From assembly GCF_964194155.1 (NCBI RefSeq), contig NC_135883.1, forward strand, positions 53,196,001-53,260,000: 64,000 nt of DNA, in the 5' to 3' direction. Source of the stretch: Cetorhinus maximus (Eukaryota). The translations under genes and the position numbers were made by a program. Within the stretch, counting starts at the first letter, position 1, and the number at the start of each line of letters is the position of its first letter. Positions 1-64,000 of the stretch are shown piece by piece. Under the pieces are notes generated by a model. That model made no database searches. It saw only the letters and a program-made list of their open reading frames with translations, and was not told the origin of the DNA.

Positions 1-99
1 GGAGAACTCTTTGAAATAATTTAGAGAAGGCTCTATCAGCCCACAAATATGGGTTAGCTGAAAATCCAACTCCTTTCTGTATTTTCTCTTTGTCATCTC

Positions 100-1040
100 C
101 TTGCTGCTCCTCATTGCCTTCCTCCTATACTTGTTCTATTTTAATGCTGTTTTAGACAACAAAATTGTACACTATGAAATAGACTATGATGATAAAAAGA
201 TGTTTTGGCTGGGGTTTACTGTAAGACATTCTAGACAGAGCTCATAATTTGTATGCATCTACCAGATTCTTCAGTGAGCCTATGAGTACTCAGCAATGAC
301 ACTGTTGGATACATAAATCTCATTGTACACATGCTCTGCAGGTGCACAGAGCTGTTGTAGAGTTGTCATGAGCCCTGGTTCCAGAAGATGGCTTTCATCT
401 CCTAGGAGCTGACCTTGCACTGTTCTTTCTGCATCAAATAGTCGAGGCACGGTGGGCTGTTTTAAAATAAAAACGTCCAGGTTGCATTATGGGAAATAGA
501 AATCCATCTGCTTGACCTCACACAACTAGTCACAGACATGCTGCATATTGATGGCAACCCTTATATTTCATGAATTTTTATTGTATGCAGGAGCACAGAT
601 GGCTACACAAATGCCATCAATATTGTTCTGGACTTTGGGGAACACTGCATTGTAATAAAATGTAATTTCTGTATGCTTCAACAAAACTTCACTGGTTGTG
701 AGCACTTTGGGACGTCCTGAGGACACAAAAGATCTGACATAAGTGCAAGCTCTTTCAAGCTGATAGCCTGTGGGGAAAGTGGCAAAGTTGCTATTTCTGG
801 CAAAACAATGCATCTGTCACCCGTTTAAAACATCTGTGCACTACTAACTGACTGGAAGTTACCGTGTCTCCTGTGGCAGCCTGAAATAAGCCTGAAGCAC
901 AGAAATAGACAGCTACAGTGCCCTTAACAACCATAGGCAGTGCTGTGCTTATCCTGGAATTCACCTGTATATCAAATTACAGCATGTGCCAATATTTCAT
1001 CTTGGCCTGATGAATCTTAACCTCCACTATTCCTCAGTCT
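100..1040 (-). pseudogene. Ancient decayed Harbinger (HARBI1-like) transposase
   Basis: Minus-strand fragments: TALPMVVKGTVAVYFCASGLFQAATGD...VHRCFKRVTDALF; FPKVQNNIDGICVAICAPA (GAIDGTHV motif); VPRLF...LLGDESHLLEPGLMT...AEHVYN. An acidic tail-like purine tract sits near 70-130. Ends are approximate. Confidence 0.75.
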
Positions 1041-1169
1041 GCCTTTATTATAGTTGAAAGCATAAAAGCAGGTGTGTGTAGTGCTCGGAAAAAAAAACAT
1101 AAAATGACGGAGTTATTTTTAATACTTTTAGACACCTGACAATGAAGTATAATATGAGTCCCCCCAAGG

Positions 1170-1320
1170 ATCTATCTTTGATCCCCTCCTTTTTGTTATC
1201 TATAGGCTGCCCTTTGGAAACATGATCCAAAGGCAAGCTGTCAGGTTCCATATGTACACCAACAACATCCAGCTCTATCTCACTACCACCTCCTTCAACC
1301 CCTACACTGACTCTGGGTTA
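1170..1320 (+). repeat. Old L2/CR1-type RT remnant
   Basis: atgtacaccaacaacatccagctctatctc reads MYTNNIQLYL, a decayed YADDTQLYL motif. Confidence 0.4.
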
Positions 1321-1924
1321 TTTATGACATCTTTAATCTGCACACTTTCTTCACCAGCAGCAACTATCCTTTAATTGACATAAAGATGTACCTTTTTATA
1401 AGTCAACCTTGCAACTATAAAAGGACAGGGCAAGTTAAGGACTGCTGCATCTCAGGTGTAAAACAATAAATTATGTATTACACAGCAAAACCATCCTGTC
1501 ATTCGAAAACAGGGTACGACCTGACATACTATGAGCAATTTGCAGAGGATTTGTTAACATTAAAGAGCTCGGAAATGGTTCTCTTATTGGACCCAATTTC
1601 AGATTCCTACTAAAAGTGAATTCATGTTTTTCAAAAGGAGAACTGCTTTTTTGATTGTACACCAGTATGTTTGATGCTGCTGTTATCTGGTGTGGGTAAG
1701 AAACTGTGGTATGTAACTTCACATGCCTTCACATCTTTGTGAACATAAACATGATTAATCCAATGCAAACTGTATCTTCTGGTAAATTTATACACAGCAA
1801 TGGAAATGCAATAATTTTTCATCTTTGTAAAGGGCTCTGTCCCATAATGTACCTAAACATCTGTTCACAGACAATACCAGAAATGTTCCAATTTGTTCAG
1901 TCTTTGTCTCTCTGGATTACAAAC

Positions 1925-2052
1925 CTTAACTGATCTGCTCCAGCTCTGTACCTTGAGACTCGAGCCATCGACAAAGGGACTGATAAGGTATCTAGCCAAC
2001 GCTTTTCATATTTTGGTTCATTAGCTGAAGGTGAAGAAGGTGATGATGGTGC
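1925..2052 (-). CDS. SNTG2: Gamma-2-syntrophin coding exon (start of the C-terminal half of the split PH1 domain), 128 nt
   Basis: ctgtgcag|GCA CCA TCA...CAG TTA AG|gtttgt gives APSSPSSPSANEPKYEKRWLDTLSVPLSMARVSRYRAGADQL(R), matching recalled SNTG2 APSSPSSP...YEKRWLDTLSVPLSMARISRYKAG. Its phase-0 start joins the 60962-61053 exon directly in frame. Confidence 0.93.
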
Positions 2053-2438
2053 CTGCACAGAATAAATGAGAAGCGTCAGAAACACCATCTAATCTGAAAG
2101 CTACTACAGTGCATCTAGTATTGGCTTATGTCAGGAATAAATCACAGCACCTTACATTATTAATGTCCAGAATTCATAAATAACAAAATACACAGATGAA
2201 ATATAAAAAACAGAAACAACCCAGAGGGTTTTGACTGATGGCTATTATATCAACTAAAAAATCAGAAATGGATACTAACTAGCCTCTCTGCTGGTCTGGT
2301 GATATGTATTCATACATGAACATAAAGCTAATATATGAAATGTTTAATGCATTCTTTATTGAATTTCCCCATCACCATGTGGACAGGCTTTAAGTCAAGA
2401 TCCTTAGATAGAGAGAAGCTTAACCCATTTTGAGTTCA

Positions 2439-2782
2439 CTCTCTTTTCCAGAACGCTTTATCCAATTTAGGGTCGTAGAAAGGCAGAGCCTATCCCAACA
2501 GCCAATGGGCTCTAGGCAGGGTACACCCAGGACAGGACGCCAGTCCATCACAGGGCACACACCCACATGCACACGTACTGGGTGACAATTTACCATAGCA
2601 ATCCACCTAACCAGCACATCTTTGGACAGTGGGAAGAAAGCAGAGCACCTGGCAGAAACCCATGCAGACACAGGGAAGGCGTGCAAACTCCACACAGACA
2701 GACACTTGAGGTCAGGATCAAACTCGGGTCCCTGGAGCTGTCTGGCAGCAGCGCTAACCACTGCACCACCATGCCACTCTCG
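2439..2782 (-). mobile_element. tRNA-derived V-SINE with 11-bp TSD
   Basis: tRNA head (GGTGCAGTGGTTAGC...GAGTTTGATCC) and V-domain (GTGTGGAGTTTGCAC...TGGGTTTC...TCCAAAGATGTGC..GTTAGG). TSD ttttgagttca at 2428-2438 and 2783-2793. Confidence 0.85.
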
Positions 2783-3004
2783 TTTTGAGTTCAATGATAA
2801 GTTAAGTTTCTCCCACCACCCACCACTCCCATTTAGAATTAAATAACATAAAACTTATGGCTCAACATTGCAGCTTTTTTACAGCTCTGCAGTATAAAAA
2901 AAGCTTTGTCTTTAGTGAACTTCATCATCAGTCAACTATTGTCAAGGCTTTTGCTCTTCTGTTGGCTATTACATACTAAGGCCACGTCATATATTAACAT
3001 ACAT

Positions 3005-3428
3005 TCGAACAAGGAGCAGGAGTAGGTCATTCAGCCCCTCGAGCCTGCTCCGCCATTTAATAAGATCATGGCTGATCTGATAGTAACCTTAAATCTGCAT
3101 CCCGCCTACCCCCGATAACCTATCACCCCCTTGTTTACCAAGAATCTAATCACCTCTGCCTTAAAAACATTAAAAGACTCTGCTTCCACTGTCTTTTCAG
3201 GAAGAGCGTTCCAAAGACTCATGGCCCTCAGAGGAAAAAATTTGCCTCATCTCCGTTTTAAATGGGCGACCCCTTATTGTTAAACAGTGACCCCTAGTTC
3301 TAGACTCCCTCACAAGAGGAAACATCCTCTCCACATCCACCCTGTCAGGGTCTTATATGTTTCAATCAAATAGCCTCTTGCTCTTCTAAACTCTAGTGGA
3401 TACAAGCCTAACCTGTCCAATCTTTCTG
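3005..3428 (-). mobile_element. CR1 LINE 3' fragment
   Basis: Typical shark CR1 3' end (aggagcaggagtaggtcattcagcccctcgagcctgctccgccatt...gatcatggctgatc) followed by RT C-terminal sequence in antisense. Confidence 0.8.
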
Positions 3429-3725
3429 TACCCCAGCTTTATACAGAGATAGATCTGTCCTCATCAGTACTGTACCCCAGTGTTATACAGTGATAAACTG
3501 TCCCCACCAGTACTGTACCCGTGTTATACAGTGACAGACCTGTCCCTAACAGTACTGTACCTGTGTGTTATGCAGTGAGTCCTGTCCCCACTAGTACTAT
3601 ACCCCAGTGTTATTCAGTGACAGACCTGTCGCCACCAGTACTGTGCCCCAGTGTTATACAGTGACAGTCTTGTCCCAACCAGTATTGAACCCCAGTGTTA
3701 TACAATGACATACCCGTCCCCACCA
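3426..3725. repeat. Minisatellite, ~44-bp unit, ~7 diverged copies
   Basis: Tandem unit AGTACTGTACCCCAGTGTTATACAGTGACAGACCTGTCCCCACC. Confidence 0.9.
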
Positions 3726-4870
3726 GTCACAGCTCAAGATTGCGATACAGTTACTTAATTCAGGGATTATCTCACGCAAATTTTAATGCATTTTCTTTCT
3801 CAAGGCTTCAATTCCCCCTTCAGGTGCTCAACTTTCCGCAGATGTTGACCTTTTCTGCTGGTGGCCAGGTTACTTGACAATCACTTGGTGTAGACCAGTT
3901 ACAGACCATACCATCTACTGTCATTATAGCACCTGGCCTGACTAATTCAGTAAACTTAGATTCCTGTTAAAACATATGTGTGATATGTTACACATTATTA
4001 GATTCTGATAAGAAGTCAAGAAGGAATTAAATAAAAGCCTATAAAAGTCATAGAAGAACTCTGCACCTGTTGGTACGGACGGATATATGAATTAGGAGCA
4101 GGAGTAGGCTATTCAGCATCTCAAACCTGCTTTGCCATTTGATAAGATCGTGACTGATCTGATTGTGGCCTCCATTCTACTTTCCTGTCTATCCCCTATG
4201 CTCTTTGACTCCCTTGTCAATCAAGAATCCATCTAACTTAGCCTTAAAAATATTCAATGACCCTACCTCCACTGCCCTCTGAAGAAGAGAATTCTCCTAA
4301 CTAATGATCCTCTGAGAGAAAAAAAATTCTCCTCATCTCTGTCTTAAATGGGAGAGCCCCTTAGTTTTTAACTGTATCTCCTAATTCTAATCTCTCCCAC
4401 AAGGGGAAACATCCTTTCAGCATCCTTCCTGTCAAGTTCCCTCAGGATTGTATATGTTTCAATAAGATCACCTCTCATTCTTCTAAATGCCAATGGATAC
4501 AGGCCCAACCTTTCTTCATAAGAAAACCCCTTCATCCCAGGAATCAGTCAAGTGAACCTTCTCTGAACAGCTTCTAACGCAATTATACCCTTACTTAAGT
4601 AAGGAGACCAAATCTGTACACAGTACTCCAGATAAGGTCTCACCAGAGCCCTGTATAACTGTAGTAAAACGTATATTTTTATATTCCATTCCCCTTGCAA
4701 TAAACAACAGCATTCCATTTGCCTTCCTAATCACTTGCATACTAACTCTTGGTGATTCATGTACCAGGGCACCCAGGTCCCTCTGTACTGTATATTCTGC
4801 AATCTCTCTCCAGTTAAACATGCTGTTTTTCTACTCTTCCCAGCAAAGTGGACATGTTCACATTTTCCCA

Positions 4871-6545
4871 AAGGGGACAGTGCTATTGACTTGACGAGGC
4901 ATCGATGCCTTGGATGCCTAGCTGAATGTTCACTGCAGCAAAGCATCCCTGGTGTCCCTGCCTCCACGAAAGGTCCTCTCCTCTGCCTCGAGGTCCTCAC
5001 CGTGCGCCTCCCCAGGCTCTTCCTCTGAGCCATCACTTAAGTCATCCTCCATGGCCTGTGGAGCTGCCTCACTTTCCTCAGCCTCCATTGGGTCCGCCCC
5101 TTGCCAGAGCCAGGTTATGCAGAGTGCAACATGCAATCACTATGAGGGAAAAATGCTCTGGAGGATACTGCAATGCTCCCCCTGACCAGTCCAGGCATCT
5201 GAAGCTCATCTTCAGCAGCCCGATGGTCCTCTCCAGCATTGTGGAGGCATGACTCCTGTTGTATCTCTCCTCGGCCTCAGTTGTTGGGTGAGTGGGGTCA
5301 TCCAGCCACCTCTTCAAGGGATAGCCCTTGTCACCCAGGTGCCATCCATCCACTCGTGCAGGAGCCACGAGCAGCCTTGGTACCTGCGAGTGCCGCAAGA
5401 CGTAAGCATCGTGTGAGCTCCCAGCACGAACTTGGAGAATCTGTGTCCTGTGGTCTGAAAGTTCATTGAGTGGAACCCCTTTCTGTTTACGAAAACTCCA
5501 GGCTCACCTGCTGGCACCTTGATGGCCACATGAGTGCAATCTATTACACCCTGGATGCAGGGAAACTCAGCCATTGCAGTGAAGCCTTGTGCTCTTTCCA
5601 CCTGGCTTGCCTTGTCTGTCCTGAAGTGAATGAACGTGCAGATGTGTCTAAAGATAGCATCAGTCATGAGCTTGACACAACTGTGTGCAGCTGATTGAGC
5701 AACGACACTGAGCCCTGAAAAGAACCAGAAGCAGAGAAGTTGAGGGCCACTGTGACCTTCAAAGCCATGGAGTGTCCGCCCACACAGTTGGAGGTGATTT
5801 CCAGGCCTATCATGTGACATATTGCTGTCACTGTGTCCCTGGAGAGGCGGAGTCTCCTGTGGCACTGGACCGTGGACATCTGGAGGTAGTTGGAACGCTG
5901 TCTGAACACTCTACCTGCTGGGTAGTGGCACATTCAGCATGCCCTCCCGCCTTGGCCATCCTGCTGGCTCTGCACTCTTAAAGGTCTGTACCCGGGCCGC
6001 TGCCTGCGTCCACCTGGCCTCCTCTCCTCCTCTTCAGAGGAGGTTCCTCCAGTGGAATACACTATCCCCATTAGATGGGATGCAGAGGACCAGTGCCTTG
6101 GAAATGAAGGAGCACTATGCTGCAATACTCAGGGGAACCTTCCAGAGAAAGTGAGGACCTGAGTTGCGGAAAGGCAGGTTTGACAATCAAATGAGATGTC
6201 AAGAAACTCAAGGACAACTCTGTATTCACACAGCAAAAAACTGGCAATGACAGAGAAGGTGCTGCTGCTCCAGGGACCTCTATCCCACCCGTGGATGAGG
6301 AAATGATTAAAACGTGAATTCCGTCCACCCGTTTTGCCAGTGTGATGGGCTGAAAAGCACACAAGCAACGTAAAATTATGGTCAACAGGTTTTTTAATGA
6401 CCCTTTAATTGTTGGCGGGCACTGCTCTGACTCCTGTGCGTGTCTGCCAACCTCAATATTGCATGCGTGCATGATGACATTGGGATGCATGCCCAGCGTC
6501 CTTTTGCACAATTTCACGTGTGTTCAGGTTGAGCGCATGCCCTAC
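4871..6545 (-). mobile_element. Harbinger transposon, transposase-side half (TIR lost)
   Basis: Contains the whole transposase pseudogene plus ~470 bp of upstream subterminal sequence that resembles one end of the local MITEs. Confidence 0.8.
4918..6071 (-). pseudogene. Harbinger/HARBI1-like DDE transposase, frameshifted
   Basis: MGIVYSTGGTSSEEEERR...RVFRQRSNYLQMS..QCHRRLRLSRDTV...KVTVALNF.ASGSFQ...[20 protein letters not shown]...[11 protein letters not shown]...[15 protein letters not shown]...CCTLHNLAL, spread over several frames. Confidence 0.9.
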
Positions 6546-6670
6546 GGGTTCCCCTTTATCCAAGTTGTTTGCTACTTCCTCAAAGAGCTCTAGTCAAACA
6601 TGATTTCCCTGTCACAAAACCATGTTGACTCTGCCTGATTGCGTTATTGTCTTTCAAGTGCCCTGCTATA

Positions 6671-7366
6671 GGCCAGGATTTTCCCCTCGGCGATTTGGGG
6701 GCGGAGCCCGCTCGCAAGGGGAAAATGACACGGGATGACGTTGGGAGGAATCCCCGACGTCATCCCGGTCCCTTTAAAATTTTAGGAAGGCGGGCGGACA
6801 GTGAAATCAGCTGTCCACCTGCCGACCTGTCAATGGCCAATTGAGGCCATTGACAGGCTCATTATGATAATTAAAGACCTGCCCATTCAACCTTAAGGCT
6901 GGTGGGCAGGCCAGGAGCCCCAGCGGGCTCCTGATAATACATGAAACCTCATCCACTGGCGGGATGAACTTTCATGTCCGTTTTTTAAACATTTAATACA
7001 TTTTATGTGTTTATTATTAACATGTCCTATCTCGTGTGACATTGTCACATGAGGGGGACATGTTAATAATTTCAATATTTATCTATTTTTAGACTTTACT
7101 TGCCTGTCACTAATCTCCCCGAGACAGGACTTTCCCTCAGGGAGCAGCGCGCATGCACGAAAGAGCGCACTTTGACAGTTGGGGGAGTCCCTCCCCCCCG
7201 GAACAGGAAGCACATAGCGCTTCCTGTCGGGCAGGCCACTGGGCAGGCCTTAAGTGGCCCGCCTACTCAAAATGGCGGCGGGCCTCGTTTCGGTGGCGGG
7301 GGTCGGCTGTCCGCCCGCCGCTGAGATGTTGGGGCCCGCATGCCATGCAAGGGCAAATTTCTGCCC
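6671..7366. mobile_element. Harbinger-derived MITE (~700 bp), TSD ATA
   Basis: TIRs GGCCAGGATTTTCCC and GGGCAAATTTCTGCCC. ATA is duplicated at 6668-6670 and 7367-7369. Inserted in CR1. Confidence 0.85.
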
Positions 7367-8111
7367 ATAATCTTCTCAAAAATAGAATCTAGAGTTTTCC
7401 CTATGGCAGACTTTCAGCTAACTGGCCTGTAGTTTCCTGATTTCTCTCTCCATCTTTTCTTGAATAGGAGAGAGACATTTGCTATTTTCCAGTCTGATGG
7501 GTCCTTTCCAGAATTCAGACGATTTTAGAAAATTACAACCATTGTACCCATTATATCAGCAGCCACTCCTTTAAAGAACCTCGGATACAGACCATCAGGT
7601 CCTGGGGCATGTCAGCCTTTAATTCAAATAGTTTTCCCAGCATCCTTTCCCTGGTGATTGTTTTAAGTTTCCCTCTCCCTTTCATCTCTTGATTTACAAG
7701 TATTTCTGGGGTATTATTTGTGTCTTCTGCAATGAAGACAGACAGAAAATATCTGTTCAAATCTTTCGCCATTTCCTTATTTCCCATTATTAATTCCCCA
7801 GACTCACTCTCGAGAGGATCAACGCTCTTTGGTTACTCTTTTCCTTTTTAAATATTTGCAGAAACACTATCTGCTCTAGCTAGCTTTCTCTTGTACTCTA
7901 ATTTTTCCCTCATTTTTTTTTTTGGCATTCTTTGCTGGCTTTTAAATTCTGTCTCTTCTGACCTACCACTATATCTTTGCATAATTGTATCCTTTCTCTT
8001 TCAATTTGATACCATCCTTAACTTCCTTAGTTAGCCATGGATGGTGCACCCTTCTACTAGAGCCTTTCTTTCTCACTGGAATGTATCTTTGCTTAATGTT
8101 ATGAAATATCT

Positions 8112-8743
8112 CCTTGCCTTTATCAATCGAGGCATAGATTACAAAATTAGGGAGGTCATGTTGGAGTTGTATAGAACCTTAGTGAGGCCACAGCTGGAGT
8201 ACTGTGTGCACTTCTGGTCGCTACATTATAGGAAGGATGTGATTGCACTGGAGGGGGTGCAGAGGAGATTCACCAGGATGTTGCCTGGGATGAAACATTT
8301 AAGTTATGAAGAGAGGTTGGATAGACTTGGGTTGTTTTCGTTGGAGCAGAGAAGACTGAGGGGCGACCTGATCGAGGTGTTCAAGATTATGAGGGGCATG
8401 GACAGGGTGGATAGGGAGCAGCTGTTCCCCTTAGTTGAAGGGTCAGTCACAAGGGGGCATAAGTTCAAGGTGAGGGGCAGGAGGTTTAGGGGGGATGTGA
8501 GGAAAAACTTTTTTAACCAGAGGGTGGTGACAGTCTGGAATGCACCGCCTGGGAGGGTGGTGGAGGCGGGTTGCCTCACATCCTTTAAAAAGTACCTAGA
8601 TGAGCACTTGGCATGTCACAACATTCAAGGCTATGGGCCAAGTGCTGGTAAATGGGATTAGGTAGGTAGGTCAGGTGTTTCTCATGTGTCGGTGCAGACT
8701 TGATGGGCCGAAGGGCCTCTTCTGCACTGATTCTGTGATTCTG
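8112..8743 (+). mobile_element. Young 5'-truncated CR1 (RT C-terminus open to 8661), nested in an older CR1
   Basis: LYRTLVRPQLEYCVHFWS...LEQRRLRGDLIEVFKI...FFNQRVV..WN. Tail (attctgtg)n. TSD tgaaatatct at 8102-8111 and 8744-8753. Confidence 0.9.
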
Positions 8744-9221
8744 TGAAATATCTGCCATTGCATCTCTACTGTCTTACCTTTTAACCTCATTTTCCAGTTT
8801 GCTTTAGCCAGCTCCGTCTTAATACCCTTGTAATTGCCTTTATTTAAGATTAAAACACTAGTTTCAGACCCATACTTCTCACCCCCGAAAGAATGTACAG
8901 TTGTATGAAACTGCCATCATGTTACATGTATCAACTGGAGAAACACATGTACACCATAGCCAATACTGTTTTGAGTGGGCTTGAAAACACTTCAAAAGTT
9001 AAACATTTAATTCCAAAGCAGCTGTGATGTATTTTACCATGTTGTGTAAAAATCTATATTATTATTGAGTAACACCCTTCCATGTTTATGAGACAAAAAT
9101 AATAATAATGAATAATTTAATTAATGTTAAACATGATTATGCAAGTATATTAAATAATGGAAAAAGAGCACACTTTACAAATTAAAACCTTTCTGACAGT
9201 TGCTTTCAAGGTTATTGACAT

Positions 9222-10250
9222 GAGAACATATAAGAAATAGGAACAGGAGTGGACCATTCGGCCCCTTGAGCCTGCTCCGCCATCCAATAAGATCATGGCT
9301 GATCTTCACGTGTTTCAATTTCCACATTCCCATCTAACCCTAATAACCTTTGATTCCCTTGCTTAACAAGAACCTAACTACCTCTGCCTTAAAAATATTC
9401 AATGACCCTGCTTCCACCACCTTCTGAGGCAGAGAATTCCAAAGTTGCACAACCTTCTGAGAGAAAAACATTTCTCCTCATCTCTGTCCTAAAAGGGCAA
9501 CCCCTAATTTTAAAACAGTGTCCCCTAGTTCTGGACTCCCCCACAAGAGGAACATCGTTTTGACGTCCACCTTGTCAAGGCCATTCAGGATCTTGTATAC
9601 TTCAATCAAATCACCCCTCACTCTTCTAAACTGCAGTGGAAACAAGCCCAGTCTGTTCAACCTTTCCTCATAAGACAACTCACTCATTCCAGGTATCAAT
9701 CTAGTGAACCTCCTTTGAACTGCCTTCAATGTGTTTACATCCTTCCTTAAATAAGGAGACCAAAACTGCACATAATATTCAAGGTGTGGTCTCACCGATG
9801 CCCTGTATAACTGAAGTATAACATCCTCACTTTTACGTTCAATCCCTCTCGTAATAAAGGTTAGCATTCCATTAGCCTTCTTAATTACTTGCTCTACCTG
9901 AATTCTAACTTTTTGTTACTCATGTACTAGAACATCTAGCTCCCTCCGCACCTCAGAATTATGCAACCATTCTCCATTTAAGTAATACTCTACTTTTTTG
10001 ATCTTCCTGCCAAAGTGAACAACTTCACATTTTCCCACATTAACCTCCATTTTCCAGATCTTTGCCCACTCAACCTATCTACATCCATCGGCAACCTCCT
10101 CTTGTCCTTTTCACAACATACTTTCCGCCCTATATTTGTGTCATCTGCAAATTTGTCTACCATGTCTTCACTTCCCTCATCTAAGTCATCGATGTAAATC
10201 TTAAAAAGTTGAGGCCCCAGTACGGACCCCTGTGGGACGCCACTCCCATC
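9222..10250 (-). mobile_element. CR1 LINE 3' ~1 kb
   Basis: SGVPQGSVLGPQLF.IYIDDLD..KFADDT and VRPHLEYYVQFWSPYLRKD, plus the CR1 3' UTR. Confidence 0.88.
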
Positions 10251-10471
10251 AATCACCCTCTGCAAGTACTGCAGTTCAAAATGCACATTTTAGTTGTGAA
10301 ACAGCACTCTGTGAGCTGATTAGAATATGTGTCATTGCTGGCTGTTTTAATATCATTCAGGTCCTATAATTGCAGCCTTAAAAAGACTTTTTTTAATATT
10401 TGAAGCTGTGAATGGATTTGATCCTGTAATCCATTTTAAATCTAGCTTTTCATCCATCAATCTAACAGCAA

Positions 10472-10845
10472 GGGCAGGATTTTCCCGTCAGCGAGGGCGG
10501 GGGGGCGGGGGGGGTGGGGGGGCGCCTGCTCGCCGATACTTAAAATGACGCGCGGTGATGTCGGGTGGAACTCCCGATGTCACTGCGCCCCATTTAAATT
10601 TTCAGGTAGGCGGGGGTGCAGCAAAATCAGCTGTGCGCCCGCCGACCTGTCAATGGCCAATTGAGGTCATTGACAGAGTCATTGAAGTAATTAATGGACC
10701 TGCCCGTCCAACCTTAAGGTTGACGGCAATCTTGCCTTAATTGGCCCGCCCACGTAAAAGGGCAGTGCAACCCCAATCGGGGGCCCCAATCAGAGGCACG
10801 CCTATACTTCAACTTCCCCCCCCCGACGGAGGGAAAATCCTGCCT
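10472..10845. mobile_element. Internally deleted Harbinger MITE
   Basis: TIRs GGGCAGGATTTTCCC and GGGAAAATCCTGCCT. The body is homologous to 6671-6900. Flanks are caa/cag. Confidence 0.8.
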
Positions 10846-13664
10846 CAGGTGTACATATATATAGATATATATATATATTTTAAGTCTTGAACAGTTCTTT
10901 AGCAATGCTGTGTCTGAGAGATGCTATCACCAGTAATTTAGGCACTACAACCTTCAATTTTAAGATACCTTTTCATCAGATATAGGATCGGCTGTCTCTG
11001 TTAACACATTAAAAAACTACGTTAATATTTTCCTCATTAAAATTCAGGGAAAACTACTTTAGTAAACTGTTATTGGTTTATCATGGCAATTTAGCAAAAG
11101 CATTTTTTCTGTAACTTTACAGAAACAGGCATAGGCATTCATAGTACATTCCTGCAATGCCACATAGCAGTCATTATGAAATGAAGATTAGTTTGCCTAA
11201 TGAATGACACCATCTGCAAAATATACATTTTTTTTGGCATTAAACTGAAATATAAGAGTATATTGTAGCAGCAATTCAAATCTTGCCATAAATTTCCTCA
11301 TGTTGTCAGTATGTCAAGTTACAGGTCTTCAAAGCTTATTACAAACTGTAAATGAAAACATGATCAAGATGCAGTTCTGAATTTTCTAAATTTCTTCAAT
11401 CCCTTTAATTACAAAATATATTTCCTTTAATTAAAACATCTTTCTATATCTTCCCTGATTTTCCTCTTTCTTTGATCCAAGAGAAAGATGTGGCTTATTC
11501 ATCATGAGCTAAATGAATGTACTCCTCATTCTTTTACTTTTGGCTTTCTCTTCCTAAACTCCACTGTCTCTCTGTTCTTAGCCTGGATGCCAAGCGGGGG
11601 CTCACTTCTGCCATTTGGTGCCAGGGTGTGCCTTGTTTTACCATGGTTAATGGCAGAAATCTCATTGAGTGACAGAAAGTTGAGGACTCACAGCATTGGG
11701 AGTCCCAGGAACTTCCAATGTTGCTGACCACATTACAGTGACGGATTCTCAGTCCCATGGAAATCCTGATCTTTTGAAGGCTGCGACCTTGCTATACATC
11801 TCAGGCTATAATCTCTCAGGCTGTCAGAGTTACAGAGCGAGTATGTCAGAAGAGCTGTGGAATCTTGCAGAAGAAAACATTTGTAAATAGATTTGCTCGG
11901 GAGTCAAAGTGAAATATGCTTTGTACCTAATTGAAAATTGGGAATAGCTTGCAATAGAATATCCACTGAATACAATCATTGCAAACTGCATGCTGCTTTA
12001 AATAATAAAAACTTAGGAAATTCTACAGACCTATTCATGCTGAGGAGAGTAATATCATGGGAATATTAGGTATGATAAGTAATTGATGACAACACAGATA
12101 TATATTTCCGATTGGTATGCTGCACATATAAATACCTATTTAAGTAGCCAATGTCAAAAACCCAGTTTTAAGATTAATTTTTCTTTATGGAGTACTGCCT
12201 AGAATTCTCACAGAATTGGCCAGTGGGAGATAAGCAGAAAGCCCAGCGAAATGGCCCACACTATTAAAAAAGGCGAATTATCTCAGCTCCCCCAGGTTGC
12301 TGCTGATTTTCTACCAAAGTGATGGTGGGGTGATCAGGAAAGGCCCCGGGGAATTTCAGGCTCCATCCACTCAAGAGAACTCACTCTTTTTACAAGAGAA
12401 ATTCTTCAGAAATAAAGGTGCATGAATATGTAACACTCATCAACATTACAAATTATGTAACAAGTTTGGAAGTTAAATATATACATGAACTAGTATCAGG
12501 AGTAGCTATCTCTAACCTGTGAATGTTTAATCTGATTATTATGCTCGTTCTTGCACATCAGTATCTTCTGTAATTATGCAAATGCATTTGAGTTTATAAG
12601 CGAGGAATTAATTTTATTTGATCATAATAAATAATTAGCTGAAAGATAAAGCCATTTTATAACTTCTATTACATGAAAAATTGCTCAGTCATTTTCAGGA
12701 TTATAGTACAGATATTGGAGGGTGTTATCTAATCATCAAATTTAGAGAACACCTTGTATGCTGGAACATATTATTTAATTCAACTAAGATCATTGATTCT
12801 TACTGAGTTAATAACAGCTATGTCTATGTTGGTCACGTTTGGTTACAGACGCATGGCTTCTGCATATTTCATTCAAAATTCAGATTGTTTCACTGGATTG
12901 ACTATGTGTGAACTAAATAAAGAGGATCATGAAGGATTAGTGAATTAATAAATTTTCAGAATACAATGAACTCTGCCTGAAAGACCATCTGTACAGTCAG
13001 ACCACGTACGTCTGTTCCAATAATAAAATATCAGTGCCAGGGGACCATGGTTATGCTTTTTCCTACGATGGACAGGAATGATTTTATCACCATCTGTGGT
13101 AGGTAAAAACATTTTCTAACCCAACCTGAGAAATTTAACACTTAGATATCCGCTCAAGAAAAATTATAATTTGTAGATATCCATGTAAATAAGACAGCAT
13201 TTGCATATATTGAATAGACAAATTGTCCAAGGGGCAAATGTCATTTTGATTCTCTCTTGCCTTACCTTTCCTCTACTTGAAACTCCCACCCACTAAAATG
13301 TTGTTCTCTTTCTCAAGTCCAACAGCATTTTGGATATGAGAGCATGCATGTAACATATTCATTCACCTCTGCCAAAGCTGCTGCGTAAACTTGCAGTGTA
13401 AAAGTGGCCATGTTACAATCATCTCACACTAAAGAAATGTTTTACATTTATTCACAGCATAGAGGGTATAGTGTGGAAAACTGGAGGCAATTCTCACCAC
13501 ACCATATCAACATGTCGACACGTCAGCATATTTGACGCCGTGCCAAACACTACTTTCTTATTTTTGCAGATGATGAATAATATCTCTGAAGCTTGATATA
13601 ATATGACAGGACTTCAAATTGTAGGAACTGTGAAGAAGACTACAGCTATTTACATTGTTGAAAT

Positions 13665-15310
13665 TGTCATATTTTTATAATGATATAAGGGCACCAATCA
13701 CTCATAAGGAATTGGGTAAACATGTTGTGGGTTCATCGATTTAGAATAGGCACATAAGAACAACTATACAAAGGTAGAATGCTTGAAGACGTCAGCAATG
13801 GAGCTGTATGTGCTGTGTTCTGCTCATAGGCCAAAGTAAAACTAAAACTGGATCACAGGACAAATTTCCCATCGAGTGATGTCATGCTGCAGTCCCTTAA
13901 AATAGTACAGTATTCCCCTTTAATTTAAAAGATACTTTTCCCCCCTTCCAAAGAGTATAACTATTTGCAATACATGTTCACGTTTAGTTACTATTACATA
14001 AGTATATCGAACTGATGAATCTATGAGTCTCTAAAGTGTAGAGGTAATCTGCTGGTATGCTCAGATCTTGTAATGGTAACCTTGTCTGGTGATTTCTTTA
14101 ATGGCTCACAGTGATCTGTGGGGTTGTCATTCTTGGATGTTGTTCCTGGTTGAATTTGGGATCTAGCCCTCAATGCAATAGGACTGTATGGTGGCTGAGG
14201 AGCTGGAATGGATCTGATGTGTCCTTGGTTACGCCTCACCATTGCACTTTTGTATGTAATGACTTCATAAGACCTTGGTTCTGAACAATGCCGTGTCACC
14301 TCAGCTGGTTGTCACGCAGCTGAATGATAACTTGTTGCCCCAACGGTAAATTTGGCATTTCTGTACCTGCATTTTTATTGTGTACGCTGGTCATCTTCTC
14401 TTGCAGTTTTAAAAGTTGCTCTCTAGTTTTTGAGAGAGTAGAATGAGTAAATTGGCACTGGGACTGGTCTTCCAAACATGAACTCTGCTGGTGAATAGCT
14501 GCACTTAAAGGTGTTGGTCTCAGATGTGAATTTGCAATGTGTAGATCTTGCTTGGACTGTCTACATTTGAGAATTAGGGATTTCACTGTGCGAATCATTC
14601 ATTCAGCTAGGCCATTAGATCTAGGGTAATGAGGAAAAGAAGTAGTGTGATCGATATTCCATTTCTCACATATATCATGAAAAGGCTAACCGATAAGTTG
14701 TGGACCATTATCCGTAATGATCTCTCTAGGCACACCAAATAAATTGAAAATAGAACTGAGTGTGTGTGTGGCAGTTGTACTTGACGTATTGTGCAATTGT
14801 CAATGATGGGGTACTTGGTAAAGACGATGACGATGAAGTCTGTGCCATGAATATAGAAGAGGTCGGATGCGATTTTGGACCAAGGATGGGTAGGACCTTC
14901 ATATGGAATCAATGGTTCTTTGTGTTGATTTGGCATGTGCCCTTGACATGCCTCGCACTTCTTGATGATGACTTCGATATCATTATTCATACCCGGCAAT
15001 AGACAGTCTCTCTCGCAAATCCTCTCGTTCAATCCATGCCCATGTGTGTGTGATGAATATCAAGTTGCGAATATTCCAGTATGATGACCCTTTTGCCTTT
15101 AAAGATGGCTGCCTGGAAGATGTGCGAATAGGCTAAAATAGTCTCACGTGTTCGCAAACATGTTGAATTGAATCAGGCCATCCTTCAATGATGGTTTTCT
15201 ACAGTTTCTGTAGTGTGGAATCTTTCACCATTTCTTCTTGCAGCTGCAGGCACTTGCATTGCACAAAATGTACCAGATAAATTTGGAGAACATCTTTGAT
15301 GTCAACAAAG
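13665..15310 (-). mobile_element. Gypsy-like LTR retrotransposon 3' part (integrase remnant + PPT + 3' LTR ~13665-13934)
   Basis: CEACQ...EPLIP..PTHPWSKIASDLF, ITDNGPQ and YPRSNGLAE.MIRTVKSL (integrase core). A polypurine tract lies at ~13935-13949 on the minus strand. The LTR is homologous to the solo LTR at 24489-24724. Confidence 0.8.
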
Positions 15311-17550
15311 TCAAGTTGTAGATAACCATAACTTAGTTAGACTTAGGGTAATTATGGAAAAGGATAAGGTTGGAACAGGAATAAAAGTTCTATACTGGGG
15401 AAAGGCTACTTTTACTAAGATGAGATACGATTTGGCCCAAGTGGACTGGGAGCAGCTACTTGTAGATAAAACTGTGTCAGAGCAGTGGGAGGCATTCAAG
15501 GAGAAAACAGCGGAGTAAAGAGCAAATACGTTCCTGTAAAGACAAAGCAGGGGACCAAGTCCAGAGAACCCTACATGTCAAGGGGCATAAAGGTTAAGAT
15601 TAAAAAAAGAGAGAAGCTTACGGCAGATACTGAGGGCTCAATACAGCAGAGTCTCTAGAGGAGTATAAAAACTGCAGAGGGGAACTTAATAAGGAAATTA
15701 GGAAAGCTAAGAGAGTGCATGAGAAAGCATTGGTGGGTAGAGTAAAGGAAAACCCAAGGTTTTCTAAAAAATATATAAAGAGCAAGAGAATAACTAGGGA
15801 AAGAGTAGGGCCAATTAGGGACCATAGAGGTAATGTGTGTGTGGTCTCGGAAGACGTGGGTACAGTCCTAAATGAATACATTGCGTCAGTCTTCACAATA
15901 GAAAAGGACAACGTGGGTACAGACATCAGGGTGAAGGACTGTGAAATATTAGAGGAAATTAACATAGAGGGAAAGGAGGTACTAGTGAGTTTAGCAGCCT
16001 TAAAAGTGGATAAATCTGCAGGCCTGGATGAGATGTATCGCAGGCTGTTGAGGGAGACAAGGGAGCAAATATCAGGGGCCCTGGCAGTAATTTTCAAATC
16101 CTTTCTGGCCACAGGTGAGGTGCCAGAGGACTGGAGGACTGCTAACGTTGTCCCATTATTAAAAAAAGGAGGAAGGGATAGATCAGGAAATTACAGGCCA
16201 GTCAGTCTAACCTCGGTGGTGAAGAAGTTACTAGAAAGAATTCTGAGGGACAGAATATGCCTGCACTTGGAGAGACACGGATTAATCAGGGATAATCAGC
16301 ATGGATTTGTTAAGGGAAGGTCGTGTTTGACAAATTTGATCGATTTTTTTGAGGACATAACAATGAGTGTTGATGAGGGTAATGCATTTGATGTGGTCTA
16401 CATGGACTTTAGCAAGGCTTTTGATAAGGTCCCTCATGGCAGACTGGTCAAGAAAGTAAGAGCCCATGGGATTCAAGGCAAAGTGGCACATTGGATCCAA
16501 AATTGGCTGAGAGGCAGGAAGCAGTAGGTGATGGTAGGGGGATATTTCTGTGAATGGATGTCTGTTTCCAGTGGGGTTCTGCAGGGCTCAGTGCTGGTGT
16601 TGGTTTACATAAATGATTTATACTTAAACGTAGGGGGGCATGATCAAGAAGTTTGTGGATGACACAAAAATTGGTAGGGTGGTAAACAGTCAGGAGGATA
16701 GCCATAAACTACAGGAGGATATCAATGGACTGGTCAGGTGGGCAGAGCAGTGGCAAATGGAATTCAACCCAGAAAAGTGTGAGGTGGTTCACTTGGGGAG
16801 GGCCATCAAGGCAAGGGATTACACAATGAATGGTAGGACCCTGGAAAATACTGAAGATCAGAAGGACTTTGGTGTGCAAATCCACAGATCCCTGAGAGTA
16901 GCAGGGCAGGTAGAGAAGGTGGTTAAGAAGGCTTATTGGATACTTGCCTTTATTAGCTGAGGCATAAAATACAAGAGCAGAGAGGTTATGCTGGAACCAT
17001 ATAAAATGCTGGTTAGGCCACAACTGGAGTACTGCGTGCAGTTCTGGTCACCACATTATAGGGAGGATGTGATTGCACTGAAGAGGGTGCAGAGGAGATT
17101 TACCAGGATGCTGCCTGGGCTGGAGGGTATGAGCTATGAGGAAAGACTGGATAGGCTGGGGGGTTGTTTTCCTTGGAGCAGCGAAGATCGAGTGGGGACC
17201 TGATAGAGGTGTGGTAGAGATTATGAGGGCCACAGATAGGGTGGATAGGAAGGCATTTTTTCCATTAGTAGAGGGGTCGATAACCAGGGGCCATAGATTT
17301 AAGGTAAGAGGTAGAAGGCTAAGAGGGGAGCTGCGGAGACATTTTTTTACCCAGAGAGTGGTGGAAGTCTGGAACTCACTGCCTGAAAGGGTGGTTGAGT
17401 CAGAAACTCTCGTGGCATTTAAGAAGTATTTAGATATTCACTTGCATTGCCATAGCCTCCAGGGCTATGCACCAAGCACTGGAAAATGGGATTAGTGTAG
17501 TCAGATCTTTGTTGAACGGCATGGACAAGATGGGCTGAATAGCCTCCTTT
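15311..17550 (+). mobile_element. CR1 LINE, 3' ~2.2 kb of ORF2 with stops and frameshifts
   Basis: EVPEDWRTANVVPLLKKG.R..SGNYRPVSLTSVV...QHGFVKGRSCLTNLI.FFE...DVVYMDFSKAFDKVPH, KFVDDTK and LVRPQLEYCVQFWSP. Confidence 0.92.
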
Positions 17551-17709
17551 GATCTACTAGTGACATTTTCATATTTATGGCCTCTAGTTCTGAACTCTGA
17601 CAAAAGTAGAAACATCTTCTTAGCAATCACCTTCTACATTTTAAAGACCTCTATCAGGTTATCTTTCAATCTTCTCTTTTCTAGAGAAAAGAGCCCCAGC
17701 TTGTTCAAT

Positions 17710-19125
17710 GCTTCAGTGTCTGAGAAGTCACGAACGGTGCTGAACATTGTGCAATCATCAGCGGACATCCCTACTTCTGACCTTACGATTGAGGTGTACA
17801 AAATTATGAGGGGAATAGATAAAGTGGACAGGATAAAATTGTTTCCCTTGGTGGAGAATTCTAGAACCAGGGGACATAGATTCAAGATAAGTGGCAGAAG
17901 GTGTAGGGGGGACATGAGGAAGAACTTTTTTACACAGAGGGTAGTGGGTGTCTGGAATTCACTGCCCAAGTTGGTGGTAGAGGCAGAAACTCTAAACTCT
18001 TTTACAAGCACCTGGATCTGCACCTAAAGTGCTGTAAGCTGCAGGGCTATGGGCCGGGTGCAGGAAGATGGGATTAGAAAGGGCACCTGGGTGTCCTCGG
18101 GCTGGCATGGACAAGATGGGCCGAATGGCCTCCTTCTGTGCTGTAACTTTTCTATGGTTCTATGGAAGGAAGGTCATTGATGAAGCAGCTGAAGATGGCT
18201 GGGCCAAGGACACTACCCTGAGGAACTTCTGCAGTGATGCCCTGGAGCTGAGATGACGGACCTCCAACAACCACAACCATCTTCCTGTGTGCTAGGTAGG
18301 AATCCAACCAGTGGAGAGGTTTCCCCCAATTCCCATTGACTCCAGTTTTTGTTATGGCTCCTTGATTAAATGTGGCTTTGTTAAATGCGGCCTTGATGTC
18401 AAGGGTAGTCACTCTTACCTCACCTCGGGAGTTCAGCTCTTTTGTCCATGTTTGAACCAAGGCTGCAATAAGGTCAGGAGCTGAGTGGCCCTGGCGGAAC
18501 CCAAACTGGGTGTCAATGAGCAGTTAATTGTGAAACAAATGCCGCTTGATAGCACTGTTGATGACCCCTTCCATTACTTTACAGATGATCGAGAGTAGAC
18601 TGATGGTGCGGTAATTGGCCAGGTTGGATTTGTCCTGCTTTTTGTGTACAGGACATATCTGGGCAATTTTCCACGTAGTCGGTTAGATGCCAGTGTTGTA
18701 CTGGAACAGCTTGGCTAGGGGTGCAGCAAGTTCTGGAGCACAAGTCTTCAGTCCTATTGCCTGAATATTGTCAGGGCTCATAGTCTTTGCAGTATCCAGT
18801 GCCTTCAGCCATTTCTTGATATCACGTGGAGTGAATCGCATTGGTTGAATTATGGCATCTGTGATGTTGGGGACCTCCAGAGGAGACTGAGGTGGATCAT
18901 CCACTCCGCACTTCTGGCTGAGGATTGTAGCAAATGCTTCAGCCTTGTCTGTTGCATTGGTGTGTTGGGTTCCCCCATCATTGAGTTTGGGGATATTTGT
19001 GGAGCCTCCTCCTCTAGTGAGTTGTTTAATTGTCCACCACCATTCACGACTGGATGCAGCAGGACTGCAGAGCTTAGATCTGATCCATTGGTTGTGGGAC
19101 CACTTAGCTCTGTTGACATTGCTGA
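17710..19125 (-). mobile_element. Second LINE family (CR1/L2/Jockey-group RT) fragment, interrupted by CR1
   Basis: WTKELNSRGEVRVTTLDIKAAF...VPQGSVLGPAIFSCFINDLP and SSREWWWTIKQLT...KTCAPELAAPLAKLFQY. Confidence 0.8.
17788..18163 (+). mobile_element. Short CR1 3' end nested in the second LINE
   Basis: IEVYKIMRGIDKVDR...FFTQRVVGVWNSLP, with tail ttctatggttctatgg. Confidence 0.85.
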
Positions 19126-19221
19126 CACTAATAAAGAAATCATCAGTTGTATTAAGAATTTTGTAGGATAATAAATTCTGAATGAAAGTGAAGATTACTT
19201 GGGTCAGATGTGGAAGGACTC

Positions 19222-19252
<31 letters not shown>

Positions 19253-19261
19253 CGAGAGAGA
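19222..19261. repeat. (GA)n microsatellite
   Basis: gagagagagag... run, imperfect at its 3' end. Confidence 0.9.
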
Positions 19262-20557
19262 CATGCAAATGTGTAATATTACCAAATTATCGCTCAGACG
19301 CCAAGTGTTCAGGCACCGACTCAAGAATCTGATTTTTCCGACAGAGTTTTTAAACAGCAATTTCTGACCACTGAACTATTTAAAATTTTCTCAGGACTTG
19401 CTTTATCCTGGAAATTAAAAGCTTGAGTTCACTTCTGCTAGTTCTGCTGACTCTGCACTGTCGCTCCAAGGAAAAAATTAATTCAGAAGAATTGCGACTA
19501 AAGAATCAACTTAAAGACCAGAAAATGTCAGGATTTGATGCTTCTGAAACCCTAAAGCAAAGCACTGAAATGGAGAAGTCTACAGCTATTTTTTTGCTCT
19601 GGAATCTCATTTTTATATTGTGGAACAGGTTAAGCAGCAACAGGTAATCATCGTTTGAAAGTTACAATAAATGTGATTCAGTGTGCCAGAATCTTCCCAG
19701 CAGCTAGCGAAAGTCCACACAGACTTGTAAACAAGATACAGCATTGATAAGCGGTGATTTGCGTGCTCAGCTCACCCATAGCGGGAAAATAGGACGCTCT
19801 AATTTCCTTAACGCACCACTGCCAATGTTGGACTGGAGTTGGCAGTGATGTAGTGAAATAAAAGCAGCAGTAAATATGATTTAAATCTGACAAAGGAAAC
19901 ATTTCTTAAGCCAATATTAGCCTGAGCATAGTAGGGAATTCCAATGACAGCAGACAACTGGGGCAAAGCTCATGACAACTTAGAACTCCCGTTCCGAGGA
20001 AAGACTGGAGTGGTGAACTTAATTCCTTTTGAGAAAGGACAGCTGAAGGAGAATACCACCTGAGTCTTAATCCTAGGCTATTTCTTAGCCTGTTAAGGCT
20101 TTAGTAACATGTAAATATAATACATAAGACACAAGAACATAAGAAATTCAAAAATGAAAAATGACTATCCAGCTCATCACTCACTCTAATTCATCCAACC
20201 TAATATCCAATTACATTTTGAATGTGTCCCTCAGCCCTTTAGCCAGGCAGCTTATATTGTTATTATTCACTGCTTGAATAAAGCATGTGTGTATTACATT
20301 TTCTTTTCACTAGTTTAAATTTATATCCTGCTTTAAACTTGAAATAATGTTCTGCATTCAACTTATCTATACCAATTAATGCTTTGCATACCTCCTGAGC
20401 CTTTTTGGCTTCATCCTTAGCTAGTTCAACACCATTTGTGCAGTGCATGTATCATTTTCTTTAAACCTGTTTGCAACACTTAACATTTATATGCATTAAA
20501 CTTCATCTGCTATCTCCTATTTTTTTTTACAATTTACTCTCTTATTTCTGAGCCATC

Positions 20558-23232
20558 TGTAGTACAAAAGTCTGGCACATATAGGGCTAACATGGGACTG
20601 AGGACAATACCTCCTGCATAGTTTTGTAAGAGAACACATGACCGACACCTAGGGGGTCAGTCTAGTGTTGGACAGATCCATGCCTGTCCAAACATGGAGG
20701 CAGCTCCTAGTTTGAACCCTTTACTGTATACATGTACATAGTTCTTATAGTTAATAAATACATACAGTTAACCTACTTAATGCTATGAAGACTTCATTAA
20801 GACCTACTGAATGGTAACCAACACCCTACAACCTGGTGGCAGCAAATGGAAAAACCCAAAACCTCACAAAAAATGCAGAGAAAAACTAAAATCCTGCAAG
20901 ACTAAAGAAAAATTTGAAGAATCATTCTGACCTGAAGAAAAGCTCAAAAAGCAGGTGAGCAGAGGAAAATCACCAGGGAAATAATTCCAAAGAAAAGCTT
21001 GGAAGCTGGAGGCTGAAATTTAAAATTTGTCACTGCGGCAGAAGACTACAAGGGATCTCTTTGAAATCCAGGTTCAGTTCCAGAGTGCAGAGTCAGCAGA
21101 TCTAGCAGGGGTGAGCTCAAGCTTTTAAATTCCAGGGTAAAGCAAGTCCTGAGAAACTTCTAAATAGTTCAGTGGTCAAAAATTGCCATTTAAAAACTCT
21201 GTGGGAAAAATCAGATTCCCAAGTCGATGCCTGAACATGTGGTATCCAAGCTTGCTCCGAGAAGGAAAAAAAAATCAGAAGAATTGTGACTAAAGAATTA
21301 ACTTTAAAGGCCAGCAAAGATCAGGATTCATTGCTTTTGTGACCCAAAAGCATAGCACTGAAACGGAGAAGTCTGCAGCTATTTTTCCAAGGCTGAGCAC
21401 GAACGCCATTACAGTGGGAGCTCACCAAAAGTGCACAGTGCAGGTAAACCCTTTACCTTCAAATAAACAGTGGTGCCATCTTGAATTTTAGGAACTTCTT
21501 AAAGCTGAACCTACACTTTAAAAAATTTTAGCCATGGGTCAGAAATCTGCTCTTCCAGATCAATTTGGACTTATCCAAGGCCCAGATCAATCACGTAATT
21601 GGGGACTTTGGAGAAAAAGATTCTTTAGATATATGATTGCTTCAGATCTGGGTAAAAAGACAGAAGCTGAGCAAGTTAACACACTGCTTTACTCAGTAGG
21701 CCTGATAGCGGACAACATTATTGCTAGAGAAGGAATTAACAAATGATCTGCTAAATTTGAAGAATTACTAAAATCATTTTATGTTTATTTTAACCTAAGA
21801 GGTAACAAAATCCTTAAAAGGACTAAATTTAATAAATGTTTCCAGCAGCCAGGAGAACCTGTCGACTCATTCATTAATGACCCATACAGGATGGCTCAAG
21901 GCTACTAGTTTAGTGATCTAAAATTTGAATTTATCGTGGGTAGAATAGTTCTGGAGTAGCAGACAGTGCACTCTCAGACATGCTGCAAGCAAAGGAAGGT
22001 CTAACCCTCAGGAAAGCTATCCAGATTGTTAGGCAGTCTGAAATCCGTGTGCAGCACAGGTCCATTTTAAGAGGAGAAAGTAAACCATGGTACATAGGAA
22101 ACCCCACAATCCGGTTAGTTAAACAGCACAGAGAAACTTTAGGGCAAGGGAAGTGATATCCTAACTGAACAGAAAAGTGACCACGCCAGCACTGTGGAGT
22201 GAAGTACACACACACAGGTGAGATCAATGTCCTGTAACTTCAGCCCAATACTTTCAACAGAATTGGACACTGTGAAAAATTGTGCAGGGCCAAAACATTT
22301 AAACACAAAGACGACCCAGGGATGATCCATGAGGTTGAAACTGTACGCCAAGAGGATACGGAGCCATGCTTCTTGGGTGTTGTCAAGGATCCAGGATTTT
22401 TGTTTTGGAATGCGGACATTTTGGTTAATGACCATCTCACAGACTTTAAATTGGACATGGGAGCCAGTGTTATGGTGGCTGAGAAATATTTTGCTTTGAA
22501 CAACAGACATGGTACTCTTATCGGCCTGGAGGAAAAAAAACATTTCCTCATAACAGGATTGCCCATCTTCCGTCACAGAGGACATCACAATGATGCACTC
22601 GATGAAAACAACACTTGTCCACTCCCGGAAAAAATGGAATAAATCAACAATTACCCCTCTCACCGCAACTGCTGAATCGACAAAGAGCGGTTCAATACCA
22701 AAGAATGGAAAAAAAGGATGAAAAGATGTCCAGATGTCAAAACAACTGCCAAATCAACAGAGTTTACCTGCAATGACAGAGCCTACCACTCCTCCGATAA
22801 TAGTGTGAATGAGATATGGAAGGGTTACAAGGCCTCCAGGCTACCTGAACCTATAAACAAAGGCTTCAAGGGGGAGATGGGGTAGTAATAATGATATAAA
22901 TACATGGGGTAAACTAGAATAACTTGAAATTTATTGGGTAAAGACTTGGGGGAGGTGTAGTATAAGGGTCTGACATATATAGGGTTAACGTGGGGCTGAG
23001 TGCAGTACCACCCACACAGTGATGTAAGAAAACACATAACCCATACCTAGGGGTCAGTCTAGTGTTGGACAGAGCTGTGTGCACAAGAAATCATGGAGAC
23101 AGCTCCTAGCTTGAACCCTTTACTGTATATATGTACATACTTCTTGCAGTTAATAAATACATTCAGTGAACTTACTTAAGACTATAAAGACTTTGTTAAG
23201 ACCTACTGAATGGTAACTAACACCCTACAACA
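20558..23232 (+). mobile_element. Internally deleted Gypsy-like LTR retrotransposon (2.7 kb), 5-bp TSD CCATC
   Basis: LTRs 20558-~20833 and 22956-23232. PBS TGGTGGCAGC is complementary to a tRNA-Leu 3' end, and the PPT is ttgggggagg. Decayed gag (WGLWRKRFFRYMIASDL.KKTEAEQVNTLLYSVG) and protease (FKLDMGASV) are present, with no RT or integrase. CCATC at 20553-20557 and 23233-23237. Confidence 0.9.
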
Positions 23233-24488
23233 CCATCTATACCAACACCACTATCCTTCTCAGTTTGGTGTCAGTGGCAATCTGGCCACTTTGCATTGAG
23301 TTTTTGAATCCAAGCCATTGATAAAAATTTAAAATAGTAGTATTCCCATCATTGTGCCCCTAGGCATTCCACTCATTACTTCTCACCCATCGTGATGTTA
23401 CTCCTCTGTTGATTCCTATTGTTTTCTACCCTTCCATAAATTTCTTATCCACTCCCAGGGTTTACCTTGATCTATAATATAAATATTAATATATCAGATT
23501 GAGCAACTCAACTAGAATTCATAATATTTATTATGATAACCTGTAAGTGCTGGTTGAGGTTCCCACTAACAGCAAGCAAGGGGCCTATTTAATATGTAGT
23601 AGTCATAGCCTGGTTATGTTGTTGGTGCTGCAACTTAATTTTGACCCAATAGGGCAAGTCCTGTGGTCTCTGTTGCCTGACAGCAATGACAAGGCAGAGG
23701 AGGCAACCAGCCAGAAGCGATGTTTGTAAGGTTCATAAGTTTACTTGTCTTCAAATTCCTTGTGGACCAGAGTGAGCTGGAATGCTTCCCCCAGGCCTCA
23801 CAAGGAAATATCTGGCCTCCGGGGTCCTATTGTGCCTAGACTTCCATGCCTCCTACCCTCCTGATTAGGTCTCAAAACTTCTCCACTACTGACTGCTTTG
23901 GACCAATCCCATCAGTGCCCACTGCGGGCTCCTGCTTCTAATTTCTGCTTCTGCCCACTGACTAGGTAGTCAAATTACATCAATTTATTTAAATAATAGG
24001 CTATCTTTAAAATCAGCAGAGACCCCACATCTCCGGCCATGCTGGTTTCTTTACTCACTACTGAACTCCCCTTCCTCACTCTTCCTACCTCCCTACAAGT
24101 ATTGGAGCTTTTGAGTTTAACAAATAGGCTTTTATGTGAAACTTTTGTTGAATGTCTTTTGGCAGTTTAGGTACACCCTATCACAGGGCTTCCCAGAGCC
24201 TATTTTTCTGTCATTCCTCAAAGAAGTCCGTGAGATTGGTCAGGCAGATGTTACCCTTCTGAATCCAAGCTGACTGTTGTTAACTAGTTCATTGTACAGC
24301 TAATCCTCAGGTATACTCCATAAAATCATTCAACTGATTTACTTGGAATGGAAGTAAAATTGATCAATCTATGGTTATCTATGTCAGTTCTAACCTCCTT
24401 CTTAAATAGGCAGCATATTAGTCTGTTTCTATTTTATTGATATCACCCTTGTGTCCAATGACAGCGACAGCCTCATAATGGTTATCAG

Positions 24489-24724
24489 TGTTGTAATATG
24501 CCTTTAAGAGATAGCAGCATGATATCACTAGAAGGGAGGTGCGTCATACAATCCGTTATTAATTTCACTGTTGCTTTTGAGCAGAGCACACACAGTTCTG
24601 ATGCTGATGTTTTCTATCTATGTATATCTTCTCATGTGCCTAGTCTAAATAAATGAACCCACAGCAAGTTTACCCAATCTCTTATGAGCGATTGGTGCCT
24701 TTATATCATAATGATAACATAACA
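24489..24724 (+). mobile_element. Solo LTR, 5-bp TSD ATCAG
   Basis: TGTT...AACA ends and an AATAAA. ATCAG at 24484-24488 and 24725-24729. Homologous to the LTR at 13665-13934. Confidence 0.85.
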
Positions 24725-25479
24725 ATCAGTACTTCACAAATCTCCATATTCTCACCACACCCTGAGATAAATTATATCGCTCCCTTGAACATTGATTGTT
24801 TCGATCCTTTTTAGTCTATCTCGGATTTCTAACTCATCCATATTATGGATGTTGGGTTCCGCACTCCAATAATGCTACAATTGACATGGGAGAAACAACA
24901 AAATCAGACAAAATTGATCAGTCATGTGTTATCAGGTCCAATTTGTATCCAAAACATTGGGCAGAATTTCCCGTGCCGACTGGGGTTGCGCGTGTTCGGT
25001 GACGTGAGCGGACAATATGGCGAGAAGGCCAAAAATAAGTTTCACGACATCGTGAAAGCAAATTGCGATCGTCCACTTAGCCTGTTGAAGGCGTTTCCCG
25101 GCATCGGACATCGGGAACCTCATTGTAATACATCTGCATATCATTATAAGGCTAGCCCACTGGAATCATCCCCCCATGCTGAATCGTCTGCCCACACTGG
25201 CGGGAAAACAATCTGGTGCAGAACACGTCTTGACAACCGTGACGTGAAGAAGTCGGGACTTATAGCCAGGGCCTTGCTCACATCGCGGACATCTGAGGGG
25301 CAAAAGATGCTGGAGCCTGACAGCAACGAGACCCTGGAGGAACATCCATGGAATGCTGGGCGGATTCTCATGGACATGGCTCTGCTGTGAAGCAGCTCAC
25401 GGAAGTTGGAAAGTCACCGTTGAGGGTCCACTCACAATGGATGATGGTTGATGGAGTGGAGAGGAAGGTCCAGCTGTGT

Positions 25480-26260
25480 TTGGGAAAGGAAGGTGTACCG
25501 GTGGGTGGGAGAGGAAGGTGTAGGATTGACTGAGAGAGGAAGAGGTGTCGGGGGGGGAAGGTTGGGAGGGGGAGAATGAAGGTGTCGGAGGGGGGGTGAG
25601 GTAAGGGGGGAACAAAGGTGTCGGCGGGGACGAAGTGGGGGGGAACAAAGATGTTGAGGGAGATGAGGTTGGGAGGGGGGAATTAAGGTGTCAGGTGGGG
25701 GTGTCCAGGGGTGGGGAAGGAGTACCCATGGGGGTTAAGGAGTACCAAGGTGGGGAAGGCCTTCCAGAGGGGGAAGGGGTTCCAAGGTGGGGGGAGAGTC
25801 TGGAGGTAGACGTGCAAGGGAGGGTTCTGATGGGCCAATTACTGCCTCCTGGGGAGCGAACTGAGGGTGGGCGTGGTATGGAGGAAAGGTGAGAATGATG
25901 GAGGGCAGAGGTGAGGCAGTAGGGTTGGAAGGTGAGGGTTCAACAGTAGCGGTAGAAGGGATGGCAAAAGTGGTTTGTGGGGACTCGGAGGCAGACACGG
26001 ACCCTGGGGGTGGGAAGGAGGAGGTCGTGAAGGTGAATGTGGATGGGGTGGGTGGACTTTCGGGAAGGAAGGGAACGTGCACCTTTACCTGGGCATCCCC
26101 GAAGGAAAAGTGTTGTGGTTGGTAAGTCACACAGGGGAGTTGGAAGGTGATGCCAGGGGGCTCAACAGGTATGGGGGAATGGAAATGCGTAAATGGGAGA
26201 GGGGAAAGGATGGGGCAGCAAAATAAAAACTGTATTACCACCATGCTGGCCTAAATGAAA
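25480..26260 (+). repeat. G-rich low-complexity / degenerate tandem repeat inside the Harbinger
   Basis: Recurring aaggtgtcggngggg-type units and many GGG/GGGG runs. Confidence 0.75.
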
Positions 26261-26712
26261 ATGAAATGAGAGTCAGGGTGGGCGAGATTAGGGGCTGCAT
26301 GGGAGTGTGATCAGTGGGTGGGCGGAGATGCAGGTCAGCTCAGATGGACAACTGAAAGTGAACCCCAGCAGGCAGCATTGAAAATGCTCAGGACATTGAA
26401 ATGAGTGTGATATGGGAAGAACCCGTGTGCATGGAAGAGTGCTTACACGGGGCTCCAAAAGTCCCTGTCCCTCACACATACACAAGCACACTGACACACA
26501 TACACATCTCTCCCTCCAGAATCACTCTAGGGTCGTCTTCGTGCAGCTGAACGGCTGGTGGGGGTGGGTGCGGTGATGGATGCAGTGGGAGGACTCGCGA
26601 AGCCTGTCAATTACACATTATTCAGTGAAAGTGCACATATTTCCAGATTGCAAAGTGACAAAACTTGTCCACCCATGCAACCGTGATCAGAATTTCATAA
26701 CTTTTTAATGCC

Positions 26713-28384
26713 TTAGACTTCTAGTTGCTGCCCTGACATCTGCAGCAGGAGATAGCCAGTGCAATGGTTGGCCCTGTTGCCTCTGGCATGAGTCCTCTGG
26801 AGAGCCAAGTCCTTCGGGGCTCCGGCTTGCTTTGGCTGTTCTCCTGTGGGCCAGCTGCTCCCTCTGCGGTGACAGAGGACAAGGTTGAGAGGGTCACAGG
26901 CAAAGGTGACTCGGAGGGAGAGCACAGCCTCTGAGATTCCTGAGTGGATAAACCAGGGGTGTCCGGCTGCCGCTGAGGAGGGCCTGAGGGCCCTGTCCTG
27001 ACTCCTTGAGGGGAAGGAGCATCTGAGGGATGTCGAGGTGCCCCGTTTCCCTCTCGTGTTGACACTGTAGGAACTTACCCATGGCTCCCGCGATGGAGTG
27101 CAGGTCTGCACATATCATCACATTCTGCATGACATGGAGGCAGGGTCTCCATGGCGTCTGCCATTCTTCCGATGGAGACCTCCATACATGCATATGTGGG
27201 CACCACTTCATCAGACAGCAGGCTGACACACTCCTCCGACTCACGTGCCACACTGTTGAAGGCTTCCAATAGCTCTGCGTTATATTCCCCCACCTTCTGC
27301 TGACTCTCCAGGATGAGTTGGAAGGCCAAATCCAGAGGCTCGTCATCTGACTCGGATCCCACAGATGCCTCTTCCCCAGCAGTCCTCCGAGCGCCAGGGA
27401 GCTCGGCTGAACCTGTCTCCTCCTGGTGTGGACACATGTCCGTGCGGTGACCTCCAGATTGTGAACCCGAGTCTGCTGTAGATCTAGGTCCCTGTGTATC
27501 TCTGTGCTGGTGGAGGGTGAGGATAAGCACTGTTTCGGTCTTCCACACTGCTTATTTCTAGCTCTTCAATGGAGGAGTCCTCTTGGCTGGAGGTGAGGAT
27601 ATGGATGGAGCTGAGGGACTGGCTGGCTGAGGGTGTCGGTTGCTTGGCAGAGCTCCCTATGAACCGAAGTAGAGATAAGTAGTGCATGGCAGAGTCAAAA
27701 GAAGGAGATAGAGCACTCAGATTTACGTTGAGAGAGGGATGATGTGGTGCAGGGTCCTCATGTGGGTGTTCGCCGCCGACCTCACTGTCGCCGCAGGCAC
27801 ATTCCACATCCTCACCAGTCAGTGCGATGGCACACTCCTCAAAGTGAGTGAGGGACCTAATGTGGGCCACTCCACCCCTGGTCTTGGATCTCTCCCTGCT
27901 TATGTGAGCAGGCTTCTCCTGCATGAAAACAGATGGAGAGAGTGTGAGCAGGACACATGGCACTGCATGGAATGTTTGTGTGGTGAGCGGAGCCATGGAT
28001 AAGATGAGGACCCGAGCTGCAGAGGATATGAGCCTGATGGAGATTTGAGGGCGTGTGTGAGAGTTAGTAGCGTTGTCCCTTGAGGTGTGAGATCCCTGTG
28101 GATGTGTGATGGGTTTGTGAGTGTGTGAGTTGAGAGCGATCAGAAGAGTGACTTACCCTGGCGGAATGGAGGAGATCATTCATTCTCTTGTGCTACAGGG
28201 TGGCTGTGCTCTTTTGTAGGGCCTTGGCATGGATCACCGTTGCCACTGCCTCCCAAGCCAGATTGATGATGTTGCTGCCCATCCTGTGGCTATAGCAGGG
28301 TAGAGGACATCACAGCGTCCAAATGGTGCTCAAGGGATGCGTCATTAAACCTGGGGCTTCAGTCTTGTTGCCTTTCGGAGCCAT
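26713..28384 (-). pseudogene. Three-exon Harbinger Myb/SANT (NAIF1/MSANTD-like) DNA-binding protein pseudogene
   Basis: Exon 1 (28384-28157): MAPKG..APRFNDASLE..AWEAVA...KRMNDLLHSAR|gtaagt, with frameshifts and a stop. Exon 2 from 27918: cag|EKPAHISRERSKTRGG. Exon 3 from ~27657: Ser/acidic and coiled-coil region. Confidence 0.8.
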
Positions 28385-28707
28385 GTCTTCTGTGCAGCAG
28401 TCATGGGCTGGAAGCAGAGGTTTGCGCGCAGCTGAAATTTAAATATGGTGAGATGGCATGATGAGACGGCAAGGTAATGGCATGGCGGGCGAATGTGAGC
28501 CCGCCCACCATCAAAATGTCATGTTTCTGGGGAATGTATAATTAATGCGGCTGGATTGGGACAATATGGCTTGAGAAGCCGCCATTGCGACCAATGGGTA
28601 AAAAGTAATTTTTCCCTCCTGCTACCACACTTAGTGCAAATCTTGGATGATTCTGCCCATTAAACCAGATTTCCAAATACAGGCTGGAGCTTGGCACCAC
28701 CAGACCA

Positions 28708-28828
28708 GGTCACAGACATGAAACATTAACTCTGTTTCTCTCTTCACAGATGCTGCCAGGCCTGCTGAGTATTTCCAGCACTTTGTGTTTTTATTTCAGA
28801 TTTCCAGCATCTGCAATATTGCTTTTGC
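28708..28828 (+). mobile_element. Older Penelope-type short terminal repeat (decayed hammerhead region)
   Basis: ggtcacagacatgaaacattaactctgtttctctcttcacagatgctgccaggcctgctgagtatttccagca...tttccagcatctgca. Confidence 0.65.
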
Positions 28829-29289
28829 TCTTTCATTGCCAAAAGTAGTTGGGAGCGATCTAATCTTTATCTGGATTGTCCTCCAATTTTTAACTCAAGC
28901 CAGAGAAATTACAAATGTGTTCTCAACTAATGAACAGGCCTAGCTTTTATCAAGTAATTAAAATTTGCTCATCATATGTTTTGATATATGCATATCTAAG
29001 GTGCTCATCCCAAACAGGAAATGCTTGCAATAAGGTATCACTCAGGTCAGCCAGAAGACCTGCATTAAAGGAAGTTTAGTTTGAGGATGAAAGGTGCTGA
29101 AAATGTTCTTGTTAAATGAGAGGCTCGGGGAGAGATTAAAGACATCCAATGATTTCAGATTGACAGAATACCCTTGATAGAAAGGGAGGTTACTGGGTTT
29201 TTTAGGCCCAAAATGTCCTTATGCTACAATGCTGGTGGTTATACCACTTGCCTGGCCTAGACATTACTGTGGAGGCTAGTGAAACATCT

Positions 29290-30617
29290 CACCTCACAGC
29301 TACAGCCCTCTTGTACAAAGATATATCCCAGTGAAGAAGGAGGATTCTAGGAAAGGGATAAACCAACCATTGTTAACCAAGGAAGTTAAGGATAGTTATC
29401 AAATTTAAAGAAAAAAAACATACAATGTGGCAAAGATTAGTGGTAAGCCAGAGGATTGGGAAAAGTTTTAAAAAGCAACAGAAGATGACCAAAAAAAAGA
29501 ATAGAGGGAGAAAATAAACTTTGAGGGTAAACTAGCAAGTAATGTAAAAATGGACAGTAAGAGCTTCTTTAAATATATATAAAGGAAGAGAGAGGCCAAA
29601 GTGAACATAGGCCCCTTAGAGAATATGGCTGGGGAAATAATAATGGGGAACCAGGAAATGGCAGAGGAGTTGAATAAATAATTTGCATCAGTCTTCACGG
29701 TAGAAGACACTAATAGCATTCCAAAAATACTAAATAATCATGGGGCAAAAGCAGGGGGAGTGGGGGGAATGGGTGGGAGCAACAAATAGATACAATAACT
29801 ATCACAAGAGAAAAAGTACTAGGGAAACTAATGGGCCTAAAGGCCGATAAGTCACCTGGACCTGATGGGTTGCATCCTAGGATCTTAAAGGAAATAACTG
29901 CAGAGATAGTGGATGCACTGGTAGTAATCTTCCAAGAATCCTTAGATTCTGGAAAAGTCCCAGAGGATTGGGAAACTGCCAATGTAACACCCTTATTCAA
30001 AAAGGGAGGGAGACAAAAAAAGAGGTGACTATACGCCAATTAGCTTAACATCTGTCATTGGGAAAATGTTAAAATCTATAATAAAGGATGTAAAAGCAGA
30101 GCATTTAGAAATGCTTAATGTAATCAAGCGGAGTCAGAATGGCTTCATGAAGGATAAATCATGCCTGACAAATTTATCAGAATTCATTGAGGAGGTGACA
30201 AGCAGGATAGATGAAGGGGAGCCAGTAGAGATAATATATTTGGATTTCCAAAAGGCATTCGATAAGGTATCGCACATAAGGCTACTTAATAAGATAAGAG
30301 CCTATGGTGTTAGGGGTAGTATATTAACACGGACAGAGGATTGGCTGACTAATAGAAGACAGAGAGTTGGGGGATAAGGGGGGCATTTTCAGGATGGCAA
30401 CCTGTAACTAGTGGAGTGCCACAGGGATCAGTGGTGGGGTCACAATTATTTACAATATATATCAATGACTTAGTTGAGGGAAATGAATGCACTATTGCCG
30501 TGTTTGCGGATGACAGAAAAATAGGTGGGAAGGCAAGTGGTGAGGATGACACAAAGAGTCTACAGAGGGATATAGACAGGTTAAGTGAGTGGGCAAAAAC
30601 GTGGCAGATGAAATATA
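29290..30617 (+). mobile_element. CR1 LINE ORF2 (RT) fragment, interrupted by Harbinger
   Basis: KSPGPDGLHPRILKE...VPEDWETANVTPLFKKG, YLDFQKAFDKVSH and PQGSVVGSQLF.IYINDL...FADD...WAKTWQMKY. Confidence 0.9.
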
Positions 30618-30853
30618 GGGCAGAATTTTCCATTTGGTAGGGCGGCGGGCAGGCAGCTGATTGCCACTGCAAAAACGGGCCGCACCGCTATTTTCCGCGG
30701 GCGGGCCAATTAAGGCCTGCCCAGCGGATTAGCGATTCCTGTGGAGAACGGGAAACTAGTCGCGGAGGCGGGCGTGCTCAGACCGCCGGTTCCAATGGGG
30801 AAATGACAATCTGTATAAAGAGTGGAAAGGCAACCTGCTTGAGGCAGTGCACC

Positions 30854-33650
30854 ATGGCCACTCGGGGTGAGAGAGAGGCAGCTACAGAACAGGAGCATGA
30901 GCAGGAGGAGGGGGGCAGGCTGCAGGAGAGGCCAGCGGAGGGCCGCTGTGCCCCCCGATTTTCTGATGCCTGCCTTGCTGTCCTCCTCCAAGAGGTGTCC
31001 AGCCATCGGGATATATTGTATCCGGATGATGGCCCCCCCGTCACCAGGCAGGCGTGGGAGGAGGTTGGTGACGCTGTAAGCCCCCATGACGATGTGCGGC
31101 GCACAGGCACACAGTGCCACAAGAGATTCAATGATTTGCTGCGCTCTGGAAGGGTGAGTACCATGTCAGTCTTGGCCATTTGACCCAAAAGGTAACCTTA
31201 GTCTTTGAGCACCTCCATGTCTTAGTGTTGTTACTGCATTGGGCATTTGGCGCACGCGGGGTGGGCAAATGGGTAGTGATCATGCTTACATCAGCCTTAG
31301 TGGTTGAGGAGAAGATGGGTTCTCCCCATAGCATATGTTGGTGTTTGTCGCATTTGAGTAGTCTGGGGGCAACCTGCAGGGGAGGCCGCTAAACACGTAC
31401 TCAGAACTCCAACACATGTCATGTTGATGGTGATGAGACGGTGGAAGGGGAGCCTCAAGCTATCGTGGCCAAGTGCCATCTGCTGGCATTGGCACCTTAC
31501 CTAGTTGCGCCTCCTTGCCATGGGAGCTAAGACCCGTGTGCTATTCAAAGTGATGGACGCTGAATGTGTCCAAGGTGGCCGTTGGGGGAGGGGGTTGGGA
31601 GCAGCCGTACTATCTTCTGGGGACTGATCACCAGTAGTGTGGACAGGAGCCGCTGGAGGCCTCAGATGGGCCCCTGTGGTTGGGGTGCGGTGTGCGCGTG
31701 CAGAGTACATGAGCGATCAGCCCCAATAAATCCTCTTCTCTGTTCTGCAGGCAAAAAGTAAACACAATCAGCGGGAGCTGGAGGTGGGCACACCCTGCTC
31801 CAGTGACTCACGACCTTCGAGGAGCAGGCCATGGAGCTGGGGAGGAGGCAGGAGGCCAGGGCAGCCAGGGTGGCAGGTGGCAGCAAGGCTGGGGTCCAGC
31901 GGCCGGGTATTTGAGGTCCACAGTCCCATCCACTCTGTCTGCCCACCATCCAAACCACTGATGGCTGCTGCAATCGGTGATGCTGAAACACTGCTCATTC
32001 ACAGACTGAGACACTCTGACATGTGGGTCATACACAAAGGTCCCTCGTCCCCTTGAGAAATCGCGTCCCCACCACCTTCCAAAGTCACCTTATCCCATTT
32101 CTGACCACTATCCCCATGGTCTAACATACCATGGCATCGCTGCTGCACATCCAAAGACTTATTGCATCTTGGGGGGGTTTGAACCTCCACCACCCTTTCA
32201 GCCACTGTGTCCCACATTACTCTGTCCAAAAGGTCCTCAGCACCTCAGCTGCGAACCTCATGGCATTCAACTTAAATAAATGCCACCGCGTTAGTCATCC
32301 CTGCACCAAGGGGAAATGTTGCCTTCTGCCCACCCGGTCTATGCCCCTCCTAACGGTACGAAGGTCAATAATGTGACCTGTCAATCTTCTGTGATCCACG
32401 ACAAATGTCACAAGTGTTTGCGATGTTTCCTCAGCCCTGCAACTCTCCAGGCCAGCATGTATCCATGTCAGGAACCTCTGCACTCTCCCCACTCCAATGG
32501 CCATAACATGCCATGTGGCATTCCGGAGGCCATCTGACCAGCCTGTCTGTATGCACGTCTAATGTTTGAGCCTCCTCTTGACTCTTTTCCAAGCGACTAA
32601 TGTTCATCCCCGTAAGGTCTTGAAGGGTGAGCAACTTATGAGGCTGGGGGGGAAAGGGATGAAAGGTGTTACTAACTGAACGCCAACTGATGCAGTGTCC
32701 TTGTTGTTAATTTCAGCATCACCACTACATGGCCATGCCCAAAGACACCGCAGCCCCCCCTCCACACCTGGTGCCCAAGACGTGCAACTTGCGGCACATC
32801 ATTTCAGCCAGCCAGGCACCAGCGCAGACACAAACACCTCGGTGGGGAATTTACCGTCGGCTAGTGTCCCGGGTCACAGTGGAGAGGGCACTTCACAATT
32901 GCTGGATGAGATGGTAGGGACAGAGAGTGGCGATGGTGCCAGCAGCCAGAGGGCTGCAGGGACCCGGCACATGCTGAGTCCGGCAGTGATGATGTGCCTC
33001 TGGAGCTGTCACCAATGCAGCAGCTGCAGGACAAGCGGCAGGAATCGCGTTTGCATCTGGCATGGTTGCATGAGGGTGTACTTCAGCTGGTCTCTGTGGT
33101 GGAGGAAACCAGGCAGAGTGTCAGTGATGGCATGAACCTCAGGGCAGAGCTTCAGGCTTCCTCCACTGAGAGATTGGCGACTCTCATGGAGAGGGGGTTC
33201 GATCGGATGGAGAATCTTCTGATTGGGTTACGCTCTGACCTGCAAGCCCTCACAGCGGTAATGGCTACAGGTGGTCCTTCCCAATGTGGGAGATGTTGTG
33301 GGCACCAAGCGTCGGCACTTGGTGCCCATGCATCTGGGGTGATCAGGGAGGTCCATTGGGACCTCACGTCGGCGCAGCAGCAGCCTGTTGTCGCTGCGAG
33401 CTCCTTTCAGGGCGCTCCGGAGGAGGGCAGCAGCTCCTCCGCCACTTTGCCAGTGACTGTTGCATCCATTGAGGCTGCAAAAACTGGGGAGGTACCAGTT
33501 CCATCACAGGCTCCACGGTCCAGAGGACGCCCGCCAAGGTCATCAACGCCAACAGGACAGCAGAGTCAGCAGGCTGTCTCACAAGCCACTCCGAGCGATG
33601 GGGCGGCACCAAGACGAGGCACCCGCAAACGTAAGCATAAGGCATGTTAG
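30854..33650 (+). pseudogene. Three-exon Harbinger Myb/SANT protein gene, lightly decayed
   Basis: Exon 1 (30854-31153) is open for 100 codons (APRFSDACLAVLLQEV..RDILYP...RQAWEEV...RTGTQCHKRFNDLLRSGR|gtgagt). Exon 2 from 31751 (AKSKHNQRE..GGG) has a frameshift and stop. Exon 3 (32717-33650) ends RRGTRKRKHKAC, an NLS-like motif. Confidence 0.85.
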
Positions 33651-33900
33651 GCACTCCACAGGTTTCTCACTGGTGATTTTGTGTTGACCTTAGAATAGGG
33701 AAAAATATACTTATGTTTGCAATGGAAACGTTTCTGTCATATTTTGGACATAATAAAGTCCACTTTTCTGACCGTGGCTGAGGGTGTTTCCTTTGTGCTG
33801 CATTTGTATGTTTCACAGACATAACATGAGTGTTTGAGTGGACATTGATGTTTCTATACTAAGCCCTTAGTTGCAGCTGATGAGGTGGAAGATGTAGCAC

Positions 33901-35000
33901 CTAAGTGCCACGCATGGAAGCGCCAGGCAATGCTGTTCCTGCTGATCCATGTGTGTGGAGATAGCTGAAGGTTCTTTGGATTAAAGTGTCCCAGGTGTCC
34001 CTGCCTCTTTGGTGTAATAGTGGGTCGGTGTGCTGCCCCTCATCATCGCCCTGTGCTTCCTCATCCTCTGAGCCACTGCTGGATTCATTATGTGCAGCCT
34101 CATCCAGGGCGTCAAGGTCTTCATCGTCAACTGCATCCCCCCTTTCCAGCGCAAGATTGTGCAGAGCGCAGCATGCTACCGCTATCACATAGACGCGATC
34201 TGGGGGATACTGGAGTGCGCCCCCTGAGCGGTCCAGGCAACGGAAGTGCATCTTGAGAAGACCGATGGCTTTCTCCACAACAGCCCTTGTGGTGACGTGC
34301 CTCCTATTGTAGCGCTCCTCAGCTTCTGTTCTTGGATAGCGGAGTGGCGTCATGAGCCACCTTCAGAGGGGATAGACCTTGTCACCCAGTAGCCATCCAT
34401 CCAGCCGAGCCGGAGCACTGAAGAGCCCCGGCACCTGGGAGTGTCTGAGGATGTAGGCGTTGTGGGAGCTGCCTGGGTACCTTGCGCGGACTTGCAGAAT
34501 CTACATCCTGTGATCACACACTATCTGCACGTTCATGGAGTGGAAGCCCTTCCTTTGATGAAGGCATTGGGCTCACCTGCTGGCGCTTTTATGGTCACAT
34601 GTGTGCAGTCTATTGCACCCTGGACGTGGAGGAAGCCAGCAATGGCCGCGAAGCCTCTGGCTCGCTGTGCCTGACTTGCCTGGTCGCAGCGGAAGTGGAT
34701 GAAGGTCAATACCCATCTGAACAGAGCATCTGTAACCTGCTTGACACAAGTGTGGACAGCTGATTGGGAGATACCGCAAAGATCACCCAACGAGCCCTGG
34801 AAGAAGCCTGAGGCATAGAAGTGGAGGGCAACTGTGACCTTTAGAGCCACTGGCATGGGGTGTCCACCCACACAGTTAGGGGAGATCTCAGGGCCAATCA
34901 TCTGACAGATATAGTTGACTATCTCCCTTGAGAGTCGGAGCCTCCTTTGGCACTGCACCTCAGTCATACTGAGGTAGCTGCTTCGCCGCCTGTATACGAA
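33901..35000 (-). pseudogene. Harbinger DDE transposase, 5'-truncated
   Basis: QCQRRLRLSRE...KVTVALHFYASGFFQ...GAIDCTHV...ARYPGSSHN...[11 protein letters not shown]...AEERYNRRH..TRAVVEKAIGLLKMHFRCL...CCALHNLAL. One frameshift near 34555, two stops, and the HD motif changed to HN. Confidence 0.92.
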
Positions 35001-35096
35001 CTGCCGAAGGGTCATGAGGATTCGAAACATCAACTGTTTTCTTCTCCACTGATGCTGCCAGACCTGCTGAGTTTTTCCAGGTAATTCTGTTTTTGT
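35001..35096 (+). mobile_element. Penelope-type short element with hammerhead-like motif
   Basis: CTGCCGA-A-GGGTC-atgag-GATTC-GAAAC-ATC-AACTG followed by gatgctgccagacctgctgagtttttccag. Confidence 0.75.
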
Positions 35097-36330
35097 GTTA
35101 AAAATAGGGAAACCTTGCTAAAACTATACAAGGCACTAGTTAGGCCACACCTAGAATACTGTGAACAATTTTGTTCCCCTTATCTAAGGAAAGATATACT
35201 GGCATTGGCGTCAGTCCAGAGAAGGTCCATTAGGTTGATCCTGAGTATGGAGGGATTTTCTTATGAGGAGAGGTTGAGTAGGTTGGGCCTGTACTCATTG
35301 CAGTTTAGAAGAATAAGAGGAGACCTTATTGAAACATATGAACTTTCTCCCCGTCGGGCGGCCCGGTCAGGAGTGGACGCGGATCCGATCACCTGCGTGC
35401 TGTCATTTTATGTGGGCGGGCCAATTAAGGCCCACCCAGCATGACGCGCACCCAGAAGCGCTCAGCGCTACCTGTGTGCCCGGGGGGAGGAGGGAGAGTG
35501 CGAAAGAGCGCAGAAATTTCCCTGATGCACGGAGCTGCCTCAGGGAGATTAATTTCGTCATGAAAAATGGAATTTAAAAAATTCAGATATGTCCCCTCAT
35601 GTGACAGTGTCACATGAGCTGGGACATGTTTATGAATTGTAATAAAAGCTTTTATTTAAGCTATAAACCCTTCATGAAACCTCACCCCACCTGTGGATGA
35701 GGTTCCATGAAAAATGCGAAGGCTGCCTGGGCCCTTCTCCTGCCCACCAACCTTAAGGTTGGATGGGCTGCTCTGACAACTACTTTAATTAGATGATTAA
35801 CAGCCTTAACAAGCCTTTGACAGTTTGGCGGGCATGCAGCCAACTCCAGTGCGTGACCGCCGACCAGAAGGTCAGAATGATGTGCGGTGACATCAGGTCA
35901 GACACCCGACATCACCACGCGTCATTTTATGCATCGGCGTGCGAAACCCGCCCCTGCACGCCGAGCAGAAGACTCTGGCCATAAGATTCTTAGGGGGCTT
36001 AACAGGGTAGATGCTGAGAGGTTGCTTCCCCTTGTGGGTGAGTCTAGGACCAGAGGGCATAATTTCTGAGTTAGGGGTCGCCCATTTAAGACAGAAATGA
36101 GGAGGAATTTCTTCTCTCAGAGGGTAGTGAATCTTTGGAATTCTTTAGCTCAGAGGGCTGTAGATGTTGGGTCATTAAGTATATTCAAGGCTGAGATAGA
36201 GATTTTTAATCAGTAAGGGAATCAAGCGTTATGGGGAAAAGGCAGGAAAGTGGGGCTGAGGATTGTCAGGTCAGCCATGATCTCATTGAATGGCAGAGCA
36301 GACTCGATGGGCCGAATGGCCTACACCTTC
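35097..36330 (+). mobile_element. CR1 3' end, split by a MITE
   Basis: LLKLYKALVRPHLEYC...RGDLIETY, then the MITE, then KILRGLNRVDAERL... and the CR1 3' UTR. Confidence 0.85.
35340..35980. mobile_element. Harbinger MITE
   Basis: Homologous to 40547-41229. The right end is agaagactctggcc|ata. The first bases of the left TIR are missing. Confidence 0.8.
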
Positions 36331-36933
36331 ATGTGTCCGAAAGAAAATGTTGGCTGTGTGCGGCCAGTTTGTTTACATTATGTTTTACATTTCGGATTGC
36401 TGCGTGGCTGCATAGCAGCGTGGCTGCACACAACTGCAGCTTAAAGGGAACATTGGTCTGATCTAAACTAAGTTTGCTGACTTCATGTTAATCTTTAATG
36501 TTGAGTATTATGTCAAATTGTAACAAATGGCCAATGCTGATTTACTGTGATAGACCTGCACTGTCAGTTCAACATTAGATATTAATCCTGCCAGTTAAGA
36601 ATATTCATCTAAGTGCTTTGTACATCTTTACTATTTAACATAAAAATTCTACCAGTGATATTAACTTAACTGTTTTAATAAAGAATGCTATTTCATGATT
36701 TCATTGCCTAACTTCATCTTCATCTTCATCTCTGTCGCTGTTTGCCCAAGACTGCCAGGAACTCCATTGTCAGTGCTCTATTGGGAAAGGGTCTCCCACC
36801 CCATCTCTCTTTCAAGAAGAAAGGTTAGTCATTCACTGAGTCTTCTGGTCTTCTAAATCGATTGTGCCAAGTTTATTACAAATTGGACTATTTAATGTAA
36901 AACAGTTCAAGCATGCAAAATTTCAACAACAAA

Positions 36934-37344
36934 TACCGTAAATCATGACATATAAGTCAGCTTGGCATATAAGATAACCACATTTTTCTGGCCCCAAAAA
37001 TCATGTTTTTGCATACTTGATGTATGCGTCAATCCCCCTTTTCCGCTACAACATGCTATGCTCACATTATTAGTCAGCCTCAATTTTTCACCCCACAAAT
37101 GCATGTTTTATGGTTGTAACTGGGCACAAGGGGTCAAGCAGGCGATTTGGGTTGTGTTGCAAAGATGTGCAGGAATTTAAGACACACTCACTCTTTGAGA
37201 CAGATGCTGATGACATTTCAAAATGGCGAGCACCCACGCGCATGTTGGCGACTCACTTTTATACTTGGTGTATAAGTTGACCTCTATTTTTGGAGTTATT
37301 TTTCAAGGCTTCAAAGTTCGACTAAGATACTGACAACTGCAGTA
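36934..37344. mobile_element. Decayed Tc1/pogo (Tigger-like) MITE
   Basis: Starts TA-CCGTAaatc..atataagtc, has repeated gtataag motifs, and ends tcgacta...ctgcag-TA. Confidence 0.45.
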
Positions 37345-37539
37345 CTTTTCTAGACATGGATGATTAATTCACAAGGTTTTTTTTTTGATGAAGAGCTAAA
37401 GTGAAGGGGATAACAATTTGTTTAGTGCTCTTTAATTAAAATTCCTTAAAAGGGTTGTGGGTTCATCAATCCCAGTTTTCTTAAACTGCCTATTTATTAA
37501 GCTCATGAGACATGATCAACAATTCATACAACAATGCCA

Positions 37540-38250
37540 GAAACTGTAAAAATCACCTTGGCCCTCAATTTCGATGTATCTGGCTTTATTCAGTCCAGCA
37601 ATGGTGACATCTGCAGCCTCAACCAGTTTGTTATCCAAAGATGTGTCAAGGAAGTCACAGGTGAATTATTTAACATTGTCAATGACTTTCTTCAACTTCT
37701 TCATTAATCAGCAACAATTACATGAATACAATTCTGCAGATCTTTGGGCTTTCACCATGTCACTGATTGTACCCATGTTATGATGTAGGCCCCCCGTGTG
37801 CAATGCTATTCCCAATCTGAGTCAGTAAGGATTTTAGTGGCAGTGTCAAAGCTGGCATGTGGTCTGTAGCTCAGAATAATGCAAGGCATCCCTGATTCTT
37901 TCAAATTGCTGCCATTTAAAGGCTGCATCATACCCATTTGAAGGGAAGGAAAAGTAAAGGGTTAGTTCCCAGGAGAGCAGAGCTACATGCAACATACTTT
38001 GCATCAAACCTGACAGAAGCAAAATGAAAATACACCGAAGCTCATCCTACAACCATATAGCTGGCGAACATAACATTTTTATCTTAAAGCAGTACTTCAG
38101 ATGTCTTCACTGAATGGGGACTCCTCAGTATTTTATTATTAACTGTTGACTGCTATCTGCTCCTGAACTGTAGCCTGCAAAAAAAAGCCTCAGGGCTATC
38201 AACCTGATACTGATGGAAAAACAAAAAGATGGAAGTGGAACCGGCAATGC
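37540..38250 (+). pseudogene. Very old Harbinger transposase remnant
   Basis: VKITLALNFDVSGFIQSSNGDICSLNQFVIQRCVKEVTGELF and IDCTHV-like (gattgtacccatgtt), with LKQYFRCL later. Confidence 0.65.
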
Positions 38251-38456
38251 AACATTAGTACCTGGCATTAATTATAGATGGTGCCTTTTGAGTGCCAGAG
38301 CTGCCCAATTTCAAAGCTGCAATCCATGTTAAGAAATTGGGTTTGTTAGTGTTCTCTTTGGTGCTGCCTGTGCCCTTAGAGCTTGAAAATGGCATCCATA
38401 GTGAATGTGCATGCTTGTGGAGTGAATTGCGCGGGCATGATATTTGTCAGGGCATT

Positions 38457-39172
38457 AGCATGGACAGAGTAAATTTTCGCCGGCAATATGCAGAGTCGGC
38501 ATGTCATGACATCAATTAGCATGCAACACTGATCTGACTTTAATGGTGACATTTTGGAGCTCAATGTTCCAGCTAATGGCCTCTTTTAACCACCCATAGC
38601 TGAACATCTGTTCTGATCAGAGCAGGAAAGACCCCTACCATCTATTTAAAGGGATCATCAATAAGTTACAGGTTGGTTGCTCTGCATGTTGCTATGATTT
38701 TACAAGTGTTTGGTGCTTTGCATAGTTGCTTCAATTTGCAAAAGTCTACAGGGTGTAGTGTGGCAGTTGTTGATGGACTTTTTGATGACATTAAGGTTTC
38801 TGCTCAAACCATTTGCTTCCAGTGTACCAGTAGGAATTCCCCTTGGAATACTGCATGACTTGGGAAATGAACAGACACCACATAGAGCAAATCAAGCTAG
38901 TGAAAGAAAGAGAGGGAGAAGGGCTCACGGCAGGAGAGCAGGTCTGTTTAGAGTTTTCAATTCTCCTACCTGACCCTCAGCATGGAACAATATGTGAGAT
39001 GTCTGTACTTCCTTAGGGTCATCCTCATGCTATGGGTGGTTAAAAGAGGCCATTAGCTGGAACATTGATCTCCAAAATGTCACCATTAGAGTCAGATCAG
39101 TGTTGCATGCTAATTGACGTCATGACATACTGACTCTGCATATTGCTGGCGAACATTTACTCTGTCCATGCT
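38457..39172. repeat. 144-bp inverted repeat (38457-38600 / 39029-39172)
   Basis: Manual alignment shows 7 mismatches in 144 nt, with a 428-bp spacer. Confidence 0.9.
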
Positions 39173-40371
39173 GCAGCCAAAACTCCAACCTCAGGGCAGG
39201 GAAAGGACTGCATTGTAAATGACTGTAGTGACCGTGGCAATGGACTTTTATGGGTCTGGCTCCTTTCTGGCTGCAGCTACAGATATTTGCAATGTCTCAT
39301 AGTTTGGCATCCACTGTCGCGAAAGGGGAGTTACCAAAGCTCTCTCTATTTAATTATATGTCAATCGCTTTAGCCAGAGACATTCAGACAAAGCAAGTGT
39401 CATACATGTGGCTTCGTTTGGATTGCAGGCTTCCCCATGGTGCAGAGTGACATGGACTATCCATACAGTAAGGGTATTGGCAGAGTAGTAGTGGTGGGAG
39501 AACAAATGCTGTCACCCTGAGAGAGGACAGCTGGTTTGTATTTCAATGGAGCCACTGCTACTTTCCCATGACGAAGCCTCAGCAATTCTAATAATCTGTT
39601 GGGTGACAGATTGCTGGACTGCTCCAGCACTCTGCAAGCCATCACACACTGCTACCTTGATGGTAGCATGCTGTCCTTGCTGTCCTACCTGAGCTTCCAT
39701 TGCAGCACTCAGATATTGAGTGGCTGCTGCTTGTTTTACAATGGAAGCTTCGAATTGAAGCATGCTGATGTTGTTGGCCATCTCTTCAATGCTGGAAAGT
39801 AGGCTCCAAGCTCTGTGCAAAGCCCTGTGGCAAGTTGATGCTGAACATTGACCGCAAGTTTTCTGGTAGCTTTGCAATGCACCAAACATTTTATCATACA
39901 TTACCATCGGCATTCTTCTATAGGCTTATCCATTAAAGTGTTCACCTGAGTCTTCTGCAGCAGAATTTGCATATAACTTCCCTTCTCCAATGAGTTGTCT
40001 ATTGTGTTATCCTTTCCCCCTGCCCTGGCTGCTGTACACTTGTCTCTAATCGATCCTGTAAGACATGTTCAGTTCAGTGAACAAGCTGCTGCAAGTTTGA
40101 AATCAAGTGACTATACTGTGACTTCATCATCACCATCTCTCTGGTTTTCCTCCACTGTCTGACCTGTTTGGACCTCCTGGCTTTCTGAAAGGGAAAAGGC
40201 ACAAGGATAGGGGTCTGGTGTGGGGAATTGTAGGGTGGGGGGTGCGTGGGGAGGTGGTGTGGAGGGCTTGGGTTTGAGTAAGAAATGCATGCTTGCACTA
40301 TCTGAAACTTATAAATCAGAGGAGAGTACCGGATGATGCTAAGTGGGATGTGAGAAAAAAAATAAAGAAAA

Positions 40372-40546
40372 ACTTGCATTTATATAGCGTTTTTCATGAT
40401 CACCAGGTGCCTCAAAGCACTTTACAGCCAACGAAATACTTCTGAAGTGTAGTCACTGTCATAATGTAGGAAACACAGCAACCAATTTGCACACAGCAAA
40501 CTCTCAAAAACAGCAATGTGATAATGAACAAATAATCTGTTTTATG
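40372..40546 (-). mobile_element. Deu-domain-type SINE 3' part
   Basis: Tail acttgcatttatatagcg...caaagcactttaca and Deu-like gaagtgtagtcactg..taatgtaggaaac..agcaaccaatttgcacacagcaa. Confidence 0.7.
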
Positions 40547-41229
40547 GGGCAGAATTTTGCCCTTGATGGACAGGCGGGCCCCACTGGCTCGGCAGCGGGC
40601 AGGCAGCTAATCGTCGCTGCCGAAACGGGCCCCGCCGCCATTTTAAGTGGGCAGGCTAATTAAGGCCATCCCAGCGGGCCGCCCGAAGGGAAGCACTATG
40701 CACTTCCTGTGCGGGGGGTTGGGATTCCCCAATTGTCAGAGTGCGCTCTTTTGTGCATGCGTGCGAAAGAGCGCTTATCTCCCTGAGACTAAGTGCTGTC
40801 TCAGGGAGATCAGTGAAAGGTTTATAAACTTCAAAAATAGAAAAGTAAAAAAATTAACATGTCCTCCTCATGTGACAATGCACACTAGACAGGACATGTT
40901 AATAAAAAGCACAGAAACTTTGTTAAACTTTTTAAAAAACAGATATGAAACCTCATCCCGCCGGTGGATGAGGTTTCATGTTTTTTCAGAAGCCTGCTGG
41001 GGCTCCTGGCCTGCCCGCTAACCTTAAGGTTAATTGGTTTAACTACTCTGTCAATGGCTTCAATTGGCCATTGACAGGTCGGCGGGCGGACAGCTGATTT
41101 CGCTGTCTGCCCGCCTTGCTGAATATTTAAATAGGGCGGGATGACGTCGAGGGTTCCGATACATCCCGCGTCATTTTTGCATCGGCGAGCGGGCCCCGCC
41201 CCCAGCTCGCCAACGGAAAAATTCTGCCC
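40547..41229. mobile_element. Harbinger MITE (683 bp), TSD ATG
   Basis: Perfect 12-bp TIR GGGCAGAATTTT / AAAATTCTGCCC. ATG at 40544-40546 and 41230-41232. Confidence 0.92.
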
Positions 41230-41864
41230 ATGATATTGATTAGGTATGAGGACACCATCATCTTCGAAAGTTTCGGCCCTGTCACTAGCCATGACCTCAG
41301 CAATGCGCATCCCAAAAATGGCCAACGTTATTGCCCCATTGGGTTAGGACATGCAAGCACCCCATGTTCTCCTCTTGTTTGCTCTTGCTGCCACTGCTTG
41401 TGTGTCACCTTATCCGGCAAGAGAGAGGGATACGTAACTATGAGTATCGTGCAATTTTCTTGGTTAACGTGACTACCATGGTTAAATAGCTGCCGGTATG
41501 TACAAGATGAGAGGTGTGGGTGCGAGGCTTACTGCAGTGTTCAGTGTGTGAGGATGAGGTGAAGCTATGGATGTTAGGTATGGTTCCTGATTGATAGAGA
41601 TTGTTGGTAAGTGAGTGATGGGGATGTTCTGAATTGAGTGATGCACGAGGCTTGTGTTGCAGTTAGTGGGATATGACACTTGACGATGCACTCACTGTCC
41701 TTGACCACTTATGTGACATCACTGAACTTCTTGCAGCATTGCATCCAGGTCCTTGGGCTCGACCCCTAGCATTGACCTCCACGACTATCTGCTCTCATCG
41801 CCTTCCGAGCCTGTGTCTAAAGGGTCTCAGCCCCCTGCAGATGCAGGACACCTCTTCTCCTTTC

Positions 41865-42003
41865 TGCCTCCTCCACCTACACCACATGGACTGCAGCGGT
41901 TCAAGAAGGCAGCTCACCATCACCTTCTCAAGGGCAACTAGGGATGGGCAATAAATGCTGGCCCAGCCAGCAAAGCCCACATCCTGTGAATGAATTTTTT
42001 AAA
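41865..42003 (+). mobile_element. 3' tail of the second LINE family
   Basis: ggactgcagcggttcaagaaggcagctcaccatcaccttctcaagggcaactagggatgggcaataaatgctggcc, matching the 3' ends at 51302-51420 and 56540-56660. Confidence 0.8.
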
Positions 42004-44850
42004 AACCTAGACCTCTAGTGGAGTGCTTGAAAACCTAGGAGCCTATTCGGAAATGCTCAGCACAATGTTCACAATCCAATCTTTGAATTAATTTTGACTC
42101 TAGTAATCGTGCTATTGAATTGTGTGCAACATCTAACATCTAATTTCTTACTTCTTCTAAGTGATTCTTTTCTTGAAGGGCTAGCTGTGCTGCTGGATGT
42201 CCAGCTTCCCTGGGAGATTGTTTGGCTGCAGAGTTCCCTGACAGACTGCTGGGCTTCTGCAGATTACAGACCTCCTAGTGCTGTGCACTGTATTACTGTT
42301 GTGGCTGTACTTGCCAAACTATTTTCAGGCATATCTGCTGACATTTGCACAGGGATTTGCCATCAGCTTTACCACCTAACCAACTCAATCTATGATCACT
42401 GCTGTGGGGCACTCCCACAACATCTCTTATTCCGTCTAAGAGGCAGGCATGGGGTCTGAGAATCTCTACCTCAAGACTGTTACTAGATAATCTCCCAATA
42501 TGGCAAAGCTAGCCAAGGATGCTTTTGAAGATTTGAGCCCAAAGCCTCTGAAGAAGCATTCTTGAGAGATGCAGCTACTGTGCCTTTGATATGTGCCACT
42601 GAGGGTTCCACTGCTGATGTCACAGGAGTTGCCATATGCTCCATGGCAGACTGCAGTGCAGGTGAATCTTTCATCCATGACTGCAGAGATTGTGTTAAGT
42701 CAATCTCTATACTGCCTCTTTGGACGTAGCAAAGTATTTTACATGAAGTGTCATTGTAGACAACCCTGCTCAGACATTGATCTCTATTTGCAAACAGTTT
42801 TTGCTACCTGGATCCCAAGAATGGCAGAAATCATGCAAGACTTTTAGCTAGTTGCCCAAAGTCAGATATCTGCTATGACTACTTACTTCTCCCCACCAAT
42901 TGTACTGTGACCCATTCTATACTTCCTTTTCAACCTTGCTGTCTCATGTTCTTGTGAAAGTGTGCTGGTGCTCATCAGAGGTGGCATCTCTGATACAAGA
43001 TATTGTGAAGTGCAGTGTTCCTCAGGAATATTGTTATAACTTGACATTTCCATTCCTAAGAAAAAAGAAGAGAGCGATATATCATGCTGGCTGAAATACC
43101 CTTTTCAAGCATTGCTATCACTGAATGATGCTTTGATGTTATATAAGGTGATATGGACAACCATTTGGAAGAACATTCCATGATATGATCATGGGGGCTA
43201 GCATTTAGTGAAAGAGAAGCCTTGAACACCACTTTTCCTCAAGTAGCTCAATGGTCTCCTTATACGAGGACAGGGTTTTGAAATGCTTAGCTTCTCTGAT
43301 GGGTTTGCTTCTATAACACCATGACCTTCAGGCAGAAAGATAGGGACTGATTTCAAGTTGGACCAGGTTTCAAGGAGATGGGGAGGGAGGCAGTTGCTGA
43401 CATAAGTTTCAGACCCAGAGTTTATAACTTCCAGGCCTAATTTAAATGTCACTAGTATACTTCCTACTATCCAAGTGTGAAAAGATGCAGAGCAGCTGCC
43501 AGCAGGCAAAGGCTGGATGGATCTTGGCCAGGAATGATGGGGAAGGGGTTTTGGGGGAGTCTCACATGAGGGAAGGGAGATATTTCCTGGATAGGGGAGG
43601 CTATAACTTTGATTGTGGTTGCCAGAGTGGCCACACAAAGGAAATTATTTGGATCTGCTGGAAGGTATCTTTGTCCTTTAGCCCAGTGAGGAAACCACAG
43701 CAACTTTCTGGCTCAGATCCCAGTTAAAACGTCGTTGGGGTCCCATTGATGTCAGAAGGCCCCAGTTAGCATTTATGCACAACTCCTGCCTAAGTCCTAT
43801 GAACATTTGATCTGCCACCAAAACCTTCTAAAAGCATGCATTGTGCTGGTTATCTTATGCACTGGTTAGCAGAGTTCACCAATCTGGGCAAAGTTTCTTG
43901 CCTTTCTTTCCCGGTCAATGCTTGTCATGAGGAGCAGTGCATTTTCCATACCATAACAGATTAGGTCCGAAATATTTTTCTGAATCTTTCTTCTGGGCTG
44001 TCAGATTTGATAGTTGGGGAAGTGGCTTTACAATTTACTCTTCAAGTCCTCCAAGTACTTCTGGGAAGGATAGCAACCTATGCCACAAATGTATTCCCTT
44101 TGTTCACTCAGACCAGGCTTCCAGGGTTCATCATGAAATGTTTGCTTCTCTCCATCTGACAAAGCATTGCGTAGCAAGATTTCATCAACAATTGCTTCCC
44201 AACTCTATACTGTTGCTGCATGGCTGTTTATTGTCATTAACAGTGCTAACTCTAATTGTTAATTGTCCCACTCCTCTGTGTGGGAGGTAAAGTGTATGAT
44301 ATATTAATAATCTATAGCACAACAAAATGAGGAGTTAATGAGCATTCATTGTATTGCTTAAAAATGTATGTAATACTCAGTTAATTCTTGATCTGCATAC
44401 TAACTTACAATTTCCAGGCTGTATCTATACCCTCTCTCTCTCATATAACTATATGGATACAACGTTTGCATATTCTTACTTTGAGATTCCAACAGATGCT
44501 TTGAGACAATTAGAAAAGTGTCAGGTTACATTAAACAACTTCAAGTTCTTAAGCTTCTTTTTCACGTAGTTAACGGGTTTGGAAGCTCTTTTACGTTACT
44601 TTGCCAATATTGCTATAGTAAGCCTTCCCAAATAAATAGCACTGCCTTGGTTCTAACAATGCCAGTTCCTGGATTCAACCATTCCTTTGTTTTTTGCTAG
44701 TGCGTTTTTAGCATTAAGCAAGTATTTAACAACTTTTAAAAAAAGCGTTACCAACTCTCAAACTTTGAGCCTCCACAACTGTAGCAGTTTTTTAAAAAAA
44801 AAGACGTAGCCACATGACCAGATTGGGAGTGAAAACAAAGCACACTCAAG

Positions 44851-44960
44851 GGGCAGAATTTTACGACCCCGTTTCGGCGGGGACGGGGCCGTAAAGTGTG
44901 GCGAGCCATTATAAACCCCATTGACTTCAGTGGGAACGTAAAATCCTGCTGCTGTAAAGC
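44851..44960. mobile_element. Harbinger-type MITE end fragment
   Basis: GGGCAGAATTTTAC followed by the CpG-rich hairpin ttttacgaccccgt...acggggccgtaaag. Confidence 0.55.
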
Positions 44961-47900
44961 TGCAGGCTGGACAAGGAATCTGGACAGATGTGAGAAAAGT
45001 TGCTGCAGGGCATTGGACCTTTCACAAAAAGAACCTTAAGAAACAAAAGAAAATAATATCTGCATAATCCAAACACACTCCCTCAAAAAACTCAAATATT
45101 AACTCAACCTGGAAATCATCAGGGATATTCCCTTTAATCATATATTGAGAATTTAAATAGACCTTGTTTTGCTAAGGAGATGATGAGGAAATGTTTTTGT
45201 AATGAATATTGAAAAAAATATAGGTATGAAGATGAAAATGACAAGCCTTTAGGCCTAATCAGTCTATCCCTTTTTGACCCTAACCCCCAATTTACCATGG
45301 TGTCCCTCAATCCCTAATGCATCCATCTATTTCTTGAACTAATTTTGATTTTGAACTGCTAGCACAGAGCTTCAACTCTAATAGATAGAAACATTTTGGA
45401 ACCGTGTGGCTGAAGTCGTCCTATAATGCATGCTCCCAATAGGCAAGGCTCCAAGCTGGATGCACTATTTTTATAAACTCACCAAACACTCTGTCCAGTC
45501 TATGGACTTTGGCAAGTCAATCCATTATGAAAAAAAATCTACCCCACATTCCTTCTTATTGTAAATTTTCCAATTTATAATTTGATAATAACAAAAAGTC
45601 ATCAATTGACATCTGATTTGCATCATTGCTAAGTTAAACAATTCAGTTTAATACTTGCCACTCTTATGGAAAACTTAAATATAGATTCCTATGTTTAAAG
45701 AGTATGCAGTGCAGACATTCCACAGATTGTTTGCTCAGTGAGTAATTATAAGAGCAAACACGGGATGCACAAAAATGGAAGATCATATAATCAAGTATGT
45801 TTAACTTGATGATATCAATCAACTAATTTTAATGCATTCAATATGCAAAAAGTCATAGGTAAATATGAGATTTCTATTAGCATGGAAGGGAGATTAAAAT
45901 TAGCCCTAATATGTGTTTAATGTTGGATAGCAAAAGTTTTAATTTCTTGTGTGGTAATAAAGATCTCCAAAAGAATCTATTTAGCATGCTGTGATCTGAC
46001 TCCAGCCTTCTAATCATCTCTCCTTCCCTTCTCACTCCTCAACCTGTGGCTTCATTAGTTGTGCTTTCTGCAATTTTCTCCCTAGACCTCAGTCCCTTTA
46101 AAAAAAAAATCTCAAAACTCAGAGCTTCAGTGAAGCTTCCTGCTCCTGCTCCTCACATTTTTCCTTTCCGGGTGTGCAGCCCTTTCCAAAGCCTATGTGT
46201 GAAGGACATGGGATTTTTTTTTTCCCCCCATTAAAAGGAAATTCAAGCTCTTATAATTATTTGTTCCCTTCATTTAATCTTCATTTACAACTCCATGAGG
46301 GGTCCTTCACCTGCTTTGCTCTCTTCCACTGCACTGTAGTCTAGTTATTCAAGCCAGTTAAGGAAGGTTTTGAAAATTATAACTCCCTGATCCGCCAAGG
46401 CAATCTCTATTATTGATGCTTGACTTACTGTTTTCCACACTTGATGGTTCTTGAGACTTAGCAATAGAGGAATTAGGTTTTCCATGGTTCATTTCTCTCT
46501 CTCTTTAATAACTTCAAGCTCAACTCGAACCAAGCATTTATTGGTTTCTTTATTGAAACAGTTAATCAATATTGCATTGTTTTGCTGTTCCACGACTCGG
46601 GAAAAAAAACAAAAGCTTCTCATCTGTTCCCTCACTTAAGATGTGGGCATTTTAGGCCTGTTCCCTCTGTTCTGTGTTCCCAGTTGAAGTTATAGTCTTT
46701 TTTGCATCTACTTCATCTATGCTTTCCATCATTTTAAAGACCTGAGTTATATCCCTGCTCAAACTATTTTTTTCCCAGTGACCTAGTGCTACATCATGTA
46801 TTATTTGTCATTTAAGCTATTAAACTTTTTTTCATTAAACTCAACTCATCTGACATTCTCATTATTATTAAGAGCTGCTACCAGAGAAGAAATCACTCAG
46901 ATATAAAATGCTCATTTGATCATTTTTTTGTTCTAGCTGCATAATGATATTCCATGACATGAGCTATTAATGTCTAATCAATTTTATTGTAACACAAGGC
47001 AATAACGCTGGGAATAAGATTGACACATGACCATTTAATCACTACAATGAGTTCCACTTATGATCAGCAGTTGTACCAAACAGGACAGAGGTTTACATCC
47101 ATAAAGGCTGTGACCTATCAGAGCGTTAAGTCCACCACACACACTGCGCCATGAGAGGTGGGGCTTGTGACCTTCCTGCATTAGTTTAATGCCAGAAGAG
47201 CCTAGATTCCATTTCTCTAGCACATTCAGTTTTTAAAAGAATAGTGCTTTATTGCCTGCCCATGAGTCTAGTGTGCTTAAGACAGATTGCGAGTGATCCA
47301 GCCGGTAATCCCTTACAGCCCATCTCAAATGGCATCACCTGCTGATAACAGCCCCAAACTTCCATTTCACCTTTAGATCTGTATACATCCTAACAGAACT
47401 TAAGTGCGCAGCTTCCAGACCATCCTCCCATGGGTAAGTAGTTGTCTAATCAGCATTCTTTTCCTGGTTGGGCTCCACAGCACAAGGTCCAGATGAAGGT
47501 TTGTCCAAAATGTTTAGCTGAAGATTGTTCACAGCTGTGTGGTGACATCCAGAGCCAGGATTAATGCTTCATGATTTCAGAACATGTTAAAATTATAACA
47601 TCTCACCACTTAGAAGGAAAAAACAATTCGGACCAGTACTCTTATTTCCCAGTTTTTACTGGTCTTCCGTTTTAAGTTATACAAGAGCAGTTCTGACCAG
47701 TATTCATATTTCCCAGATTTACTGTTTTTTTTCTTCTGAGTAGTGGCAATGGGTCAATGGTGAGATTTTCAAGCTTTTTTCATGTATTGTCTGCTGTCAA
47801 AATTGATTAAAACATTGTTTAAATATAGTCAGTAAGTTGCTACCAGGAATATATATATTTAAAGGCACCAACAAGGGAATGATTAGAATTTTATGTATAT

Positions 47901-49294
47901 GAACAGAGGTTTGTTAGGACATTGGGGGGGAGAAATTGGCTAACTGCTAAAAAGGGGCACAGAGATTTGAGATGGGCTGTGTCTGTTCATTGCATTGGAG
48001 GCAGCACAGTAAATTGCTGCTATCAGCTGCTTTACATGGTTGCTGCAATCAGCCGGCACTACCATGCTCTTCATTAGCTGTATGCATCAGCAGAGTGGCC
48101 AGAGTTAGCACTAGCTAAAGGCAGCTGGCATCTCATAAATGGGAGGTGCACTGTGGCTGCAAGAAGTGATGGCAGTCATTTAAAAAGATAACCTGTGCTG
48201 TGATACTTTGAGGAAAAGCTGAATACATGAGAGAGCATGCACCAACGTTTACAAACCCTGCACAGGTGGTCTTGGTACAAGACATGAAGAATAGGAGAGT
48301 TTATCTGTATCGGCAGGAGGCCAACTAGGTAGATGCTCAGGTGGCAGTGGGAACAAATAGCAGCTGAAGTAAATGATAGGAATGTTGTTCCAAGAACATG
48401 ATGAAGTGCAGGAAGAAGTTGAATGACCTTGCACAAGCTGGCAAGGTGAGTGAATTTATCTTAAATGTTATGTCCTGCCAAATACACCACTAGCATCATC
48501 CAATGGTCAATGGCCACAGCCCCATCATCCACCCATCAACAACCTCTACCAATCAGAGCTCATCCTTTCAATTCATTTGGTTTACTTCACTCTCAGAGAT
48601 ATAACACTGTTGCAAGCCTCACATTCACAACTCACAGTTTACACATACTGGCAGCTCTTCCATCGTGATAGCCACAACATACTGCATAACACTCACTGAC
48701 ACACTTCCCTCTTATTTGCAGGAGAAGATGGTGCCTAACAGTATGGGACACCACTGAACTGGAGGAGGACAAGCGGAGGTTCATGTTTTAACATCCATAA
48801 ATGAGACAATTCTGACCATCATGTTAAAAGGCATGACTGAGGCTGTGGCCACTGGCAACGCTGAAGCGATGAGTGTACCACATACCTAATCCTCCTTCTC
48901 TCATCCAACATCTCCCTCATTCCGTTGTCTCTTCTGACTGAGAAACTGAAGAGGGTATAAGTATGACATTTTTACTCTCCCACCTCCCCAACCCAACCCT
49001 TGTCTCTTTTATCATTTCAGGTATCCAAGACTGGAACCTGCCCAAACAAAGGAGGAAGACGAAGAACAAAGTGAAGATGAACAGCACTGGTCATTTGCCC
49101 TTATACTTGCAGCTACTAACTCAGAGACTGATACTGCACATATTAGCCAGGGAACGGGGAAAGGAGAGTGCAGGTGTCAGCTCATTGAAGGGAGAGGTTG
49201 CACAATAATTCTGCTGCAAAGGACTCAGATGTGTACTTCAATGGGCCATTCTACAGAAGGAGCTTGGTGCTTTGGAAAGCCTGCCAGAAAGCCT

Positions 49295-49497
49295 AAGGTA
49301 AAAGCAAAAAACTGCAGATGCTGGAAATCCAAAACAAAAATAAAAATACCTGGAAAAACTCAACAGGTCTGGCAGCATCTGCGGAGAGGAACACAGTTAA
49401 CGCTTCGAGTCCATATGACTCTTCAACAGAACTGTGTTCCTCTCCGCAGATGCTGCCAGATCTGCTGAGTTTTTCCAGGTATTTTTATTTTTATTTT
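49295..49497 (-). mobile_element. Penelope-type short element with inverted (fold-back) structure and 14-bp TSD
   Basis: Inverted arms 49331-49398 and 49430-49497 surround a hammerhead-like core on the minus strand. TSD ctgccagaaagcct at 49281-49294 and 49498-49511. Confidence 0.85.
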
Positions 49498-50656
49498 CTG
49501 CCAGAAAGCCTGCTTAATGTTAAAGAGCATGAAGGAATGCAGCACCAACTCAGTACAAAGCTTTGCGTAAAGCATAGAGCTCATCCTTTCCTACAGGAAA
49601 GGGTGGTCACCTCTATCTGCAGGCCTGTGGAACCCAGCATTGTGCAGTGTCTAAAGGTCAATATCATAGTTTTTTTGCAGCAGCTGCTGCTTCCATTGAA
49701 GATCTGTGAGCTGCAGTGGATGCACAGATTGCTGCCCTCATGGTTCTGGATGTCAGTGTTCAAAGGGGTTTCCATGGCCTCATAGCAGTCTCCAACAGAT
49801 GACTAGGATTGCAGAGGCACTACCCCGGGAGAGGCTGTGACTCCATGGTGCATGAACCTACCATCCTCTGTCAAGGAGCCAGCATTTCTATTCTCACCCC
49901 TAGCACTCCACTAGTGCCTTTGCTGTTGTCAGGCAGCCAAGACTGCTGCAGCTCAGGTTGCATGGTGCAGTCTGCAGTCAGCAGTCAGGCCTCCTAGGCC
50001 CAGAGCTGCTCGAGGTCAGCTGCCAGGGTCATCTCCAGGGTCATCTACAGTGTCCTTCATTAAAGCTCAGCTGCCTTATACCACCTACTACTGGGCAGCT
50101 ACTGGAGAAACACCTCACAGGAGCATTAGGACAGGCAAAGGCACATATGATGCAGGCACTAGGGAATTGCACAAGAGCGATTAGTTTAAATTTGTATGCA
50201 TGATGAATAACTTTGGGTTGAAATATGGATTTTCTGATGATTTCTATTTTTGGCATTGACAGAAAGAGAAAATTGAGAAGATCAATGATAGAGGAAAGGT
50301 AAGGAGTGTGGGAGAATTGGTGAATGAGGAGTTATGGTTGAGGTTATTGCTGTCATTCAGTAATTACTTCATTATGTAGTGCCCATTTTGCAGCCTCTTC
50401 TTCTTCCTGTTCTTCCACTTTCTACTGCACTTCCTCTTGCTCCACACCCTTGCTCCTCTTTAGCTTCTCATCTGATAGGTGGTGGCAGTGATTGTCCCTA
50501 CATAATGAAGAAGTGGTCCAGTGTGCAGAAAACTACCTTACATCCTGATGGCCACTCAGCTGAGTCCAGCAGACTCCTCCAGCGCAGTCCAGGTAGTGGA
50601 AATATTGCTTGAGGACACCAATGGTGTTCCTTGTGGCAGCATGGGTCTAGTATCAT

Positions 50657-53152
50657 AGCCACGATTTTCCACTTCAGTTTGTGGCAGGCGTCATAGCAGG
50701 CGAGAGCGGAAAATATCGGGGGAGCAAAGATCGGTTTCACAACATCGTAAAACCAGTTTGCAATCGTCCGCTCCGCCCATCAATGGCAGGCCGCAGTTCC
50801 CGCCACCACATGTCGGGAACCTAATTTCAATACTTTAGCATCTAATTGTAAGCCCTACTCACTGGCATCATCCCCTCTCTCAGGATCATGAGCTCTTTTA
50901 CAACGGTGCATAAGCGACATCCAGCTGGCGAACTGCACTTTGCTCGGGACTTCAAGGTCTGTTTGCCTACCTTGCTTCGGGCAGCAATCGCAGCCAACAG
51001 CACCAGGCTTCGCAGGCAGCACCACATCACTTTCAGGGGAGGGCTCACAGGCAGGTCTCCACCTACTAGACCAGTGGCTGCAAGGCTAGGGCTTACTTGG
51101 GGAAGGGGCTTTTCCCAGGGTGTGTGTGGAGGCACAAGTTCATCTGTGCAAGTGGGCTCAAGATGGTGAGGGCTGAGGGGGTAGTCTCCAGAGGAGATGA
51201 GGCCAGATGGATATGTGAGGGTGTGTATGAGAGAGTGAGTGGTGATGTCCCTTGAGCTGGCAGTGAGTGAGATGCCAGTGAATTTGTGATGGGTTTGAGA
51301 GTTTTTTTTTATTCTTTCACAGGATGTGTGAGACACTGGCTAGGCCAGCATTTATTGTCCATCCCTAATTGCCCTCAAGAAGGTAGTGTGCTGCCTTCTT
51401 GAACCACTGCAGTCTGTGTGGTGTAGGTACACCCAAAATGCTGTTCGGGAGGGAGTTCCAGGATTTTGATCCAGTGACAGTGAAGGAATGGTGATATAAT
51501 TCCAAGTCAGGATGGTGAGTGGCTTGGAGGGGAACTTCCAGGTGGTGGTGTTCCCATGTGTCTGCTGCCCTTGTTGTTCCAGAAGGTAGTGATCATGGGT
51601 TTGGAAGGTGCTGTCTAAGGAGGCTTGGTGAATTGCTGCAGTGCATTTTGTAGATAGTATACACTGCTGCTCATGTGCATTGGTAGTGGAGGGAGTGAAT
51701 GTTTGTAGATGGGGTGTCAATCAAGTGGGCTGCTTTGTCTTGGATGGTGTCAAGCTTCTTGAATGATGTTGGAGCTGGTGATATTGGATCTGCACTTGTC
51801 CAGGCAAGTGGAGAGTATTCCGTCACATGCAATCGGTTAGCGCGCGGTACTTATACTCCTGGCTTGTGCCTTGTAGACGGTAGACAGGTTTTGGGGAGTA
51901 AGGAGGTGAATTATTTGCCACAAGATTCCTAGCCTCTGGCCTGCTCTTATAGCCATAGTATTTATATGGTTAGTCCAGTTCAGTTTCTGGCCAATGGGAT
52001 TCAGCGATTGTAATGCCATTCAATGTCAAGGGGCGATGGTTAGATTCTTTCTTGTTGGAGATGGTCATTGCATGACACTTGTGTGGCACGAATGTTACAT
52101 GCCACTTGTCAGCCCAAGTCTGGATACTCTCGAGGTCTTGCTGCATTTGGATATGGACTGCTTCAGTATCTGAGGAATCACAAATGGTGAACATTATGCA
52201 ATCATTAGCAAACATCCACACTTCTGACGTTATGATGGAAGGAAGGTCATTGATGAAGCAGCTGAAGATGGTTGGGCCTAGGACACTACCCTGAGGAACT
52301 CCTGCAGTGATGTCCTGGAACTGAGATGATTGACCTCCAACAACCACAGCCATCTTCCTTTGTGCTGGGTATGACTCCAACCAGCGGAGAGATTTCCCCC
52401 TGATTCCCATTGACCCTAGTTTTGCTAGGGCTCCTTGATGCCACACTTGGTAAAATGCTGCCTTGATGTCAAGGGCAATCACTTCCATCTCACCTCTGGA
52501 GTTCAGCTCTTTTGTCCAAGTTTGAACCAAGGCTGCAATGGGATCAGGAGCCAAGTGGCGAAACCCAAACTGAGAGTCAGTGAGCAGCTACTGCTAAGCA
52601 AGTGCTGCTTGATAGAATTGTTGATGACCCCTTCCACAACTTCACTGAGAGCTTAGAGTGATGAGATGGTTGCCTTACCCTGGCAGCACGGATGAGATCA
52701 TTCATCCTTTTTCTGCACTGGATGGCCAACCTCTTTGGTGCAGTGTTGGCACTGACACCGCCTCCCAAGCTGGAGTGGTGAGATTTCTGGGTCTCCTGTG
52801 GCCACAGCAGTGTGGAGGGCATCATGATGGGCCTCCAAAAGGCATTCCAGGGACAGATCACTGAACTCTCCTTGGCTTCCTGGGCCATGTCTTCACCGGA
52901 GCAATCCTGGGCTGCAAGCATTGAGAACCGTGTGCACAGCTGCAGTTTAGATATGACACCCGTAGTGAGGAAATACTGAGGTAACAGTGTGCTGGGCGAT
53001 TCAGAGGCTGCCCGCCAGCGATTCGGTATGTATCCTGTGGCTGCATGATTAATGAGGTGGGAAGCAGATGATACACCCTTTCGGCTGGCGGGAAAAATAT
53101 CTTTCTTCACGCCTGCCACTGCATTTAGTGCAATTCAGAGAAAATTCCAGCC
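50657..53152 (-). mobile_element. Non-autonomous Harbinger related to 24959-28658, with Myb exon 1 only
   Basis: Ends agccacgattttcc and gaaaattccagcc. Subterminal sequence is homologous to 25030-25150 and 28540-28658. Exon 52888-52679 ends QCRKRMNDLIRAAR|gtaagg. Confidence 0.7.
51302..52640 (-). mobile_element. Second-family LINE 3' 1.3 kb, nested in Harbinger
   Basis: ALDIKAAFYQVWHQGALAKL...AGVPQGSVLGPTIFSCFINDLP..FANDC, with an A-rich tail. Confidence 0.85.
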
Positions 53153-53737
53153 TATGTCTGCTGTAAATGTGAGAGTGGGTTCTGGACCAGAGTCTTGAGC
53201 CATGTCATAAACTTTGTCATCCAGCAATCAGCCTTTGGCTTGCTACGTAGTGTCAAATACGGGTGTCACACAAGGTTGCAGCAGAATGAAGTAACCATGA
53301 CGACTGTCGTATTGAAGGTGTGCTGCCTGTGAACGCACACCCAGTGCACAGTGAGGACGACCCTTTCAGTTCATTAAAATGTTCCAGTTGACATGAGGAA
53401 CATGCAAGGTAGTGTGTGTGCAACCACATCCTGTACCATGGGGAAGCCTGCAATCTATGTAAACCTTTGAGCTTGCTCCACCTGTTTGTCTCTGGTGAAA
53501 AAGAGAATTAGATGAAACTTTCTGTGTATGGAGAGTCTCAGTGACCTCCTTTATGTAGCAGTGCGCTGCAAACTGTGAGGCGGTGCTTACATCTCAGCTG
53601 CAACCTGGAAGGAGCTGGGGGTTTAAACATTTAATGGCCACAGTCAGTTTGAAAGCCACAGGCAATGCAATCCTTATGCTGGTTTAAGGTTGCAAAGCAG
53701 ACAGCAGATTTCAGCCACAGATTCTTCAGTGAAGTAA

Positions 53738-53831
53738 AGATGAAGGGTCATACGGACTTGAAACGTCAACTGTATCCCTCTCCGCAGATGCTGTCAGACC
53801 TGCTGAGTTTTTCCAGGTGTTTTTGTTTTTG
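53738..53831 (+). mobile_element. Penelope-type short element with hammerhead-like motif
   Basis: gatga-a-GGGTC-atacg-GACTT-GAAAC-GTC-AACTG...gatgctgtcagacctgctgagtttttccag. Confidence 0.75.
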
Positions 53832-54954
53832 ATCAAAAGGTTGCAAGCACATCTGGATCATTATTTTCGAGCATTAATCTAAAATCCAGCTGCTACAGAG
53901 CCCAATTTCTCCCCCAGAATGTCCTACCAGAAACAGTGATGGAAGTAGGACCCCCAAATCTTTAAAGAAAAGTGGATAAATAATTGGAAAATAAAAAAGT
54001 TAATAGTTTATGGGAATATTAGGTCCAAGGTCACCTGTTCATTGCAAGCATGCTACACTTACCACATACCATGTCTCAAATTACTCATAGATTTGAACCC
54101 AAAATGTTATTTTTTTGATAGAAAGAAAGGAACAGGTGACTTTGGACCTGTGGTTCTCAAAGCTCTCCACTACTGGAGTTTTCCTTACCTCATATCTAGG
54201 TCTGTTTTAGACCAATTGATAAGTTCATTACAATGATTATTTAGCAACTTCATTATCTTTATATCATGTAGTACTGTACAGTAAGGTAGAAGGTGAGCTC
54301 GATTGACCTTGGTCTTTTCTTGTCTAGCAATTCCTATGTTCCAATGATCTGGTTTCAGTCACAACCTTTGAATAAAAATCTGACTGATGTTGAGTGAAAC
54401 ATTCAATTTTGTCCAATATTTGTTATTAAAAACACTGTGAAAGGCTAGAGGAATAAATTAGTACCAAAGCAAAGGTTCCTTAATATTACAATTTAACCTT
54501 GCCCGCAAAAGAATCCCCTCACTGCACCTAATGACATTTTCATTGTTCACTCTCAAGTCTCTGACCTTCTCAGAATAAGACTGCTGAACCAAAGCCATTT
54601 TATCCTGAATTCACGGCAGGCTTCTGATATGCAATGTCCACAGGGACCGAGGTTGAGACTGAATCAACCCCTCAGTAATACACGTAAAAAAAAGTGAAAA
54701 CACAAGGGAGTAGCAATAGTTTTTATGTCAACAAACCTGTTTCTATTTCTGCAAACTGAGCAGCAAAGGTACAAAGGAATGTTCATCAAGTGCCTTATAC
54801 CATAATGCTAGAAGTTAGATTTGAATAGTTCAGATGTCCCTGGAAATTGTTTCATTCCTATGAAATTATCACTTCAAGGTACATAGAAAATTAAGTCTAT
54901 GGTGCTCATGTTAATGTGCATTGAAGACTCAGAATAGATCGATGCAGCACAAAA

Positions 54955-56660
54955 TTAAGCATCCATGAGGAGCAGCAGAATTGTATTCAACCACAATCTG
55001 TAACCTCATTGCCCGACTCTACTATGAGCCCAATGCAAAAGACAAGGCTGAAGCACTTGCAACCACCTTCAGCCAGAAGTGCCAAGTGGATGCTCCAACT
55101 CGCCCTCCTCCTCGAGGTCCCCAACATCATAAATGCCAGTCTTCACAGAATTCAATTCACTCCAGCTGATATCAAGAAATGACTGAAGGTATTGAGTGCA
55201 GCAAAAACTATGGACCCTGGCAACATCACAGCTGAATAACTGAAGACTTATGCTCTACAACTGGCTGTGACTTACCCAAGCTATTCCAGTACAGCTACAA
55301 CACTGGCATCTAACTAGCAATATGGAAAAGCATCTCAAAAAACAGGACAAATCCAATCTGACCAATTACCGCCCCATCAGTCTACTTTCAAACATCTGCA
55401 AAGTGATGGAAGGTGTCATTGACAGTGCTATCTAATGGCACTTACTCAGCAATAACAAGCTCGCTGATGCTCAGTTTGGGTTCTGTCAGGGCCATTCAGC
55501 TCCAGATCTCATTACAGCCTTGGTCCGAACATGGACAAAAGAGCTGAATGAGGTAAGAAGGACTTCCCTTGACATCAAGACAGCATTTGATTGAACCCCA
55601 GTAAAATTTAATTCAATGGCAATTAGAGGGAAAGCTCTCCATTGGTTAGAGTAATAACCAGTACAAAGGAAGGTGGTTGTACACATTGGCGGTCATTCAT
55701 CTCAGTCCTGGGGCATTGCTGCAGGAGTTTCTCTGGCCCAACCATCTTCAGCTGCTTATTCAATGACTTTCCTTCCATTATAAAGTTAGAAGTTAAGATA
55801 TTTGTTGATGATTGCACAATGATCAGCACCATTTGCGACTCCTCAGATACCGAAGCAGTCCGTGTCCATATGCAGCAAGACCTGGACTACATTCAGGTTA
55901 GGGCCAGTAAGTGACAAGTAACATTTGAACCACTGAAGTGCCAAGCAATGACCATCTCCAACAAGAGAGAATCTAATCATTTCCCCTTGGCATTACCATC
56001 GCTGAATCCCCCCACTATCAACACCCTGGAGGCTACCGTTGACAAGAAACAGAACTGGACCAGCCATACTGTAGCTACAAGAGCAGGTCAGGGGCTCTGA
56101 ATCCTGCAGTGAATAACTCACCTCTGGACTCCCCAAAGCCTGTCCACCATCTACAAGGCACAAGTCAGGAGTGTGATGGAATACTCTCCATTTGACTGGA
56201 TGAGTACAGCTCAAGCAACAATCATGAAGCTCAACACCATCCAGGACAAAGCAGTCTCCTTAATCAGCACCTCATCCACCACATTTATTCCTTTCACCAC
56301 CAGTGCACAATGGCAGCAGCGTGCACCATCTACAAGCTGCACTGCAGCAACTTGCCAAGCTTCCTTCGACACCTTTCAAACCCGTGACCTCTACCACCTA
56401 GAAGGACAAGGGCAGAATGGGAAAACCAGCACCTGCAAGTTCCCCTCCAAGCCACACAACTCTATCGTCGTTCCTTCTGTGTCACTGGGTCAAAATCCTG
56501 GAACTCCTTCCTTAACAGCACTGTGGTGTACTGACGCCACACAGGTTGCTGTGGTTCAAGAAGGTGGCTCACCGCTACCTTCTCAGAGGTAATCAAGGAT
56601 GGGCAACAAACGCTGACCTTGCCAGCAACTCTCACATCCCAAGAACAAATAATAAAAAAA
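54955..56660 (+). mobile_element. Second-family LINE fragment, decayed
   Basis: NAKDKAEALATTFSQKCQVD, NYRPISL, GPTIFSCLFND..IFVDDCT and MEYSPFDW, plus the 3' tail. Confidence 0.85.
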
Positions 56661-59600
56661 GAGGGCCAGCAGGTCCTATTAACAGTAGAGCTGCAAGTGG
56701 TTATATCAGCACATAATGAATGCTACCAGGAAAGAAAAGCAACTTTGTAAACAGTGTGCTTCTATGCAGGTGGTAACTTTGTCATCATCACAATACGACG
56801 GGCTGAATGTCCTTTTTCTACACCATAACTTTTCTATGGTTCTATTGTGTCAGAAATACAAGGCAGCGGGAATGTGCCAGAGCAAATCATCCTCCGACAA
56901 CCATGAGTCTGTCTCCTGATTTATGTAGACTGGTGCCTATTTTTAAAAATTAAACCTGCAATGTGGTAGCACAGGATAGAGCATCCTTTTAACCAGATGG
57001 TAGACTTTGAAAATCAAACAATCAAATCTAGCTGACAATACATAAAACCAGACACTAAACTCTAGGTTACAGGTTCATTTCAACCAACATGGCTAGCCAT
57101 ATGGAATGCAATCATTTAGATGGTGCATAGCTGCTTTAAATCTTCAGGCCAGAATGAAAATATGGCACATTCAGGTGGTAAGCAAGCAATTCTTGTTACT
57201 TGCATGCTGATTTTCTCTTCTAAGATTCGCTATTTCCTCCAGCAGTGACACAGATTGTTTCATGGTGCATCATTAGGGAAGTCATATCTTGAATACTGGA
57301 CCCAATTATTGGTACATTACAATCAAGAGGAAATTGCTGCATTTGAAAAGGAATCAGGTAAGAGTGAACAGTTGATTCAGGAACTTCAGATCTTTAAACT
57401 ATGTAGAAAAGGTTACAGAGGAGAGAATTGGTCCAGCTCTTCAAATGGCATTGAGGCACTGATGATATAGCAATTTGTGAGCTTGCTGATTTACTATGTC
57501 AGTACATAACCAGAGGATATGCCTTTAAAATGAACAAACTCAGCTGAGAAAAGCAACTCTAGCCTACACCTCTCCACCGTGTCCCTGTGCAAAGCAATGG
57601 ATATGTAGAACAAGTTTCAAAAAAACACTTTAAGCTGTATCAATTAACTCATGTAATGACAGCAGGAGCTTGCACTTTTTAGTTCTTTCCTTGGGAACAA
57701 CATCTCAAAGTGTTTTACTAGAAGATAAAGACAAGAACGCAGCAATGGTGAGCAGGAAAGATAGACTATGATTGCCGTCAATGTACTTTCGAAAGGATTT
57801 TTAAGACGAGAGTGAAACAAAACAATTTTGGGGGAAAAATTTATAGAGCAGGGCATAGCGGGAGTGAAATCTGTCTCGGCTGGTAGTGCATCGGCGGCCC
57901 ATTTTAGATTGTGTCCAACTTTCTTTAGCGCAATGGAAACGAAAATCAGGAGATGTGAAAACTGGACTACCAACGTCTTGTTCTACTGCCCAAGCCAGGT
58001 TTCCCTGCCAATGACTGAAGCAGAAGTTGCAAACGTGGAGTGCAGGAAGTGAAAAACAAGCAATCATCCAGGTTACAGAAGCTGAGTGAGAGAGCTGGGC
58101 TATGCAGCTCGAAGAGATAATTTTATGAGGCTCATTGCACCATTGGCCTTTCCAAGGGTCTCAACAGGAGAATCTTATTGAAGCCATGTAAGTGCAAATG
58201 GAAAAAACTGTCCATGGGAGCTGGGAATTTTCAGAGAGCCGTTTAATGTAGGGGGTCAGATAGAACAACCACCCCTGCACCCCCACTGACACCCCCCACC
58301 TCGGCCCCCATTCCTTTACTGGAAAATGGCAGAACCTAAGGAAAGAGGCAGAATCCTTGAGAAACCAAGATCCACCCCATTTTCCGCACTGAAAACAGAA
58401 ATTGCTGGGTTTTCATCTTAGGCCAGACCATAATTTTGTGTTCAATATTTTTCAAGTCCATGTGTTGGAGCATCGGAAAAGATTAACTCACATTTGGAGA
58501 CAAAAGAAGTCCATCTGCTCCTTGCATTTTATATGAATAAGAATATCACCCTGAGAATGGGATTGGAGTTTATAGAGAATATGCCATCTGCCCCACTACT
58601 ACCTGTTCTGCTGAAATGAAGTGTGGGGAAGAGACTATTGCCTCAGGAGGCAGAGGAGACCAAGGCTGAATGGGTAAGGGTAGGTGAATATTTTCTAGTT
58701 TCTCTTAATAACCTTTGGGAACCAAGTGGCAGAACTTTCCCTCATAAGATTAAATGGAAGAAGTAGAAACCATGATGGTGTAGATTTTACTTGGTCTGTG
58801 AAATGAGCATTGTCAAGATACAAATAGGCCTTTTTCCGTTAAATGTTTGCTTATGGTCCTTTTAGTCCTGTGAGCAACTCTGCAGGTTAACACTGCAGAC
58901 AGAGCAATGTCTCATATTAGTTCCTTCGGCAGAATATTCTTTATTTTCGGATACAAGAGATTACAGACAAAGTAAACAGTTGATTTACTGCTGGATGCAA
59001 TTCCCAATCACAGCTGTAAATGCTTGATGTAACACTTAAATATTCAGCTTATAACAGCCAGCTATTTTAATGAGAGAATATTAATTCTAATAACGGAAAG
59101 AAGTGCAGGTCAGATGGGAAAATATCAAAACAAAGATTAAAACTCCCAAGTGCTGACCTGAATAGGATTCAGCTGTATTTTTATATGGAAGGTGAAGTGA
59201 GACAAGCAATTTGACCAATGAATAAAGCGTCAGCTGGTCATATCAGTAAGAGTTATTTAATCGGACTGAACAATTTCTTAGTGGCATGCCAACTGGTGGT
59301 GAGAGAATATTGGTAATGTAAACTTCAAATGGTTCGCAGAAACCACTTTCCTACTTCTGTTGACATTTTCTGAGAAAAGTTGTACCGGTTCATAAGGGAT
59401 TGAAATAGAATTCAACAGGTAAATAATTAAACAATTCCACGGGATCTGGGCTGGGTCAGGATATGGATGGTAATAGGTCTATGTTTAAAATAGGAATGAT
59501 TTAGAAGTGTGAATCTGCTGAACCTGGAAAATGATGGTCTATACATCAGAGAAGGTTCCAGTGTCTGGGGGTATTGGACCACCTGGATCCAGAGCATACA

Positions 59601-59770
59601 GGAAAATCAGAGCACATAACTGTAACAGATCCCATCCTGTCCAATTCTCCATTCTTTTAAGGAAGATTGGGCAGGCTTCTAACTGCCCAATTTTCCTGTG
59701 TTCACTGCTCTTTGATGATCCAGACAGAGAAACTTCACAATTTTCCCCAATAATTTGCATAGCAAATTAC

Positions 59771-59941
59771 CTGGCCGAGTGTGTCTTGGTGCTGTGAATG
59801 AAGAGATGATGGACTGGACTGTCCTCTCAGTGCTGGTGTTTGTGTGTTGAGTTTCCATTGCCTGTGTGACTGTGCTGTTGAACCATTTACCTCTTGATGC
59901 CATGAAACGTTGAACCTTGAGTACATTAAGCTAATTATAAC
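59771..59941 (-). CDS. Candidate alternative (cassette) exon of SNTG2, 171 nt / 57 aa
   Basis: Pyrimidine tract ctctcgctcctgctttag|GTT..., donor CAG|gtaatt. Length is a multiple of 3 and the SNTG2 frame is open (VIISLMYSRFNVSWHQEVNG...SLHSQHQDTLGQ). It lies ~1 kb downstream of the canonical exon in sequence I cannot assign to a repeat. Confidence 0.5.
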
Positions 59942-60328
59942 CTAAAGCAGGAGCGAGAGCCCTGGTAGGGTCATGATGTGGTGGCCTTCTAGTGGGAAAT
60001 AGGACCATTATTAAAGGGTTTTTCAGCTTGAGCTCAGCCACTGCAACACATGATTTTCTGCAACCTTCCCATAGCCACCTGTGTTGCCTCTGAGTATCTT
60101 TCCCAAGAATAAAAGTCTATAAGCAAAGACTTTACATTCAAATCTGCACAGAGAAAATTGAAGGAAAAAGGGAAGGAAAGGAAGAATGGCTTGTATTTAT
60201 ATAGCACCTTTCATGGCCACATTACAGACGATTAAATACCTTTGAAGTTCAGCCACTGTTATAACGTAGGGAACATAGCAGTTTCTAGACCTGCAATGTG
60301 AAAATGACCAGGTCATCAGTTTTTAAGT

Positions 60329-60432
60329 TTTCAGTTCTGTTGAAGGGTCATGAGGACTCAAAACATGAACTGTGCTCTCCTCCACCGATGCTGCCAGACC
60401 TGCTGAGTTTTTCCAGGTATTTCTGTTTCTGT
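60329..60432 (+). mobile_element. Penelope-type short element with hammerhead-like motif, 14-bp TSD
   Basis: CAGTT-CTGTTGA-A-GGGTC-atgag-GACTC-AAAAC-ATG-AACTG. TSD atcagtttttaagt at 60315-60328 and 60433-60446. Confidence 0.85.
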
Positions 60433-60546
60433 ATCAGTTTTTAAGTGTTGGTTGAGAAATTAACATTGGCCATGAAAACAGGTAGGCCTCCCCTGCTCTT
60501 CTTTGAAATAGTGCCATGGGATTTTTTTACGTCCACCTGTGGGGGC

Positions 60547-60818
60547 TGTTGTAAGGTGATGGACATAGTTCGGTCTTATTAAGGTATTTGTAGTCTTAGG
60601 TAGTTCAACATAAGTATTTATTAACTACTAGAAACTACATACTTAGGTACAGTAAAGGTCCAAGCTAGAAGATGCCTCCATGCTTGCTTCTACACACAGC
60701 TCTGTCCAACACTACACTGAAGCCTAGGTGCGGGTCATGTGTACCCTTACATCACTGTGTGGACGGTACTATACTAAGTCCCATGTTAACTCTTTATGCG
60801 CCAGACCCTTACACTACA
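60547..60818 (-). mobile_element. Solo LTR of the 20558-23232 family, 5-bp TSD GGGGC
   Basis: TGT...ACA ends, reverse-complement homology to 22956-23232, and GGGGC at 60542-60546 and 60819-60823. Confidence 0.88.
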
Positions 60819-60961
60819 GGGGCCTTAGTTTACCATCTCATCCAAAAGCTTGTTTCTCTAGTATACATTCAAACAACAGGGTAAAAACACTGATAGATAA
60901 TTTAAAATGAATACGTCACTGTGCATTGATAGTCTCTTACTGATTTAACAAAATAGCTTAC

Positions 60962-61053
60962 AGTATTTGTAGAGTTCCCATTTAAATGTAAACCGCTATC
61001 AAACAGAGGAGAGGATGTCCCGCTGCTGTGGTCACTGGATGGCCCTGGTGAAC
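60962..61053 (-). CDS. SNTG2: Gamma-2-syntrophin coding exon (linker after the PDZ domain), 92 nt
   Basis: Minus strand reads ttttgtag|GT TCA CCA GGG...AAT ACT|gtaagc, giving (G)SPGPSSDHSSGTSSPLFDSGLHLNGNSTNT. This closely matches the human SNTG2 segment as I recall it (GSPGPSSDHSSGASSPLFDSGLHLNGNSSTT). Canonical AG/GT, ends in phase 0. Confidence 0.93.
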
Positions 61054-61467
61054 CTACAAAATGTAAGAAACAATACAATATGTTTAGTATTGAGGAGCTG
61101 TCAAATGAGCAGGAAGAATTTAGGATTTGTTATAACCTTATCCATCAGGATGGTCACAAGTTAGTGAAGAATATGATGCCAAAACAATTTATAATTTTAT
61201 GTGAAAGAACCTTTTCCCCCTTAGCATTTTAAAAGGCAAACACATTCCCAAAAAAGCCATTACAACTGTTAGACAAATATAAAAAGTCATGTATATTTGT
61301 GTAATGTATAAACAAATACAAATAAAAAGTCATACGCTATTTAGTTAATGTGTCTCATCCTCTTTTCATTTCACTTTCCCAACAATTCATTTTGTTTTCT
61401 TTCGGACATCACACTTCTGCACAAGTGAACAAACTTCACAGACATGTGCAGATAGGTCTGTGACAAG

Positions 61468-62219
61468 GGGCTGAATTTACAATGGTGGGGGGGAGGCTTA
61501 ATGTTCGCCCCCCAACCCCAACTAAAGAGTCGGTTTAAAAAGCCTGTTCTGTACTCTGCGGTCGGCAACATCAAGGAAAGTGTGGGACTTCCGCCCATCA
61601 ATGGGAGGAAGAGTCGCCCTAGGGAGCTGCTGGCCAATCAGATTGGCCAGCAGCTCTTGTAGTCCCCGCAGCCCCAGAGTTCAGCAGTGGACAGTGCTGG
61701 GACTGCAAGCTGGCCCAGGATGAAAGCCCCAGTGGGGGTTCTGGACTAGGGTAAGAATGGGATATTGGTCTGGGAGGGATCGGGTACCTTAGGGAGAGGT
61801 GGCAGAGGAGTGGGGCTGTGGGATTGCAGTGTAGGTGAGGAGGAAAGAAGGGGGTATACTATCTTCTAGGGGTGCCCCCAATGTGCAAAGGGCACCCCTC
61901 GCCCTCCAACGATAGTACTCCCTTCCCTACCCACGCACCCTTTTAAAAACTTTTTTTGAAAGAACAGGCTGCCCACTCCCACCTGGCTGCTTACACCCAC
62001 TGTGTTATATCATTGGCAGCATAATATTGGTGTCAACTGGCTTCTAAATAAGCTCAATTGACTCTTAGTTATTTATTTGCATAGGTCTGAGAGGCTGCTG
62101 ATTTTGGTGCTTGCCCCTGCTCAGGGGTGGGCAGGAAGGTGGTGGGCTAACTATTCCTTCTATTTAACGTGATCTGCCTGCTGAACACACCCCCGGAGGG
62201 GAGCTGTAAAATCCAGCCT
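61468..62219. mobile_element. Harbinger-type MITE (older family), TSD AAG
   Basis: TIRs GGGCTGAATTTAC and GTAAAATCCAGCCT. AAG at 61465-61467 and 62220-62222. Confidence 0.65.
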
Positions 62220-62979
62220 AAGGAAAATGTTTCAGCTCATTACTAATATGCGACTGGATAATGATATTTTAATTTTTATGACATGAACATAATATATGTA
62301 AAATATAAGAAATGTATATTTGAGGATTACACTGGCATCTCATCAAAATCAAAAGTAAAATCATTTTCAGCTTAATTAGCTCATTTTCTGTATTCACTAA
62401 ATTCTATTCAAAATACTCATTGCAAGACTTAATAGCAAATTATTCTGATGTTTTTGTGCGCTTTCAACACTTGGAAAAAATATTTAAAATCTCTTCAATC
62501 GATAGTTGGTGCTTGTGACTTCCTTGACAGGGAAAAGGCAACCCTTTGATCCGTATAATCAATAATAACATACACCCAATGTGAAAGAGAATAAAGCCCT
62601 TCTCCAGTCACTGCCAATTGCCAATTTATCAGCTAGCAAAATGACAAGTGAGTTCTAAAAACATCTGGGGTGCACTGCAATATATGTTTTGCTGCTATTC
62701 TGCAGAATGGAGTTTCCCTGGAACAAAAATTGGACATCATGCACTGTAATGTCATGGAAAAATGTCATTTAATCCCTTTTCTGACTCTGCTCATTTCTAA
62801 AACCTAGCTCATTTCTACCTGGAACCATGGAAGTTCACACCACATATGGTCATTTGGCTTACCATGTCTTTGCTATGGCAATCCAAAACTGTTTTGTCCT
62901 CTGTTCGTCACTTGCACTTCTCATTATCAAGGCTATGTGAATCTTTTGTAACATTTTCTCATGTAGATGTTGAGAGATC

Positions 62980-64000
62980 TGGGCCTGTTTGGAGGCCAAA
63001 ATGGCATCTGATATGCATGTGCACACTTCTGCTGCAAGTCACACTGAACATCATCTTGGTGAAGGCCTGAGCATGCTGACAGCTAACATATACTGGAAGT
63101 ACCACAGAGTGGGTGGATTAAAACATCAATTAGCGTACAATACTGTTTTGACACAGTGGTGTCATTTTGGAGATCAACATTCCAGCTGACACAGAGATAT
63201 AAACAAAAAGCTAAAAGCTTTTCTGCCGAAGGGTCATGAAGACTCGAAACGTTAACTGATTTCTTCTCCACCGATGCTGCCAGACCTGCTGAGTTTTTCC
63301 AGGTAATTCTGTTTTTATTCCAGCTGACACCCTGTTTTAACCACACACCACATAAATGCACATTAAGCAGCAGAAAGGACCCACCACCAGTGCTATTTAA
63401 AGGGACCATCAACTATTTACAGGTTAATTGCTAGTTGATTTCTTCTGGATGTTACTTTGATTCTACAAGTGTTTGGTCCTTTCCATTTGTTTGGCTCTTT
63501 CAAGTTGCCTAAGTCTACAGCGAGTGGTGTGGCAGGTACTGAAGGAATGCTGCATACTGTACAATCTCAGCACCATGAGGGAGAAAGCATGCCATCTGAG
63601 CAGCTGAGGAGCAGCAACAGGATGAAGCAGTAGATGAGGAAAAGGAAGGGAGGAGTCAACCTCTAAAGCTCATAATGCTGACACAATTAAAGCAGAAACA
63701 GAAACAATTCCCCCACAGCCCCACACCTCATCTCCTATCTGTCACTGACCATCATAGCACTTGCTTGGCCACAATGCCAAAATAAAAACCAACACAAAAT
63801 AAATGTTCCAATCCAAATGCATAAATTAAGTAAGTTTGGCCTTACATGACAGTGAACTTCCACTGCAGCACTCAGGTGTTGGGTGGCTGCTGCTTGTGCT
63901 GCATTGGAAGTTGTGACATTGCCACCAGACACTGCATGGTCCACAAGCAGGTGAATGGACTTGGCCACCACTTTCATTCTAGAAAGGATAGGCTCCAAGC
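62980..64000. mobile_element. Old Harbinger remnant, same family as 38290-42250, running off the window
   Basis: Shared subterminal text (aaaatggcatc..., cattttggagatcaa..ttccagct, tatttaaaggga.catcaa..ttacaggtt). Minus-strand Myb last-exon remnant QAAATQHLSAAVE matches QAAATQYLSAAME at ~39700. Confidence 0.65.
63193..63316 (+). mobile_element. Penelope-type short element with hammerhead-like motif, 14-bp TSD
   Basis: CTGCCGA-A-GGGTC-atgaa-GACTC-GAAAC-GTT-AACTG. TSD attccagctgacac at 63179-63192 and 63317-63330. Confidence 0.85.

What the first reader, a model, noticed from the sequence alone, without database searches (positions are those of the whole stretch)
63193..63316. Family of ~100-200 bp non-coding mobile elements built around a minimal, non-canonical hammerhead ribozyme motif
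Seen: copies at 35001, 49394-49434 (minus strand), 53738, 60332 and 63223 fit the consensus CAGTT-CTGNNGA-A-G(G/A)GTC-loop-GACTC-GAAAC-GTY-AACTG, and 28708 is a more decayed relative. The 5' CAGTT survives only in the 49.4-kb and 60.3-kb copies. The layout is helix I (CAGTT/AACTG), core, one extra A, a 5-bp helix II, GAAA, a loopless palindromic helix III (ACGT) and an NUH site. Helix II pairing is kept while its loop varies (atgag, atgaa, atacg, atatg). Known: Penelope-like retroelements and retrozymes carry minimal type-I hammerheads that cleave as dimers. Unusual: core position A6 is C in two copies and T in two others, which suggests subfamily-level core variants rather than random decay. 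The 5' ends of the copies fall at or just upstream of the motif. Inference: a non-autonomous, ribozyme-bearing short retroelement mobilised by a Penelope RT/GIY-YIG enzyme.
Basis: partly seen in the sequence, partly recalled or inferred. Interest (0 to 1): 0.7.

Follow-up and report, generated by a model that had tools for sequence, protein, structure and literature searches.

The report
Penelope transposon stubs, altered hammerhead core
These short repeats are cut-off ends of a very abundant, recently active Penelope-type jumping gene, not a separate small element; its small hammerhead RNA motif has replaced a normally fixed A with U and then likely C while keeping its fold, so it is likely a slowed self-cutter and a natural test of whether these elements need to cut their RNA.

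Summary
The motif is real at all six window sites, but none is a complete hammerhead. The copies are not a separate non-autonomous family. They are 5'-truncated ends (pLTRs) of an autonomous Neptune-type Penelope element: 3.3-kb copies with a 917-aa RT/GIY-YIG frame and the motif in both pLTRs exist in this genome. Of 42,130 exact genome matches, core position 6 is U in 22,789, A in 9,883, C in 8,916 and G in 542. A6 marks older subfamilies, C6 the youngest intact ones; the other core letters are fixed, and helix II gained a compensatory U-A to C-G pair within the C6 branch. Stub 5' ends pile up at the front edge of helix I (25 of 118), likely the RNA start. A modest local excess of ends at the cut site (about 2.4-2.7 times two controls) hints at some cleavage; activity is untested. 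Minimal Penelope hammerheads and a phage A6C variant are published; a lineage-fixed U6/C6 in a retrotransposon was not found in print. This scan has noted the same thing before, in this genome and in others.

The parts
63179..63192 (.). left target-site duplication (14 bp)
   Evidence: identical to 63317-63330
63193..63219 (-). inverted 27-nt piece of the element's tail region (second 3' end site)
   Evidence: matches the full-length element about 119-145 nt downstream of C3 with 1 mismatch
63221..63256 (+). minimal hammerhead motif, C6C7 subfamily: core 63223-63229, extra A 63230, helix II 63231-63235/63241-63245, GAAA 63246-63249, predicted cut after 63253; only 2 bp of helix I left
63254..63316 (+). 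pLTR segment from the predicted cut site to the first 3' end site
   Evidence: 95% identical to the pLTR of full-length copy L126
63317..63330 (.). right target-site duplication
60329..60432 (+). U6U7 stub with helix I, damaged core (G12A, G16.2A); 14-bp TSD 60315-60328 / 60433-60446
53739..53831 (+). A6U7 stub starting at G5; 10-bp flanking repeat 53686-53695 / 53837-53846 with 43 nt of unassigned filler
49295..49497 (.). head-to-head palindromic insert: minus arm 49434-49295 (U6U7 hammerhead plus tail), plus arm 49430-49497 starting at the predicted cut site; the arms share the 5-nt helix I sequence; 14-bp TSD 49281-49294 / 49498-49511
35001..35099 (+). C6C7 stub starting at C3; no clear TSD
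28714..28833 (+). old decayed stub with tail, core lost
   Evidence: 79% identity to L126 pLTR

Best explanation
The window copies are short 5'-truncated ends of an autonomous Neptune-type Penelope retrotransposon whose hammerhead motif carries U or C in place of A6 in most copies, and the motif likely still folds and likely cuts only slowly or with protein help. How it works: (shown) the full element is pLTR - 917-aa RT/linker/GIY-YIG frame - pLTR, 3.3 kb, with the motif about 180 nt before the start codon; copies end 3' at two sites about 35-40 nt apart and are often joined head-to-head inside a 14-bp target duplication. (Inferred, by analogy with the anole element, PMC11167929) the protein nicks both target strands and starts reverse transcription at two sites inside the RNA just downstream of the motif. 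(Inferred) the RNA begins at the front edge of helix I, at an initiator-like sequence; when copying starts at the 5' pLTR of a mostly uncut RNA it runs off this end after about 100-135 nt, which gives the stubs. (Shown) position 6 is A in older, U in middle and C in the youngest subfamilies, while the other core letters are fixed and helix II pairing is kept; the order A to U to C is inferred from copy ages. (Inferred) selection still keeps the fold, and fast cleavage is not needed to make copies.
For: Full-length elements: 3 of 20 fetched loci hold the whole 917-aa frame, 7 of 20 hold the motif in both pLTRs 3.30-3.32 kb apart with 0-3 differences in 101 nt, and 20 of 20 have C6 (the 20 were chosen by likeness to a C6 element's ORF, so this shows that C6 elements are intact and young, not that no A6 element is). 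Pfam RVT_1 and GIY-YIG hits. Position 6 genome-wide: U 22,789, A 9,883, C 8,916, G 542 of 42,130; decay of A would favour G. Sample anchored outside the ribozyme, 86 of 90 copies fitted without gaps: position 6 T35/C24/A24/G3; C3 82, U4 85, G5 81, G8 85, A9 86, G12 76 (CpG), A13 86, A14 86, A15.1 83, U16.1 86; 415 of 430 helix II cells paired. With inner helix II free, 16 of the first 100 rows (16 of 26 non-standard) show the two-sided U-A to C-G change, all with C6 (counted by eye); a U-G intermediate is in L143. Ages, median divergence from own majority: A6A7 0.065, A6U7 0.055-0.065, U6 0.030-0.051, C6U7 0.014-0.043, C6C7 0.020-0.029; tree built without the ribozyme is a ladder with the label clustered (9 changes, shuffled mean 22.8, 0 of 200 as low). 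5' ends: 25 of 118 lie 31-40 nt upstream of the cut site (2.8% per nt against 0.15-0.9% in neighbouring bins). 3' ends: 32 of 50 at the first site, 18 of 50 at the second. Cut-site starts in the C6C7 subfamily: 46 matches (28 of 30 viewed are true ends) against 17 and 11 at two control positions, 2.4-2.7-fold after flank correction.
Against: No cleavage was measured. A6C cuts poorly in Mg2+ in the two published cases (PMC3088659, PMC7151607, passages read). Only 4 of 118 sampled ends lie within 2 nt of the cut site, and the cut-site excess rests on two control positions, is open to A-rich and helix I microhomology (21 of the 30 viewed were flagged as joined to an inverted partner), and is by my rough estimate no higher than the rate of ends inside helix II. 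The compensatory change is one inherited event, and helix I shows no clean two-sided change (1 of 6 pairs, weak). The downstream pLTR segment is about as conserved as the ribozyme (88,117 exact 30-mers), so fixed letters may serve a promoter or protein binding. The RNA start is inferred from DNA ends only; RNA contigs showed no start or intron. The tree has one A6A7 row and no outgroup; two U6 groups of similar age are separated by a long branch, so one origin of U6 is not shown. With 100 nt of downstream sequence, helices I and II are both predicted in only 2 of 8 natural copies folded.
Confidence: 0.72

Rival explanations
1. The ribozyme is catalytically dead in U6/C6 subfamilies; its sequence and helix II are kept because they overlap the internal promoter or the protein's binding site.
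For: In the anole element catalytic mutants did not affect insertion in vitro and uncut RNA was the main template (PMC11167929, parts 1-2 of 4 read). D. virilis Penelope has an internal promoter just inside the transcript (PMC2377424, passages). Most stubs keep the uncut motif. A6C is strongly slowed in Mg2+ (PMC7151607).
Against: All ten other core letters, including G8, G12 and the NUH site, stay fixed and only pyrimidines occur at 17, which a DNA promoter would not obviously need; two-sided helix II change after A6 loss; local excess of cut-site starts in C6C7 copies.
Confidence: 0.3
2. One reading: a separate non-autonomous short retroelement (retrozyme- or MITE-like) copied from short master copies.
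For: Short stubs with target-site duplications are common (25 of 118 share nearly the same 5' end); non-autonomous PLE derivatives are described in vertebrates (bioRxiv 10.64898/2026.07.22.740005, parts 1-2 of 5 read).
Against: Stubs occur in A6, U6 and C6 groups (10, 13 and 2 of the 25) and match the autonomous line, share no 5' flank, grade into long copies (54 of 118 over 100 nt), and palindrome junctions differ from insert to insert. No tandem array in the window.
Confidence: 0.07
3. The 5'-end pile-up marks a splice acceptor or an RT stall at helix I rather than the transcription start.
For: A pyrimidine tract and AG lie directly before the peak; in D. virilis the intron ends at helix I (PMC4209133).
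Against: Ends spread over 31-40 rather than one base and carry no shared upstream exon; a stall would be expected on entering a structure (3' side), not on leaving it (my reasoning).
Confidence: 0.15
4. C6/U6 are post-insertion mutations of a plain CUGANGA consensus.
For: A6 copies exist (9,883).
Against: U6 outnumbers A6, G6 is 1.3%, both pLTRs of young elements have C6, and position 6 follows the tree.
Confidence: 0.01

Closest known systems
Minimal type I hammerheads (min-HHR) in pLTRs of metazoan Penelope-like elements (Cervera and de la Pena 2014, PMC4209133; parts 1-2 of 4 read, one supplement searched, one not available)
   Same: Short helix I, extra base between A9 and helix II, G10.1-C11.1, no loop III with palindromic 15.2/16.2, location in both pLTRs, thousands of solo copies, opposite-strand pairs.
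   Different: The core variant named there is U3-A8; no U6 or C6 family appears in the parts read. Here A6 is a minority state and absent from the youngest elements seen. Helix II is 5 bp (7-8 bp in Schistosoma).
Neptune-clade EN+ Penelope-like elements (Craig et al. 2021, PMC8557442; passages read)
   Same: RT, CX2-5CxxC linker (here C-X4-C-X2-C), C-terminal GIY-YIG, frequent 5' truncation, partial tandems, inverted upstream copy, one-sided 30-40-bp tail.
   Different: Clade not tested by a protein tree; the linker is shared with Nematis. Clear 14-bp TSDs here.
Poseidon from Anolis carolinensis (Frangieh et al. 2024, PMC11167929; parts 1-2 of 4 read)
   Same: Two 3' end sites downstream of the hammerhead that define the tail; uncut RNA as main template.
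   Different: There the start codon lies inside the hammerhead; here the long frame starts about 180 nt downstream and both end sites lie before it. Different clade.
Natural A6C hammerhead of phage Bcep176 (PMC3088659, PMC7151607; passages read)
   Same: Same substitution at position 6.
   Different: A single phage sequence, slow in Mg2+ and better in Mn2+; here fixed in thousands of copies of an animal retrotransposon, with U6 more common still.
Animal non-LTR retrozymes (bioRxiv 10.64898/2026.07.22.740005, parts 1-2 of 5 read; PMC7229834, search listing only)
   Same: Short non-coding, hammerhead-bearing, PLE-related.
   Different: Defined as tandem repeats of complete hammerhead units; the window copies are single or head-to-head stubs of the autonomous element.

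Membership tests
EN+ Penelope-like element | Single ORF with RT and C-terminal GIY-YIG endonuclease | tested here: met
   917-aa frame in L125, L126, L131; Pfam RVT_1 E 4e-7 and GIY-YIG E 3e-4, the latter just under its cut-off (on partial copies L080, L075)
EN+ Penelope-like element | pLTRs, 5' truncation, inverted upstream copy, 30-40-nt tail | tested here: met
Neptune clade | CX2-5CxxC motif between RT and EN | tested here: met
   C-X4-C-X2-C before the GIY-YIG domain
Neptune clade | RT groups with Neptune rather than Nematis or Poseidon in a tree | not tested
   no reference proteins were fetched
PLE minimal hammerhead | Helix I, helix II with G10.1-C11.1, extra base after A9, palindromic 15.2/16.2, NUH site | tested here: met
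   helix II 415 of 430 cells paired
PLE minimal hammerhead | Core CUGANGA with A6 | tested here: not met
   A6 in 9,883 of 42,130; met only by older subfamilies
PLE minimal hammerhead | Self-cleavage (as dimer or protein-assisted) | not testable with these tools
   only indirect: local excess of cut-site starts
Rfam hammerhead models | Score at or near gathering threshold | tested here: not met
   no hammerhead match
Non-LTR retrozyme | Tandem repeats of units with complete hammerheads | tested here: not met
   window copies are dispersed, none tandem; genome-wide arrays not searched
Non-autonomous PLE family | Own fixed boundaries and own lineage apart from the autonomous element | tested here: not met
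   stubs in all subfamilies, no shared 5' flank, variable junctions

The most novel reading that the evidence does not exclude
The U6/C6 motif is a working ribozyme in the animal: the retrotransposon protein (or dimer formation) makes up for loss of the 'invariant' A6, the element tuned its cleavage down so that uncut RNA serves as template, and the genome records both RNA 5' ends (transcription start and cut site) in its stubs.
Probability: 0.3. Interest if true: 0.7.

Novelty: new variant of a known kind. Interest (0 to 1): 0.48.

Why it matters
Why Penelope-like elements keep a hammerhead is open: it is nearly universal in canonical clades yet was dispensable for insertion in vitro. Here a line of successive source elements lost a core letter known to slow cleavage, kept every other core letter and helix II, and went on to make tens of thousands of copies, with intact young elements available. 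A6, U6 and C6 versions in one genetic background make the question directly testable. Searches that demand CUGANGA miss more than three quarters of this family's motifs, so hammerhead counts in such genomes are too low. The window copies themselves are inert stubs.

Tried and rejected
DNA search of the genome with the 94-nt copy found nothing because common words are skipped; patterns were used instead. Rfam: only hairpin artefacts (mir-3158 etc.) on the 49.4-kb palindrome, no hammerhead. No ORF piece of the element lies in the window (blastn and tblastn). Public RNA runs were held as contigs only; four laid on the pLTR-ORF junction showed cover but no start site and no GT-AG joint among the joints shown, 11 more not shown; they cannot show expression, strand or ends. 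Lunse et al. 2017 (about dimer cleavage of PLE hammerheads) is not held, so whether it lists position-6 variants is unknown; one supplement of PMC4209133 could not be searched and the other's alignment was only term-searched, so a U6/C6 row there is not excluded. Literature searches for a prior report: searches found none. Monomer folding suggests U6U7 can pair with the A14-G16.2 stretch; not pursued. Rows dropped: 1 duplicate of 119 in the 5'-end sample, 4 of 90 with indels, 7 of 63 intact or ambiguous loci, L049 in the profile.

Full report
Observation. The motif is present at all sites named. The copies share about 100 nt: the hammerhead layout and about 65 nt downstream. Each is damaged in helix I or the core, so none is a complete ribozyme. 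Three inserts have 14-bp target-site duplications. The finding's own insert (63193-63316) is a 27-nt inverted piece of the element's tail region joined to a direct copy that begins two bases before C3. The 49.4-kb insert is a head-to-head palindrome whose plus arm begins at the predicted cut site and shares the 5-nt helix I sequence with the other arm. Rfam has no matching hammerhead model. The window lies in a 3.99-Gb genome; that it is a shark is my recollection of such repeats and the wording of earlier scan notes, not a result of a call.

What the copies are. The 34-place pattern has 42,130 exact matches, the reversed control none; a 30-mer downstream has 88,117; a profile of the downstream part found 60 hits in 600 kb of arbitrarily chosen sequence. 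Many copies continue 5' into a 3' UTR and an ORF. Searching with the 5' part of one such ORF gave young elements: of 20 fetched, 3 hold a whole 917-aa frame with DKG, RT core, a C-X4-C-X2-C linker and GIY-YIG domain, and 7 hold the motif in both pLTRs about 3.3 kb apart; the pLTR pairs differ at 0-3 of 101 nt and the three frames are 97-98% identical. By the features in PMC8557442 (passages) this is a Neptune-type Penelope-like element; the clade was not tested by tree. The window's C6 copies are 95% identical to its pLTR. In 118 copies picked by an anchor outside the ribozyme (100 consecutive matches on contig C1 with their neighbours, plus the random stretches), 54 extend more than 100 nt 5', and short stubs occur in every subfamily with unrelated flanks. 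The non-autonomous reading is therefore not supported.

Position 6. Genome-wide: U 22,789, A 9,883, C 8,916, G 542 by subtraction. These counts fix helix II and so leave out a large C6 subfamily: freeing the inner pairs raises the total to 54,428, and 16 of the first 100 rows are one two-sided change, U-A to C-G, all with C6; 10 others are scattered single changes (by eye). Freeing the seven core letters, the first 100 rows keep C3 97, U4 97, G5 98, G8 98, A9 99 times, while position 6 is T 66, C 19, A 13, G 2 (by eye). The sample anchored outside the motif agrees: position 6 T35/C24/A24/G3 of 86, other core letters 81-86 of 86 except the CpG G12 (76). On a 50-row alignment helix II is paired in all cells, 2 of 5 pairs with a two-sided change; helix I is 77% paired with no clean covariation; slid controls are far lower (most rows were chosen by a pattern that fixes helix II, so this part is partly circular). 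A tree on flanks alone (53 rows with at least 560 nt; one A6A7 row; midpoint root) is a ladder A6A7, A6U7, U6U7, C6U7, C6C7 with shrinking end branches, and divergence within groups falls from about 0.06 (A6) to 0.02-0.03 (C6C7). The order A to U to C is thus likely; two U6 groups overlap in age, so one origin of U6 is not shown.

How the stubs arise. 3' ends fall in two clusters about 35-40 nt apart (32 and 18 of 50), the tail that PMC11167929 traced to two internal start sites of reverse transcription. 5' ends pile up 31-40 nt upstream of the cut site, from C3 to just before helix I (25 of 118; 2.8% per nt; nominal p 2e-11 against uniform over 3-100); 12 of the 25 have an inverted partner. 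The A of the helix I 5' strand sits in a pyrimidine-pyrimidine-A initiator-like context (consensus recalled), and two full-length copies (L119, L100/L134) also begin there. I infer that the RNA starts here and that copying begun at the 5' pLTR runs off this end. D. virilis Penelope has an internal promoter just inside its transcript (PMC2377424, passages). A splice acceptor or RT stall is less likely but not excluded; RNA contigs could not decide.

Does it still cut? Published A6C cases are slow in Mg2+ (PMC3088659, PMC7151607). Most templates were uncut: 4 of 118 ends are within 2 nt of the cut site. Prompted by an earlier scan note, I counted C6C7 copies that start exactly there: 46 matches, 28 of 30 viewed being true ends, against 17 and 11 true ends at positions -3 and +4; 2.4-2.7-fold after correcting for flank letters, nominal p 3e-5 to 4e-4. 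Microhomology with A-rich partners and with helix I inflates this, and only two controls were possible, so it is a hint. Together with the fixed catalytic letters and the late helix II change, I put slow or protein-assisted cleavage at somewhat better than even among the functional readings, and a dead motif kept for promoter or binding at about 0.3.

Known and new. The motif class, its place in pLTRs, solo copies, inverted pairs and tail are published (PMC4209133, PMC8557442, PMC11167929). A lineage-fixed U6/C6 core in a retrotransposon was not found in five searches, but one key paper and one supplement could not be seen. The scan itself has noted the variant and the 5'-end pile-up many times (46 notes on hammerhead and Penelope in this genome, and others in other genomes); these are unchecked notes and are not counted as support. 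Verdict: new variant of a known kind, interest 0.48.

Noticed in passing
L125, L126, L127-L130, L134 (G000 C10, C2, C6, C5, C18): Young full-length Penelope elements with near-identical pLTR pairs; three whole 917-aa frames (L125, L126, L131), suitable for biochemical work like the anole element.
   Followed up: partly
pLTR, just upstream of helix I and about 17 nt downstream of the cut site (e.g. window 63259-63275): Two pyrimidine-tract-plus-AG sites that look like splice acceptors flank the hammerhead; the second is followed by an ATG in many subfamilies. No spliced joint was seen in four RNA contig sets.
   Followed up: partly
C6C7 subfamilies, e.g. L127, L129: Helix I can form 6 bp in the youngest subfamilies against 4 in their C6U7/U6U7 predecessors, and this version folds most stably.
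   Followed up: partly
U6U7 subfamilies, e.g. L010: U6 lets the core pair with the A14-G16.2 stretch in the predicted monomer fold, a possible off state.
   Followed up: no
window 53696-53738: 43 nt of unassigned filler between the left flanking repeat and the A6 stub.
   Followed up: no
window 8035-8658, 15634-16524, 51973-52587 and repeats at 3012-10037, 16943-18960, 51302-56659: Fragments of other repeats, several with LINE-type RT frames by eye; the window is repeat-rich and no host exon was identified.
   Followed up: no
window 32910-33647 (+) and 26897-27565 (-): Open frames of 246 and 223 aa in G+C-rich stretches; not identified.
   Followed up: no
window 7003-7082: A small hairpin (weak Rfam miRNA-type match, E=1); likely a palindromic repeat.
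   Followed up: no
random stretches L145-L204: Older, more diverged pLTR families with A6 cores and different helix II sequences are also present.
   Followed up: no
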